Source: an uncultured Rivularia sp.
Lineage (GTDB): Bacteria > Cyanobacteriota > Cyanobacteriia > Cyanobacteriales > Nostocaceae
Assembly (NCBI GenBank): GCA_963665115.1
Contig: OY762007.1
Coordinates: 2,016,001 to 2,080,000 of the forward strand
DNA length: 64,000 nt
Direction: 5' to 3'
A program made the translations under genes and the position numbers. The notes beneath the pieces were generated by a model that was given only the letters and a program-made list of their open reading frames with translations, did not search any database and was not told the origin of the DNA. This document shows, in pieces, positions 1-64,000 of the stretch. The first letter of the stretch is position 1, and each line of letters opens with the position of its first letter.

Positions 1-1260
1 CCGGAAGGGGCACGGGATTTTCTTTTACCAAGTCGCGTGAATGCTGGCGATTGGTTCGCGCTACCCCAGTCACCGCAACTATTCAAGCAAATTCTTATGG
101 TATCGGGTACCGATCGATATTATCAAATTGCCCGCTGCTTCCGCGATGAAGATTTACGCGCTGACAGACAACCGGAATTTACTCAGTTGGATATAGAAAT
201 GAGTTTCATGTCTGTTGAAGAAATTATCGCACTTAATGAAAAGTTGGTCGCTCATATCTTCAAAACTGTTAAAAATATCGATTTACCACCTGCTTTTCCC
301 CGTCTCACCTATGCCGAAGCAATGGAACGCTATGGTAGCGATAAACCCGATACACGCTACGATTTAGAACTAGTTAATGTCTCGGATTTACTCAAAGAGA
401 GCGGTTTCAAGGTATTCCGCGATGCTGTTGCTAAAGGCGGAATTATCAAAATTCTTCCCATCCCCGGCGGCGATGTAATTTCTAATGTCCGTATCAAACC
501 GGGTGGCGATATGTTTAAAGAAGCTAGCGAAGCCGGTGCTAAAGGTTTAGCTTACATTCGCGTCAAAGAAAACGGTGAAATTGATACTATAGGTGCAATC
601 AAAGATAATTTGAGCGACGAACAAAAGCAAGAAATTTTGCAGCGCACTAATGCCAAAGCCGGACATTTATTACTTTTCGCTGCTGCTGATTCTAATACCG
701 TTAATAAAACCTTAGATAGACTGCGCCAGTATGTAGCCAAGGAATTTAAATTAATCCAACCTGATAAAATTAACTTACTCTGGATTACAGATTTCCCGAT
801 GTTTGAATGGAATGCAGATCAAAAACGCCTTGAAGCATTACACCACCCATTCACTGCGCCCCATCCTGATGATTTAGAAGACTTAAAAACCGCACGCGCT
901 CAAGCATACGATTTAGTCTTTAACGGCTTTGAAATTGGTGGTGGCAGCTTGCGGATTTACCAACGAGAAGTTCAAGAACAAGTATTTGAAACAATCGGCT
1001 TATCCACTGATGAAGCGTACAACAAATTCGGCTTTCTTTTAGAAGCTTTTGAATATGGTACTCCTCCTCACGGTGGTATTGCTTATGGTTTGGATAGATT
1101 AGTTATGTTATTAGCAGGAGAAGAATCAATTCGAGATGTAATTGCTTTTCCCAAAACCCAACAAGCAAGTTGCTTATTAACAGATGCACCTTCAGCTGTA
1201 GATACTTCTCAATTGAAAGAGTTGCACGTTGCTTCTACATTCAAGCCCAAATCCAAATAA
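1..1260 (+). CDS. aspS: Aspartate--tRNA ligase, 5' truncated by window edge
   Basis: Frame open from base 1 ([12 protein letters not shown]); [11 protein letters not shown], motif 2 [19 protein letters not shown], motif 3 [12 protein letters not shown]. Confidence 0.97.
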
Positions 1261-1311
1261 CTTTTGAGGATATGACGATTATTTAGGATGTATCTGCCAT
1301 TTTGAGCTACT

Positions 1312-1332
1312 CCGCCCTTTATAAAAGGGCGG
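1312..1332 (+). terminator. Hairpin downstream of aspS
   Basis: CCGCCCTTT-ATA-AAAGGGCGG perfect 9-bp stem ~50 nt after stop; U-tract weak. Confidence 0.5.
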
Positions 1333-1785
1333 GTTCAGGCATTTGTTATGCATCCAGATTAACCAAATATATATAAATGATATCTAAGCAACTTGATATT
1401 AGCTTGATAACTGTATTCATTTATAAACAAGATTAATTATTATACACCATATAAAAAATAATTAATGTATTCTAAACATCCTATTTAAATATTGTAATTT
1501 GCAGCCTTTGTCTAATCAGAACTGCTTTTATAATCGTTTATATTCACGAGGATGTTTGTTTTTTGATCAACTGTATACATTTATTCAAAAGTAATTTCTA
1601 TAATATATGTAGCATAAATAAAAGTAATGCATGAGAATATTGTCAGAAAAGCATCCAATACTTAAATCAAAAAACTGACAATTATTGCTTTTATTACTTT
1701 ATCAAGACATAAATCTATCAAAAGTTAGATTTCAAATATTTCTATAGTGCATTGCTTCCTTGAAAGCAAGATTATAAAAATCTAT

Positions 1786-1820
1786 TTGAAACAAATTATC
1801 AAGATACTGTATAATTACTG
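1786..1820 (+). promoter_or_regulatory. Putative sigma70-type promoter, copy 1
   Basis: TTGAAA-N18-TATAAT; the -10 lies in 19-mer AGATACTGTATAATTACTG, repeated at 2618-2636. Confidence 0.5.
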
Positions 1821-2332
1821 ACAAGAATGTAAATAGTTTTCTCAACAGTTAAAAAAAATATGTGTCGCAAGCTTCTTCCAAGACTTGCTATCTGTTGAGA
1901 AGAGTATTTATACGTTTAATGTCAAGATATTATAAAGTTAATATCAAGATATTGTGAAGTACTAAGTAAAGGTATTGTTACCTGGTCGCAAGCATTGTTA
2001 ACATTTCGATATGTAAAAAAAAATACAAAGGGAGGAGCAATTATTTAAGGTCTGCTAAAGTACAGTTGAACATAGTTAATGTTTTGTTAACTCTGATGAG
2101 AGAAATATCGGTTCTCCTCATTATGCTTAAACAGCTTTAATGGTATTCAGACCTAACTATAGTTTTCACTTTGCTTTAAATTAAAATTATGCATTTGAGA
2201 TGATTTACAAAGTTCCAAACTTTGTATGTTTGCATCTTTATTGAAAATTTGATGCGTAATCATTTAGTCAATGTATTTTTGTATTCTTAATTGCATTTTA
2301 AGACAATCAATTTACGTTTTCATTCTTGAGTT

Positions 2333-2418
2333 GGGCTTTGACGGTCTAGTGGATCTCAGTCCCTCTGAAACTGTCTTGTATTAATGCTGTAAGTTGATTA
2401 TTACAGCAGTAATGAGGG
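2333..2418 (+). ncRNA. Structured RNA motif copy 1 (30-nt hairpin plus downstream stem)
   Basis: GGGCTTTGACGGTCTAGTGGATCTCAGTCC is 26/30 identical to 2967-2996; followed by TGCTGTAA/TTACAGCA stem enclosed by CCCTC/GAGGG. Confidence 0.55.
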
Positions 2419-2601
2419 TATGATTTTAAATAGATATCCGTAGTGATGAAATCCAAGCGTAGTATATTTACGATCTCAAATGAAAACGGCAATAAAGAAT
2501 ATTATTAATTGGCATTGCTAAAAGAGATTGAGGCTTATTTGATTTGAAAATATTGCAAAATTGATAATTTATATTTCATGCATTTATCACGAATAAATTG
2601 C

Positions 2602-2636
2602 TTGCAAAGAAATATACAGATACTGTATGATTACTG
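2602..2636 (+). promoter_or_regulatory. Putative sigma70-type promoter, copy 2
   Basis: TTGCAA-N18-TATGAT; 18/19 match to 1802-1820. Confidence 0.5.
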
Positions 2637-2966
2637 TAAATAATTTTTTTTGGGATTATAAAGAAGCACCAAAAAACTAAATTGGTACATACAAAAATTA
2701 GGAAGGGAAGCTTATGTCTTATGACTGAGATTAGGTATAGATTACCATTTTTTGAATACTAATTCAATTGCATTTATCTGTACTATTAATGAAATTGAGA
2801 TGCTTGATTAATTTTAAGATAGGAGCAGTAAAATCTTGAACGGAAGAACAGTTTTAGTTTGGTAAATCCCTCGAGAAGAAGGCACTTAGCAAATAAATAT
2901 CTTAAGCTGCGTTCGGGATAGTCAAATATGACAATCGAAACATTGCATTAATTTTGAGCGGGAATG

Positions 2967-3207
2967 GGGCTTCGATGGTCTAATGGATCTCAGCCCTTTC
3001 GCGAGCCTTTGCTGTATTTTTGCGAGCAGAAAAGGTTGAATAATATCTTCTGTATGGAGTATAAATTATAAAATTGCGTGCATCTGCTTTCCGTCTGAGT
3101 AAAAAGTTAAGTTAGGCGTATTCCTTAACTTAAGTGTAAGAAGCCTGCCTAGTTGGAATTTATTCAAATGCAGCTTCTTTAAAGACGTATAGTTATCGGA
3201 TGAAAGT
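2967..3207 (+). ncRNA. Structured RNA motif copy 2 plus multi-stem leader reaching the start codon
   Basis: GGGCTTCGATGGTCTAATGGATCTCAGCCC hairpin; further stems 3004-3037, 3104-3131, 3138-3179 and enclosing 3086-3098/3196-3207. Confidence 0.55.
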
Positions 3208-3660
3208 ATGTGTATGAAAGATTTTAAATTGCTTAAAAGATGCGATCGCAATCGAAAGCGTTCTAAGAGAAGGGCTATATACTGCCCCGTTCATGGGTGC
3301 TATTTACACAGCGTCAGCCAAAAATATAGATTATTTTCTTCCTGCCCCAGACAACTTCAACAAAAAGGAATAGGACGACAGAATGCCAAAATATTGATAG
3401 CAAGTCAAACCGCAGTAGTTTTAGAAGATGAATGGTTAGAAGCATTTTGGTGCGATGAATGTCAGCAAACAAAATGGTATAGAGTTGAAAAGCTTGGTAA
3501 AAATTCGGACAAAAATGCTGGTCAAACTTCATATTCGATCTCTTTAGCACCAACTCAATTATGGGAACAAGCTATAGGAGTAGATGAAGCCAGAGGTAAT
3601 CCCAGTGTTAGCGAATTTACTCGCAGACATGCACGAATGGCGAGCTATGAAAATCTCTGA
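3208..3660 (+). CDS. Hypothetical protein with Arg-rich N-terminus and putative Zn ligands
   Basis: 150 aa; KRCDRNRKRSKRR, CPVHGC, WCDEC, C-terminal GNPSVSEFTRR; first ORF of the EPS cluster; exact start uncertain. Confidence 0.8.
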   Translation: MCMKDFKLLKRCDRNRKRSKRRAIYCPVHGCYLHSVSQKYRLFSSCPRQLQQKGIGRQNAKILIASQTAVVLEDEWLEAFWCDECQQTKWYRVEKLGKNSDKNAGQTSYSISLAPTQLWEQAIGVDEARGNPSVSEFTRRHARMASYENL

Positions 3661-3860
3661 AAATCGTGCATTAGAATTCACCTAAGAAGTTTGAAGGAAC
3701 AGTTCAAGATTCAAATAAGACAAATATTTTTCATCAGGGTTTAACTTAGTAACTAATTTGATATATGCTAGCTTCATTCAACTTCTTGAATTCTAGGAAC
3801 AGCAGATTAATATAATCTGAAATATTGTTAAATAGGGCATAAGGCATAAGAGGTGTTACT

Positions 3861-5374
3861 TTGAACAGGAATCCGTTTGTAAAGTTAAAAAACGGGAAAA
3901 TAGTTAGCGTTGAACATCCAACAACAGCTTCTTTTAACGAAACCCCAGCTAACACGAAAAAAAGGCAAGTAGTGCCCAAAGTGTCAGGAATATTTTATAT
4001 ACTTACCTTGATATTAGTGAATGCGGGTATTTGGAGTGGAGCTTTAATGTATTTAGCTACAGCCAAACCAAAATATATCAGTGAATGGGCAGTTAACATT
4101 CCTGGTAGTGGTTCAACCTCTAATATCAACCTTCCCGATATTGGACAAGCAACATCCCAAAACTATTCAGCTTATGCCGGAGCAAATTACGATCCTAGAG
4201 AAAACTATAAGGCGATCGCCACCAGCGATCAAGTATTAAAAGCTGCCGCTAGAATCGTGAATATGCCACCAAAAAAGTTTGGCAAGCCGCGAGTTAAAAC
4301 AGTTGACAATACATCCTTAATGAGGTTTGAGCTTAAAGGTTCCAATCCTCAAATAGCAAGAAGAAAATCTATAGCTTTACAGAATACATTTGAAGCTAAA
4401 TTAGAGCAGTTAAGAAACGAAGAAATAGCTCAGCAAAGAGTACGCTTAGAAAATGGGATGGAAGCGTCGCGGCGAAATTTAAAAACTGCTCAAAGACGGC
4501 TTAGTAATTTTAAAGCTGCTTCGGGTTTAAATTCCGAAGAACAACTGAAAAGTATGGCAATTAATATCGAAGAGTTACGCAGACAGCGTAGCGAACTAGC
4601 AGCCCAACAGCAACAGTCCCCCAGGCTCAGGTTTCGGAATTATCCGATAATCTAAGTTTGTCTTCCAACCAAGCTTCCAATGCTTTTGTTTTGCAAGCCG
4701 ATCAACTTTTTCAGAATTATTTGAAAAGTTATAGCGAAGCCAATAGCGATTTAATCAAAGCCAGCGCCAAATTAACTAAGATCCATCCAACGGTTATTAA
4801 CCTCCAAACAGAGCAGCAAGCAGCCCAAATTGCTCTTTTGGACAGAGCGCAAGCCCTTTTGAACCGTCCGATAAGTATGTCGTTAGTTAATAGACTTAAC
4901 TTCAGTAATAATGAATCGTCTGGTTCTAAACGCGCTATTCTGTCAGAGCAATTGGTGACAACAAACGTCGCAAAGCAAGGAATAAAGGCTCAAGTGAATT
5001 CTTTAGACTCACTAATTCCTCAGCTAGAAGATAGGTTAAAAAAATTATCGCAGCAGCAGTCCATCATGGAGGACATAAGACGAGACGTACAGGTTGCCGA
5101 AGCAGTATTTTCATCAACTATTGCAAAATTAGACTTGGCAAAAACCAGCGTTTCTTCTTCTTATCCAGAAATTCAGATTCTTGCCACACCCAGTTTACCA
5201 GAAGAGGCATCCGGACCGAGAACAACCTTGGTTTTGCTAGGTGCAACATTAGGCTCTTTATTCTTTAGTAGTGGAATTATTGGATTATGGAGAGCTAAAC
5301 TGCAACAGCAAAAACAAGAAAAACACCTTCAAGAATATATAGAATACCCGGAATTTGTAGAAGATCATTACTAA
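3861..5374 (+). CDS. GumC/Wzc-like polysaccharide chain-length/export protein, no kinase domain; frameshift at ~4620
   Basis: N- and C-terminal TM helices around a long coiled coil, IQILATPSLP before the last TM; two ORFs join across the C5 run 4618-4622. Confidence 0.85.
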
Positions 5375-5377
5375 AGC

Positions 5378-6638
5378 ATGAAACCCCAAAACTTTGAAGA
5401 AAGTTTAATTTGGTACGTACTTATCGGCACCTATGGTATCTACGCATTAGGATTAGTGTTTCCCGTTTATTCGGCATTGGCATGGGTATTAAGTGGATAT
5501 TTAGTTTTTAAAATTTTGCTGCAAACTAAAAAAACTCCACCCGAAGAAAGAATTCGTATTCCGTGGATAACATGGCTGTGGGGAATTTGTTCGCTAATTA
5601 CTTTAGTGGCAACTTATGCCGGTATTACAGATTTTAATTTGGGAAGAACTGCTCTTTTAAGAGCCATTTTAGGTTGGTTGATGAGTACGGCAGTCATACC
5701 CTTGTTTCTCCTCTGCGGCTGCTTAAATATCAGACCAAAACTTATTTATCGAGCGGTATGTATATTATGCTTGCAAAGTTTAATCGCAATTCCGATTGCT
5801 TATGCAGCCTATGCCGCAAATCTACCAGGTATTCTTTATACATCTCCCATTGAAAGATTGATTCAAAATGGACCGATTTTTTATAACGTCGGATTTTACA
5901 CGTCAGATTATGGCATTGATAACGTTCGTTTGTTTTTGTTTACTCCCTGGTGTCCGGCTTTAGGGTCTTGTTAGCAATGTGTTCTTTTTTATGGTGCTGC
6001 AAGAGTCAAATAAAAAATGGAGATACATTGGCATAGTTGGCGCGATCGCGATGAATATTGTATCCCTTTCACGAGCCGCTGTTGTTTGTCTACCACTAGT
6101 ACTAATTATTATTTGGGGTTTGAAAAACTTTACTAATCCGAAGATGCAAATTGCTGCTGGAATTGCTAGTTTCATTGCCGGGATTTTTAGTACCTCACTG
6201 ACAAATGCTGCTACAGATTTTGTCGATACATTCTACAGTTCGAGAGCCGATTCTTCAAGAGTTCGGGCTGCTTTACAAAGAGTAGGAATAGAGGGTTGGA
6301 AAGAATCTCCTATCTGGGGTCATGGAACTCAAAAACCTGGGCCACCAGTGCTGGCAAATTTACCAATTGGTTCTCATCATACCTGGGTAGGACTCTTGTA
6401 TACGAAAGGATTAGTTGGCTTCATGGCTTTACTAATACCTGTGTTATGGAGTTTTATTGAATTAGTTCTCAAGGCTCGTCATAGTAAACTTGCCGAAACA
6501 TCTTTGAGCATTTTACTTGTACTTCTGATATTCTCTTTTGGAGAACAAATAGATGTTTTAGGGTATATTTGTTGGCCTGGTTTAATAACTATGGGAATTG
6601 CCTTCAAACAAAAATTTTCTCATCCTATTTCCGCTTAG
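5378..6638 (+). CDS. O-antigen ligase/Wzy-like polymerase; frameshift at ~5964
   Basis: Multi-TM; SLSRAA, PIWGHG, GSHHTWVGLLY; removing one G at 5963-5965 fuses the ORFs. Confidence 0.85.
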
Positions 6639-6894
6639 TATTGTTTCCTAAGAAGGTTTACAGCTTGCATCTATCTACTTTTAACGCTCTAAAATAACTC
6701 ACAGATAACCGTATTCTAAATACCGTAGACTCAACAAAAAATAGTATCCCTGTTTGACCGTTAAAAAATATATTTCCATCGGTCATTTTTGACTATTATG
6801 GTTCTTAAGTATTCTCTAATTAAAGTAATAAAATTAAATGCTATCCCGCTCGTTCTACTCAATATTAAATAAATACAGAAATATCTAAAAATAG

Positions 6895-8193
6895 ATGATA
6901 ATTGAAAAGATTAGGCAACAGTTGTCAAACCAATTCATTCGTAATATTGGTTGGCTTGGAGGTGCCGAATTAATAAATCGTGTATTCCGTTTAGGAGCAA
7001 CAGTAGTGCTAGCCCGCGCTCTGAGTCCCCAAGACTACGGATTAGCGGCAGTTGTTTTAACTATAAATGAATTTACAACAGTTTTTACCCTCAGAGCCGG
7101 AATTGGGGGCAAAATTGTTCAAGCTGATGAAGAAGATGTAGAAGTCTTTTGCAATACAGCCTACTGGTTAAATTGGATTTTATGCATTTCATTATTTTTA
7201 ATTCAATGCATTGCGGCTTTTCCTATTGCATGGTTTTATAACGAAGAAAAACTAATATTACCACTTTGCGTATACAGTTTAGTCTACTTAATGTTACCGT
7301 TTTTCGCCGTTCATAATGCATTGATAGATAGAGCCAATAGACTAAAAATCACGGCAATAAGTACGGCAATTCAGTCAATGTTGAATAACATTCTTATTCC
7401 AGCATTGGCGCTTTCGGGTATGGGTATGTGGGCTTTAGTATTACCTGGGCTTTTTACAACTCCAGTATGGATAGTAGTTACCCATCTTAATGAACCTTGG
7501 CGACCTAAAATGTCTTTTACTCTTAAAAGATGGAAAGAAATAGTTTATTTTGGGAAAGACATACTCGGTTATGAATTATTAGAAAAATTCCGGTCAAATA
7601 TTGACTATTTATTAGTGGGAAGAATTCTGGGAGTTGAAGCTTTAGGAATTTACTTTTTTGCATTTAATGCTGGTTTAGGTATCAGTCTAAATGTTATAAA
7701 TATCATGGTTTGGCCGCTTTACCCTCATCTTTGTGCTGCCAGAAATAACTTTGATGAATTTAAACACAAATATTTTCACAGTCTCAAAACCATCGGCTTG
7801 GTGATAATTCCTTTAGTTATTCTTCAGTCGAGTTTAGCTCCATTTTACGTACCGATTGTTTTTGGTGAAAAGTGGACAATGGCTGTGCCCATATTGGTAA
7901 TAATTTGCCTTTCTGCTTTACCCCGCCCTTTCGGTACAGCAGCGGCTTTATTACTACAATCTCTAGATAAAGCTTGGATTAATTTGCGCTGGAGCGTACT
8001 ATTTACTGCAATATTTCTTACTTCATTATTAATTGGTATGAATTGGGGAATTTATGGAGTAGCAGTATCCGTATTAGTTTCTCACGCAATCGCAATGCCA
8101 ATGTTTACCGTTTGGGCAACAAAATTTGTATTCGCCAAGGATTCGGTAGTGTTTAAGCGATCAAAGCGAAAGATCGAGTCTTCTAATCGTTAA
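6895..8193 (+). CDS. wzx: Wzx-type polysaccharide flippase
   Basis: VLARALSPQDYG, IDYLLVGRILGVEALGIY, many TM segments. Confidence 0.9.
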   Translation: MIIEKIRQQLSNQFIRNIGWLGGAELINRVFRLGATVVLARALSPQDYGLAAVVLTINEFTTVFTLRAGIGGKIVQADEEDVEVFCNTAYWLNWILCISLFLIQCIAAFPIAWFYNEEKLILPLCVYSLVYLMLPFFAVHNALIDRANRLKITAISTAIQSMLNNILIPALALSGMGMWALVLPGLFTTPVWIVVTHLNEPWRPKMSFTLKRWKEIVYFGKDILGYELLEKFRSNIDYLLVGRILGVEALGIYFFAFNAGLGISLNVINIMVWPLYPHLCAARNNFDEFKHKYFHSLKTIGLVIIPLVILQSSLAPFYVPIVFGEKWTMAVPILVIICLSALPRPFGTAAALLLQSLDKAWINLRWSVLFTAIFLTSLLIGMNWGIYGVAVSVLVSHAIAMPMFTVWATKFVFAKDSVVFKRSKRKIESSNR

Positions 8194-8309
8194 AATTGTC
8201 CCTATTCCTAACTCTTATCAAAAAAGGAGATAATAACTTGCACTTGCATTTATAATACGAGCGCACATTTTCTGTTGCCTATTCCCAATTTTCTTTCCCA
8301 ATAAAAATC

Positions 8310-9252
8310 ATGAGTTCAGCATTTACAGTAGTTATGCCAGCTTACAACGCTGCTGCATATCTATCACAAACAATCGAATCAGTCTTAAGTCAAACCTTTA
8401 CTAATTTTGAACTAATAATTATCGATGATGGTTCTACAGATGATACTACTGCGATCGCCGATAAGTACCAAAAAATAGATAATAGAGTAAAAGTTTTATG
8501 TCAATCCAACCAAGGAGTATCGGCAACTCGTAATAAAGGAATTAATCTTTCTAAATCCAAATACATTGCTTTTATTGATGCAGATGATAAATGGTTCCCC
8601 GAAAACTTAAAGTTCCATTTTGAGCATTTGGAAAAAAATCCTCATTTAGGTGTTAGCTATGCAAAAGTAGAATTTTTACATCCAGACGGAAACCATACTG
8701 GAAAAATTGCTAGGGGGACGTTTAACCAAACTACAACCTCAGCATTTGTTGTATGAAAATCCCACGATGACAGTATCAAATATCGTGGTTCGTCGGCAAG
8801 TATTTGAGGAAATCGGCTGCTTTGATTGCACCATGAGCTATTCAGAAGATATGGATTTTCTGTTTCGGGTTGCCTGTAGCCCTTGGGAAATTGAAGGAAT
8901 CGACAAAGTATTATTGGGGTATAGAACAACACACGGAGGACTATCGTCGCAGCTTTACAAAATGGAAGAGGGTTGGGAAACTTTGATGAATAAAGCTAGA
9001 GCAAAGGCACCCGAGCTAATCGATCAACATTATAGTAAAGCTAGAAGCAATCATCTGCGATACCTTGCCCGTAGAGCTTTCCGCTTGCGTCTTTCCCCTA
9101 AGATTGGAGTTAATTTTTTAAATCGGGCATTAAGCTCAGATTGGCGATTAGTAATAAGAGAACCAGGGACAACTCTGGTTACAATCGTAGCAGTTTATGG
9201 GGCTCAGATTCTAGAATATGTAAACTTACGTAAATTTTCTCCATCAGTGTAA
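8310..9252 (+). CDS. Glycosyltransferase family 2; frameshift at ~8715
   Basis: VVMPAYN, IIDDGSTD, FIDADD, SEDMD; extra G in run 8713-8717. Confidence 0.88.
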
Positions 9253-9354
9253 AGATTAGATGAAAGTTTTATTTAATTTACATATGTTTGCTAAATAGCA
9301 GATTTCATAAAGTATCATTTATTACTGGAGGCATCTTGTAGAAAATGAACTAAC

Positions 9355-10359
9355 ATGAAAATATGCTATTTGATTCAGACTTATAAGAATCCAGAACAAA
9401 TATACAGACTTGTCAAATTAATTAAGAATACAACTTCCAATTCATTTATAGTTGTTAGTCATAATTTTAATAGCTGTAATTTAAATATCAGCTTATTCAA
9501 AAAACTAAAGAATGTTGAAGTAATTCCTAATAATGGAGTGATGATGGGTAGCTTCGGCATTATCCAAGGTTTTTTTGATGCTATTGGTTGGCTATTAAAT
9601 CAAAAGATTCAATTTGACTGGCTAATTAATTTAACAGGTCAAGATTACCCCACCCAACCTCTTTGCAAAGTTGAAAATCTTTTAGCGAATACAAACTATG
9701 ATGGTTTTGTAGAGTATTATGACGTTTATTCCAAGCAAAGTCCCTGGAGTAAAAAAGTAGTAAATACCAGATATTTATACAGTTATAAACATTTTAAAGA
9801 ATACTTATCGCCTCGGCAAAAGTATATGTTAAGACCGATTAAATATATAGTTAACAATTGCCAGCCTTTTGTTCGACTAGATTATTCTTATGGATTGATA
9901 GTTGGATTTAAAAACTTCTATAAATTCTTCGACAAAGATTTTATTTGCTATGGGGGTTCTTATTTTAGTACAATTTCTCAAAAATGCGCGATTTATCTGT
10001 ATGAGTTTGTTCGAGAAAATACCCAAATTATGGACTATTACAAAAAAACTTTTATTCCGGAAGAGTCTTTATTACAAACCATTTTAGTGAATAGTAAACA
10101 ATTCAAATTGTACAACAATAATTTTCGCTATACTGATTTTGCTAGTAGCCGTCACGGACATCCACGCATACTAACTAGCAAAGATTTCCCGGCGTTAACA
10201 CAAGATAATATTTATTTTGCTCGTAAGTTTGATATGAATGTAGACAGCACAATCTTAGATAAACTCGATCGCAGAACACTTACAGATAAAGTGATTGATA
10301 TACCTCCGACTAAATTTAGAATTGAGGAGAATAATTTCATACAATCAATCAAACAATAA
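9355..10359 (+). CDS. GT14 (core-2/I-branching) glycosyltransferase
   Basis: CYLIQTYKNPEQ, LTGQDYP, GGSYF, PEES..QT, FARKFD. Confidence 0.88.
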   Translation: MKICYLIQTYKNPEQIYRLVKLIKNTTSNSFIVVSHNFNSCNLNISLFKKLKNVEVIPNNGVMMGSFGIIQGFFDAIGWLLNQKIQFDWLINLTGQDYPTQPLCKVENLLANTNYDGFVEYYDVYSKQSPWSKKVVNTRYLYSYKHFKEYLSPRQKYMLRPIKYIVNNCQPFVRLDYSYGLIVGFKNFYKFFDKDFICYGGSYFSTISQKCAIYLYEFVRENTQIMDYYKKTFIPEESLLQTILVNSKQFKLYNNNFRYTDFASSRHGHPRILTSKDFPALTQDNIYFARKFDMNVDSTILDKLDRRTLTDKVIDIPPTKFRIEENNFIQSIKQ

Positions 10360-10394
10360 TATTTGATTTGTCACCGTTAATTATAATTAAAATA

Positions 10395-10425
10395 GCCCCC
10401 TTTATTACGAAGTAATGGGGGTTTT
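10395..10425 (+). terminator. Putative intrinsic terminator inside the EPS cluster
   Basis: GCCCCC-TTT-ATTAC-GAA-GTAAT-GGGGGT followed by T-run, 35 nt after the GT14 stop. Confidence 0.55.
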
Positions 10426-10623
10426 GAAGTCTCTATTCAAAAATCCAGGAATACTTAATTCTTGGGAACATTCCAATTTTGCAAAAAGTCCTCAGATTAT
10501 AAGCGTGGGGTAAAATATTTGTTCAGAATTGGGATACTCGCTAATTATTTTTTAATTATTATCGATGATATTTCCGTTACAATTAGCTATAAAACATTTA
10601 CAACTAATAATGGAAGTAAAAAA

Positions 10624-11556
10624 ATGAAACCTTGTTATTTGATTATGAGCCATAAAGATCCAGAACAAATCTATCGGCTTGTCTACACTATCAAAAAGCT
10701 TAGCCCCAATTCTCATATTCTATTAAGTCATGATTCGACAAATTGTAGCTTAGATGTATCAACTTTTAAAAAATTATCTGGAGTTGATGTCCAATTTGCG
10801 ACAGCAGAAAGAGCAGATTTTTCTCTAATTAACAAGTATTTTTGGGCTATTAATTACTTATTCAGTAATAATATAGATTTTGATTGGTTGATAACTCTTT
10901 CTGCCCAAGATTATCCAACTCAGCCCCTTTCAGAACTTGAGTTTTTGCTATCTACCACGGAATACGATGGCTTTTTAGAATTTTTCAAAGTTTTTAGTCC
11001 AGAAAGTGCGTGGAGTATTAAGGATGGCTCTCAGAGATATTTGTATAAATATAAAAAGCTGCTTTCATCTATACCTAAACCAATCAGAACAATACTGAAG
11101 GTACTCAAAGTTTTTAATTATTCACAACCTTTTTTCAGACTTGATTTTTCATATGGTTTGAGGCTTGGTATTAAACAGAAGTCTATATTTAATGATAATT
11201 TCAATTGTTATGGAGGTTCATTCTTTTCTATTTTATCTATGAAATGCGTGAAATACTTGAATGATTTTTATCAAAATAATCGTCAGATAGTTGAATATTA
11301 TAAATATGTTTTAGTCTCTGATGAAAGTTTTCTCCAAACTGTTTTAGTTAATAGCAATCAATTTAATCTACACAATGAATGCAAACACTATTATGATTTT
11401 TCTGATACTAGCTACGGGCATCCAGCAATATTAACAGAAAAAGATCATCATGCCATGATCCAAAAAAAATATTATTTTGCTCGCAAATTTGATATTAAGC
11501 TAGATAGCAATATTTTAGATATTTTAGACCAAGAATTTTTACTAAAAGTTAACTAA
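10624..11556 (+). CDS. Second GT14 glycosyltransferase (tandem paralog)
   Basis: MKPCYLIMSHKDPEQ, LSAQDYP, DESFLQT, FARKFD; ATG 10624 aligns with the paralog start. Confidence 0.88.
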   Translation: MKPCYLIMSHKDPEQIYRLVYTIKKLSPNSHILLSHDSTNCSLDVSTFKKLSGVDVQFATAERADFSLINKYFWAINYLFSNNIDFDWLITLSAQDYPTQPLSELEFLLSTTEYDGFLEFFKVFSPESAWSIKDGSQRYLYKYKKLLSSIPKPIRTILKVLKVFNYSQPFFRLDFSYGLRLGIKQKSIFNDNFNCYGGSFFSILSMKCVKYLNDFYQNNRQIVEYYKYVLVSDESFLQTVLVNSNQFNLHNECKHYYDFSDTSYGHPAILTEKDHHAMIQKKYYFARKFDIKLDSNILDILDQEFLLKVN

Positions 11557-11715
11557 TATTTTTTAGTTCGCTTTGTAAATTTGTTAGATTTATTTTTTCT
11601 CTGTTCCCTATTTCCATATCCAGTCTTTGCTCTTTTTCAACTATTTAATTAGCATATTAGTAAGAAAATAAACTTTATTCCATAGTTAATAATTAATCAT
11701 TAGGTCAAGATTATA

Positions 11716-12690
11716 ATGCCAAAAGTATCAGTTATCGTACCAGCTTACAACGGTCAAAGTACAATTTTAGAAACAATTAATTCTGTTTTACAGCAAAGTT
11801 TTACAGACTTTGAATTAATTGTAATCAATGATGGTTCTACCGATGGCACTTTGGAACTGTTATCAAATATAAAAGATGCCAGATTAAAAGTTTATTCTTA
11901 TAAGAATGGAGGTTTACCAGCAGCCCGAAATCGCGGTATAGTTCGTGCCACGGGAGAATTTTTATCTTTTATAGACGCTGATGATTTATGGACACCTGAT
12001 AAATTAGAGTTGCAACTTCAGGCTTTACAACAAAATCCTCAAGCAGGAGTTGCTTACAGTTGGACGATTTGTATGGGAAATAATGGAAATTTATTTCACC
12101 CCGGTGTATCTGAAAGTTTTCAAGGTAATGTTTACCCCGATTTACTAGTAGGTAACTTTATTGGCAGTGGATCGAATGTTTTAGTTCGTAGAGAAGCAAT
12201 TGAATCGGTAGGCTATTTTGATGAGAGCTTGAAGTCATGCGAAGACTGGGATTACTGGTTGCGATTAGCACCGAAATGGGAGTTCGCAGTTGTTCCTAAA
12301 CCTCAAATTATTTATCGATTATCTTCGGGGGCTATGTCAAGCAAGCTCGATGTGATGGAAAAATATCAAACTTTGGTTTTAGAAAGAGCTTTTGCATCGG
12401 CACCTTTAGAACTTCAGCCTTTAAAGAATCGAGGTTTTGCTTATATTTATTTATTTATGACACGACTTTACTTGAGTCGGGCTAATGATGCAAAAGTTGT
12501 TAAACAAGCCACTCAAAAATTATGGAAAGCTATTCGTTTTTCCCCGAAAATATTATTAAGTAAAGAGGCTCAGCTTTTATCAATTAAACTAATCATATTA
12601 CGAATACTTTCTCCAAAAATTGCTTCTAGGTTTTTAAACAGAAGTGTTACTGTTCGTAACGTTGCCGATCCCAGGTTACAAACTAGCTAA
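11716..12690 (+). CDS. Glycosyltransferase family 2
   Basis: VSVIVPAYN, INDGSTD, FIDADD, CEDWDYWLR. Confidence 0.92.
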   Translation: MPKVSVIVPAYNGQSTILETINSVLQQSFTDFELIVINDGSTDGTLELLSNIKDARLKVYSYKNGGLPAARNRGIVRATGEFLSFIDADDLWTPDKLELQLQALQQNPQAGVAYSWTICMGNNGNLFHPGVSESFQGNVYPDLLVGNFIGSGSNVLVRREAIESVGYFDESLKSCEDWDYWLRLAPKWEFAVVPKPQIIYRLSSGAMSSKLDVMEKYQTLVLERAFASAPLELQPLKNRGFAYIYLFMTRLYLSRANDAKVVKQATQKLWKAIRFSPKILLSKEAQLLSIKLIILRILSPKIASRFLNRSVTVRNVADPRLQTS

Positions 12691-13007
12691 TTTATAAATT
12701 TAAAGTTATGAGTTAAGAGTTAAGAGCAAAATGTATTTAGAAGTAAATTGCTTTTTTCTCTGACTAGAGTCAAATACAGTCCTTTATAAACTTAAATGGC
12801 AAAATGCATGAAACATTTTAATAAGCGAACTGTACTCTATTGAATTTACCTCAATTCCTAACATGATTTATTGATATTGCTTCTTCTAGCAATCCCATTT
12901 TTTTTCTACTGTCTCTCTAAAAACTAAAGATATTTAATCGAACTAAATTCTGTTAGTATTTGAATTACTACCAGTTTTTTTTGTGCCATTACATCTATCA
13001 AACCACT

Positions 13008-14058
13008 ATGAATCATCAACAAATGAACAAAAAAGTATCGGTGATTATTCCGCTGTATAATGCAGAGAAATATATCGGCAGAACCCTACAATCTGTTTTA
13101 AATCAAACATATGAGAATCTAGAAATTATCATTGTCGATGATGAATCACCCGATCGCAGCGTTAAAATTTGCGAGCAGTTTAGTGACTCCAGAATTAAAA
13201 TTTTACATCAAAAAAATCGAGGCTTACCTGGTTCTAGAAATACGGGTATCCGTCATGCTAGCGGCGATTATATCGCATTTATAGATGCCGATGATATTTG
13301 GTTGCCAGAAAAGTTAGCAAAGCATATCGCTCATTTGGAAAGTCATCCAGATGTGGGAGTAAGTTTTAGTCGTTCTGCTTTTATCGATGAAACAGATAGA
13401 CCCTTTAGGTATTTATCAAATTACTAAGCTTCAAGATATTACTCCTCTCGATATTCTTTGTCGCAGTCCAATTGGAAATGGTTCTGCTGCGGTTTTCAGA
13501 AAAGCTGTTTTTGAAGATATCAAGTTTCAAAAGAATCTTTATGGTTATGTAGAAGATTATTATTTTGACGATACTTTTACGCTCTCTGAAGATATTGAAT
13601 GTTGGATCAGAATCGCGATTCAAACTAACTGGAAATTTGCAGGTATTGCTCAACCATTAACTCTTTACAGAATTAATTCTAATGGTCTCTCAGCTAATCT
13701 TCAGCAGATGATTAACTATAGAGAACAGGTTTTTGAAAAAGCTTCCTCTTATGCTCCAGAACAAATGGCGCGTTGGTTAAAACCTGCAAGAGCTTATCAT
13801 TTAAGGTACGTTGCAAGAAGGGCTATAACTATTAATAAAGGAATTTTTGCGTTGAAACTTATGTGCCGTTCGATTGTGAATTACTGGCCAATTATTATAG
13901 AAGATTTTCAGCGTACCTTTGAAACTATTGCTGCTGCTATTTTACTTTGCGTTGTACCGAAGCCTGTATACGAGAAAGTTAAATTGTTCGCTTTGAAGAT
14001 AATCGGAAATTTGCAACAGAAAAGTATTAATAAAGATAAATTGAGTGAAGCATCATAA
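13008..14058 (+). CDS. Glycosyltransferase family 2; frameshift at ~13402
   Basis: VSVIIPLYN, FIDADD, SEDIECWIR; extra C at 13401-13403. Confidence 0.87.
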
Positions 14059-14155
14059 AAAAAAGTGATCTTATAAAGTCTATAGATGTGAGATGGCTGC
14101 TAGTTTTTACCTGCAAAAATCGCCCGTTGCTTATCGAAATTACCAATCAACCAAT

Positions 14156-14488
14156 ATGCAAACTAAACTTCTAAGCCCTAGATGTACGGTGGTAGAACCT
14201 CAAAATTCAATTACAGCCGCAAACGCTTATTTGTTTGAAAGAAAACTAGCTACAGCATTAAGAAAAAACTCTCATTCCAAATTATTAGTCGATCTAAAAC
14301 AAGTGGAACATATAGATAGTGCTGGGTTGATGGCATTAATATCTAGCTGCAAATTAGCTCAAAGTTTACAAACACGCTTTAGCCTTTGCTCAGTTTCCCC
14401 TTCCTTAAAAATTGTCATTGAACTAACTCAGCTCGATCGCGTATTAGAGATATTTGAGTCTAAAGCCAAATATACAGAATCGCTGTAG
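14156..14488 (+). CDS. STAS-domain anti-sigma factor antagonist
   Basis: VDLKQVEHIDSAGL, ELTQLDRVLEIF; start could also be 14093. Confidence 0.88.
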   Translation: MQTKLLSPRCTVVEPQNSITAANAYLFERKLATALRKNSHSKLLVDLKQVEHIDSAGLMALISSCKLAQSLQTRFSLCSVSPSLKIVIELTQLDRVLEIFESKAKYTESL

Positions 14489-14512
14489 TACAGATATCTA
14501 GCTATTTAAAAA

Positions 14513-16673
14513 ATGCGTTTTTTCAATCTACTTAATCGTCGTCAGCAGCGAATATTTGGCATCGCCTTTATCGTACTAGCTACATTTTTTGTTTCGTTTT
14601 CCTTTAATTCCAATCAAGCTGTTCGCAATATATCCCAACAAATTACTGTAGCCAAAGCTCGTTCTCAACAGTATCCTTCTTTAGGTACTGCGAATGTTGC
14701 CATCGGTGGGGGAGGTTATGTAACTGGAATTTACCTTCATCCAAAAGAGCGTAATTTAGTTTATATAAAAACCGATATTGGTGGTTTTTATCGGTGGAAT
14801 CCCGCGAATTCAACTTGGATACCGCTTAACGAACAGTTTTCCTTGGCTAATAGCAACTACTACGGAGGAGAAGCTTTAGCGCTTGACCCTAAAGACCCTA
14901 ATATTGTATACATTGCTGTAGGGAAATATACTGCCGATTGGTGGCAGTCTCAAGGAACAATTCTCAAATCTTTAGATAGAGGCAGAACTTGGACTAAGCT
15001 AAATCTGGATTTGAAGATGGGTGGCAACGAATCACAAAGATGGACTGGTGAAAGATTAGCGGTTAATCCTTTCAACTCTAAAAATCTATTTTTTGGTTCT
15101 CGTCAAGATGGGTTGTGGAAGTCAGACAATGGTGGCCAAAGTTGGGCTAAAGTCAAATCATTTCCCATACTCAATGACGATATTGGCATCAACGCTATTA
15201 CTTTTGATAGATACAAAAAAGGCACTATCTATGGATTAGCTCATAAAAATGGAATATATAAATCGATTGATACGGGTAAAACGTGGAATAAAATTTCACA
15301 AAGTCTTGCCGAAGTCAACCGTATCGCCATAGGAAATGAGGATACTTTATATGTAACTCATGCCGGGGGTGTTAGTAAATTTGTTAACGGTAGTTGGAAA
15401 GATATTACCCCTCAACAAAACAAATTAGCTTTTAATGCTGTTAGCGTTAATCCTAAAAATAGGGAAGATGTTATGGTTGCTACCTATAGTGACTCATATA
15501 CACAGATATTCCATTCTTTTGATGGTGGAAGTAAATGGACTCAGCAGAAACGGCAAGCCAATAATACAGTTTCGTGGTGGTCTGACTATATGAAGTCAAA
15601 ACCTTCCGTAGCCAGTATCGAATTTGACCCTTGGAATGCAAGTAGGGTTTGGTTAACAGACTGGTATGGGATATGGCGAACTGATAATATCAATCGCAAT
15701 CCAGTTGTGTGGACAAATTATCAACGGGGACATGAAGAGATTGTCACCTTTACGTTGGTTGCAACACCCTCGGGAGCATTAATCAGCGGTTTAGCAGATG
15801 TTGAAGGATTTTACCATGACCGGGGACTAAATGCTTATCCGTCGAAAATGTTGAGTAGCAAACCTCATGATTTTCAAGACACTTACAGCATTGCTTACAG
15901 CCAAAAAAGTCCTTTAAAAATGGTGCGAGTGGGGGGGAATCGTCATAACAATACTTATAGCGGCGCAACTTCTAGCGATGGTGGAAAAACTTGGGAGAAG
16001 TTTTCCAGTTTTCCCAAGAATCAATTGGCGACGCGAGTAGCCATGTCTGCAACCGATCCCAATTTATTTGTTGTTACCCTCAGCGGTACTCAACCTCTGC
16101 GAACAACGGATGGCGGTGCTTCTTGGCTTCCGGTTTCTGGTTTACCCAATGGATTTGAGGGAAATTGGAATTGGACGCAACCTTTAGTAGCAGACAAAGT
16201 TGACGGCAATACGTTTTACTATTACGCCGATGGAAAAGTTTATCGCAGCAGTAACGGTGGTAAATCTTTTGAAGTCGTTTCTGAATCGTTACCCCATGCA
16301 GATTGGCACTCTTTAAAAACTGTTTCAGGAGTTAAAGGTGAATTATGGCTGAGTCTGGACGATCGAGGGACTTTACCGCTCAACCGATGGAGGAAATAAT
16401 TTTACCCGAATTAAAGGAGTAAATAGAGCATATTTGATTGCATTAGGCAAGCCTAAAACTGGAAATAAAGGTAATGCATTATATCTATATGGAGAAATTG
16501 CTAACCAAGGAAAAGGTATATTTCGTTCTTTAAATAATGGACAAATTTGGCAGCGAATAGGCGATAAAAACAAACCTATCGGTAACGATCCAAACGTAAT
16601 GGAAGCTAGTTCCACAGAGTTTGGTTTAGTTTTTATTGGCACCAACGGTAGAGGCATTTACTACGGTAAATAG
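14513..16673 (+). CDS. Exported GH74 (xyloglucanase-like) beta-propeller protein; frameshift at ~16368
   Basis: N-terminal hydrophobic segment, GGGGYVTGI..HP, TDIGG, Asp-box repeats S.D.G.TW, SGLADVEG, C-terminal GTNGRGIYYG. Confidence 0.8.
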
Positions 16674-16713
16674 TTGAATAATTTAGAACTCTAGATAATT
16701 TTAATAAAAAACA

Positions 16714-17523
16714 ATGACTACAAATAACGTCTGCATCCACCAATTTGATGAAGTCGAATTACTTGGCACTAAGTTTCATAAAGTCAGAGTCCAAGAATTA
16801 ATTAATTTTATTGTTAGCTCAGCAGGTATTGATAAAAAAACCCTAGTCGGGAATGTCAACGTTCGAGCAATGAATTTTGCTTGCGAAATGCCTTGGTACA
16901 AAGATTTTATTAACAGATCGGATTTAGTCTTTTGCGATGGATTTGGCGTATTATTAGGTGCCAAAATGTGCGGTTGTGGGATAAATTCGGAACATCGTAT
17001 GACTTGCCCCGACTACATAGAAAACTTGGCTTCCGCTTGCGAACGAGAGAATGTTTCGCTGTATTTGCTTGCAGGTAAGCCTGGTGTTGTCGATAAAGCA
17101 ATTGAGAAGTTGCAAGTTATTGCACCCAAATTAAATGTAAAAGGACATCATGGTTACTTTCATAAATCTGGCATAGAAAATGAATACGTTGTTAATGAAA
17201 TTAATCAGTTTAAGCCAGATGTATTATATGTTGGCTTCGGAATGCCATTGCAAGAACGTTGGATAATTGATAATTTTGACCGAATTGATGCAAAAGTGTT
17301 TCTACCTTTGGGTGCTTGCTTAGACTTTTATACGGGTGCAGTATATCGTGGTCCCCGCTGGATGACTAATCGCGGACTTGAATGGTTATCCCGAATATTT
17401 ACCGAACCAAAAAGATTGTGGCAACGTTACGTTATAGGTAATCCGCTGTTTTTCTACCGTCTTCTCAAAGAACGCTTCGTAAAACTTTTTAAGAAGGGCA
17501 GTAAAGCGTCTTCAACATATTAA
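16714..17523 (+). CDS. WecB/TagA/CpsF (GT26) glycosyltransferase
   Basis: DLVFCDGFG, HHGYF, VGFGMPLQERW, GLEWLSRIFTEPKRLWQRY. Confidence 0.93.
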   Translation: MTTNNVCIHQFDEVELLGTKFHKVRVQELINFIVSSAGIDKKTLVGNVNVRAMNFACEMPWYKDFINRSDLVFCDGFGVLLGAKMCGCGINSEHRMTCPDYIENLASACERENVSLYLLAGKPGVVDKAIEKLQVIAPKLNVKGHHGYFHKSGIENEYVVNEINQFKPDVLYVGFGMPLQERWIIDNFDRIDAKVFLPLGACLDFYTGAVYRGPRWMTNRGLEWLSRIFTEPKRLWQRYVIGNPLFFYRLLKERFVKLFKKGSKASSTY

Positions 17524-17824
17524 GATAGATTGCATTTTTTTATCAAATTAACTCGATCGCTTTTAGTTAATTTGATATTAAATCTATTAACCGAAGAAAA
17601 TGTTTTATTTTACTTTTGAAGCAAAATAAAAAATAGCAAAACATCGATACAATACGGGTATTTATCAAAGCTTAAAAAATATTAAAATTTGGAAATAACT
17701 TTTTGATATTTTTCAAATAGCTATATGCAAATCTTGTCAGTGAATGAAGCAAGATTTAATATCCCTGAATTTAGCAATTTATAACAATCATGCGAACAGT
17801 GTTTATAGAGGTGTAATACTAATT

Positions 17825-19252
17825 ATGGCTTATCGTTCTCTACCAGGAGTAAATTTTCGACCTGACTTAAGATCGGCTAAAGGTGCAAACTTAAGAAAAG
17901 GAATTACAATCAGATTCCTTCGAGTTGTAACTCTTGTTTCATCAGATGTAATTGCTCTAAGTTTAGCGTGGACTTTAGCAATAAATTTCGGCACGTTTTT
18001 AGAATCAGCTTGGACGAAAAAGCCTTCATTTATCCTACTAATCCTGATAGTTGGCATTGGTATGATTGCAACTAAGGGTTTATATTTGCCCGGTATTTAT
18101 CGTCGTAATTATGCTGCGTTAATAAAAGCCGTTACCCTTTCAGAAATTTTATTACTATTAATTGCTTTCCTGTACGAACCAGATGGTTACGTTTCCCGGT
18201 CTAGCTTTTTAATATTTTGGCTACTATCGGTAACTTTTACCTGCACGGGACGCTTGATATTTGATTTTTCAACTAAACTATTGCGTAAAAAAGGGGCAAT
18301 TCGCTATCCCATTTTTGTGATTACCGATCCAGACGACAGAGACGATTATATCAAGTTTATTCAGAAGGAAAATTGTTATACTCTCGAAGGTATTGCTGAC
18401 TCAGAAAGTCTGGATAGAGAGAATAGAGAAGCAACCTTTGATTTTCTAAAACAACAAGGTATAGTTGAGACTTTTGTTTCTTGGAATGCAATTAAGAATC
18501 GCCTATATATTTGCTGGCATTTCCAAACTGCTGGTATTACTTTACGAATTTTGCCAACAACCGATCGCATTTATCATCCCAAATCAACACTTTGGAAAAT
18601 TGGTAATATTCCTTGTTTAACAATTCCCGCACCAATTATTGCAGGTAGCGACTTTTGGATTAAACGGTGTTTCGACCTTTGTTGTTCGATTATTTTATTA
18701 ATGCTGTTTTCACCTTTATATCTGTTAATTTCTTTACTTATTAAATTAGATTCTCCCGGTCCAATATTTTTTAGACAAGAGCGAATTGGTTTACACTGTA
18801 AGAAATTTAAAATTTGGAAATTCCGCACGATGGTAACGAATGCGGAAAAATTACAGGCAAACTTGGAAGCTAAAAATGAAATAAAAGATGGGGTTCTGTT
18901 TAAAATGAAAGATGACCCCCGGATTACAAAAATTGGTAAGTTTCTACGTCTTTACAGCTTGGATGAATTACCTCAATTATTCAATGTGTTATTAGGTGAT
19001 ATGAGTTTAGTTGGTCCTCGCCCTCTTCCTGTAAGAGATGTTGAAAAATTTCTAACACCGCACTTTATTCGACAAGAAGTTTTACCAGGCATTACAGGTT
19101 TGTGGCAAGTTTCAGGTCGTTCTAACATCGAAAAATTTGAAGATGCAGTCAAATTAGATATTAGTTACATTGAGAACTGGTCTATCCTTTTGGATATGAG
19201 AATTTTACTGCAAACAGTACGAGTTGTTTTGCAAAAAACGGGTGCTTATTAA
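17825..19252 (+). CDS. Priming undecaprenyl-phosphate sugar transferase (WcaJ/CpsE-like)
   Basis: N-terminal TMs; KFRTM, DDPRIT, SLDELPQLFNVL.GDMSLVGPRP, PGITGLWQVSGR. Confidence 0.93.
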   Translation: MAYRSLPGVNFRPDLRSAKGANLRKGITIRFLRVVTLVSSDVIALSLAWTLAINFGTFLESAWTKKPSFILLILIVGIGMIATKGLYLPGIYRRNYAALIKAVTLSEILLLLIAFLYEPDGYVSRSSFLIFWLLSVTFTCTGRLIFDFSTKLLRKKGAIRYPIFVITDPDDRDDYIKFIQKENCYTLEGIADSESLDRENREATFDFLKQQGIVETFVSWNAIKNRLYICWHFQTAGITLRILPTTDRIYHPKSTLWKIGNIPCLTIPAPIIAGSDFWIKRCFDLCCSIILLMLFSPLYLLISLLIKLDSPGPIFFRQERIGLHCKKFKIWKFRTMVTNAEKLQANLEAKNEIKDGVLFKMKDDPRITKIGKFLRLYSLDELPQLFNVLLGDMSLVGPRPLPVRDVEKFLTPHFIRQEVLPGITGLWQVSGRSNIEKFEDAVKLDISYIENWSILLDMRILLQTVRVVLQKTGAY

Positions 19253-19690
19253 TAAGTCATATTTCCATCGGGGAGAGAGTTTTGATCTTAATTACTACTC
19301 CCCGTAACAAATGAAGGCGAAAAAACTTTTTAGTATAGCTTGCGACATTTAATTTTGTGCTATATGATTTAGATATAAAATATTAACTAATTCACAAATT
19401 TATCATTATATTTTTGTTGATATCAAACAAGGGCTTTTGTATTAATTATTATTTGACGGAATAAAAATAATGGTTTTAATGTTTATCTATGAATATTTAT
19501 AAATTATTTATATTTTTTCTTCATAATGGAAAATAATTGGATAGTATATAAAAAAATCAATAATAATGAATAATTTCTATATATATCTATTTACTTATCG
19601 ATAAAAATTAAATATTTAAATTTTGTTATATAAGTCTATTTTTTCAATAGACCTACATGATAATTGACTTGAGTTATAAGGGTCATCAGG

Positions 19691-20407
19691 ATGATAAAAA
19701 GTAATAGCTTCAGTAGAATATCTTTAAAAGAAAGATTGCTCACTACCATTTTCGGTGGTATTCCGAATCTTTTTTTAGGTAAAAAATTAAGGAATTTGGT
19801 ATATCGAAGCCTTTTGAATCGGATAGGTAAATCTGTTAATATTCAACATTTTGTAGAGCTTATTGGAACTCCTTGGATTGAAATTGGTAATCAGGTAAGT
19901 CTTTTGAAAGGAGTGCAAATTAATGCTTTAGGGCATCCAAATAATAAGGTACATATAAAAGATCGAGCTAGATTAGAACGCGGTGTAGATATTCGCTCGC
20001 TGCACGATACACATATAATAATTGACGAAAATGCATATATCGGTCCCTATGTCACTATTAGCGGTACGGGAGATATAAAAATTGGTAAAAACTGCTTAAT
20101 TGCACCACATTGTGGAATATTCGCGAACAATCATATTTTTACAGATCCGACTCGAACTATTGAAGAACAAGGTACAACTCGTCAGGGAATTGTAATTGAA
20201 GATGACTGTTGGTTAGGGCATAACGTTACGGTATTAGATGGAGTGATTATTGGAAAAGGAAGTATTATTGGTGCGGGTTCCGTTGTTAATAAGAGCATTC
20301 CTCCCTTTTCTATCGCAGTAGGTACACCAGCAAGAATTATTAGAAATCGTCTTGATAGAGAAACACCAAACTTCTCATCACAACTATCATCAAAAATTCC
20401 AACCTAG
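19691..20407 (+). CDS. Hexapeptide-repeat acyltransferase
   Basis: IVIEDDCWLGHNVTVLDGVIIGKGSIIGAGSVV, GTPARII. Confidence 0.9.
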   Translation: MIKSNSFSRISLKERLLTTIFGGIPNLFLGKKLRNLVYRSLLNRIGKSVNIQHFVELIGTPWIEIGNQVSLLKGVQINALGHPNNKVHIKDRARLERGVDIRSLHDTHIIIDENAYIGPYVTISGTGDIKIGKNCLIAPHCGIFANNHIFTDPTRTIEEQGTTRQGIVIEDDCWLGHNVTVLDGVIIGKGSIIGAGSVVNKSIPPFSIAVGTPARIIRNRLDRETPNFSSQLSSKIPT

Positions 20408-20723
20408 TTTTTGTTCGACATCGAATTTTATATTGATAATTTCGACTTAATACTCTATCGAACTAAAGCTGCCGAGTGAAAGCCAGCGCGGGACAATCTA
20501 AAAATTTCCAAAACTGAGAATCCCAATTTATGATTTTAAATTGCCCCGATCTGTTTTTCCCAAAAGGGACAAGCAAATCAATCGTAAATCTAAAATTGAA
20601 ATGACCAGCAACTATCTGAATTTCAGCAAAAGTAAAGCCATTTTTGGTAGATGCAATTCTGTGCGAAAAAAGTGGATGAATTTCTTGTTTAATTAATAAG
20701 TATTTAATTCATCCACTGCCGAC

Positions 20724-21803
20724 TTATCTCATGAGTAGGTTTGACAAAAAACGGGAATAACCGTTCTTTTCAAATTTATTGCCCATTACTTTGCGATAAA
20801 CATCCAAGTAACCATCTACCATGCTTTTTATACTGTAATGCTGCTCGACATGAGCGCGACACACAAGTCGATCTATTTCTCCCAAACGTTGAACCGCCTT
20901 AACAAAATCATCAACGCTGTCGCATAAAAAGCCTGTTTTTCCATCTGCAATTACTTCTGGTACCGAACCCATTGGTTTCGCAAGTACCGGAGTTCCCGCA
21001 GCCATCGATTCTGTCATTACTAATCCAAAAGGCTCTCTCCAAGTTATGGGAAATAACATGGCGATCGCACCACCCAAAAGTTCATTTTTCTCGAAGTGAT
21101 TAGCTTCGCCCAAATATTCTATATGCTTGCCATCAATATGAGGCTTAATTTTGCTCTCGAAATAATCCACATCAACTCTATCGACTTTACCAGCGATCTT
21201 TAAAGGTACGCCGGATTTCTGAGCAATTTCGATAGCGATGTGAGTGCCTTTTTCCGGAGAAATTCTTCCCAGAAAGGCTAAATAGGGGGAAGACTGCGAT
21301 TGAGCGTAAAAACGATGGCTTTCAGTATCGATACCGTTATACACTGTTGCAGCGTAATTCAACTCCTTTATCGGTTCGCGTTGGGAATCTGAAATGCTTA
21401 CATAGTGCTGTTCGCGTGCTTCGGTATATATCTGCTTGGTGTCTGAATTGAAAGCACCGTGTAGGGTATGAACCGTTGGAGTTTCAACAAAACCAGCGTG
21501 AAAGAGAGAAGTATAACCAACGTGAGAATGAATTACATCAAAGTTTCCAGCTTGCTTATAAACTCGGCTTAACTGTAAAGCTTCATAAGCAGAATACTCT
21601 GTTATAGAAGGTTCCAGACGAAAAGCACGGGGATAAACAGACTCTAGCTTTGCTAAAGTTAATGAATCTCCTGAAGCAAACAAAGTCACTTCATGTCCTC
21701 GTCGGACTAATTCATCGGTCAACAATCCTACGACCAACTCAACACCACCATAACCGGGGGGAGGAACTCTCTCCCACAGCGGAGCAACTTGAGCTATTCG
21801 CAT
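20724..21803 (-). CDS. Glycosyltransferase family 4
   Basis: MRIAQVAPLWERVPP.GYGG, GRISPEKG, EPFGLVMTESMAAGTPV. Confidence 0.93.
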   Translation of the reverse strand: MRIAQVAPLWERVPPPGYGGVELVVGLLTDELVRRGHEVTLFASGDSLTLAKLESVYPRAFRLEPSITEYSAYEALQLSRVYKQAGNFDVIHSHVGYTSLFHAGFVETPTVHTLHGAFNSDTKQIYTEAREQHYVSISDSQREPIKELNYAATVYNGIDTESHRFYAQSQSSPYLAFLGRISPEKGTHIAIEIAQKSGVPLKIAGKVDRVDVDYFESKIKPHIDGKHIEYLGEANHFEKNELLGGAIAMLFPITWREPFGLVMTESMAAGTPVLAKPMGSVPEVIADGKTGFLCDSVDDFVKAVQRLGEIDRLVCRAHVEQHYSIKSMVDGYLDVYRKVMGNKFEKNGYSRFLSNLLMR

Positions 21804-22935
21804 ATAAATCTCCTAAAGTTTTTGTAATCAACTGTAACGAAGCGAGCCAGATATACTCAACCATCTTTAGATAGGAATATATATTTACCCTCAGAGGTAC
21901 ACAACTTTCGTAAACCGTTTCAAGAGTGCATATCTAGCAATTTGATATCAGTTGTTGAACATAACATTGTTGGACGATAAATTTGATTAATCAAACATAG
22001 CATTGACGGACATACCCTGAAATACCTGAAATAGAGTTGGCTTTTCGTCTAGCTTTGATGATCCCTCTAACGTGTTTCCGCATACAATTCACCTTGATTA
22101 TACGCGAAATTCTCGAAAAAGTTTTGCTAATTTAATCACATTATTATCCATAACGCTCTCCCTTAGACTGATACAAGGTTTTCCAATTTTCATTTTAAAT
22201 CTAATTTTTGGAAACTTTTATGTAAATAGTTATAAACACTACAATTAGAGTAGTAGTAACCGAACTTTATGTAACTTAAGGAAAATTTAAGATTGTTTTA
22301 CCTATAAATGTATGGAACTTATCAAATTTGAGGCATTATTTGTCAAAAATTTAACTAAACTTATCGCCTGAAACTATTAATTTACCTTGATAATTGCATG
22401 ATTTTATACAGGTTAAGCTATATCTAAGTTAGTCTGTCCTAAATTTTATAAAATGAGGGTTATTTGCAGTTCGATTAAGATAAATAAGGTCGCAATTTTG
22501 TAATTTTGCGATTTGATAGAAAGTAGACAATAATCAGCTATAATTATCTAAACAGTATAAGCCAATAACAAATTTATATGATTTAATTTTATAAATTTTC
22601 CGATCGTGTTTAAAACACTGGATGCATGACTATCTTATGTCAGATATGCTTATGAATCAAAGCCATCAAATAATGATTTTAATTTAGATAATTAATAGAC
22701 GAAAACCCGCACAAAGCGGGTATTAACACAACAAAACTATGAACTATGTGAACTATTTGTTCATATACAAAACTAAATTTCTGCTCTTATTTTTACAAAG
22801 ACAGTAATTCCAAGCCAAAAATTATTTTTTATTAGCTCGTGCAATATTATTTCTCATATTGCATAGTTAACATAACATAATTTTAGTGATGGATGTTACA
22901 GAAGTATTTTATTAAATAAACTATGAGTAGCTTTC

Positions 22936-23727
22936 ATGTACGATAAATTAACCAAATCGTTGATAACATTACTTAGCGACTTTGGAATTCGCGACGAGTA
23001 TGTCGCCGTGATGAAAGGTGCGATCGCGCAAATTAATCCGATATTGAGAACGATTGATATAACGCATCAGATTCCACCGCAAAATATAGCAGCAGCCAGA
23101 TTTTGTTTAATGAATGCTTATCCATATTTTCCTGCGGGTACCGTACACGTAGCGGTGGTAGATCCAGGAGTGGGAGGAAAGCGTAGAGCAGTTGCTGTGG
23201 AATTAGCGCAGGGCTTTTTAGTTGCTCCAGATAATGGTTTGCTTAGTGGAGTTTTAAGCAAAAATTCTGTGATTTGTGCAGTGGAATTAACCAATCCCGA
23301 ATATTGGCTGACATTTGAGGCTAGTACTACCTTCCACGGTAGAGATATATTTGCACCCGTCGGAGCGCATCTAGCTAATGGGGTATCTTTACAAAAATTA
23401 GGGCGAGAGATAAATCCTGAAAGTCTAATAAAGTTAGATTTACCAGAATGCTGTCAGAAAGATGATAGTGTTATAGGCTGCATTCAATATATAGACCATT
23501 TCGGAAATTTGGTTACTAACATTCCTCAAAGTTATGTAGAAGGTACTAATTGGACTGTAGAGATAAGAGGAAGGAAAATAAAAGCGCGGAAAACTTATTC
23601 AGAAGTAAAAGTTGGAGAATTAATTGCGCTTGTTGGTAGTCACGGGTGGGTAGAAATTGCCGTGAATAGCGGTAATGCAAGCTTGAAATTGGATGTAGAT
23701 AATGGCTCACAAGTGCGAATTAGTTGA
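22936..23727 (+). CDS. SAM hydroxide adenosyltransferase (chlorinase/fluorinase family)
   Basis: LLSDFG, VVDPGVG, TFHGRDIFAP, IDHFGNLVTN. Confidence 0.92.
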   Translation: MYDKLTKSLITLLSDFGIRDEYVAVMKGAIAQINPILRTIDITHQIPPQNIAAARFCLMNAYPYFPAGTVHVAVVDPGVGGKRRAVAVELAQGFLVAPDNGLLSGVLSKNSVICAVELTNPEYWLTFEASTTFHGRDIFAPVGAHLANGVSLQKLGREINPESLIKLDLPECCQKDDSVIGCIQYIDHFGNLVTNIPQSYVEGTNWTVEIRGRKIKARKTYSEVKVGELIALVGSHGWVEIAVNSGNASLKLDVDNGSQVRIS

Positions 23728-24105
23728 TAACTAAATGTAATTTTTTTTAAAATTCTCGTTTGAATATAGTTTTTTTCTATTCACATCTTGCACCAGTCTT
23801 AACAAGCCGAAAGAAACCGAATTTTTGAGACTGTTACAAAAGCTCAATTTATATCTACATACATATTTTAATATATATCTTAAGGTAGATAGAAAATACT
23901 CTCGATCTAATTTTTACCTAAATTTATATCTTAAAAACCAATTTTAACGCTAATTTTTGGAGGTGAGATACTAAGTTAAATACTTTGGTTAAGATTTTCT
24001 ATCCTAATGGAAGATTTAAACATCTACTTTTTTTGATATTAATAATAGATAGCTAAACAGTTAATTACAATCAATTTTTAACTAGATCTATCTTTAATAA
24101 AATCT

Positions 24106-24999
24106 ATGAAAATTACTAATATTTTAAAATACTCAGCTTTGGGAATATTCGGAATATTAAGTGTATTGATTATTTGGGGATTAATTGAACCAAAATTTTT
24201 TGACGTAGAAGAACAAACTGCCATTATTCCCGATCTTCCACCCGCTTGGGAAGGAAAACGCATCGGTCAAATAACTGATTTCCAGGTAGGTATGTGGTGG
24301 GATAATACTGGCACTATGAGTGACGCAGTTAAAAAACTTGTAGAAGAACGACCAGCAGCAGTATTAATTACCGGCGATTTTGTTTATCATTCCTTGCCGA
24401 ATGCATCAGAAGAGCTTAGTAAAGTTACCAGCGCAATTCAACCATTAATAACAGCGAATATTCCGACTTATGCGGTATTAGGAAATCATGACTACAGTCA
24501 TAAACCACCAAAACCAGAACTTGGAAAACAGGTTCAAACTGCTTTAGAAAAAGTAGGTGTAAAAGTATTAAAAAATCAAGCAGTTGAAATTAATTCTCCC
24601 ATTGTTCAAGGAGGTAATCAACCGCTTTATTTAGTAGGAGTTGGTGCTTATATTGCCAACAATTCCGACGTTGACAAAGCTTTATCAGAAGTTCCTGATA
24701 ATAGCCCTCGCGTAGTTATGATGCATAATCCAGCATCCTTTGCAGCATTTCCACCTCAAACTGCACCTTTGGCTGTAGCAGGACATACTCATGGAGGTCA
24801 AATTCGGCTACCATTTACACCACAATGGTCTTGGATATCCTTAGTTAAAGGTGAAGAAGTGTATGGTGATGGCTGGATCAAAAATTATGGTAAAGAAGGT
24901 AATCGTCTTTACGTAAATCGCGGCATCGGATTCAGCGATATTCCGATTAGAATTAACTGTCCTCCGGAAGTAACTTTATTTACTTTACGTTCTAAATAA
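24106..24999 (+). CDS. Metallophosphoesterase
   Basis: TGDF, LGNHD, MHNP, AGHTHGGQ, VNRGIG. Confidence 0.92.
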   Translation: MKITNILKYSALGIFGILSVLIIWGLIEPKFFDVEEQTAIIPDLPPAWEGKRIGQITDFQVGMWWDNTGTMSDAVKKLVEERPAAVLITGDFVYHSLPNASEELSKVTSAIQPLITANIPTYAVLGNHDYSHKPPKPELGKQVQTALEKVGVKVLKNQAVEINSPIVQGGNQPLYLVGVGAYIANNSDVDKALSEVPDNSPRVVMMHNPASFAAFPPQTAPLAVAGHTHGGQIRLPFTPQWSWISLVKGEEVYGDGWIKNYGKEGNRLYVNRGIGFSDIPIRINCPPEVTLFTLRSK

Positions 25000-25009
25000 T
25001 TTGCACAGA

Positions 25010-25144
25010 GTACCGCGTGTTGTAGCGGGATAGTTAATTTATTTTGTGACAAAATATATCTGTTTCGCTTCTAACGCACTATTTATTCTACTATTAATAA
25101 TTAAAATCTGCCGGTGCGTTGCGCTATGCGACAACACACCATAC
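25010..25144. repeat. Degenerate inverted pair of GTAG-type REP-like elements
   Basis: CGTGTTG...TAACGCAC and GGTGCGTTG...CAACACACCATAC resemble the 30214-30469 family. Confidence 0.5.
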
Positions 25145-25155
25145 AATTATTATTT

Positions 25156-25824
25156 ATGAATTTTAAAAAACAAGGTTTTGAAATCAAACCTAATTTTATT
25201 TCTATCAATAAATGTAAGTATCTAATTTCAGAAATAGAAGAAAACATAAATTCAGTCAGCAACTATGGTATTCGCAATATCGATAAAAAGGTAAATGCTA
25301 TTGCTTCGGTGGCAAATTCAAAATCCTTCTTGAATTCTGCAAGTTCTTATTTGAATGGAGACGCTTTTCTGGTACGTGCAGTTTATTTTAATAAGACATT
25401 AAATACCAATTGGAGCATTACATGGCATCAGGATAAAACTATTGCGGTAAATAAACAAATAGATTTATCAGGATACAAAGCTTGGACTCTCAAAGACAAA
25501 ATTAATTGCGTTCAGCCACCGCTTACAGTTTTAGAAGATATGGTAACATTTCGCATTCACTTAGACGCAGCAGATCGAGCAAATGGATGTTTGAAAGTAA
25601 TACCCGGTACCCATCGCTTCGGAATTTTGAGCCAACCTGAAATAAATCGAATTAAAAATATTTATCCAATGGTATCTTGTGAAGTTGATGCAGGAGATGC
25701 AATTGTGATGCGCCCTCATATACTGCATTCTTCAGAAAAATCATTAATTTCTAGTAATCGTAGAGTCATACATTTGGAATACTCTTCGTTCAATTTGCCA
25801 CATGGGCTTACTTGGGCAGATTGA
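25156..25824 (+). CDS. PhyH-family 2OG/Fe(II) dioxygenase
   Basis: WHQD, RIHLD..NGCLKVIPGTH, ILHSS, RRVIHLEY; GTG at 25114 lies in a repeat so ATG 25156 preferred. Confidence 0.88.
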   Translation: MNFKKQGFEIKPNFISINKCKYLISEIEENINSVSNYGIRNIDKKVNAIASVANSKSFLNSASSYLNGDAFLVRAVYFNKTLNTNWSITWHQDKTIAVNKQIDLSGYKAWTLKDKINCVQPPLTVLEDMVTFRIHLDAADRANGCLKVIPGTHRFGILSQPEINRIKNIYPMVSCEVDAGDAIVMRPHILHSSEKSLISSNRRVIHLEYSSFNLPHGLTWAD

Positions 25825-25886
25825 CGTAGGGCTTCCCCGGATTCGAGCTAACATAACTAAAGATGATAGGAGATAAATTTATAGAT

Positions 25887-26531
25887 ATGACAGTAGCTCA
25901 AACTTCTGCCCGCCAACTTTTACGAGAAGCTTACGACAATCGTTACACTTGGGACAAGAATTTCCCCGGTTACACCGCAGATGTAACTTATAAATATGAT
26001 GGTAAAGAATTTAAGGGAAAAGTCCGCGTTACCTCCGATTTGAAAGCCGAAGTTTCTGATATAGAAGACGCACAAGCTAAAGAAGCAATTAACAATCAGT
26101 TGTGGGAAATAGCCATTCATCGCATTAGACGCGAATTTGAAGATTCTCATAAAGATAATACTTTTAGCTGCGGAGATACCGACGAATCCGGTGCCGTAGA
26201 AGTTTTAGTCGGTGGTAAGGCTTCCGGAGACAAATACAAAATTCGCGATCGCGAAGTAGTACTAGTTCACCGTCACATTCACGCTATAGTAGTGACCATC
26301 AATACTTTCAGCACTCACGATACTGGCGCAGGCTACCTTGCTCACCGCTATGATTCGGTATATCACGATCCGAAAACAGGCGAACAAAAAGGTGGAAAAA
26401 GCGAATTTGAAGATAAATACGAAAAAGTTGGCGATTATTCCATTCTTAACGAACGGATAATTACCACCGAAGTCGAAGGAAAGCCCATGACTATGCAGTT
26501 TATCTTCTCCAATATTCAGATGTTGGGATAA
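25887..26531 (+). CDS. Conserved cyanobacterial protein (DUF3386-like)
   Basis: AYDNRYTWDKNFPGY, EIAIHR. Confidence 0.75.
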   Translation: MTVAQTSARQLLREAYDNRYTWDKNFPGYTADVTYKYDGKEFKGKVRVTSDLKAEVSDIEDAQAKEAINNQLWEIAIHRIRREFEDSHKDNTFSCGDTDESGAVEVLVGGKASGDKYKIRDREVVLVHRHIHAIVVTINTFSTHDTGAGYLAHRYDSVYHDPKTGEQKGGKSEFEDKYEKVGDYSILNERIITTEVEGKPMTMQFIFSNIQMLG

Positions 26532-26581
26532 TTTGGCAAGGGAGATGGGGAGATAGCGAGACAAGGAGAAGTTTAAATAAT

Positions 26582-26628
26582 TAATTCCTAATTCCTAACT
26601 CCTAATCCCCAACTCCTAACTCCTAACT
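26582..26628. repeat. Heptamer STRR array (TAAYTCC)n
   Basis: About six imperfect tandem copies. Confidence 0.85.
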
Positions 26629-27000
26629 ATTCTCTCGTAGTTTCTGAACATTATCTTCCCAGTTTTTACCATCAAAAGGTACAATTTCAAATTGCGATAT
26701 CACATCGCCATCAAGGCAGCGTAGATTTACGTCAACACAGTCGGGATGACTGCGAGGAATATAAAAAGAATGAATTCCGCAGTTTTTACAAAATTTATGC
26801 TTGGCTACACCAGTATTGAAAGTGTAAGTTGTTAAACTATCTTTACCCTTCATCAAAGTAAAGTTGTCTTGCGGCACTATCAAATGCAAAAAACCTTTTT
26901 TAGCGCAAATTGAACAGTTGCAGTCATCACCTTTGAGATTATCAACTACAACCCGAAAACGTACCGCACCACAATGACATCCACCTTCGTAAGTATTCAT
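26623..27000 (-). CDS. GFA/CENP-V family protein
   Basis: GGCHCGAVRF, CNCSIC, FCKNCG, VNLRC. Confidence 0.92.
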   Translation of the reverse strand: MNTYEGGCHCGAVRFRVVVDNLKGDDCNCSICAKKGFLHLIVPQDNFTLMKGKDSLTTYTFNTGVAKHKFCKNCGIHSFYIPRSHPDCVDVNLRCLDGDVISQFEIVPFDGKNWEDNVQKLRENS

Positions 27001-27002
27001 AA

Positions 27003-27232
27003 CAGTTATCAGTTAGGAGTAGGGAGTAGCAAGTAGAGAGTAGAGAGTAGAGAGTAAATCACTTTTTATTATTATTGTCATAAATGTAGCTGCTAATTAC
27101 GTATATTTTTACTTACTACTTACTACTTACTACTTACTATTCACTACTCACTACTCACTACTCATTACTCACTACTCACTACTCACTACTCACTACTCAC
27201 TACTCACTACTCACTACTCACTACTTACTACT
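27003..27232. repeat. Opposed heptamer arrays (GAGTAGA)n and (CTYACTA)n
   Basis: 27003-27056 purine-rich array; 27107-27232 long complementary-type array. Confidence 0.9.
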
Positions 27233-27290
27233 TTAATAATCTCCCCTTGCCCCCGCATTTTCCCATGCCCAATCCCCAGTTACCTATTAT

Positions 27291-27527
27291 TTACAAAAAT
27301 TCCTGTAAAAAGTCTAATGCTTCTTCTTCCCAAATAGGTTCGGGTGCTAACCAACTCAATTTTGTCTTAATATCCTCTTCTATTTCGTCGCTATCTTTTC
27401 TATCAAATAATTCCACCAAGATTTTCCAGTCACGCTCGTTAAATTCCTCTACGGGTGAAGCGTGTACTTCAGTTGTTTTTGGTACCTTACCGATTTTGAT
27501 TGACTTAGGCGAAATATCGCTTTTCAC
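27291..27527 (-). CDS. Small acidic hypothetical protein
   Basis: 78 aa ORF with WLAPEPIWEE; same strand as lipB. Confidence 0.55.
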   Translation of the reverse strand: MKSDISPKSIKIGKVPKTTEVHASPVEEFNERDWKILVELFDRKDSDEIEEDIKTKLSWLAPEPIWEEEALDFLQEFL

Positions 27528-27769
27528 AGATTAAATATAAATACGTTTTAATTTGAATTGCATTAATTAAAAAATAATTTTGAGAATGAAGGCTATATTT
27601 CCAGTAAGTATGGAGAAAAACCCGCATTCCTCGCTACGAACAAGAAACTTTACTTTTATTTATCGTATGTTAATGAATATTAATAATTATTTACTTTCTT
27701 ATTTCATAAAAAACTACCTGTAAAGTATTTTAAGTGAATGTTCATCCTATCCTACTCAAGCCCTTACCC

Positions 27770-28447
27770 TCAACGTTGATGAACATTGTCTAAGGATTGC
27801 TCAATTAATTCCAAATGAAAGACTTCGGCAAAGCAGCGTGCAGTATGAAGCCGTACCTCCGCACAAGTAATACCGGGAATCCATTCGGTTAAACTTGCTA
27901 CTGCTTTATCTGATATACCGCAAGGCACAATACGCTCAAATCCTTTCATGTCGGGACAAACGTTTAAAGAAAATCCGTGCATGGTAATCCAGCGAGTCAC
28001 TTTTATACCAATCGCCGCAACTTTTCGCCCTTCCAACCAAACACCAGTGAGTGATGGTATTCGTTCTCCTTGCAATTTGTAAACTGCTAATACGCGAATT
28101 AATACTTCTTCTAATTGACGTAGGTACCAGTGCAAGTCTTGACGATGGCGCTGTAAATTCAAAATTGGATACCCCACTAATTGTCCGGGGCAATGGTAAG
28201 TCACCTCTCCACCTCGTTCAATTCGATGCACTTCATAAGTATTTTCATCAATATCAAATTTGAGAAATTCGCTGTTTGCTGCTTTTCCTAAAGTGTATAC
28301 AGGAGGATGCTCAAGCAGTATCAGCACGTCATCTAAACTGGGGTCTTTTACGCGCTGACTTTGAAGTTCTTTTTGCCACTTCCACGCATCTAAGTACTTT
28401 ATTACTGCTTGGTTATATAGCAAACATCGGTTTAAAGTGTCAGACAT
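27770..28447 (-). CDS. lipB: Lipoyl(octanoyl) transferase
   Basis: [47 protein letters not shown]. Confidence 0.96.
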
Positions 28448-28942
28448 ACTATGAAAACTGATAAAAGGCAAGATATACGAGGTACCTAATGTGTTTCAAG
28501 TTACCCAGATTAAGTCAATAAATGTCAAGCAATGCAAAGGATTTTAAAGGAAAGTCACATAAACCTGTTTTGTAAAAAATGAAGTGTTAATTTGAATATA
28601 TAGCTCAATGTTGGAGGAGTTCTCTACAAGCCATTACGCTCAAGAAAAGTCTATATGTAGGCAGCGTATGGTTTCTACTAGGTTTTGAGGGAAAGCATTT
28701 CTAAGAAGATTTGTTTTTGTTTGTTAGCAATCCCCGGTTATAACGGATATAACCGACTTAAGTAGAAAAAACGGAATCATTAAACCGGAGTTTAACTTAA
28801 ATACGAGAAAATCTTGCATTAAGCAAGAATCGTTTATTGACTAAAGCGTTTCGGAGCTTAACAAAAACGGTAGTTACCTGTAACTAACCGTAATTCGTTC
28901 ATTTGTTTATACCAAATAAAATATTTCAGCGGGAGAGTTTTC

Positions 28943-29602
28943 ATGAAGCTTGTTATCCACGGCAAAAATATTGAAATCACGGATGCGATTCGGGAATACG
29001 TGCATCAAAAAATCGAAAAAGCTGCGAGTCATTTTCAGCATATTACTAACGAGGTTGATGTACATTTAAGCGTAGCTAAAAATCCCCGAATTAATCCCAA
29101 CCAGACAGCGGAGGTGACTATTTACGCTAATGGTAACGTTATCCGTGCCGAGGAAAGCAGTGAAAATTTATATGCCAGTATTGATTTAGTTGCGAATAAA
29201 ATTTCCCGTCAACTGCGAAAATATAAGGAGCGACGACGAGATCAGAAAATTCATGCCCATACCAATAATAATATCGAAGAACTAATTCCAGAAGAAGTAA
29301 TCACAGATTTAATTGGCGATCGCACTCCAGAATTACCTGAAGAAGTAGTCCGTACCAAATATTTTGCCATGCCGCCGATGACTGTTTCACAAGCTTTGGA
29401 GCAGTTGCAATTGGTGGGACACGATTTTTATATGTTCCATAATAGCGAAACAGACGAGATAAATGTGATTTACGAACGCAACCACGGTGGTTATGGTGTA
29501 ATTCAAGCTCGTAATAACGGTCATTCTAACGGTAATGGAAATGGCAATGGTAAAGCTCACGGCAGTTTTACTATGCCTTCCAAAGTCAACTCCACTTATT
29601 AA
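28943..29602 (+). CDS. hpf: Ribosome hibernation promoting factor (long HPF/LrtA)
   Basis: [29 protein letters not shown]-terminal VVRTKYF..LVGHDFY. Confidence 0.95.
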
Positions 29603-29718
29603 GTCGCCAGAAGTAAGTTAAATAATTAATTGGAGGGAAAAATCAAAACACTAATCCCAAAATAAACGCTTAACAATCAAATATCACAGCACTTGCATTT
29701 TCTCCCGCGAGTGCTTTG

Positions 29719-29762
29719 GCGGTACAGGTAATATATTTTAAAATACCTGTACCGCTATTTGT
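29719..29762 (+). terminator. Terminator-like hairpin after hpf
   Basis: GCGGTACAGGTA...TACCTGTACCGC 12-bp stem then T-rich tract. Confidence 0.65.
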
Positions 29763-29784
29763 TTGTTTAGTTAGGAGTTATTTA

Positions 29785-29828
29785 ATTTTGGATTTTAGAT
29801 TTTAGATTTTAGATTTTAGATTTTAGAT
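29785..29828. repeat. STRR (ATTTTAG)n
   Basis: Six tandem heptamers. Confidence 0.9.
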
Positions 29829-29986
29829 TAAAGAGTTAGCAATTATGAGTTATGAAATATGGTTTGCGATTGTTTAAGAATAATTCTGAATAATTAAATT
29901 ATTAAATCGTATTTCTAACTCAATTTCACCTATAAACAGGTTTATAGTTGAGGAGAAACACAAGATATTCTTAAAGTTATTAAAAA

Positions 29987-30217
29987 ATGTCCCTAGAACC
30001 TTGTAAAGTTTGTGGTGTACTCAACAGTAGTGAAGAAGAAATTTGTCTTAGCTGCGGTTTTCCCACAAAAGGAAGAAAACGACCTGTAATATTTCAAGTA
30101 GCAGCAGTTGTTCTGGTTTTAGTTTTTCTCATACCTTTAATTGCCACTTTAATTAACTTAATTAAACCGCAGCAAAAGCAACTACCAACTAATACAAAAA
30201 CATCTTTCAAATTGTAG
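29987..30217 (+). CDS. Small zinc-ribbon membrane protein
   Basis: CKVC...CLSC followed by one TM helix. Confidence 0.75.
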   Translation: MSLEPCKVCGVLNSSEEEICLSCGFPTKGRKRPVIFQVAAVVLVLVFLIPLIATLINLIKPQQKQLPTNTKTSFKL

Positions 30218-30469
30218 GGTGTGTTAGAGGCACGATAATATTTCGCTTTAACTAATAACCTTGATACGTCTAACGCACCATCCGAGTATCGCTACAAACC
30301 AAAATACAGGGAGACGTAGCACTGCTACGTCTCTACATTCATGATTTGTTCGATCGTTAATCTAAAAATATCTTTGAATTTACATCACAAAATTCAAATG
30401 GTGCGTTAAGCGCGAATATATATTTTTTGTCATTATCGCAATTAGCGATCGCCCCATAACACACCCTAC
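30214..30469. repeat. REPIN-like composite of GTAG-family REPs
   Basis: GTAGGGTGTGTTA...TAACGCACC (30214-30279), inverted copy 30400-30469, central palindrome GAGACGTAGCA-C-TGCTACGTCTC (30311-30333). Confidence 0.8.
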
Positions 30470-30474
30470 ATTTA

Positions 30475-31518
30475 TCAGACGTTAGAAACTTCTATTTTTA
30501 TTTCTTCCTGTTCACGAGCATTCAAAGCATCAAGAGTATCCCAAATTTGCTGCAACATTGGCTGTAAACCTTCACCAGTCACGGCAGAAATTATGAAAAT
30601 TGGCGCATAGGAAAGATGATTTAACTGTGTTGCTAATGCTTCTAAATCCACGCTTTCTTTGTCAACAGCATCGATTTTATTTAAGGCGATAATTTGGGTT
30701 TTGTCTCGCAATTCTCGCCCATATGTTTGTAATTCTTGGACAATGGTGTTGTATTCGCCAACTACATCTTCGCTAGTTGCATCAATTACGTGCAGCAATA
30801 CACGGGTACGTTCGATGTGACGCAAAAAATCATGTCCCAATCCCGCACCTTGAGAAGCACCTTCAATTAATCCGGGAATGTCCGCAAAAACCGTACCGTC
30901 ACCAGTTGGTTTTCTAACTACCCCTAGATTCGGTATTAAAGTTGTAAAAGGATAATCGGCAATTTTGGGACGTGCTGCCGATAAAGCCGAAATTAAAGTA
31001 GATTTACCAGCATTTGGTAATCCAATAATTCCTACTTCTGCTAACAGTTTTAACTCCAAACGTAATTCTTTAATTTCTCCATCTAATCCCGGTAAAGCGT
31101 GTTCCGGGGCGCGGTTGCGGTTGCTCAAAAAATACTTGTTTCCCAGTCCACCTTTACCGCCTTCGGCAACTAATAAAGTTTGTTCGGGTTTCGTTAAATC
31201 GCCAATTAAATCACCAGTTTCCCCATTGTAAACAGCAGTACCGCAAGGAACTTCAATTAATAAATCCTCTCCAGATCCACCTGTCATATTTTTCGGACCA
31301 CCGCGAGAGCCGTTTTTTGCCACAAAGCGACGCTTGTATCTGAAGTCCAGTAGGGTTTGCAGGTTGTCAGAAGCAACCAGAAGCACCGAGCCACCGCGTC
31401 CTCCATTCCCTCCCGAAGGACCGCCAGCGGGTACATACTTTTCTCTACGAAAAGCGACAATACCATCACCACCTTTACCTGCTTCTACTTCAATTTTTGC
31501 TTGATCGATAAATTGCAT
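30475..31518 (-). CDS. obgE: GTPase ObgE/CgtA
   Basis: [37 protein letters not shown]. Confidence 0.97.
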
Positions 31519-31553
31519 TTAGTTTTTAGTTATTAGTTTTTAGTTATTAGTTG

Positions 31554-31922
31554 TTAGTCGTTAGAGTCAGGGATTGAGTTAAGGTATGAGTTTAATTGAG
31601 GTGCTAGATTATCAATGATTGATTTTAGCGATTCTGTCTGTTCCGCTGTTAAGAGTTTACGATAATAGGCACGTCTTAGCCAATGTTGGGTTTCGTACAA
31701 GGAACCTCTAGCAATCCGAATAAATCGTTTATTCTCTTTATTAGTTCCTCTACCTATACCTTCGGCAATATTTGCACCTACACTGTCTGCGGAACGAATC
31801 ATCTGCTTACCAACAGTATCTATCGGCAATGATTCCCATCCATTAACAATTTCCCAGATATTATCGGCTAATCGCTCAGATAATTGATACACCCGTAAAT
31901 CTTGAAACCTCTTACCTGCCAT
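31554..31922 (-). CDS. Four-helix-bundle protein (23S rRNA IVP/Avd-like)
   Basis: FQDLRVYQ, QMIRSADSVGANIAEG, FIRIARGSLYET. Confidence 0.9.
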   Translation of the reverse strand: MAGKRFQDLRVYQLSERLADNIWEIVNGWESLPIDTVGKQMIRSADSVGANIAEGIGRGTNKENKRFIRIARGSLYETQHWLRRAYYRKLLTAEQTESLKSIIDNLAPQLNSYLNSIPDSND

Positions 31923-31970
31923 TTGTCTCCATAACTAACCACCAACAACTAACAACTAACAACTAATTAA

Positions 31971-32660
31971 CTAAATATATTCCGAAATATCCTCTTTACA
32001 ATCATCTGCTAAATAGGACAAAGCGCGGAAACGTAAACCCACGAGTTGTTCGTAAAGCGGATTTATTTTGCACAAGGGGGGAATATGTACAATTTTGCGC
32101 CCGAACAGCTTGACATCCCGCTCAAAAGGACATTGATTCGGAATCATTTTGCACAGGAAGCGGGCGACTTTGGGATCTTGGACATCCAAACCATCAAGCC
32201 AATCTCGCAGAGGATTCAAGGCTTCGATTGGCGGCTTAGTTGGACGTATCAGAGACGATGCAACACCGGAAGTGGCTTCTACTGGTTGAGGATTTTCTAA
32301 AGTGTGGCGCAGAGATTCCAGCAGGTTTTTTGGCTCTCCCAGAGCTTCACACAGCTTCTGCAATAGCTCGTCTTCGCTGGGAGAATAGATTCCATCGGCA
32401 ATGGCTACCATTACCGCTGTTCGCAAGAAGTTCTCTGCTACTGGGGTATTTTTACCAAAAATAGCAGCTAATTCTTCTGGCGTTATCGTTTCAAATGATT
32501 CTACATTCATCCCAGGACTTAGTTCATCTTGGGTAATTGAAGTTATCAATTGCTTTTCTTGCTCGTCAAAGTTTCCGTCAGCCCAAGCAATAGTCAGCAG
32601 CCCACGCAGCCAAGCGGATATTTGCTCGCTACTGTAGGGAGATTGAACAGCACTGGTCAT
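31971..32660 (-). CDS. TerB-like plus 'Mo-dependent nitrogenase C-terminal' domain protein
   Basis: AWADG, AIADG; IPNQCPFERD..HIPPLCKINPLYEQLVGLRFRAL. Confidence 0.85.
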   Translation of the reverse strand: MTSAVQSPYSSEQISAWLRGLLTIAWADGNFDEQEKQLITSITQDELSPGMNVESFETITPEELAAIFGKNTPVAENFLRTAVMVAIADGIYSPSEDELLQKLCEALGEPKNLLESLRHTLENPQPVEATSGVASSLIRPTKPPIEALNPLRDWLDGLDVQDPKVARFLCKMIPNQCPFERDVKLFGRKIVHIPPLCKINPLYEQLVGLRFRALSYLADDCKEDISEYI

Positions 32661-33008
32661 AACTCACTTCTCTAACTTTCCTGCTTTACATACTAGCTTG
32701 CTATCCTCAAAAGTTTTTTCAAACTTATTGCTAATGTATATGAAAAAGATTTCTATTGAATATATACATAATTGCGATCGGATTTAATTTAGGAAATTTT
32801 AAAATTGGCAAAATTTGCTTTGTAATCCTTACTCAGGATAGTTTTCAAGCATTATTCTTATTCGCTCAAAATATACTTACCCATCTTAACTTAATACATA
32901 ATTCCTATTGATGTAAATTAAATTCAATGATATTATTGATAATTATTTTTATTTATTTTTTTATATATTTGAAAGCAAAATTTCATTTATACCGTGAAAA
33001 GGTGCATT

Positions 33009-33700
33009 TTGAAAACTCAAGTCAATCTCCATATCGCTCAACAAACACTATTATTTTTCTTCTTAGGAAGAGGTAAACAATTTGAACAAGTTAAATCGAT
33101 AGTTACAGATGAAGAAAGCAGTCGAGATAGTTAAAACACTAAATTCCGATTTTGAAAAACTTTCTAATGCTAATAATTCCTTTGTAGCTAGCTGTCTGCA
33201 AGGCAAAATAATTGGCAATATGGTCAGTAATTTGCTTCGTCAATACCCTCAAGGTACCGTTGTAGGAATGGGTGGTGGTTTGAATATTCGTTTTAAGCAC
33301 TTGGATAACGGTAAAGTGCCCTGTTTAGAATTGAATTTACTTGACGAAACTCAGTTCAAACAAGACTTTATCGCTGCTTCGGTGGTAAAAAATGATTGGA
33401 TTGAGGTTGTAAAAGAAACAAGCACCACATTCTATATATTCATAGCGGAATTGCGGATGTATCTAAGCAGACAGCAAGTTAAACAACTCTTTGATAAGCT
33501 TATTGAGAATTTTTCTGATTCATTATTTGCATTTGATTCTGTCTTGTCACTGATAGTGAAGAGCCAACACAGAATCAAATATATGTCAGCAAATTTTGAC
33601 TACCAGTATTTCAAAGATTTGTGAGATTCAACATTGAAACTCCGGTTGTCGGGTGATGAAATTATTACCTTCGCAAATTTTGAAGTTAAATTTCGGTTGC
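33009..33700 (+). pseudogene. Degenerate class I SAM methyltransferase (LCM/TcmP-like)
   Basis: QTLL..LLGR fragment upstream in another frame, decayed VGMGGGLNIRF..LDNG and FIAE..MYL motifs, apparent deletions; ends approximate. Confidence 0.6.
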
Positions 33701-33807
33701 CTTTGTCTTTAACTTTGATAAATCGTTTGCTCTGCAAGTATTTTTCACCCCTCATTATGTCAAATCGCTTAAACCACAATTACTAACTGCTCGCAAAGGA
33801 ATAAATA

Positions 33808-34908
33808 ATGTTTCATTTTGGCATCGAACATGAGGTTGCTTTCATTGATAGTGCTGGAAAATTTGCTGATTTTTCTCGTGTAAAATTTGCTGATTTTAAC
33901 CAAATAGTCGAAAAGTTACCCGTCTATAAAAATGATTATCCCGAATTACGAATTGGAGACGCTGGGATTAAACAGAAGCGCTGGTATATAGAGGGTTTTG
34001 AACGTTTCGCGGATTCTGAAAAAGTTATCGAATGCGTACCCAAAGGAATCGAAATTAGGACAACTATAAATCCAGATATTCATAGTGCGATCGCTGAGTT
34101 ATCTGAAAGTTTCCGTTTGCTCAGAGAAACGGCAGCGGAATATGGTTTTTCACCAGCATTAATCAGCTTTAATCCTTACTACGATGCATTCGCACCCAAT
34201 CCACCTTTAAATGAGTATGAAACTAAACGAAGACAGGCTTCTCCTGAGAAGCAAACTGCCAATATTCCCATGCTTACTTATGGCCCAGATTTGAATATTT
34301 CTATGGTGGGGTTAACTACCGAACGTATTATTGATATTGGTAAAAAGTTGACTTATTACAGTCCTTATATTATTCCTTTTAGTTACAGTTCTCCCTTTTA
34401 TCAAGGTAGTTTATGGGAAGGCTTTTCTGTCAGAACTTTTGTGAGAACTGGAAGAAGACCTGCGGCAATGGTATTTTTAGAGAAGCAAGAAGAACTAATA
34501 AAAAGTATTCCATCCCTAACAAAAATTGCTCGCATTCCCGCAGAAATTGGTCGAATTGAATTTAAAGCTTTTGATAGCTGTAGCGATTTTTCTATCTATG
34601 CTGCTTTGTTAGCTTTATTAAAAGGTATTGTGTTAGACGAATCGTTACCTGATAGAGCAATCGTACCCGATGCTAAAAAGCACCAAGTTTCCGCAAAAGA
34701 AGGGTTTGATAACGAAGAAATTTTTACAAATGCAAAACATATTCTGCAAGCAGTAGAAACTGCATTAGAAAATGACCCCGATGTTAATTTACTCGCACCA
34801 CTAAAAACTTTTCTAGAAAAGCGAGAAACACCAGCCCACGAACTGATCGGACTGTACAAAGATACTAATTCGATAGAAGCAACGCTGAAACAAACTTACA
34901 TTAATTAG
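33808..34908 (+). CDS. Glutamate--cysteine ligase (GCS2)-like protein
   Basis: FGIEHE, IEIRT, SSPFY.G, RIEFKAFD. Confidence 0.75.
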   Translation: MFHFGIEHEVAFIDSAGKFADFSRVKFADFNQIVEKLPVYKNDYPELRIGDAGIKQKRWYIEGFERFADSEKVIECVPKGIEIRTTINPDIHSAIAELSESFRLLRETAAEYGFSPALISFNPYYDAFAPNPPLNEYETKRRQASPEKQTANIPMLTYGPDLNISMVGLTTERIIDIGKKLTYYSPYIIPFSYSSPFYQGSLWEGFSVRTFVRTGRRPAAMVFLEKQEELIKSIPSLTKIARIPAEIGRIEFKAFDSCSDFSIYAALLALLKGIVLDESLPDRAIVPDAKKHQVSAKEGFDNEEIFTNAKHILQAVETALENDPDVNLLAPLKTFLEKRETPAHELIGLYKDTNSIEATLKQTYIN

Positions 34909-35029
34909 AAGTTATTCCTTAACCATTACTAGGTTAAAAATTGGTTAAAGCTGAAAGGATAAGGGAAAGAAAGACATAAAGACGATTCTTACCTTTATCC
35001 TATAGCCCTTTTTTCAGATCCGAGTAAAG

Positions 35030-35212
35030 CTAATTAAGCTTAAATTCTTCCTGCTTTCTTGCTTGAACTTCCTGCCAAACATCTTCCCAACGTTCGCTAA
35101 TTAAATCTTGGAGTTTAGCTAAATACTCCTCGGATTGATAATTATCTTCTTCATCCTTTGATTTACTGTCAGTAAATAACAAGGAGGGTATAGTGGATGA
35201 TACTTTAATCAT
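35030..35212 (-). CDS. 60-aa hypothetical protein behind an NtcA-type promoter
   Basis: ATG ORF with helical C-terminus; promoter motif just upstream. Confidence 0.55.
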   Translation of the reverse strand: MIKVSSTIPSLLFTDSKSKDEEDNYQSEEYLAKLQDLISERWEDVWQEVQARKQEEFKLN

Positions 35213-35243
35213 GATAAATTTGACGACTTCAAGGACTATTGCA

Positions 35244-35285
35244 ATCTTATAGCAATAACAATGGGATGTTGTATGCTGCTTTACA
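35244..35285 (-). promoter_or_regulatory. NtcA-activated (class II) promoter
   Basis: TGTA-N8-TACA at 35270-35285, then N21 and TAAGAT (TAN3T) on the minus strand. Confidence 0.6.
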
Positions 35286-35659
35286 AAAGATGATAGTAAA
35301 CTATATTTAGATATACATCAGTTCTCAGAAATTGTAAGTACTTTCAAAACAATTTTTAAAAATAAATTGGTAATTTTTGTATTGAAAGTCAGGAGATGTA
35401 AACATATTTACGCGGGTAACTTAAGTATTTTGTAGTTGATGATACAAAAGGCAGTTATTTAAATCTTTTGTAAACTAAATAATAATTTTCTGCGCTACTA
35501 CTGTTAGAGCCTGTTGGGAGAAGTCACAAAGTTTACTTCTAAATTCTCGTTAAATCTCTTTATTAGTCATTAAGAATCGGCAAAATAGGACGGCGAATGG
35601 GGAAGATTAAGAAAAAGTCCCATAATAAATAAACTATGTAAATTCGGAAACACACAGTT

Positions 35660-36457
35660 CTACTTATCTAGTAGAAAAGATAAGGGATTGCTCATATTCC
35701 GAGCAAAACCGAGAATACCTCGATCGCGATGCTCGTAAATTAAGTTACCTCCAGAATCAAACAAAAAAGTTCCTCCTCGTTGTGTCAAATAAGCCGAGTC
35801 GGGAACGTAAGTATTCCAATTGCTCAAAACCTCAGTCATATTTCGTAAACGTAAAGTTGCAAGTTCAAAAGGACGCTGAAAACCCTTTCCCCCAGCTAGT
35901 TTAAAAAACGAACCTTTGATATCTGGTAGAGGTGTGTCGCCAACAACTTCTTCATCACCAATTAACTGAGGTGCATTTTTATCTCCTTTGTAACCCCTAA
36001 AAACTTCCGCCAAAGTTCCACGGCTGCCAATCCCAGCACACATCAACATCAAATTGAGCCAAGCCTTTTGTGAGGTTGATAGCAAAGGGAAGTTTATATT
36101 TAAACCGCGATAAAGTTCTAAATCTTTGTGAATTTCAGCTTGCGAATCTACGAATAACCATTCCTGGGGGAATTGGGTGTAGTTACAGAATTTCATACCG
36201 GAGTTGCGATCGCCAATTCCAATAGCGCGGATGGTGATTCCTCTTGCTTCGAGCTTTTCTTTTTCTCTTTGCAGCCACCAAGCATATTCTAAATTATCAA
36301 AATCACCCAACTGCGACCAAATCAGCACGAGCAACTGAGAAGCATTCGAGCAGCCATCTAAAACAGGTTTAATCTCTCCATCGCTGACTCGTAAACGGTT
36401 AGCTGTAGATAGAATCGAGTAAACATCTGGGGAATTGGAGCGTGTTTGGGTATTCAT
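35660..36457 (-). CDS. Peroxiredoxin-like (AhpC/TSA-2 type) protein
   Basis: SQLGDFDNLEYA, QRPFELATLRL, TQRGGTFLF. Confidence 0.8.
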   Translation of the reverse strand: MNTQTRSNSPDVYSILSTANRLRVSDGEIKPVLDGCSNASQLLVLIWSQLGDFDNLEYAWWLQREKEKLEARGITIRAIGIGDRNSGMKFCNYTQFPQEWLFVDSQAEIHKDLELYRGLNINFPLLSTSQKAWLNLMLMCAGIGSRGTLAEVFRGYKGDKNAPQLIGDEEVVGDTPLPDIKGSFFKLAGGKGFQRPFELATLRLRNMTEVLSNWNTYVPDSAYLTQRGGTFLFDSGGNLIYEHRDRGILGFARNMSNPLSFLLDK

Positions 36458-37140
36458 CAGGTGTCAGTAATTGTCTTCAGATATTATTTTAAGAATTTCA
36501 CCTTTATTTAATAAAAAACATTTTTAATCAATTTCACAATTTACTATTGCTTATTTAAACAGGTACAAATTAATTCAATTAGATTGTTAAAGTTCGATAG
36601 CTTAATCAATAATTTTTACAAATCCCATGCGTACAAAATCATGCAATTTACGAACTTTTTGATTTTGCTCGTGGTTGAGAGGTTTGTCAGATAACATTAC
36701 TTCGCATAACCAATTTTGGTCGTGTCTAGTAATTCTACCGCTTTCAAACATTCTTTCAATATTATTTTCCATGATAAAACTCTATGTAATAATGATAAGA
36801 TATTTATTTTTTGTTATTGACTTTATAACTCCTTTAAGTATGACAAGGTTAATTAAAAATCGTAAATATCAAAAGTTCATAAAAGTTGATACATTATATT
36901 CATCCTTTAGTGATAGTTCCTTGAACCTAAAGATTAACAGCGTAGAAGCACGGTATTATATACAGCGTCTTTATCAGCTATTTGATTGCGATAAACCAAC
37001 TCTTGGGAAATACAGATTTACTCCTATGAGATAATTAAAGTTAGGATGAAATCTTCCTACTAGGGGAGCGATATATCGTCTACTTGTACAGATTGTCAAA
37101 CTATATCCTCCGTTAGTTAGAAGTATTCTTTACTTTCCCC

Positions 37141-38152
37141 TTATTTGAGATATTCAACTGGCTGTCTTCTTCCGATGGCAATAGAAGCCACAACAATTAC
37201 CGCAGTACAAACCATTAAAAAAGTGATCTTTTCACGTAAAAATAAAGCAGATAATAAAATGCTCAAAAATGGCTGTAGTAACTGCACTTGACTAACTCTT
37301 GCAATTCCACCTATAGCTAATCCACGATACCAAGCGAAGAAAGAAAGCAGCATACTGATAATACTTACATAGCCAAACCCTAACCATGCACTCAGAGAAG
37401 CACTAATACCTGTTTGTAAAACAACTGAAGCTACAGGAATAATTAATATTGGTACAGAAAACACCAAAGCCCAACAAATAACCTGCCATCCTCCAAGGAT
37501 TTTAGCTAACTTCCCTCCTTCAGCATAGCCAAAGGCAGCTGCAATAACAGCCAGCATTAAAACGATATCGGCAAACTTAATACTTCCATTACCTTCAATC
37601 AATGCAAAGCCAACAATCGTCATACTTCCAAAAAAACTTGCTAAGTACTCGTGCAAAATTAATTTAACATTCTGAAAACTTCAAGTCCCTGCGATTGCTT
37701 CGTTCCTCGCAATGACAATACACAATTAATTTTGCGTAGGTACTTATCCAAAAGCCTATAGATGGTTTTTCACCCATACGTAATGCAGCCACTATTGCAG
37801 TCGCTAAAGGTAAAATACCTGTAACAATTGCTCCATGAGAAGCAGGTAATTGCTGCATAGCCCATGCTGATAACAACGGAAATCCGATAATTACCCCTCC
37901 TACAATAATTCCCAAATTTCCCCAGTATTGGGAATGTGGTATTGGCTGCCGAGTTAACCGTAAAAGCACTATTGCAAAAGCCGCAGCAACAAGCGCTCGT
38001 CCTAAACCAACAAAAGTAGGGTCAAAATTTGTTACAGCGATTCGCGTGGCTGGTAAGGTTCCACTAAATCCGAGAACACCAAGAAAACCATATATTAATC
38101 CAGTAGTTTCATTATTATTTGTTTCGTTTATTTTTGTGATGCTTTTACCCAT
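37141..38152 (-). pseudogene. EamA/DMT transporter disrupted by a MITE
   Basis: FSGTLPATR, GYAEGG.L, RVSQVQLLQP; removing 103 bp restores GFW-I-ASFF. Confidence 0.88.
37644..37744. mobile_element. 101-bp MITE with TA target duplication
   Basis: TA|AGTACTCGTGCAAAATTAAT...ATTAATTTTGCGTAGGTACT|TA imperfect 20-bp TIRs. Confidence 0.88.
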
Positions 38153-38215
38153 TGTGCTGTTAATCAATCAACTTGGAATTAATTTCACAATCTCTTATGA
38201 TTGATTCTTTGAAAA

Positions 38216-38293
38216 GGTACAAATAGATTAAGTTTGACTAGTACAGTTATGAGATTCTACGATTGTACTAGTTAAAAAGCTGAGAATTGTACC
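38216..38293. promoter_or_regulatory. Putative MocR operator (four GTACA boxes)
   Basis: GTACA at 38217 and 38241, TGTAC at 38264 and 38288, all symmetric about 38254.5. Confidence 0.65.
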
Positions 38294-38350
38294 GTGTATC
38301 GTCGTAAAAAATCGCATATATTGCAGATAGCGATTTATAAATACTGAGCC

Positions 38351-39841
38351 GTGAAGATTCCTTTAGATAGACGATCGCGCAAACCGATATATTTACAAAT
38401 TAAAGATAGAATCAATCGGTTAATTAAAACTGGAGCATTACAACCGGAAGAACGTTTACCTTCAATTCGTTCTTTAGCAGAGAATTTACAAGTCAATAAA
38501 TTAACAATTCTGGAAGCTTATAGCATTTTAGAAGCAGATGGAATAATTTTTGCCCGTCAAGGTTCTGGATATTTTGTCAACAAGCAAAACATTAATTTTA
38601 ATAATTCTACTAATATAAAATCAACTTTTGCACCAGCACAAAATGTGATTATTTCAGAAAGCACAGAAAATTCTTTTTTTGATATTCATATGAGTGCTGT
38701 ACAAGCACAAGCCAAAGAAGGTACGATTAATTTTAGCTACGGTTTACCTCGTCCTCCTCAAGACATGGCATTAATTGGTAGACGTACAATTACCAATACT
38801 GTTGATAGTTTATTTGCTTACGATATACCTCACGGACAAACTATTTTACGCAGACAAGTTGCTCAACTATTGGTACAACAGGGCTTAGAAGTAACACCAG
38901 AAAATTTAATTATTACTAACGGGTGCCAGCAAGCTTTATCATTAACAATGCAATATTTTTTGCAAAAAGATGATTGGGTAATTGTAGAAACACCAACTTA
39001 TCACGGTGCGATCGCCATTTTAGAAAATATCGGAGCCAGAATCATTGGCATTCCTATGAATGCTGAGGGAATGAACCTGGAATTATTAGAAAAATACCTT
39101 AAAAGCCATCGTCCAAAGTTAATTTACACCATCAGCACTCAACATAATCCTACAGGAATTGCCACTTCACAAGCTCATCGACAACAACTTCTACAGTTAG
39201 CCGAAAAATACCAATGTCCAATCTTAGAAGATAACGCTTATGAAGGATTAAATTTTGAACCAGTACCACCACCAATCAAAGCTTTAGATAAACAAGATTT
39301 AGTAATTTACACAGGTACTTTTTCTAAAACATTGATTCCCGGTTTGCGAGTTGGTTATATGGTAGTGACGGGAAAACATTATCAACCCTTAGTTGAAAGT
39401 AAATTGATGCATGACGTTCATACATCCACAGTTTCTCAAGCAATAGTCAGCGAATATCTTGCTTCCGGACATTATCGTCGTCACCGCAAAAGGTTGCAAA
39501 CCGAAAACCTCTGTAGTCGTAATATAATGTTGCAAGCCATAGAAAATTATTTTCCTCAAGAAGCTAAATGGACGGTTCCCAATGGTGGATTATTTTTGTG
39601 GGTGCAATTACCACTAAATATGAATATTTCCGAAATCCGTAAACAAGCTATACAAGAAAACGTTTTATTCGCTTCTGGTTCCGCATTTTTCCCAAATGAA
39701 CAAGGTTATCCAGCAATGAGATTGAGTTTTTCTAACACCTCAGAATCAGAAATTGATTTGGGAATATCTATTTTAGGTAAACTAATTAAAAAGCATTTCT
39801 CCGCGAAACTCTGCGCTAACCTCGGCGAAACTTTGCGTTAA
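38351..39841 (+). CDS. MocR/GabR-family regulator (GntR HTH plus PLP aminotransferase domain)
   Basis: LPSIRSLA, RQGSGYFV, HNPTG, EDNAY, GTFSKTLIPGLRVG. Confidence 0.94.
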   Translation: MKIPLDRRSRKPIYLQIKDRINRLIKTGALQPEERLPSIRSLAENLQVNKLTILEAYSILEADGIIFARQGSGYFVNKQNINFNNSTNIKSTFAPAQNVIISESTENSFFDIHMSAVQAQAKEGTINFSYGLPRPPQDMALIGRRTITNTVDSLFAYDIPHGQTILRRQVAQLLVQQGLEVTPENLIITNGCQQALSLTMQYFLQKDDWVIVETPTYHGAIAILENIGARIIGIPMNAEGMNLELLEKYLKSHRPKLIYTISTQHNPTGIATSQAHRQQLLQLAEKYQCPILEDNAYEGLNFEPVPPPIKALDKQDLVIYTGTFSKTLIPGLRVGYMVVTGKHYQPLVESKLMHDVHTSTVSQAIVSEYLASGHYRRHRKRLQTENLCSRNIMLQAIENYFPQEAKWTVPNGGLFLWVQLPLNMNISEIRKQAIQENVLFASGSAFFPNEQGYPAMRLSFSNTSESEIDLGISILGKLIKKHFSAKLCANLGETLR

Positions 39842-39866
39842 ATATAAATCCTTTCCTTATAAAAAC

Positions 39867-40664
39867 ATGAAACAAACCATCATCCAAGTTGACGCATTTA
39901 CCAACAAACCTTTTTCCGGAAATCCCGCTGCTGTTTGCGTTTTAGATTCTCCTAAAGATGACGAATGGATGCAAAATGTAGCAAAGGAAATGAATTTATC
40001 CGAAACCGCATTTTTAGTCAAACAAGAAGATGGTTACAGCTTACGGTGGTTCACTCCAGCAACCGAAGTACCATTGTGCGGGCACGCTACTCTTGCAAGT
40101 TCTCACGTTTTATGGTCGGAAAATCATCTTTCATCCAATGAATCGGCGCGTTTTCACACCAAAAGCGGTTTATTAATTGCTAAAAAACAAGAAGATTGGA
40201 TTGAGTTGGATTTCCCTGCGAATCTTTCTGAAGATATTTCCACACCTCCAGAAATTAGCGAAGCTTTGGGAATACCTGTTAAAAAAGTAATGAAGAATTC
40301 TCTGGGTTATTTAGTAGAAGTGGAATCGGAAGATTTAGTGAGAAAAGTAGAGCCAAATTTGACACTTTTAACAAAGCTGTTTCCAGAAGTTATTGTTACT
40401 AGTATCGCTGAAAATAACTCGGAATATGACTTCGTATCGCGCTTCTTTTGTCCTGGTTTAGGTATTAATGAAGACCCCGTAACTGGTGCTGCACATTGCT
40501 GTCTCGCACCTTATTGGAGAAATAAATTAAATAAAGACGAATTTTTAGCTTATCAAGCATCAAGTCGTGGTGGTGTAGTAAAAGTCAAATATCCCGGTGA
40601 AGATAGAGTTTATTTGAGAGGACAAGCTGTTACAGTTTTACGAGGGGAAATAATAAGTTTGTAG
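39867..40664 (+). CDS. PhzF-family epimerase/isomerase
   Basis: VDAF..GNPAAV, NLSETAF, EVPLCGHATL, EDPVTGAAH. Confidence 0.94.
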   Translation: MKQTIIQVDAFTNKPFSGNPAAVCVLDSPKDDEWMQNVAKEMNLSETAFLVKQEDGYSLRWFTPATEVPLCGHATLASSHVLWSENHLSSNESARFHTKSGLLIAKKQEDWIELDFPANLSEDISTPPEISEALGIPVKKVMKNSLGYLVEVESEDLVRKVEPNLTLLTKLFPEVIVTSIAENNSEYDFVSRFFCPGLGINEDPVTGAAHCCLAPYWRNKLNKDEFLAYQASSRGGVVKVKYPGEDRVYLRGQAVTVLRGEIISL

Positions 40665-41274
40665 TTGCTTAAAATAAAGTTAATTGTTTAGGAATATCTT
40701 TTTTAGGTAAAGCATTGCAAAATCCTAACTCTAGATATTCTTTAACATTTATAAATATTTTATCTGCTAATATTTTTGCTAGCATTACAGGAACGGCATT
40801 TCCGATCATTTTATAGGCATCACCAATATACTTATACTTGAAAATAAAATTATCTGGAAAAGTTTGAATTCTGGCACATTCTCTAACAGACAATCTTCTA
40901 TATGATTGAGGCGATTTTTCATCGAACTTCCATTTATCTTTGTCGATCAAAATCATTTTATTTGCTTGTGGATGTAGAGGAGTGTGTCTAGCACCTGCTT
41001 GTATTGTAAAAGATGGTTCGTTCCAACTTCTTACTCTATTTCTAGACATATAAATACTGGAAAAGCTACCTTCTTTATATTCGTGATTTGGTATTACAGT
41101 ATTGCATTGATTAATTTTAGAATATATTGCAATAGCATCAATATCTTTAATATCGTAAATAGCATTTTCAAGAGTTAATTTATTCTCGATCGCATGGGGA
41201 AATTCAAATGTTCCACCGATCTCTTTTCGATAACCAATAATAATTACTCTTTTTCTATCTTGAGGAACTTGATA

Positions 41275-42446
41275 AGTAGGTGGGTGAGGAAATTGATAAG
41301 TATGTAACGAAAAATTAAGGACTAGCTTTAGAATGAAATTTGACACGTTTTGTACTGTAGTTTCCTCTTTCTCCCCTAGTCTCAACTCCATCAATTACGG
41401 CATAAGCAAGGTCTAATTCATCATCAAACATTCGTCCCGATATTTCGTTCTTTTTAAGATGTTGCCATTCCAATTCGATTGGGTTCATTTCTGAGCAATA
41501 CTTAGGTAAAAAGAAGATATACAAACCCATCTGCTCCCACTTTGACCATAACTGCTGGACTTCTTTACATCGATGTATAGGGCTGTTATCCTGCACTATT
41601 ACTCTAGTACGTCCACTCTTGAAGGCATCGGCAGCTTCTTGATCCATCATATGAATGTAAGATTTGCGATTAACACCCCCAATAACTAAACCGTAAACAA
41701 AGCTTATTAAGGGTTGAAAAAAACCGATAATACTTAACCTTCGACCACGCCGTTTGCTTTGTTCTAGACGTTTTTGCTCACCTTGAAAGTAATATGTGTA
41801 GCTAGGTTCACTCCACATACAAAACCCAGATTCATCAAGGTATTTCAAATCTATCTCTCCAGTCGCAGCAGCCATTTCTAACATATCTAGGTCTGCTTGT
41901 TTACTCAATCTTACTTGTGGGTCTTGTTTTCCTTTATGGCTCTTCCTGGTTCGTTTCCAAGTGACCCCCTTTTTTTGAGTACCCGTCTTAATCTGTCAGG
42001 ACTCAATTGAACTTGGCGATCGCTATATAATTTTTGAGCAAGTTGACGACTATTGTACGTTCGCGGCTCTTTTTCAAGGCACTCTTCTAGAAAAACTATG
42101 TCTTCTTCCTTCCATTTCGGTTTTCCTCCTCTACCCGGCTTATCCCAAAGTCCAGAATAGTTTAGTTTCTGCCATTTATGTAAAACATCCCTTACCGTTT
42201 GTGAAGTCCAGTTAAAATGACCAGCTATTTTTTCTACGTACCAGCCATGTGCGTTTAATCTGATAACTTCTGCTCGGTCTTTGACTTTCTGTGGCACATC
42301 ACAATTTCTAAGCTTTAATAAGGTTTGGTCTTCTTGCTTAGTGAGAAAAATCCTTAAACGAGCGCCCATAATTCAGTCCAAAATGTAGATGCATTTCCCG
42401 TATTTACTTATCTTCACATAGTTTGGTTTATTTGTGCCCACCTACT
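41275..42446 (-). mobile_element. IS630-family insertion sequence, 1172 bp
   Basis: TIR AGTAGGTGGG/CCCACCTACT; TA duplicated at 41273-41274 and 42447-42448. Confidence 0.93.
41315..42369 (-). CDS. IS630 transposase, two ORFs joined by a probable -1 frameshift
   Basis: HTH ORF plus DDE ORF (LDESGF, QDN, NPIE); slippery A7-G5 at 41965-41976 gives KKGVTWKRTR. Confidence 0.9.
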
Positions 42447-42901
42447 TAATCCGCAGCATTGACTAATTTATAACTTACTTCGTATCCAGCATTCTTAAAA
42501 TGAGCCAAAATATTTCTAAACGCTTCATCGTGTTTTTTCGCTAAAATTCCACCGACATTTTCAGCTAGAAAAAATAAAGGCTTTTTTTGTCTCAGAATTC
42601 TAATATAATCAAAAAATAATTGACCTCTACTATCATCAATACCTCTTTGCACTCCTGCTTTACTCCAACTTTGGCAAGGTGGACCACCTATAATACCAAC
42701 ACAGTCGGGAATATCATCGGGAATTATTTTTCTGATATCTCTTTTGTCTAATTGAGTATTAGGATGATTAAATTCGTAAGTATCCCATATAGATTTATCA
42801 TATTCATTCGCCCAAACAATATTAAATCCAGCTTGGTGAAAGCCTAAATCTAATCCTCCACAACCTGAGAATAGAGAGACAATATTCATATGATTTAAAA
42901 T

Positions 42902-43471
42902 CTAAATAGTTTTTAAAATATCATAAATTCCCTGATAAACTTCTGATAATTCCTCATCAGTAATACAATAAGGCGGCATTAGATAAAGTACATTTCCCAA
43001 AGGACGTAAAAGTAAACCTTTCTCTAAAGATTTTTCTCGAATTTGCAAACCAACTTTATTCAAATACCCGGACTTTTGAGTATTTACAATATCCATCGCG
43101 GCAATTGTACCCGTTACCCGTAACTTTTCAACTTTGGAATTCCCTTGTAATTTTTTCAGATATTTTAAATGTTTGTCTTCCATAGTGCTAAAAACAGGTT
43201 GATTTTCTACCATCAACTCTAAAGAAGCTAAAGCAGCAGCACATCCTAAAGGATTTGCAGTGTAACTATGACCGTGATATAAGGTTTTTATGGGGTCATC
43301 GCTGTAAAAAGTATCGTAAATTTTCTCCGAACATACTGTTACCGATAAAGGCAAAAATCCTCCAGTAATCCCCTTTGATAAACAAGTAATATCCGGTGTA
43401 ACTTGACTTTTAAGGCTAGGAAACCATTCCCCTGTTCTACCAAATCCAGTCATCACTTCATCAAAAATCAA
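42902..43471 (-). pseudogene. bioA: 3' half of DAPA aminotransferase
   Basis: IFDEVMTGFGRTG, SKGITGG, HGHSYTANPLGC, LRPLGNVLYLMPPY; N-terminal half absent. Confidence 0.85.
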
Positions 43472-43496
43472 CTAGGTGGGTGATTTTTGATAAAAC

Positions 43497-43664
43497 CTGG
43501 CGATTCAATATCTCCTTCGGAGACGCTTCGCTAACGCGGCTACACAGGCAAAACCCACCTGCGTGGGTTCAAAAAGAAAAATATAATGTATGTTATCGAA
43601 TTTTGAATCAATTTTAGTCCGCGCAGGCGGACTTCGTTTGTGTAGCAGCGGTTTCAACCGCCAG
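43497..43664. repeat. Inverted REP pair upstream of the Y1 transposase
   Basis: AACCCACCTGCGTGGGTT and AGTCCGCGCAGGCGGACT palindromes, each linked to GTAGC plus a second hairpin, in opposite orientations. Confidence 0.85.
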
Positions 43665-43699
43665 ATTTTTTAATTACCAATTTCAAAAACATTAATAAC

Positions 43700-44122
43700 A
43701 TGAGATCCAATTTCACCCAACTGTATTTACACGCCGTTTGGGCAACCTGGGATAGATTACCTTTAATCACACCAGATATACAAAAGAATATTTATGGTGC
43801 AATTATTAAACATTGTCAAGAATTGCGATGTACAATCATTGCCATCGGTGGAGTTGAAGATCACATACATCTATTAACAGGTCTTCCCCCCAGCTTATCA
43901 GTATCTAACTTTATTAAAAATATCAAAGGTAGTTCTTCACATCTTGTCACCCATGACATCAAACCAGGTGAATTTTTTAAATGGCAAGGGAGTTACGGAG
44001 CTTTTACGGTTAGTCATGAGGGTATAGATCAAGTTGCCAACTACATCAGAAATCAAGCAATCCACCATCAGCAAAAATCGATAATTCCAACGTGGGAATT
44101 AAATCAATTAAATCACAGTTAA
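43700..44122 (+). CDS. tnpA: IS200/IS605-type Y1 HUH transposase, REP-associated (RAYT-like)
   Basis: HAVWAT, EDHIHLL (HUH), IKGSSS, WQGSYGAFTVS, YIRNQ; REPs on both sides, no tnpB. Confidence 0.9.
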   Translation: MRSNFTQLYLHAVWATWDRLPLITPDIQKNIYGAIIKHCQELRCTIIAIGGVEDHIHLLTGLPPSLSVSNFIKNIKGSSSHLVTHDIKPGEFFKWQGSYGAFTVSHEGIDQVANYIRNQAIHHQQKSIIPTWELNQLNHS

Positions 44123-44400
44123 TTTTATCTAAACCCACGCAGGTGGGTTTCGCTTTGTGTAGCTGCGGTTTAAACCGCCAGATTTTACAAATACCAATAA
44201 TTCCAACGTGGGAATTAAATCACAGTTAATTTTATCTAAACCCACGCAGGTGGGTTTCGCTTTATGTAGCTGCGGTTTAAACCGCCAGGTTTTACAAATA
44301 CCAATAATTCCAACGTGGGAGTTAAATCACAGCTAATTTTATCTAAACACACGCAGATGGATTTCGCTTTATGTAGCCACGATTTCCAATCGCCAGGTTT
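44081..44400 (+). repeat. Three tandem ~107-bp units (transposase 3' end plus REP)
   Basis: Units start at 44081, 44197 and 44304 with ATAATTCCAACGTGGGA; third unit diverged. Confidence 0.9.
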
Positions 44401-44642
44401 TGTTTTATTGTCACTATAGAAGACAATAATATACGCATCCGTAAACTACCAATAAAATAAATAATCAAAAAATTAACCAAAAAACAATCCCTAACTAACC
44501 ATCAATTAACTTTTTCTTAAATTTGTGCTATAATAGTATTCTTGTCTGTAATCAAGAATTATAAAGTATAATCCCCCTCGACCTAAAGGAAGAAGGGGTT
44601 TGTTGTGACGCACGCCGTTAGATAAATAGAGATAGGGAAAAA

Positions 44643-46391
44643 TTAGGCAGGAAAAATTCTTAGCCTCCGATTTGGTTCTTCCCCAAAACTGTTTGATTTA
44701 AGTCGATAATGTTCGACTAGTTCATGCTGCATTTTACGCACTTGCGAAGAACGCGGTAGTAATTCTACTGGCTGTCCCTTGGGAATTACTATTTGTTCAA
44801 CCGCAAGTCTAGCTTCTTCTAAAGCGTCAATTTCATCATCGCTGCCGTTGTGGAGAAATAATTGTAATTCACGCTCGTCAGCAACTTCTGGTTCGTCAAT
44901 ATTTAACAAGCGACGTAAGCCACGGGTTATTTGTGGAATGGTGCTGGACTTAATCATGTGAATTGGGACTTGACGAGCTTTCGCCATTTGTCGCAATTTC
45001 GCATGGTTTTTGACGTGCGACCGCAATGCTAAAATTGCATCCGCACTATCAATATCTTTTGTCAATACCACCGGCAAATGAAGTACCCCAACTACCTGGT
45101 CTAACTGACTGCGACTAACGCCGTAGGGGTAAATATGTAAAGGTAAATCTTCGCCATTTGGCCCGGAGTCCTTGTGTCCATTGCTCTCAAAACCATTATA
45201 GCTATTGAAAGATTGATCTAATAAGCGGTCAAATTCACTACGTCCGGAACCATTTCCATTTTGGTATTCCGCATTTAATGGCACCAAAGGACGCATTTGC
45301 CCAGATGCTCTCCAACCGTTGGTTCTATTAGCGCTTCGCCCGCGAAAAGTTTCTCCTCCTCGATCGGTTTGTGAGGCTCCACCGTTAATAGCAGTTAGTT
45401 GACGGGCGATCGCTACCTTACCGCCATCATCTATGGTTCTCACTTGCGGGCTTGGCTGTCTTCCTCTCAAAAGATTATCTATAGTATCAGCAACGCTTTC
45501 ATGAACTACCCAACGCTGCCTTTCTTGCATTTCCACTGCAATTTCAAAGGTAGGAGGCGCTTTGCGTTCCAAAACTGTTTTCTGAGAGCCTCGCCTTCTA
45601 GCTTCATCATCCCCCAGGGTTACAGCCTGTATACCCCCTACTAAGTCAGACAAAGTGGGGTTTTTTATCAAATTTTCAATCTGGTTGCCGTGTGCCGTAC
45701 CTATTAATTGCACGCCACGTTCGGCAATAGTACGAGATGCTAATGCTTCTAACTCCGTACCAATTTCATCAATTACGATTACTTCGGGCATATGGTTTTC
45801 CACTGCCTCAATCATTACTTGATGCTGTTCGGAAGGATGAGAAACCTGCATCCGTCTGGCTCTACCAATAGCCGGATGAGGAACATCACCATCTCCAGCA
45901 ATTTCATTGGAAGTGTCAATGATCACCACTCTTTTATCAAGTTCATCCGCTAAAACACGGGCTATTTCTCTTAAAACAGTAGTCTTTCCCACACCTGGAC
46001 GACCCAGCATGAGAATTGATTGACCATTTTCTACTAAATCGCGGATCATGCTAATCGTTCCATATACCGCGCGTCCAACACGACAGGTTAAACCTATAAT
46101 CTTGCCGGTGCGATTGCGAATAGCACTAATCCGATGTAAAGTTTGCTCTATTCCTGCTCGATTATCTCCGCCGAAAGTGCCCACTCGCACAATGCAATCA
46201 TCTATCTGTTGCTGAGTAATGGGTATTTCGCTTAGATATTCGGCTCCATCCGGGAATCTTGCTTCTGGGCGACGACCCAGATCCAAAACCACTTCTACTA
46301 AACTATCTCTTTGAGGATGCTCTTCGAGCATCGAGCGCAAATCTTGAGGCAATATGGCTAATAATTTTCGGAGATCGTCTGTAATCGTCAT
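44643..46391 (-). CDS. Ycf45/SpoIIIAA-like ATPase with R3H domain
   Basis: LDLGRRPEARF, GRPGVGKTT, IDEIG, RKMQH..EEPNRR. Confidence 0.9.
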   Translation of the reverse strand: MTITDDLRKLLAILPQDLRSMLEEHPQRDSLVEVVLDLGRRPEARFPDGAEYLSEIPITQQQIDDCIVRVGTFGGDNRAGIEQTLHRISAIRNRTGKIIGLTCRVGRAVYGTISMIRDLVENGQSILMLGRPGVGKTTVLREIARVLADELDKRVVIIDTSNEIAGDGDVPHPAIGRARRMQVSHPSEQHQVMIEAVENHMPEVIVIDEIGTELEALASRTIAERGVQLIGTAHGNQIENLIKNPTLSDLVGGIQAVTLGDDEARRRGSQKTVLERKAPPTFEIAVEMQERQRWVVHESVADTIDNLLRGRQPSPQVRTIDDGGKVAIARQLTAINGGASQTDRGGETFRGRSANRTNGWRASGQMRPLVPLNAEYQNGNGSGRSEFDRLLDQSFNSYNGFESNGHKDSGPNGEDLPLHIYPYGVSRSQLDQVVGVLHLPVVLTKDIDSADAILALRSHVKNHAKLRQMAKARQVPIHMIKSSTIPQITRGLRRLLNIDEPEVADERELQLFLHNGSDDEIDALEEARLAVEQIVIPKGQPVELLPRSSQVRKMQHELVEHYRLKSNSFGEEPNRRLRIFPA

Positions 46392-46450
46392 GCTTTTTAT
46401 GGTGACGTTTTTAGAGATAGGGACGACGAGCCAAAGCTCATCCGTCGCAC

Positions 46451-47603
46451 TTATTCTTTGAGCTGGGAAACTAATTCGTGTGCAAGCGATACGGCTTGCC
46501 AAAGCAGTGTGGGTTCTTCTTCAAGCTTTCGAGAAGTTACTTTGATATGCTCAACATTCACCTCCTTTTCTTCTAATTTTTCCAAAACTGGTGAAAGCAG
46601 TTTTCGGGCATAGCTACCATAAGCCACTCCAGCAATGGATGCTTCAGTTCTCGAACCTGATGTACGAGAGATAACATTATTCTCTCTCATATTCCCACTT
46701 CTGTGGTTCGTTAATTCCTTTAATAATCTCATTGCCTTTAATTTTGGCACGGTGTAACTATTAGTACCACCTGCTAACTGCACATATCCTGGTATATTTG
46801 CTTTCAATACTTTGGAACCTAACTTTACAGCAGCTAATGTAGTGCCCGAGCCAATATCACCGCTCATAGACCTACCGTCGGTTTGCCATATATTTACGCA
46901 GTTAAGCGGGGCGATCGCATCATACAAACTATGCAGATAGTCAATCATCCCTTCACCATCAGGACAACTAATGGCTAATAACTTCAAATGCTCAACATGG
47001 CTTGAAATTGTCTGCCACAATTTCTTAAATTCCGCCAAACGCCCGACAGTTGTATGAATTTCTACGGCATCTACTCCAGATTTCAGTATCAAGGGTGCGA
47101 TTGCTCCATTAGCTGTTGCATAAGATACCGTTTCTATTCTATCATACGGGCATACTGGAGCGCAACGACCGCAGCCATAGCACTTATCGGACAGAACGCC
47201 AGTAAAGTTATATTTGATACTATCAAACGTAATGGCTTGTGCGGGACAAATGCGTTCGCATGGTCGGGAACACTCAGTTGGGCATTTAGTAGAATCAAAT
47301 TCTGCTTTGCGGAAGTGAGGATCTTCGCCATCATTTAAGCTAACCATTAATAAAGGTCTTCCTTGATAGGCAAAGCCTCGTTTTTGGGGCCGCAGCACCC
47401 AAAGTCGCAGCAGCTTCTAACCCTTCTTGAGCGGCAACAATCACAGCTGGATCGGCAGCTACATCTATGCAGTCAGCCCCAGCTAATGCATAAGCTAATG
47501 CTAAACTTCTAACCGCAGGCAGATGTTGGAAGCTGGCTCCACAAATCAATTTGAACCAGCAGCCTTTTTTCAGCGATAGTAGGGGGTTAAATAGATCGGT
47601 CAC
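46451..47603 (-). CDS. ldpA: Circadian input Fe-S protein LdpA; frameshift at ~47388
   Basis: WFKLICGAS, DCIDVAAD, CPTECSRPCERICP, CYGCGRC, DGRSMSGDIG, QLAGGTN. Confidence 0.9.
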
Positions 47604-47675
47604 ACTTCTATTATGCTACGTGACAGAAGAAATAGATGATATAAATCCTCAATTTAATTGCAATCGGAGAAGATT

Positions 47676-49010
47676 TCACCGCGTTTTTTCTTTAGAAGTA
47701 TTTAAATACCTTGCTGTCTGGGTTGGAATTTCAATAATAAATTCTGTTCCATTTCCAGGAGTCGAATTATAATTCATTGTTCCCAAATGCCTCTTTACTA
47801 TAATTTGGTAGCAAATATATAATCCCAACCCACTGCCTTTTCCTACAGGCTTTGTGGTGAAGAAGGGATCGAAAATGAAAGAGCGAAGTTTCTCGGGTAT
47901 TCCCATCCCGTTATCTGCGATAGAGATTCTTACTCCACCATCATTGTTAATTGCACAAGTACCGATGGAAATAGTATGAGCAGTCGTAAAACCCTCTACC
48001 TTTTTTGCTTGGAATTTTTCTGCTTGCGAATCTATAGCATCAACGGCATTACTTAACAAATGCATAAAGACTTGATTTAATTCGCCTGGATAACAGGGAA
48101 TGGGTGGTAAATCGTCATACTTTTTGATTATCTTAATAGCATCGCGATAACTCGTTTTTCTAAATCGATGCTGCAATATTAGCAAAGTACTTTCTATCCC
48201 TTGATGAATATTAACTCGCTTATAGGAGGCTTCGTCATGTCTAGAAAAGTTTTGCAAAGCTAGTACAATTGAACGTATGCGGTCTGCTCCTCTGTGCATT
48301 GCACCCATTAGCGATTGCGAATCATTCATCAAGAAATCTAAGTCTATCTCTTTTTCTACTTTCTGAATTCTTTCAGTGGGGTTAGGATATTCCTGCTGAT
48401 ACGCTTCAACTAAATTAACTAAATCTTGTACATATTCGCGAATATATTCCAGATTCCCGTAGATGAAGCTAACTGGATTATTTACTTCATGAGCAACACC
48501 TGCTACCAAATGTCCTAAAGCAACCATTTTTTCATTTTGGATTTGCTGTGCTTGGGTTGCTTTTAAATCTTCTAAAGTTTTTTGTAAATAAATATTTTTT
48601 TGATGAAGTTTGACTTGTAAAGAACGTAAATTAATTTGATTTTCTATTCTTGATATTATTTCTGCTGTGTAAAAAGGTTTGGTTATGTAATCTGAACCTC
48701 CTACATCAAAAGCTTTGACTTTATCTAACACGTCATCTAGAGCGCTGATAAATATTACGGGAACTCCGCTAGTTGTTCGATCGGCTTTTAATTTTTGACA
48801 AACTTCATAGCCATTCATTTCTGGCATATTTATATCGAGCAAAATTAAATCTGGCAGAATAATTTGACAAGCATTTAATGCCATCTTACCGTTTAGAGCT
48901 TTACGAACTTCGTAACCTTGTGTTGTTAACATTGCCGACAAAAGACGCAAATTATCTGGAGTATCATCGACTACTAGAATATTGGATTTATCATTGATAT
49001 GAAAATGCAT
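47676..49010 (-). CDS. Hybrid receiver-histidine kinase
   Basis: REC domain; H-box AHEVNNP; DNGMGI, PFFTTKPVGKGSGLGL. Confidence 0.93.
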   Translation of the reverse strand: MHFHINDKSNILVVDDTPDNLRLLSAMLTTQGYEVRKALNGKMALNACQIILPDLILLDINMPEMNGYEVCQKLKADRTTSGVPVIFISALDDVLDKVKAFDVGGSDYITKPFYTAEIISRIENQINLRSLQVKLHQKNIYLQKTLEDLKATQAQQIQNEKMVALGHLVAGVAHEVNNPVSFIYGNLEYIREYVQDLVNLVEAYQQEYPNPTERIQKVEKEIDLDFLMNDSQSLMGAMHRGADRIRSIVLALQNFSRHDEASYKRVNIHQGIESTLLILQHRFRKTSYRDAIKIIKKYDDLPPIPCYPGELNQVFMHLLSNAVDAIDSQAEKFQAKKVEGFTTAHTISIGTCAINNDGGVRISIADNGMGIPEKLRSFIFDPFFTTKPVGKGSGLGLYICYQIIVKRHLGTMNYNSTPGNGTEFIIEIPTQTARYLNTSKEKTR

Positions 49011-49632
49011 TTGCTACCTAAAAATACGCTTTTATTTTTTTTGAAAAAATATTTTGATAAACGAATAATTAAATACATTACCTATTTTCGTTTTTATATT
49101 CGATAAAATCAAATTTTGTGAAACTATAATTATGTTAATAATTGTTTTCGTCTAATCATGAACAACTATTTGATCAATTATTTTGTGCTAAAAAATAGTT
49201 GAAAAAACAACTGTTATTCACTATACAAAAAATATGATTTTAAATTTAGGATTAATACTCTTTATTCATGTTATCTATATATCACTATTAAGAGTTTATG
49301 AGTCCGGACATTATTTTTTTTGACTGTTGAGTAAGCAAAACAAGTAAACTATAGCTGAAAATTATTAATTTTATAACAATATTAATAACTCTTAAATCTG
49401 ATTGTTAATCTTTGAACACAGTATAATCCATAGTAGCTATGCTGATAAAACTAACCTTAATACTAGATTTTACTCTAAGTCATGGTTAAAACTCCATGAA
49501 CCTATACAACTAGCATAATAGGATTAAGTAATATTTTCTAGAATAAATAGTTATTGCTATTTGCCTTATTTTTTTAAGTATATTAGGTCGCAAACTTATT
49601 TGTCATCGTTTGTACTTTGTCTACCCATTTAT

Positions 49633-51489
49633 TCACCACTGAGGTGCTGCCAACATCAAGTCAAGTATTCGCTGTGGCTCCATTGGTTCAGAAAACAAAT
49701 TTCCCTGAGCAAAATTACACTTTAAATCTCTAATTTGCGATAATTGTTCGGAAGTTTCAACACCTTCAGCAATTGCTTTCATTCCCATAGAATGAGCTAT
49801 ACCAATCATGGCTGGAACCAAACCCATATTTTCATGATTGTTCTGCATTAGATTTAAAAACGACTTATCTATTTTAAGAGTACTCAAAGGGAAATTATGT
49901 AAATAGCTTAAAGAAGAATAACCAGTACCAAAATCATCCATAGTCAACTTAATATTTCTCTGTTTAAGTTCTTGAAGAGTTGCTTTTACATCCACACTAT
50001 TTTCCATAATTACACTTTCTGTAATTTCTAATTCTAAAAAAGCAGGATTAACTTTCGTTTCGTGAATAATTTGGTCAATTTGAGCGAGTAAATTCGGTTG
50101 TAAAAACAATTTTGCACTCAAGTTGACACTGATATACAAAGGTTTTGGAACTGCCGGATGATTTTGCCAAATACATAGTTGATTGCAGGCTGTTTTTAAT
50201 ACCCAAGTATCGATAGCATGAATTAAACCTGTTTCTTCTGCCACAGGTATAAACTCGGTTGGTAAAATTAAACCTTTCCCAGGATGTTGCCAGCGGACAA
50301 GTGCTTCAAATCCAATGATTGAACCTGTTTTTAAAGAAATAATAGGCTGATAGTAAACAACTAATTCTTGCTTTTTTACCGCTCTTCTTAGGTCATTTTC
50401 TAACTCTAAAATTTGGATAGCTTCCCGATGCATCTCGGGATCGAAAACATGGAATCTTCCCCTGCCTAATGCTTTTGCACGATACATGGCTGTATCGGCA
50501 TCTCGGAGTAAATATTCCGGTTTTTCATAACTAATATTGCCCCAGTTTATGCCTATACTTACATTAACAAATACTTGGTATCTAGATACATTAAAATGTT
50601 GACTTAAAGAGTTGAGAATACTTTCGGCAATGGAAGTTACCATCTCGATATCCGAAACGTTTTCTAAAATAATACCGAACTCATCCCCGCCCAATCGTGC
50701 TAAAGTGTCAAATGGCGATAAAGAAGTTTGCAAGCGCTCGGCTATCGCAATCAGTAATCTATCTCCGACTAAATGCCCTAATGAATCATTAATAATTTTG
50801 AAGCGATCGCAGTCTAGAAAAAGTACGGCAAAGTTATGCTCGGATTCTAACTTAGCGCGATTTAATGCTTGTTCTAATCGATTTATAAAAGATACTCTAT
50901 TAGGTAAGTTAGTTAAAGCATCGCGCAAAGCACTTTCAAGTAGCTTATTTTGCAATTCCTGCCGAGAATTAATTTCTATTTTAAGTTTTAGTAAGGTGTT
51001 TTCAAGTTCTAGGGTACGCTGTTTAACTCTTTCTTCAAGCCTATCGTTAAGTTCTAATATTTCTAACTGAGCGCTTCTTAATTCAAGTTGATTTTGCACT
51101 CTTACTATAACTTCTGCAAATTCAAATGGTTTAGTAATATAATCTACTCCTCCTACCTTAAAGGCTTTCACTTTATCGAAAATATCGTCTAATGCGCTGA
51201 TAAAAATAATTGGTATATCGGCAGTTACTCGATCGTCTTTAAAACGCTGGCAAACCTCATATCCGTCTACCTCCGGCATCATAATATCTAGTAAAATTAA
51301 ATCTGGCAATTGAGTTTGACAAGCAGTACAAGCCATCTGCCAGTTTAATGCTTTACGAACTTTATACCCGACTCTAACTAGAATTGAGGATAAAATTCGT
51401 AGATTATCTGCTGTATCATCAATAATTAAAATATCTTGATTACTATTGTCTGACGAGCCATTCCCTGTATTTTTTGGAGTCAATTCCAT
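49633..51489 (-). CDS. REC-GGDEF-EAL c-di-GMP enzyme
   Basis: REC; RLGGDEF; FEALVRW, LEITES, DDFGTGYSSL. Confidence 0.95.
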   Translation of the reverse strand: MELTPKNTGNGSSDNSNQDILIIDDTADNLRILSSILVRVGYKVRKALNWQMACTACQTQLPDLILLDIMMPEVDGYEVCQRFKDDRVTADIPIIFISALDDIFDKVKAFKVGGVDYITKPFEFAEVIVRVQNQLELRSAQLEILELNDRLEERVKQRTLELENTLLKLKIEINSRQELQNKLLESALRDALTNLPNRVSFINRLEQALNRAKLESEHNFAVLFLDCDRFKIINDSLGHLVGDRLLIAIAERLQTSLSPFDTLARLGGDEFGIILENVSDIEMVTSIAESILNSLSQHFNVSRYQVFVNVSIGINWGNISYEKPEYLLRDADTAMYRAKALGRGRFHVFDPEMHREAIQILELENDLRRAVKKQELVVYYQPIISLKTGSIIGFEALVRWQHPGKGLILPTEFIPVAEETGLIHAIDTWVLKTACNQLCIWQNHPAVPKPLYISVNLSAKLFLQPNLLAQIDQIIHETKVNPAFLELEITESVIMENSVDVKATLQELKQRNIKLTMDDFGTGYSSLSYLHNFPLSTLKIDKSFLNLMQNNHENMGLVPAMIGIAHSMGMKAIAEGVETSEQLSQIRDLKCNFAQGNLFSEPMEPQRILDLMLAAPQW

Positions 51490-52152
51490 AATTTATTCAA
51501 GCTATAATTAAAAGCTAAATCCCTGATTTATAATCATCATTAACTTGTTATCGTTTTAAAGCTCATATCTTTAATTAATAAAGCCATATTCTTAATTGTT
51601 ATAACTTTAAAGGATACTGTCTCTATTACATTATTATCAATGGGAATTGGAATAAAAGTAGCTAACACATTGTTGCTAATAACCTATTAGAAGCTCTCAA
51701 AGCAATTATTCCTTTCCCGGCTCTGCGATTGCCAAGAAAAAAACCGCTGAGACGCAGCGTTAGCAAAGCGTGTCCGATACATAAAGTGCGATCTTTTAGG
51801 TTTTCTAAATGCGATCTGGAGGCAATCTCTTCGAGAACAACTTTTAAAGCTAGAGGAGAGAGATAGGTATTCTTAGAGCAGCATAGGAGTAATATAAGCA
51901 TTTTGCTTTTTAGTATACTTAGGCACAATAATTACATCTGTATAATTTTATCCAGATTCATCATATCTCTAATGTATTTTAAACTACAAATAACGTTAGA
52001 ATAAAATTGTCTTTGTGACTTAAAATATGTTTATGGTCTTAGCTAACAAACAATAATTTTATTTTTTTAATTTTATACCTACACGTATCAATTTATTTTG
52101 ATGCAGTCAAAAAGGACAATCTGATAGCCGCAATTAGTAAAGTGATTAGCTA

Positions 52153-52270
52153 AGTACCCGTGCAAAATTAATTGAATATTTTGTTTGAATAGGGAATAGC
52201 TTTGGGGGGGGAACAGGGAACGGTTATATCACTGAGTAGTAATGATATAAATGATGCGGGCTTAACTACT
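52153..52270. mobile_element. Second MITE-like element related to 37644-37744
   Basis: TA|AGTACCCGTGCAAAATTAATT matches the first MITE end; right end degenerate ...ACTACT|TA. Confidence 0.5.
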
Positions 52271-52528
52271 TATTTACGGTAATTTTGTCTATTCACACAA
52301 ACATCTGGCACTGTTTTCTACGAACAAAAATAAACCCGGTTTATTGTCAAGGTATAAGATAACTCTATTTGAACAATTATTTGCAAGACTTTTACTATTT
52401 GCAATTTATTTATTCCACTCGCTTGCTAAATACGAAAAATAAATCATTATTTATTTACAAAAAATTAGCTGTCCTTCATGCAAAAAAATTGCGTAAAAAA
52501 AGACAGCAATACATATTTATATAGTTAT

Positions 52529-53206
52529 TTACTCAACTTTAATCTTTTCTTCAGAACCTTCTTGGGTATCATAAAGCGGGGTTTCATCAATTCCACCGAC
52601 TTTATTTAGAGGCCAAAAACGAAGTACGGCTTTACCGATAATATTTTCGCGAGGGACAACACCCCAACAACGGCTATCGTAGCTACTCCCGCGATTATCT
52701 CCTAATACTAAATAGGAACCAGCTGGAATAGTCTGAGTTTTAGATAGAAATGGCTGTGTAGGTGCTGATGTACAAACTTCAATTGATGTATTTTGTACGC
52801 CACCAAGATATTTTTCTTCTTGTAGCGGCTTATCATTTATATATACTTTGCCATCTTTTAACTGTACCTTGTCTTCAGGTAAACCAATTATTCGCTTAAT
52901 AAAAGCATCTTGAAATTGTTCTTTTTGTAGCTCTTCTGTAGGAGAAAAGACTACAACGTCTCCCCGCTGAGGAATAGAAAATTTATAACTTAACTTATCA
53001 ACAATTATTTTGTCTGCCTCCCACTGATTTGGAGTACCGTGCAAAGTGGGTTCCATCGAGCCAGAAGGAATCCATCGGGCTTCAGCAACAAAGGTGCGAA
53101 TCGAAAGAGCAAGCACGATGCTTAATCCGATTGTTTTACCTAATTCAAAAAACCAGGAATTGTCGGGTTGTTGGTTAGAGTGGCGGTCAGACACTGGATT
53201 TCGCAT
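52529..53206 (-). CDS. lepB: Signal peptidase I
   Basis: IPSGSMEPTL, FIKRIIGLP, GDNR.SSYDSR. Confidence 0.94.
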   Translation of the reverse strand: MRNPVSDRHSNQQPDNSWFFELGKTIGLSIVLALSIRTFVAEARWIPSGSMEPTLHGTPNQWEADKIIVDKLSYKFSIPQRGDVVVFSPTEELQKEQFQDAFIKRIIGLPEDKVQLKDGKVYINDKPLQEEKYLGGVQNTSIEVCTSAPTQPFLSKTQTIPAGSYLVLGDNRGSSYDSRCWGVVPRENIIGKAVLRFWPLNKVGGIDETPLYDTQEGSEEKIKVE

Positions 53207-53464
53207 GTAATTACTCAAGTGAAACTAAATTATGCTCCAAAAATAGGGCTATTGCTAGGGAGACTGTATTTATTTATCTTAACTGTACAAAGATGCTGTT
53301 AGGAGTTATGTTGTCATGTTGACGCAGTTATTTGTAATTAAGAGGTTAGACATTATTTGTTGTAAATAGCACATAATGTCCGCGAGTAAAGCTCTAACCA
53401 CAAGTTTAACAACTTCATCGATAGCTGTATGTCAAAATTTACTGTTATTTAAGCCAGGTGTATC

Positions 53465-54788
53465 ATGTCACCTCCTAGTTTACTAATTCGCCGTGCGAGA
53501 ATTATTTTACCTTCGGGTGAATTTATTGTTGGGGATGTGCTGACGCGCGATCGCCAAATTGTCAAAGTTTCACCGTCAGAGATTGCGGACGAAACACCTA
53601 CCCATGTGATTGACGCTGACGGGTTAACTTTGTTGCCAGGAGTCATCGACCCACAAGTACATTTTCGGGAACCGGGGCTGGAACATAAGGAAGACTTGTT
53701 TACTGCTTCTTGTGCCTGTGCTAAAGGGGGAGTGACTTCGTTTTTGGAAATGCCTAATACTCGCCCTTTAACAATTAATCAAGAAGCCTTAAATGATAAG
53801 CTAGAGCGTGCTGCTAGTAAGTGCCTAGTTAATTATGGCTTTTTTATTGGAGCAACTACAGATAATTTGTCCGAATTGCTACAGGCTACCCCGACTCCAG
53901 GCATAAAGATTTTTATGGGTTCTATGCATGGACCCTTTGTTGGTAGATCCTCAAGAAGTATTAGAAGGAATCTTTGCTAATGGCGAAATTTTAATTGCAG
54001 TTCATGCTGAAGATCAAACCAGACTTAGACAGCGTAGAGAAGAGTTTGCCAATATTCATGATGTCGCTATTCACTCGCAGATACAGGACAATCAAGCAGC
54101 ATTGATCGCAACTAAAAGAGCATTAAAGCTTTCTAAAAAATATCGTCGTCGGCTACATATTTTACATATGTCTACCGCAGAGGAAGCAAATTTACTCCGC
54201 GAAGATAAACCTAGTTGGGTGACGGCAGAGGTAACACCCCAGCATTTATTTTTAAATACAGATGCCTACGAAAAAATAGGCAGTTTGGCGCAGATGAATC
54301 CACCTTTACGAACATCTCATGACAATCAAGTACTTTGGCAAGCTTTGTTGGATGGGGTAATTGATTTTATCGCTACGGATCATGCACCTCATACTTTGGA
54401 AGAGAAAGCGCAAACTTATCCTAAAAGTCCTTCGGGAATGCCTGGAGTCGAAACTTCGTTGCCTTTAATGCTAACTGCGGCAGTTGAAGGACGTTGTACT
54501 GTTGCCCAGGTTGTTAATTGGATGTCAACTGCTGTGGCTTCTGCTTACTCGATTCCTAATAAAGGAGCAATTGCTCCCGGTTATGATGCCGATTTAGTGC
54601 TTGTAGATTTAAACTCGCGAAAAAAGGTGAAAGGTAAAGAACAAGCAACTAAATGCGGTTGGAGTTCTTTTGAAGGCTGGAATCTGACAGGATGGCCGGT
54701 GACAACTATTGTTGGTGGTGAATTAGCCTATCACCAAGGTGAATTAAATACGAAAGTTAGAGGCAGAGCCTTAACTTTTAAGCGCTAA
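53465..54788 (+). CDS. pyrC: Dihydroorotase; frameshift at ~53934
   Basis: DPQVHFREPG, EMPNT, HAED, EVTPQHL, MNPPLR, ATDHAPH. Confidence 0.88.
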
Positions 54789-55647
54789 AACTCATGTTAT
54801 TTCAGATTTAATATTGCAAGCGCTTGTTGTTATTCAACTAAGCGCTTTATTTGTCTGCAAATAATTATCGGATTTTCAAGCAAATATCTTTTCCAGGGCA
54901 CTAATTAACAAAATTTCGAGTCAATTACAGATACTAATAGTATATTTACCAGTCAAAAGAATTTACTTTCAACACAAAATGTAGTTGTTTATACTTTAAT
55001 AGATATTGAATACCATCTTTATGCCTAAGTAAATATCCGGTCTCTAATTTCAATGCTTGCACTTGGACTTTCTTTTTTAAGTATTTATTGCATTTGACAA
55101 ACCGACAAAATGTGGATATCACGATTGTTCAAAGCCTGCAAAACTACTTAACTCTAAAACGTTTATTTAATCTTATATTTATTTCTTACTCTTAAAATAC
55201 TAGCGTTTTTGCTTACGAGCAATCACTCAGGCATATCAATAATAAACGTGTCAAACTGAACACAAATTTGAATCGGACGATTTTTTAGTATGACGTAATT
55301 TTCCCAATTTAAGCAGTTTTTAGAATTATCACCTCGGAAAAACACTGAAAATATTTAGGTATTTAGATAGTTTCTTAACCGATTGGGGTATCACCCTCCC
55401 TTGTTAAGTTCAACTTGGTTTGGCATGATACTTACTCAATCAACTTCAGTAGTATAAAATCAATCCTTGAAAAAGCAATATGTCTTTCTATTATGTAAAC
55501 GCATTAGCAGAAAAGAAGGTTATTAGAATTACAATGTGCTGCAATTATTGTGATGAAAGAGGAAGTGGTAGATAGAACAAGTCAAAAGAAGGCGAAGAAA
55601 CTACTTGCGGCCTTTATATCTGAACGCACCTGCCGCTTTATTGGTAA

Positions 55648-56139
55648 TTATGTTATGAAGCTTAATGCCAGAATTTTCTCGTCAAGAGTGCAATTAAAGG
55701 TCGTGATTTGGGCAAAACGTGCAGAGTTAGCATCTTCAAGGTATTGGCTTTCGCTTCGGACGGTTAAATGTATGCTGAGATAAGTATCTGGTTTATAAGG
55801 CATTCGTTGTGCCCATTCAATAGCGACTATTCCCGGCTCAACCTCTATAGCTTCCCAGTAAGTATCGAGGTTTAACGCTATTATTTCCGCAGCTTCTAAA
55901 CGATATAAATCTAGGTGGTAAAGAGGAAGCCGTGCCCTATTATATTCATTAATAATGGTGAAAGTAGGACTGACGATTGGTTCATCAATACCTAAACCTT
56001 TGCCTAAGCCTTGAATTAAAGTGGTTTTGCCAGCCCCTAAATCGCCTTCTAGTAGAATCACGCTATTGCAAGAAAGCGTTTCACCCAGAATGATACCTAA
56101 GCGTTGAGTTGCGAATGCATCTTTAAGAAAAATTTTCAT
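55648..56139 (-). CDS. tsaE: t6A biosynthesis ATPase
   Basis: GDLGAGKTT, SPTF, HLDLYRL, IEW. Confidence 0.95.
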   Translation of the reverse strand: MKIFLKDAFATQRLGIILGETLSCNSVILLEGDLGAGKTTLIQGLGKGLGIDEPIVSPTFTIINEYNRARLPLYHLDLYRLEAAEIIALNLDTYWEAIEVEPGIVAIEWAQRMPYKPDTYLSIHLTVRSESQYLEDANSARFAQITTFNCTLDEKILALSFIT

Positions 56140-56284
56140 GTTTTATTTTTGATTTCGATTAAAGAACTATCGTAATTTTTAAATTTGCGATCAATGAATA
56201 AAAAAACTACCTAAATATTATTTTTAGGTAGTTTTTCTGCAATCGCTTGCTATTCCCTATTCCCCTTTTCGCATAAATTGAATT

Positions 56285-57694
56285 TCAGCTAATAACAGAT
56301 TCTTTTCCAAACATTTTGTATAACTTTCGCATTCCTTTAGGAGTTCCACTATACCAACGGAAAAGAATCTGTGCTAACCGCTCGTGATCGTGACGCACGC
56401 AACCAGTTTCATCTTCATTCATGACGTTGGCTGAAACTATTCTACGCCCGCTCATAGTTACCGCTTCGCGATCTAAAAATACAGGATGGGAATCTTCTTT
56501 AGCGTAGCGGATAAGAGCGTGGGCAGAAGGAGATGTTTTGTGTACTAAAACCGCATCAAATAACTTTTGTCCGCAAGCTTTATCAATAGAATGAATATGA
56601 TTGGCAACCGTATATCCTTGAGTTTCTCCCGGTTGAGTCATGATATTACACACATATATTTTTGGCACGTTTTTTGCAGCGATCGCACTGGCAATTTCAG
56701 GTACCAAAAGATTGGGGATCACGCTGGTGTAAAGACTACCCGGACCCATGATAATATAATCGGCATCTTTAATTGCCTTTATAGCGGCTGGTAAAGCAGG
56801 CGGATTCGCGGGAGTGCAGCCTAGTTTAACTACCTTGCCTCCAGCCTTAGTAATTTTTGATTCACCCTCAATACGACGACCATCGGCTAACTCAGCCCAC
56901 AAACGAACATCGCTAAGAGTTGCTGGAAGCACTTGACCTCTAATAGCTAGAACTTTGGAACTCGCTGCAACACCCCGCTCTAGATCGCCAGTAATCTCAC
57001 TCATCGCTGTCAAAAACAAGTTGCCAAAACTGTGACCGCTTAAACCGTCTCCAGCACTGAAACGATATTGAAACAACTCCGTTAGTAATTTTTCTTCATC
57101 TGCCAAAGCTGCCAAACAATTACGAATATCTCCTGGTGGTAATACGCCAAATTCCTCGCGTAACCTACCACTAGAACCACCATCATCAGCTACAGTCACA
57201 ATAGCGGTGATATTCGCACTGTAAGTTTTGAGTCCTCTTAATAAGGTGGAAAGTCCGGTTCCCCCACCAATAACAACAATTTTTGGTCCTCTATATAGTT
57301 TGCGATGAGCTAAAAGTACGTCAACTAATTCTTCATCATTCTCTGGTTTTAGTACCTGTGTAATAGAACCTACCGTGCGGCTTTGTCCCCAAACCAATAA
57401 CAGCAAACCGCCAATCATCACTACAGGTCCGCTGATGTAGGAAGGTATAGTATTTGTAATAAATGAGAGTGCCTTTCTAACTAGTTTCAGCACCCAATAG
57501 ATCGGTGTATACCCGCTCCAAATAGCTAAACCCAGACCAGCTAGTACTATGCCCGCGACACTAATTAAAAACCAACGTTTAACCGATAACCCAGGAGACA
57601 ACCACTTAAACCACTGATTGACTCGATGGGGAGTGCGGCGGCGCGACTGTTGTTGCATAACGTTGAGGGCTTGTCTAATAAAACCAATTGACAT
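56285..57694 (-). CDS. yvcK: YvcK-family (gluconeogenesis factor) protein
   Basis: [33 protein letters not shown]. Confidence 0.93.
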
Positions 57695-57872
57695 ATTGGA
57701 ATTGTAAGCAGTGGTCTAAAAAGTAATTAATTGAAAATTTACACTAAGAGCATTCAAATTTAAGAATGTAATTATTACAATTTTTAATTCTAATTGACTG
57801 AACTCATGTAATTAACCTAGCGAAAAGAAGCAGTGGAATTACTATAGTTTAGATGAAACTAAAGTAAAGTAA

Positions 57873-58364
57873 ATGCAAAGAAAAATTTTAGGATTAGATC
57901 CAGGATTCGCGATTTTAGGTTTTGGAGTAATTATATGCCAAAAAAATGAATTAACGATTACTACTGATTCAGTAGAACTACTGGATTTTGGTGTTATTAC
58001 TACGCCTGCTAAAACTCCATTGGAGCAAAGACTATGTACTATTTACGATGATCTACATACTGTAATAGAACAATTCCAACCAGATTTGGTCGCGATTGAA
58101 AAATTTTTCTTCTACCGTATGTCAAACACTATCTTAGTTGCTCAAGCTAGAGGAATCATCATGTTGGTATTAGGGCAACATCGTTTACCCATAGTAGAAT
58201 TTGCACCTTCTCAAATTAAACTAGCTTTGGCTGGTTACGGTAAAGCTGAAAAACATGAAGTACAGGAAGCAGTAGCCCGAGAACTCGACTTAGACTATAT
58301 TCCTCGCCCCGATGACGCTGCTGATGCTTTGGCGATCGCACTAACAGCATGGTTCCAATCTTAA
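57873..58364 (+). CDS. ruvC: Holliday junction resolvase
   Basis: [31 protein letters not shown]. Confidence 0.96.
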
Positions 58365-58757
58365 AGTATTATGAATGTTTTATAAATGCTTTTTAGTTTA
58401 CTAAAGTATTTTTACTGATGAATTTGCATTAATAAATAATTAAATTTTATAATTTGTGTTTATGGTGCGTGCTTTTTTCAAAAAAACATTCACGATTGGA
58501 CGACTTTTACAGGAGTAGGTTAAATTGCGGTAAAGGTTTTAGCAGTAAAAATTTGGCTTTTCGGGAGCATAAATTTTGCTCCATTGCCTATTGATTCCAA
58601 TTAATATTCTCCGAAAAACACTTCTCTTAAAGAATCTTCACGGCAAATGTCACCATTCTTGTCTTAAAAAGAAGATATCTACCAAGAAATTTTCTCGCCT
58701 TTCGTTGGGAGTTGAAAATAAAACCAGCTCCTAACTGCGTTTCATAGCCTAATTTTT

Positions 58758-59924
58758 ATGCAAATTTATTTAGATTACAGCGCTACAACTCCTACTCGTC
58801 CAGAAGCAATCAACATAATGCAAGCAGTATTAACTCAAGGATGGGGAAATCCTTCTAGCTTGCATGAATGGGGACAACGGGCCGCAACTATTTTAGAACA
58901 AGCTAGAATGCAGGTTGCTAGTTTGATTAACGCACCAGCCGAATCGATAATCTTCACCAGTGGCGGTACGGAAGCGAATAATTTAGCAATTATGGGAGTT
59001 GCTCGCCTGTTTACGAAACCCCAACATATTATTATTTCGAGCGTAGAACATTCCGCCATTTCAGAACCTGCAAAGTTGCTTGAAAGTTGGGGTTGGGAAG
59101 TTACTTATTTGAATGTTGATAGTAAAGGTAGAGTTAATCCTTCACATTTGCAAGCAGCTTTGCAAGACAATACCGTTTTAATTTCGATTATTTACGGACA
59201 AAGTGAAATTGGTACCGTACAGCCGATTGAAGAAATAGGTAAAATTGCTCGCAGTGCTGGAATTTTATTTCATACAGATGCGGTGCAGGCGGCAGGAAGA
59301 TTGCCTATAGATTTGACCAAATTGCCAGTAGATTTGCTGAGCCTTTCCAGCCACAAAATATATGGGCCTCAAGGTGTCGGAGCATTGTATATTCGTCCTG
59401 GAGTAGAGTTAGTACCCTTACTTAACGGTGGCGGACAAGAAATGCGATCGCGTTCCGGCACTCAAGCCGTACCAATTATTGCCGGATTTGGCATAGCAGC
59501 AGAGTTAGCAGCCCAAGAATTACCAGTGGAAACTCCCCGGTTAATTGAATTGCGCGATCGACTATTTTCGCAATTAGCCAATGTTAAAGGTTTAATTCCT
59601 ACGGGAGATTTGATCCAGCGTTTACCGCACCACGTGAGTTTTTGCTTGGAATACGCCGACGGACAAAAAATTAGTGGAAAAACCATCGTCCGTCAATTGA
59701 ACCTAGCAGGCATAGGTATAAGTGCCGGTTCAGCCTGTCATAGTGGTAAACTTAGTCCCAGCCCCGTATTAACTGCAATGGGATATTCCGAAGGAGCAGC
59801 AATGGGAGGTATTCGCATCACCCTGGGACGTTACACCACACAAGCAGACGTTGACTGGGTAGCAATGGTATTGAAGCAAGTTATGAGTCGCCTTGAAAGT
59901 CGTTTTGCCCTTGTTGCGAATTAG
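58758..59924 (+). CDS. Cysteine desulfurase (IscS/NifS group)
   Basis: YLDYSATTP, FTSGGTE, HTDAVQ, SSHKIYGP, SAGSACHS. Confidence 0.93.
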   Translation: MQIYLDYSATTPTRPEAINIMQAVLTQGWGNPSSLHEWGQRAATILEQARMQVASLINAPAESIIFTSGGTEANNLAIMGVARLFTKPQHIIISSVEHSAISEPAKLLESWGWEVTYLNVDSKGRVNPSHLQAALQDNTVLISIIYGQSEIGTVQPIEEIGKIARSAGILFHTDAVQAAGRLPIDLTKLPVDLLSLSSHKIYGPQGVGALYIRPGVELVPLLNGGGQEMRSRSGTQAVPIIAGFGIAAELAAQELPVETPRLIELRDRLFSQLANVKGLIPTGDLIQRLPHHVSFCLEYADGQKISGKTIVRQLNLAGIGISAGSACHSGKLSPSPVLTAMGYSEGAAMGGIRITLGRYTTQADVDWVAMVLKQVMSRLESRFALVAN

Positions 59925-59956
59925 GGATGGGGGATGGGGAAAAGGGGACATTTTAA

Positions 59957-60097
59957 AGTAGTGAGTAGCGAGTAGCGAGTAGCAAGTAGGAATGCAAGAT
60001 TGAGCAGCCCTATGAAAATAAGAACGTAATAGAAATTTACTAACTCCTAACTCCTAACTTCCAATAACTAACAACTAACAACTAACCACTAACAACT
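59957..60097. repeat. Opposed heptamer arrays (AGTAGCG)n and (TAACAAC/TAACTCC)n
   Basis: Imperfect tandem 7-mers at 59957-59990 and 60037-60097. Confidence 0.75.
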
Positions 60098-60107
60098 ATC
60101 TTTTGAA

Positions 60108-60845
60108 ATGCCTGAACTTCCAAGAACATTAGAAGACGCAATCGTTCAAGCCCGAGAAGCGACTCAAGCCGCGCTTGCAGATGGCTGTACTCGTTTACAG
60201 GTTGAATTATTGTTTCCGGAATTAAAACCATTACCTATAGCGCAACAATTTCTACCAGCTTTTGAAGAATATGGTGACAAACTAAAGATTTTTTTCGCCG
60301 ACGCTGGTAGTGCAGCTCTGGCTCGTCGCGATTGGAATGAAGTACCTTTTCAACTAATAGATATTGGTACTGGTAGGATGACTTCGATACAGTCAAAAGT
60401 TCAACCAGAGGATGAAATATTCTTATTTGTTCAACCAACTTCGGTGGAGGTACCGCAGTTAGAAAAGGTATGCGAAATAATAGGAGAACATCGTCCTTTT
60501 GTAATGTTCGCTCCTCGTTTGGAAGATTCGAGCATCGTTGGTATCGGTTATGCAGCGCGACAAACTCGCCAGCGTTTTATCAATACAATTGAATCTTGCT
60601 ATTACATACGTCCAATATTTGAAGAAGCTGCGGTATTTCGTTGCTATCCAGGATTGTGGGAAGTTTGGGTAGAAAAAGATGGTGATTACGTTCGTGTTGC
60701 TGAATTACCGAATAAGCCTTCTGGTGATGAATTAGATGCGATTATATCTGATGGACAACCGCAAGCTGAAGGTGAACCTGTAGCTGCGACGGGCAAGAAT
60801 GTATTTAAAAGTTTGCAGCGATTTGTTAAAGCTTTGAGAAGTTAG
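60108..60845 (+). CDS. DUF1995-like protein
   Basis: RLQVELLFPEL, FFADAGSAALARRDW, RCYPG.W. Confidence 0.82.
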   Translation: MPELPRTLEDAIVQAREATQAALADGCTRLQVELLFPELKPLPIAQQFLPAFEEYGDKLKIFFADAGSAALARRDWNEVPFQLIDIGTGRMTSIQSKVQPEDEIFLFVQPTSVEVPQLEKVCEIIGEHRPFVMFAPRLEDSSIVGIGYAARQTRQRFINTIESCYYIRPIFEEAAVFRCYPGLWEVWVEKDGDYVRVAELPNKPSGDELDAIISDGQPQAEGEPVAATGKNVFKSLQRFVKALRS

Positions 60846-61081
60846 TTTTTATTCTTGCAAAAAATATAACAGAATTAATTTTATAAACCGGGTTTTTATT
60901 ATTTATAAGACGAAAAGTTGTCTTGTATTTAATCGAGAAGCAACCCGGTTTTTCAGTATTAACAAATAGGTCATTACTCCCTCGCCTCTTTATAATTATC
61001 TCTCTCTATCTCTTTTCTCTGCGCTCTGAGCGTCTCAGCGGTTTTGAATCGGTAATCACAAAGCAGAGAAGGGAGTAACTA

Positions 61082-61148
61082 TAGCAATCCTAGATGAGTC
61101 GTGAAAAAACCGGGTTTCTAAAATCTTACAAATGATTTAGGAATGCTA
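61082..61148. mobile_element. 67-bp MITE-like element with flanking TA
   Basis: TA|TAGCAATCCTAGATGA...TGATTTAGGAATGCTA|TA imperfect TIRs. Confidence 0.65.
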
Positions 61149-61667
61149 TATAATTTTAATTATTCTCTACCCATTGCTACTTGATATTTAATAGATTTAA
61201 CTAATTTTTTATCCATAATTAACTTTATAAAAACTTCATTATTATCTGATGGCGAATTGTATCAAACCCATCATGATTCAAAATAATTTGTATATCACAA
61301 TCGAAGCGACACAGGTTATTTTATTTGCTTTATCTAATTTATCTAACTAGTTAACGGCATTTTCAATATCTTGAGTGCAATATTTGTTTGTAAATTTTTC
61401 AGCGCAACCTGAATGTCTAAAAAAGTATGGTGTTGTTGGCGACAATGTGTGAATAAGGATAATTAAACAACTATTTTGTTTACATTAACGATTCATCTTG
61501 AGATCGACCAAATCCAGAAGTAATATTTTCAGAAAATACAAAGTTACTCAATTTTTCTCAAAAATAATTCCGACCTGACTAGATTGTTCTATTAATCAAT
61601 GCAGGGTTATCTTCTGCGTTGATTGTATCAATATGTTCGCAACGTATAGTAATTAAAAAAACAGTCA

Positions 61668-62417
61668 ATGAGTCAATCGAACTATTCTGTAACCACCGAT
61701 GATTTTGATGCCGTTCTTTTCGATCTAGACGGTGTATTAACAGCAACAGCGAAGGTTCATGCTGTTTCTTGGAAGCGGATGTTTGATGAGTTTCTCTCTC
61801 GACGTGCTAAAGATAATCATGAATCTTTTGTGCCTTTTAAAATTGATACCGATTACAAACATTATGTAGACGGTAAACCTCGTTTGGAAGGAGTTCGTAG
61901 TTTTCTCAAATTGCGAGGTATTGAGTTACCCGATGGTAGCCCCGATACAGCTTCAGAAGATGATACAGTTTATAGTTTGGGAAAGCGTAAGGATGAAATT
62001 TTCCACTCTATTTTAGAAAGTGATGGTGTGGAAGTATACGAAACTTCGGTGGCTTGGGTTTGCTATCTTCGCAATCAGGAAATAAAAATTGCGGTGGTTT
62101 CTTCAAGCCGTAATTGCGAAGCGGTACTCAAGGCTGCCGATATTACCAATTTATTTGATGCAAGGGTTGATGGTAAGGTTGCCGCAAATTTGGGAATAGC
62201 CGGTAAACCAGCACCAGATACTTATCTGAAAGCTGCTGAAATATTAAATGTAGAACCCCAACGTTGCATTGTTGTCGAGGATGCCATATCTGGCGTACAG
62301 GCTGGAAGTGCTGGTGAATTTGGGCTAGTTATTGGGGTAAATCGTAACGATGATGCCGATGCACTTCTTAACAATGGTGCGGATATCGTTGTTAGCGATT
62401 TAGGCGAAATGCTTTAG
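61668..62417 (+). CDS. Beta-phosphoglucomutase-family HAD hydrolase
   Basis: FDLDGV, VSSSRN, GKPAPD, VEDA.SG. Confidence 0.92.
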   Translation: MSQSNYSVTTDDFDAVLFDLDGVLTATAKVHAVSWKRMFDEFLSRRAKDNHESFVPFKIDTDYKHYVDGKPRLEGVRSFLKLRGIELPDGSPDTASEDDTVYSLGKRKDEIFHSILESDGVEVYETSVAWVCYLRNQEIKIAVVSSSRNCEAVLKAADITNLFDARVDGKVAANLGIAGKPAPDTYLKAAEILNVEPQRCIVVEDAISGVQAGSAGEFGLVIGVNRNDDADALLNNGADIVVSDLGEML

Positions 62418-62671
62418 TAATTATCGCTTCATTAATAAATTAGAGCGTTTTGATTCTCTATTTGTTAATTTTCTCTCTTCCCTGACTTGAAAGTTGGGAA
62501 TAGGAAAAATTTTATTTTTACTACTGAGAATGAAAATAAAATTTTTCCTTTATTGACTGTCTTTGAAATACAAATCCATTAATTAGCAATTGCGTATTAC
62601 GAATCATTTTCGTGCTGCACTTTTTTTCGTGCGATGCAAAATTATCAACAAGTGAGGTTGAACGAATACCC

Positions 62672-64000
62672 ATGTTACGACGCGAACCTTTAAATCCCCC
62701 TAAATATGTCTACCCCGCTGATGAATGGCGGATGGTAGAAAAGCAATATTATCCTCGTTTCCAAGCTCAAATGGAAACAATATTTTCTATTGGTAACGGT
62801 TATTTGGGAATGCGCGGTGTCTGTGATGAAGTTACACCCTGCACTGAAAATGGAACTTTTATCAATGGTTTCTATGAATCTTGGGCCTATTGTCTACGGT
62901 GAAAGAGCTTTTGGTTTTGCTAAAACCGGGCAAACTATTGTTAATGTTACCGATAGTAAGATAATCAAGCTTTTTGTTGACGATGAACCTTTCTCTCTTT
63001 CTACTGCTAATTTAATTAGTTTCGAGCGCGTACTAGATATGAAAGCCGGTATCTTGAATCGTGAAGCGGTTTGGGAAACTGCATCGGGTAAACAGGTTGC
63101 GATCAAATCCCGTCGCTTGATTTCTTTAGTACACCGGCATTTAGCGGCAATTGAATATGAAGTTACAGTTCTCAATGCTAAAGCTCCAGTGGTTATTTCT
63201 TCGGAAATGCAAAACCATAAGCATATAACTTCTAAGGATAACGATCCTCGTAAAGCAACGGGTTTAAAAGATAGAGTCTTAAATCCTCAAGTAAATTCCT
63301 GCGAAGATACACGGATTCTTCTGGGTTATATCACCAATCAAAGCAAAATAGGTCTTGTTTGTGGGGTTGAACATCAGATAGAAACGGAATGCTCCTACAC
63401 CCACAAAAGTGAGTGTTTCGAGGATGGAGGTAAAGTTGTCTTTTTTGTAGATGCTCAACCGGATATACCGATTAAGTTGATTAAATACATCAGTTACCAT
63501 ACTTCACCTGATGTTAATTCTGTTGAAGAGCTATGTACAAGGGCACAGATAACTTTAGATAGAGCCGAAAATCTAGGGTTTGCAGCAATTTTGGCAAGCC
63601 AGCAACAATACATGGATGATTTTTGGTATAGAAGTGACATCAAAATTGATGGGTTACCTTACGATAACGATGTAAATCGTGCTTTAGAGTTGCAGCAAGC
63701 AATTCGCTTTAATTTGTTTCAGATTTTGCAAGCTTCAGGTAGGGCAGAAGGAACTGGTATTCCAGCTAAAGGACTTTCGGGACAAGCTTACGAAGGCCAA
63801 TATTTCTGGGATACGGAAATTTACCTTTTACCTTTTTTGATTTACACCGCACCGCGCATTGCCAAAAATCTGCTGAAATTTCGTTACCAAATCCTTGATA
63901 AAGCCCGACAACGCGCTCGTGAGTTAAATCAAAAAGGAGCGCTGTTTCCCTGGAGAACTATCAATGGTGAGGAAGCATCGGCATATTATGCGGCGGGGAC
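62672..64000 (+). CDS. GH65 disaccharide phosphorylase; frameshift at ~62884, 3' truncated by window
   Basis: ETIFSIGNGYLGMRG, W-PIVYGE after removing one G, KGLSGQAYEGQYFWDTE, GALFPWRTINGEE. Confidence 0.9.

Follow-up and report, generated by a model that had tools for sequence, protein, structure and literature searches.

An uncatalogued hairpin RNA element and its linked Arg-rich protein at cyanobacterial polysaccharide clusters: a candidate read-through system

Results

Organization of the locus

We analyzed a 64,000-nt stretch of the genome of an uncultured Rivularia sp. (the window), in which an ORF-free leader of 1.95 kb (30% GC) lies 3′ of aspS and is followed by a gene for a 150-aa protein and then by ~17 kb of co-oriented polysaccharide genes ending at 20407 (Table 1), a long gene run that an earlier note on this DNA had also described. 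That note had reported a 30-nt motif occurring twice in the leader, and we recovered both copies (26/30 identity) in the fold it had proposed (−8.3 kcal/mol for copy 1 and −11.0 kcal/mol for copy 2), each followed by a further stem-loop. Within the 8.69-Mb genome, the nearest other site to the copy 1 30-mer was more than 9 mismatches away, and copy 2 had two more sites, each at 9 mismatches. Taken singly the folds were unremarkable (z = −0.92 and −2.03), so the case for structure rests on comparative data. A promoter-like 43-nt repeat precedes each RNA copy, which suggests tandem duplication of a promoter-plus-RNA cassette in the leader.

Extra bases at 4618 in the wzc-like gene and at 5963 in wzy were missing from a DNA-run contig at full depth, showing that the gene splits at these positions are assembly errors, and further splits near 8756, 13427 and 16399 may be errors as well. 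The 150-aa ORF may start at ATG 3214 rather than at 3208, since close relatives are 148 aa long. A long imperfect inverted repeat (3674-3793, identified by eye) without a U-tract separates this gene from the wzc-like gene.

Table 1 Features of the window from the leader to the end of the polysaccharide genes
Position	Strand	Feature	Basis
1786..1828	+	Promoter-like 43-nt repeat, copy a (TTGAAA-18-TATAAT), 5′ of RNA copy 1; putative function	77% identical to 2602-2644; 11/12 consensus match, a grade not above chance across the region
2328..2365	+	Hairpin P1 of RNA copy 1, core 2333-2362; an outer stem and a 5-bp stem, then a 2-nt bulge, 2 bp, a 1-nt bulge, 4-5 bp and a variable loop	Fold and covariation; 61.6 bits with model R1, a score that is not independent as R1 was built with this copy included
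2370..2419	+	RNA element copy 1, second stem P2, variable interior	Folding and comparison
2602..2644	+	Promoter-like repeat, copy b (TTGCAA-18-TATGAT), 5′ of RNA copy 2	77% identical to copy a
2962..3000	+	RNA element copy 2, hairpin P1 (core 2967-2996)	50.8 bits with model R1; fold
3004..3037	+	RNA element copy 2, second stem P2, base AGCCUUU/AAAGGUU	Folding and comparison
3043..3062	+	Tentative weak third hairpin of copy 2	−2.6 kcal/mol; stronger in close relatives such as L044
3208..3660	+	alr5224-family protein, 150 aa: N-terminal Arg-rich motif, predicted zinc site C26-x2-H29 + C82-x2-C85, WLE, NP(S/T)V(S/G)EF, pI 9.5	ORF, family alignment
3861..5374	+	Wzz/Wzc-like chain-length protein, split at 4618	Domain search
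5378..6638	+	Wzy_C polymerase/ligase, split at 5963	Domain search
6895..8193	+	Wzx flippase	Domain search
8310..14058	+	Glycosyltransferase run; 9355-10359 is Pfam Branch/GT14, rest GT2- or GT14-like on sequence look	Domain scan for 9355-10359 alone
14093..16399 (embedded stretch to 16657)	+	STAS anti-sigma-antagonist-like protein and BNR-repeat glycosidase-like protein, embedded in polysaccharide cluster	Domain search
16714..20407	+	WecG glycosyltransferase, priming sugar transferase, hexapeptide acetyltransferase	Domain search

The protein family

The window protein, in which 9 of 13 N-terminal residues of the Arg-rich stretch are K or R, was 97% identical to a homologue from Rivularia sp. 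and 60% identical to alr5224 of Nostoc PCC 7120. Searches returned 1,014 homologues at E ≤ 0.001, and the named ones among the 120 matches listed were all cyanobacterial; the family was present in 71 of 401 genomes of the phylum. A profile search against 1.84 billion representatives gave 112 matches, none of them a fused form (longest 217 aa). The motifs that the earlier note had read in the protein (KRCDRNRKRSKRR, CxxHxC and CxxC) are all present, the latter two as CPVHGC and CDEC, and RxRxRSKRR, C26-x2-H29, WLE, C82-x2-C85 and NPxVxEF are conserved family-wide, but the third cysteine of the CxxHxC motif (C31) is not kept in distant members, so that the predicted zinc site is likely CxxH plus CxxC.

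These sequences form an unannotated cyanobacterial family in which we recognized no known fold. The 150-aa protein had no match in Pfam or NCBIfam at E ≤ 0.1 and none among PHROGs or PDB sequences, and viral contigs gave one chance-like match. An AlphaFold model from 28 sequences (pLDDT 70.5) has a beta-sheet core with flanking helices. With a model at this pLDDT, Foldseek against PDB and BFVD gave no match at E ≤ 0.001 and the best VIA structural match had Z 5.2 (rmsd 3.2, 79 aligned), while the nearest named Atlas cluster, at 0.75–0.77, is a lead only.

Our literature search, with most subscription papers and bioRxiv supplements outside it, found no description of the element and no function for alr5224. 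The exact core 11-mer and the gene names were absent from the accessible part of the 327-sRNA table of PMC4734099, and PMC8632094 mentions cyanobacteria only in a reference. Listed as a hypothetical protein, alr5224 was reported to be up 3.3-fold, and alr5223 3.7-fold, in a sigJ-overexpressing strain in which polysaccharide genes were up (PMC2779892).

Structure and strand of the RNA element

The 30-nt repeat forms the core of a larger RNA element (motif 1), which lies on the sense strand, has several hairpins and is uncatalogued: Rfam 15, searched as the earlier note had proposed and with Cyano-2 included, had no match to motif 1 or in the window. The core stands as described, but the element is longer than the earlier note had it: an outer GGAG/CUCC stem encloses the core, a linker leads on to a second stem, the 3′ part is rich in purines, and the whole spans about 46–130 nt. 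The selection on RNA structure that had been suspected from the two window copies was evident across 102 distinct copies. The specified 15-pair structure was paired in 95.1% of cells (slid controls 37–53%), and two-sided changes numbered 24 compared with 7.2 in shuffles (0/500 as high), with 6 pairs changing on both sides. Four inner pairs had zero pairing-preserving changes, and RNAalifold, run unaided, retained only the 5-bp core. At the base of P2, one column showed a U-A/A-U swap in 15 copies and was paired in 120 of 138 (shuffled 94.8, maximum 105). The P1 loop varied in sequence and was 4, 5 or 6 nt long, a purine-rich GAAAA-type loop being confined to the tentative third hairpin. Folding z scores of the whole element were weak (mean −0.86 for gene-adjacent and −1.66 for detached copies, with mononucleotide shuffles and rough classes).

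All strong motif-1 matches were sense to the gene (122/122), and the G-U pairs of the motif were kept, alternating with A-U and G-C, a pattern that fits one strand only. Some database proteins start with translated hairpin sequence. We rejected a coding role for the hairpin, whether as N-terminal extension or leader peptide, because its frame relative to the gene was scattered (32/27/14) and its loop length varies. Contigs of one metatranscriptome sample (5–6% of words) span the gene of a relative as well as a hairpin copy whose flanks are unrelated; such contigs carry no strand or ends and do not establish transcription.

Linkage of RNA and protein

Collecting homologues of the protein, as the earlier note had suggested, linked the motif to the family: of 110 loci with a homologue, 104 had the hairpin next to the gene when searched with a two-part sequence pattern. 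Because related genomes are not independent, this and the following counts are not probabilities. We also assessed 151 genomes of the order (two draws with identical settings and family totals), of which R1 matched 32 and the protein profile 50. All 32 genomes with the RNA carried the main subfamily (called at ≥159 bits with the protein profile), and they made up 32 of the 35 genomes having it; motif 1 was found in 0 of 15 genomes with the divergent subfamily only and in 0 of 101 without the protein. One further, weaker motif-1 copy (29.6 bits) occurred in G564. Among 78 chosen genomes, RNA and gene copy numbers were often equal (3/3 in G164, 2/2 in G162 and G268), and six of seven gene-less genomes of the same family lacked the RNA, the exception being G098 with one weak copy (36.5 bits). 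Six genomes had the RNA on a different contig from the gene and no copy adjoining the gene, and five of these off-contig copies precede polysaccharide genes.

An RNA-first scan of metagenomes yielded 122 loci (113 distinct), with the gene downstream on the same strand in 66 and upstream in 5, other matches in 10 (mostly wzc, wza, wzm, ABC, glycosyltransferase, Uma2 or DUF4351 genes), no match within 300–900 nt in 29, and too little sequence in 3. Two metagenomic motif-1 copies lay in contigs of 62–63% GC, one of them before wza (L292, L305), and the range may extend to high-GC cyanobacteria or beyond.

A second protein–hairpin pair

A divergent subfamily (subfamily 2) forms one clade (support 100/100 in a 71-row tree), and one pairwise comparison with the window protein gave 34% identity. 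Its basic N-terminus differs from that of the main subfamily, its ligand order is mostly CxxC...CxxH, compared with CxxH...CxxC in the main subfamily, and its genes often head wecG, GT4, wzc or wzm genes. Cross-genus comparison of subfamily-2 flanks yielded motif 2, which has no match in Rfam and consists of an outer stem and a core whose 5′ side is interrupted by two bulges, of 2 nt and 1 nt, in the same bulge order as motif 1 but with a different sequence. Its 23 copies were 86.4% paired, with 51 two-sided changes (18.2 in shuffles) and 10 covarying pairs. Of 79 genomes, 13 had the exact motif-2 pattern. All 13 belong to the 19 genomes that carry subfamily 2 (3 of the 19 assigned by weak score alone), and the pattern was present in 0 of 60 others; one genome (G074) had both proteins and both RNAs. 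Eight motif-2 copies lay away from the gene, three before glycosyltransferases and the rest before DUF29, esterases, a carbohydrate-binding-like protein and DAHP synthase. Truncated subfamily-2 paralogues were observed directly 5′ of an ECF sigma factor and anti-sigma pair (L176, L177, L179).

As the two subfamilies each travel with a different hairpin, the protein likely binds its hairpin, and with the Arg-rich motif and the predicted zinc site also taken into account we consider such binding quite probable. Weighing against the strength of this pairing, the match between two subfamilies and two RNAs amounts to a single deep split. Some clades also keep the protein without a detectable RNA. 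Picocyanobacterial homologues retain the Arg-rich motif but had the element in 0 of 9 cases at E ≤ 0.01, and the non-coding parts of the 9 loci contained no third RNA; a third hairpin may lie elsewhere in these genomes. This protein clade, with no element found, sits just 3′ of psbEFLJ and convergent with a hisS-ugd-epimerase operon (L111-L119). Three homologues from a Synechocystis-size genus, located beside carotenoid genes, likewise keep the Arg-rich motif and had motif 1 in 0 of 3 at E ≤ 0.01 (best E 0.1). At L121-L123, the main subfamily is represented by a long-branch version whose gene is convergent with glycosyltransferase-coaX and cruF/ctaC; these loci had neither element nor polysaccharide cluster, and the protein has possibly changed function.

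Both RNA types carry a common purine-rich 3′ element, RCAG-RRAAR-BUGUG (score 10.4, compared with 8.5 in shuffles, maximum 9.1). This shared element, the multi-hairpin layout and the RNA-less protein clades would all suit an RNA that acts alone in cis on polymerase or senses a ligand, in the manner of HK022 put, EAR or a riboswitch, with the protein a co-regulated accessory rather than a binder; put is reported to be a double hairpin active without a dedicated protein (PMC8632103). Against this, the RNA never occurred without the matching subfamily in 151 genomes, even where the two lay on different contigs, and the sole exception was the weak G098 copy among the seven gene-less genomes of the same family; we hold this explanation to be improbable.

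Gene-adjacent and detached copies

In the common layout, the element starts about 85–115 nt 5′ of the codon for the conserved Cys12, and the gene's Shine–Dalgarno (SD) sequence, GGAGGU, which precedes a TTG or GTG start, is the 3′ arm of P2. P2 pairs with the SD of the gene itself in gene-adjacent copies (n = 60), where the SD was present in 56, a start codon 3–6 nt after the P2 arm in 60 and a fully paired base in 58. Detached copies (n = 78), with the next ORF up to 1588 nt off, had the SD in 17, the start codon in 23 and a full P2 base in 46, whereas P1 was kept in both classes (10.87 of 11 pairs in detached and 10.75 in adjacent copies). More than half of the distinct motif-1 copies lie far from any start. 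Both window copies belong to the detached class, and P2 of copy 2 is ~170 nt 5′ of the start, while in most other genomes the arm coincides with the SD. Detached copies bear a remnant of the first codons of the gene, so some of them may be passive duplicates.

Because detached copies keep P1 yet mostly lose the SD and start codon, a role in elongation is favored over its main rival, Com/mom-like or stability control. There, the same pair would act after transcription, binding would open or lock the SD stem, as in the Mu Com/mom case, and would protect cluster mRNAs or mark them for processing, with detached copies as stability or processing sites. The geometry of the adjacent copies fits this well, and so does the lack of terminator enrichment described below; the detached copies, among them both copies of the window, and the occurrence of up to 12 in-cluster copies in single genomes fit it poorly, and on balance we regard it as rather unlikely, though the most serious of the alternatives.

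Polysaccharide-cluster context

The tie of the RNA–protein module to polysaccharide clusters, drawn by the earlier note from a single locus, held at further loci: of 79 loci from named genomes that had an ORF downstream, 76 had a polysaccharide gene among the next three ORFs, with GT2 assigned by inspection. We fetched 20 stretches for extra copies, which contained 38 RNA copies; 18 stretches had co-oriented glycosyltransferase, flippase (wzx), wzm or sugar-nucleotide genes and the other two had an ABC exporter. The cluster that contains the gene can itself have several copies (3 in L139, 4 in L141), and in each of two genomes there were 12 weaker copies, mostly bunched in polysaccharide regions.

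Several further arrangements were observed. In polysaccharide clusters of G071 and G370, a variant hairpin with the outer stem GGTGC/GTACC forms tandem units with Uma2 or DUF4351 genes, at 12 copies per genome (L146, L147, L150), and in both genomes the protein gene has no adjacent RNA copy within 1.5 kb. Genes for Uma2, DUF29, DUF4351 and DUF2887 were repeatedly found directly 3′ of the element in polysaccharide clusters, as if riding its transcription (L131-L141, L193, L199). At L198, element and gene head a lasso-peptide-like cassette (PqqD, transglutaminase-like and asparagine-synthase genes) with an ABC exporter, within a polysaccharide region.

Copies recur as units together with Uma2, DUF29, DUF4351 and transposase genes, and they carry remnants of the gene's 5′ end. 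Both features could also reflect a DNA-level hairpin of the REP or attC kind on which the protein would act as an enzyme, and whose mobilization or recombination would help to rearrange polysaccharide clusters. This is the least probable of the explanations we weighed, given that there is usually one RNA copy per gene copy, that orientation is strictly sense, that the protein matches no enzyme in Pfam, NCBIfam, PHROGs or PDB and that viral contigs contributed a single chance-like match. Membership among REP/HUH transposases was rejected, as neither the HUH motif nor a catalytic tyrosine is conserved in the family, the Tyr of WYHV not being kept in subfamily 2.

Terminators and elongation factors

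Terminator-like sites between the gene and the next ORF were found at 9 of 109 loci, compared with 10 on the reverse strand and 5 in shuffles, and after detached motif-1 copies at 5 of 81, compared with 13 of 300 random windows; neither is an enrichment, and both argue against read-through. After motif 2, enrichment was modest (8/23 compared with 14/230), several sites were weak, and a stricter detector found 2 of 23. One NusG and no paralogue was present in 5/5 genomes, and no Rho scored over the cut-off in 5/5; we count the first result for a read-through role of the pair and the second against it.

The hairpin and U-tract that follow the eight motif-2 copies, and also two detached motif-1 copies (L124/L125), would be explained if the pair were repressive, with the protein on P1 favoring termination or a roadblock and so dampening polysaccharide output as negative feedback or an attenuator. 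The weak TTG/GTG start and the paired SD suggest that protein levels are kept low, as this would require. Most copies have no adjacent terminator, however, and the rise of alr5224 and alr5223 together with polysaccharide genes in the sigJ overexpressor, though weak evidence (PMC2779892), runs the other way, so that we hold repression to be very improbable.

Discussion

Motif 1 is a structured, sense-strand element restricted to genomes that bear the protein and repeated at and inside polysaccharide clusters. We give about an even chance to a read-through system of the N/boxB kind that is encoded by the host and also autoregulates its translation. In it, the Arg-rich motif and zinc module would read the bulged stem on nascent RNA, and the bound protein would modify the elongating RNA polymerase, allowing read-through of long AT-rich clusters; internal or distant copies would serve as reloading or in-trans sites, and the same binding, by way of the stem that pairs with the SD, would set how the mRNA of the protein itself is translated, with either sign. 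We infer elongation as the target because detached copies keep the hairpin without translation signals and far from starts, because copies recur in clusters crowded with Uma2, DUF29 and transposase insertions, and because the elements sit where other bacteria use RfaH/JUMPstart, UpxY or EAR at polysaccharide clusters (PMC7819879, PMC2864571). Besides the terminator counts, the N-like part of this reading is weakened by the predicted fold of the protein (pLDDT 70.5), and the read-through pair by the protein clades in which no RNA was detectable. A fuller proposal, somewhat short of even and thus more tentative, is that cyanobacteria, in which neither Rho nor a NusG paralogue was detected in the five genomes searched, evolved their own processive read-through for EPS and O-antigen clusters, in which a zinc/Arg-rich chromosomal protein of a new family is loaded via a double-bulged hairpin, reloaded at internal copies and controls its own translation, with at least two orthogonal pairs able to coexist in one cell.

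Cyanobacterial polysaccharide clusters (15–25 kb) govern sheaths, biofilms, desiccation tolerance and phage receptors. The finding supplies a named gene (alr5224 in Nostoc PCC 7120, a strain amenable to laboratory work) and a defined RNA site, so that the expression of such clusters is directly testable. Rfam 15 contains neither of the two covarying RNA families described here, and the unannotated protein family, with more than 1,000 sequences, gains a candidate function. Should the two pairs prove orthogonal, they would also offer cyanobacterial engineering natural parts with which to switch long operons.

The earlier note had likened the element to Cyano-2 (RF01702), which is also an orphan cyanobacterial multi-stem RNA in a long gene-free region. 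This likeness did not survive: the Cyano-2 sequence is different, and its model was blank in the window at the gathering score and at E ≤ 10 and in 0 of 30 genomes including the window's own. As a positive control the same model matched 5 of 121 genomes, from only one picocyanobacterial genus; none of those 5 had the alr5224 protein, by a profile matching 50 of 151 genomes, and the motif-1 model had no match in the Cyano-2 loci.

N/boxB pairs are phage-specific, and the two alr5224 subfamilies with their different hairpins resemble them in this respect, as does, at the sequence level, the conserved N-terminal RxRxRSKRR with regard to lambda N/nut. Lambda N is reported to place an N-terminal Arg-rich motif on boxB and to be unstructured (PMC8632103), whereas the alr5224 protein is predicted to be folded with a zinc site. 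The alr5224 system is also chromosomal and cyanobacterial where N is phage-borne, and P1 is conserved in its bulged stem with a variable loop of 4–6 nt, unlike the conserved GNRA-like loop of boxB. Homology to N found no support among PHROG or PDB sequences, and the family is not phage-borne, with its one chance-like viral contig.

With Mu Com, a zinc-finger protein reported to bind a hairpin beside a stem that hides the mom translation start (PMC6483171), the family shares a small basic protein with a predicted four-ligand zinc site (CxxH...CxxC for the main subfamily and, for most of subfamily 2, CxxC...CxxH). A hairpin beside a start-hiding stem was present in 56 of 60 adjacent copies, 17 of 78 detached copies and neither window copy. 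Here the hidden start belongs to the gene of the protein itself, over half of the distinct copies are remote from starts, and there is no homology.

EAR and JUMPstart are reported to mark polysaccharide operons and to alter elongation (PMC2864571). As with RfaH/ops (JUMPstart), UpxY and LoaP, a short element lies upstream of many polysaccharide clusters per genome and the regulator gene is often first in the cluster. JUMPstart (RF01707) had no match in the window, and the alr5224-linked element differs from ops in being an RNA structure of about 46–130 nt; this is probably too long for a non-template DNA hairpin in the bubble. The protein itself was rejected as a NusG paralogue, having no NGN or KOW domain (no Pfam or NCBIfam match at E ≤ 0.1) in genomes with a single NusG elsewhere. 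EAR (epsC motif, RF01735) and HK022 put are likewise multi-hairpin RNAs in or before exopolysaccharide operons with reported antitermination; the RF01735 model matched neither motif 1 nor motif 2, and motif 1 differs from both in being paired with a dedicated, co-varying protein. The system is built from uncatalogued parts, and most likely works like N/boxB or the RfaH/UpxY/EAR systems while belonging to none of them.

Follow-up and report, generated by a model that had tools for sequence, protein, structure and literature searches.

The arginine-rich motif of lambda N binds boxB, LoaP binds a hairpin, and HK022 Nun arrests or terminates transcription. Phage Mu Com is a small zinc protein that is paired with the structured mom leader RNA. 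To our knowledge, the transcription and regulation of the 15-30 kb polysaccharide clusters of cyanobacteria are poorly understood. As described in part of PMC9371919, helix H2 of AlpA inserts into the exit channel of RNA polymerase and touches the zipper, the lid and the zinc-binding domain (ZBD), and part of PMC9378689 describes Q21, Q-lambda and P7 as narrowing the RNA exit channel. EAR sits in an exopolysaccharide operon, according to portions of PMC2864571; where that 104-motif RNA survey deals with cyanobacteria and polysaccharide genes, the portions in question name EAR/epsC, JUMPstart, manA and wcaG, and the hairpin described below is not named there.

Here, we describe a locus in a 64,000-nt stretch of DNA from an uncultured Rivularia sp. 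(the window), in which a short gene lies behind a bulged hairpin and heads a long polysaccharide operon. We think it likely that the gene encodes a processive antiterminator outside the NusG family that is loaded by nascent RNA; its contact with RNA polymerase is predicted, and it would bind RNA directly. This reading rests on the coupling of gene and hairpin, on clade-specific protein/hairpin pairs, on the link between hairpins and operons, on the predicted polymerase contact, and on the lack of another factor for the job. We found no description of the protein family, or of its two RNA elements (the class-I and class-II hairpins), in the literature searched. The full-text search, which covered mostly non-subscription journals, returned no account of the system, and survey supplements could still list it.

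The gene is present in the ORF list of the window as a 150-aa ORF (3208-3660, +), as the original prediction had it, but its start is probably the ATG at 3214, since relatives L002 and L003 lack the 2 nt at 3208-3209 and many homologues are 148 aa long. Its codons differ from those of L002, the nearest relative, by 10 synonymous and 4 non-synonymous changes, and this excess of synonymous changes, together with the homologues, marks the ORF as a real gene on sequence grounds. All of the motifs originally listed are found in the translation: a basic patch at residues 10-22 (KRCDRNRKRSKRR), C26-P-V-H29-G-C31 (CPVHGC), W81-C82-D-E-C85 (WCDEC) and G130-NPSVSEFTRR-140. The arginine-rich motif (residues 10-23; 3235..3276, +) likely binds the hairpin. 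Two zinc knuckles, C26-x2-H29 (3283..3294, +) and C82-x2-C85 (3451..3462, +), are suggested by alignment conservation and a ligand swap, and a conserved C-terminal segment runs from W119 into the GNPSVSEFTRR helix (residues 119-144; 3562..3639, +). The AlphaFold2 model (pLDDT 78.7, pTM 0.62) shows a core rich in beta structure that carries a helical insert; confidence is low for the basic N-terminus and for the conserved helix at the C-terminus (pLDDT 58-66 for residues 119-144 in the protein-alone model). A Zn-ribbon-like fold is predicted, and the protein would bind zinc.

Conservation is concentrated in these same motifs. In an alignment of 111 members, R18 is kept in 106/110, C26 in 109/110, C82 in 108/111 and C85 in 96/96 ungapped members, while position 29 is H in 89, C in 15 and D in 4. 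At least five R/K residues occur within the 18 residues before C26 in 105 of the 111 members, and W76/E78, W119 and the NPSV motif are also conserved. The idea of a split zinc site therefore stands for C26, H29, C82 and C85 but not for the second cysteine of CPVHGC: C31 (81/111) and C12 (74/97) are not shared by the whole family, which leaves C26/H29/C82/C85 as the likely site. In a divergent clade the pattern becomes CxxC...CxxH/D, and the ligand pairs over 106 matched members are H/C in 79, C/H in 8, C/D in 5 and D/C in 5. Judged from the alignment, this swap of the fourth ligand is as expected of a Cys3His-type site. Two other family members, at L181:2663-3091 and L182:13111-13539, have CSID instead of CPxH and are transcribed away from the hairpin.

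The family is widespread and carries no familiar label. Those homologues that have names, alr5224 of Nostoc sp. PCC 7120 among them, are hypothetical proteins of cyanobacteria. Homologues made up 1,014 of 1,021 candidates, with no Pfam domain in any of the 120 listed, and 589 of 592 pattern matches in species-representative genomes were relatives. The gene was matched in 56 of 301 genomes of the phylum and, with fragments included, in 285 of 331 genomes of the family. A profile search over 1.84 billion representatives returned 120 proteins at E<=0.001. Consistent with the absence of a helix-turn-helix, NusG-like or enzyme motif noted at the outset, the window protein has no Pfam or NCBIfam match at E<=1 and no helix-turn-helix match; it has no match in PADLOC or among PDB sequences, and none of the 111 members matches a NusG family, and weak Zn-type domain matches are scattered among them. 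The C-terminal 35 aa matched designed helical repeats alone among PDB sequences. Foldseek gave no match to the predicted model at E<=0.001; the best VIA-align match had Z 4.9 (rmsd 2.1, 46 aligned), the NrdR Zn ribbon had Z 3.7 (rmsd 2.8, 44 aligned), and an Atlas search returned unnamed cyanobacterial clusters only. Thus, neither the sequence nor the fold searches assign the protein to an enzyme or an export component, and its Cys, His and Arg residues are conserved. With regard to mobile elements, the window protein has no PHROG match (3 of the 111 members match one unnamed PHROG at E=0.0036), phage tblastn found no match to the family, and a plasmid search found two weak matches.

The gene is preceded by a 1.9-kb leader, upstream of which lies what we take to be an aspartyl-tRNA synthetase-like gene, and this leader holds two copies of a bulged hairpin of 35-45 nt, the class-I element. 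Copy 1 (2325..2370, +; repeat D3), the likely loading site, matches the covariance model at E=6.8e-13 and consists of a stem, a 2-nt bulge, 2 bp, a 1-nt bulge and a 4-bp stem-loop; it folds at -12.3 kcal/mol as compared with -6.3 kcal/mol for the reverse strand. Copy 2 (2959..3004, +) matches at E=1.5e-10, and the corresponding values for 2955-3010 are -19.9 and -12.4 kcal/mol. An 18-mer is common to both, against a chance expectation of 0.07 in the window, and these are the only two class-I copies found in the 8.7-Mb genome. In the RNAalifold consensus, the 5' side of the stem carries two bulges, of 2 nt and 1 nt. Among 67 distinct copies, 95.1% of cells are paired, G-U pairs are conserved, and there are 21 two-sided changes versus 6.5±2.2 in shuffles; this covariation is modest taken by itself because a control slid by +1 also reaches 23 two-sided changes. 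Together, the pairing, the two-sided changes and the G-U pairs suggest an element that behaves as RNA. Rfam gave only sub-threshold chance matches in window 1200-4000, and none at the gathering score in seven loci spanning both hairpin classes.

Several candidates were set aside during these searches. The hairpin does not resemble an intrinsic terminator, as a U-tract follows 32/137 class-I and 1/32 class-II copies. Weak model matches inside coding genes (G111/L157, G147/L158, L122, L138:19196), pattern matches in rpoC2-like and accD-like genes (L141, L142) and class-II pattern matches in an rps1-like gene (L286, L287) were attributed to chance, and a class-I pattern match in G023 (L140) does not fold as the consensus. 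The leader itself also contains AT-rich direct repeats of families D1 and D2 (window 1783-1828, 1928-1955 and 2599-2644), which overlap promoter-like sites at 1786 and 2602, hundreds of bases 5' of the hairpin copies; possibly, the leader contains a duplicated promoter-plus-hairpin unit. A GC-rich stem-loop at 1286-1355, just after the tRNA synthetase-like gene, is probably the terminator of that gene or a repeat. Elsewhere, a divergent family member that precedes non-polysaccharide genes (L129; G267:C39) has a variant hairpin ~60 nt upstream, with the class-I core and an enlarged loop.

Gene and hairpin occur together with great regularity. The profile built from the loci places the hairpin upstream and on the same strand in 77/81 loci, and with hairpin models built from the same loci that were counted, the class-I hairpin is present in 115/119 class-I loci and never on the opposite strand. 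The nearest copy lies within 60 nt of the gene in 79 of these, farther upstream in 34 and only downstream in 2, and is missing from 4; several copies are present in 11/119. The covariance model matched 26/151 genomes of the phylum, all of which carry the gene, although one of the 26 (G111) is a chance match inside a coding gene. In a set of 80 chosen genomes, which are kin and mostly from two genera, the same model found the hairpin in 36/36 with an intact gene and in 0/44 without (28 of the 44 have a gene fragment and 16 no gene match), a pattern of co-loss that can arise if both were deleted together in a small number of lineages. Decayed hairpin copies remain beside gene remnants, for example in G095 and G217.

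A second protein/RNA pair strengthens the case for a direct partnership. A quick tree (89 of the 111 rows) splits off the long-branched divergent clade with an SH-aLRT of 100, and the class-I hairpin is absent from the loci of this class-II clade. Instead, a different hairpin, in which an invariant bulged core tops an outer stem that is long and variable, occurs upstream or downstream of the gene and on the gene's strand in every copy listed. The outer stem has 58 two-sided changes versus 18.9±4.8 in shuffles, with slid controls at or below 33, and when arms are exchanged between loci the folding energy is halved, from -10.2 to -5.4 kcal/mol. The exact core, a pattern derived from some of the genomes counted, occurs in 26/34 class-II genomes, is not found in the other 8, and occurs in 2/46 other genomes, both times inside a coding gene. 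One genome, G074, holds both gene types, each adjoining its own type of hairpin. If the protein bound its hairpin directly and specifically, co-divergence of this kind would be expected. In family f5 (L219, L221, L226, L228, L231), another conserved stem-loop that covaries is located downstream of the class-II genes, ~900 nt from the gene start. For a third clade, in Cyanobium/Synechococcus (66/201 genomes of family f24), no hairpin was found, nor any shared flanking motif in 30 loci.

What lies behind these hairpins? In the window, the gene heads a same-strand run reaching 20407, and the ~16.5-kb Wzx/Wzy-type polysaccharide operon within it (3861..20407, +) is the likely target. Its gene types are Wzz/Wzc-like, Wzy-like, Wzx, GT2s, a branching enzyme, STAS, WecG, a sugar transferase and an acetyltransferase. 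Indels of 1-2 nt split operon genes at window 4621, 5963 and 8713 relative to close relatives, and ORFs are also split near 13400 and 16400; since the indel pattern differs between relatives, the splits are assembly errors or recent decay. Over the 5.5 kb downstream, 68/70 loci are co-directional; for ORF starts in the window's genome, the figure is 27%. Genes for polysaccharide export or synthesis mostly occupy the first position downstream, as judged from 61 proteins in 60/80 loci (the other 20, all Rivularia-like, were near-identical or truncated and were dropped): ABC2_membrane (26), Wzz (8), glycosyltransferase (2), nucleotide-sugar enzyme (2), ABC_membrane (2), DUF29 (2), EamA (1) and hydrolase (1), with 17 having no domain match at E<=1e-7.

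The placement of the hairpin tracks the operon and not the ribosome site of the gene, as the distant, downstream, outward-facing, multiple and trans copies attest. For example, the hairpin lies 3' of the gene in L131, L159 and several class-II loci, and in L181 and L182 it is oriented towards a long glycosyltransferase operon and away from the gene. The gene of G167 stands alone, and the single pattern match is 1.35 Mb away, heading a long cluster of what are presumably Wzm/Wzt, nucleotide-sugar and glycosyltransferase-type genes; G105 has the same arrangement, with the distant hairpin at the head of a cluster. Three copies are spread along a single cluster in G086, and G074 carries two at a distance from the gene. 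In G071, the gene again stands alone and there are 12 dispersed intergenic copies, 10 in or before polysaccharide clusters, one before a defence operon and one without an adjoining same-strand gene. In loci L143, L145 and L147-L149 of this genome, the hairpin sits within a repeated unit that is longer and includes a second stem on its 3' side, and the clusters that bear the repeats are packed with what we take to be Uma2/DUF29-like and transposase-like genes; the repeated units are possible re-loading sites after insertions. The defence-type operon (12 kb), headed by the class-I hairpin at L148:12140-12170 (-), includes a DpdE/DrmD-like helicase, a DrmMI/type IIG methyltransferase and a DruE-like helicase, so targets may extend beyond polysaccharides.

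Complex prediction points to RNA polymerase as the protein partner. Co-folding with RpoB 640-1088, RpoC1 1-345 and zinc, a check proposed with the original prediction, gave a score of 0.65 versus 0.00 for the best of three controls, with single runs at 0.00, 0.66 and 0.65 (agreement between runs of 0% or more, partner pLDDT of 58 or more). The score mark used is reached by 116/157 solved and 2/215 mismatched pairs, counts that are only roughly valid here, and the input consisted of polymerase fragments, clamp helices included, free of DNA, RNA and sigma. The closest predicted contacts are those of the VSEFTRR helix (residues 134-142) with RpoC1 66-68, 95-100 and 254 and with residues 315-318 of the RpoB fragment, with further contacts at RpoC1 44-52, 253-266 and the flap region. 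Going by domain boundaries, we take these regions to be the base of the zinc-binding domain, the zipper, the lid and the wall of the exit channel. Hence, the conserved C-terminal helix is predicted to sit at the exit channel for RNA, and the basic tail, outside the predicted interface, would be free for RNA. Conservation at the predicted interface does not significantly exceed that of the remaining core (0.47 versus 0.41, permutation p=0.09), and the score could stem from likeness to solved Q/AlpA-type complexes, although no similarity of sequence or fold to these was found. The conserved Cys, His and Arg residues, the gene-linked covarying hairpin and the predicted polymerase partner all agree with the original proposal of a small zinc protein that would bind nucleic acid. 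The genome of the window has one NusG-family gene, the sole PF02357 gene, which lies elsewhere than 3208-3660, and one NusA; no Rho was found above the cut-off. With a single NusG-family gene and no Rho, no factor of the RfaH/UpxY/LoaP type was found for this job.

These elements can be arranged into a mechanism. The arginine tail would grip the hairpin in nascent RNA while the C-terminal helix, as predicted, holds the protein at the RNA exit channel. Once loaded, the protein would act as a positive elongation factor, such that long operons are read to their end, and internal copies of the hairpin would re-load it along the way. Where the gene lies behind its own hairpin, the arrangement would amount to positive feedback of the kind that UpxY or LoaP exerts. 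In the part of PMC2779892 that reports it, overexpression of sigJ, a regulator of extracellular polysaccharide, raises alr5224 3.3-fold and alr5223 3.7-fold. For G477, where the family protein shares 99% identity with alr5224, five raw-read RNA-seq runs from two studies show the hairpin transcribed in sense (1.5-14x); at this low depth there is no step at the hairpin, and coverage is low over the ~13 kb beyond. Upstream of that hairpin, G477 has an abundant ~330-nt leader RNA (L163:8068-8398, +) that ends near 8395, after which depth drops several-fold before a glycosyltransferase gene, making this a possible attenuation site. In the window, a promoter scan was at chance level and a simple terminator scan of 1260-21000 showed no excess (8 sites versus 12.2±3.3 in shuffles).

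The same hairpin could be bound by the protein to a post-transcriptional end, with the protein acting as a translational activator like phage Mu Com or as a stabiliser of mRNA. We regard this as unlikely, while recognising that the 79/119 loci with a hairpin at most 60 nt from the gene start, the largely paired Shine-Dalgarno (SD)-like word in 38/73 near-start leaders and the anti-SD-like word in the 3' arm of 24/26 near copies are what it would lead one to expect. It does not readily accommodate the 44/124 upstream copies separated from the gene by more than 150 nt (at most 2,281 nt), and tandem, intra-operon and trans copies fit it poorly; moreover, the outer stems of class II vary freely, and the predicted polymerase contact would not be needed. 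Stabilisation of mRNA is harder to exclude than translational control. A more improbable alternative retains both the hairpin and the polymerase site but reverses the outcome: like HK022 Nun, the protein would arrest or terminate transcription and impose negative feedback on polysaccharide synthesis. A helix predicted to lie in the exit channel could either guide RNA or obstruct it, and operon RNA is indeed low in G477, which carries the gene. Nevertheless, G477 coverage does not drop after the hairpin, decayed hairpin copies precede short units of 3-4 genes, and long operons of the kind targeted here are usual for positive factors, as stated in part of PMC7819879.

It is also conceivable, at very low probability, that the element is read as DNA, whether as an operator, a cruciform or an ops-like non-template hairpin, with the protein a DNA-binding regulator, or that the element is a mobile repeat. 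The 12 copies in G071 lie in a longer repeated unit, in clusters rich in inserted genes, and Q and AlpA load from DNA sites according to part of PMC9371919. Against this stand the conserved G-U pairs, the compensatory changes and the strict strand polarity of the element. Further, just two copies were found in the window's genome, both in this leader, and the protein gave no helix-turn-helix match. We retain the antiterminator as the preferred reading.

Should the antiterminator reading be correct, the protein would be a master switch for the production of slime, sheath and capsule, control of which bears on biofilms, soil crusts, desiccation tolerance and biotechnology. Its architecture would be new in joining RNA loading to a plug of the exit channel. 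The two orthogonal pairs could also serve as a compact tool to drive long synthetic operons.

How does the system compare with those already described? The NusG paralogues (RfaH/ops-JUMPstart, UpxY, LoaP and TaA) likewise act at the head of long polysaccharide operons or in trans, as recounted in portions of PMC7593976 and PMC7819879, but the window protein has neither an NGN domain (PF02357) nor a KOW, and its predicted contact is the exit channel and not the clamp helices. The Bacillus EAR/epsC RNA and the HK022 put RNA are also structured leader RNAs tied to antitermination (PMC2864571 and PMC9378689, each in part); unlike these, the hairpin has no Rfam match and co-varies with a dedicated protein, and none of the EAR/epsC, JUMPstart, wcaG and Cyano-1/2 covariance models matched above threshold in window 1200-4000 or the seven loci. 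Phage Mu Com resembles the system in combining a small zinc protein, here predicted, with a structured leader RNA. The alr5224 family differs in having no Com-family Pfam match, in its greater length and conserved C-terminal motif, and in a hairpin that is often far from any start codon.

The closest parallels lie with the phage factors. With the Q-type factors (21Q, lambdaQ, Pseudomonas AlpA and Xp10 P7), the protein shares, as a prediction, an exit-channel helix that touches zipper, lid and ZBD. It has no PDB sequence match to Q/AlpA, which are also absent among the VIA-align matches listed (best Z 4.9), and whereas a DNA element at a sigma-dependent pause is the loading site for Q and AlpA, the element here behaves as RNA by covariation. 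Sequence homology to N or Nun is lacking, in that the window protein has no PHROG match and the family no phage tblastn match. N is also intrinsically unstructured, needs the Nus factors NusA/B/E/G as well as boxA, and is phage-borne, whereas the window protein has a predicted, folded Zn-ribbon-like core and is chromosomal, with a long bulged stem as its RNA. The likeness to lambda N/boxB is one of design: an N-terminal arginine-rich motif together with a polymerase contact in the C-terminal part, which is predicted here and, for N, is part of the mechanism set out in portions of PMC7819879. Like N and Nun, whose protein/RNA pairs are phage-specific, the family would recognise a cognate hairpin through matched protein/RNA pairs. 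On balance, we lean toward a new form of antitermination in cyanobacteria, with at least two orthogonal pairs, action in cis and in trans, and re-loading along the operon, that, in most Nostocaceae and many unicellular lineages, gates operons for sheath, capsule and O-antigen-type polysaccharides, and that would combine the loading of N with the action of Q and AlpA.
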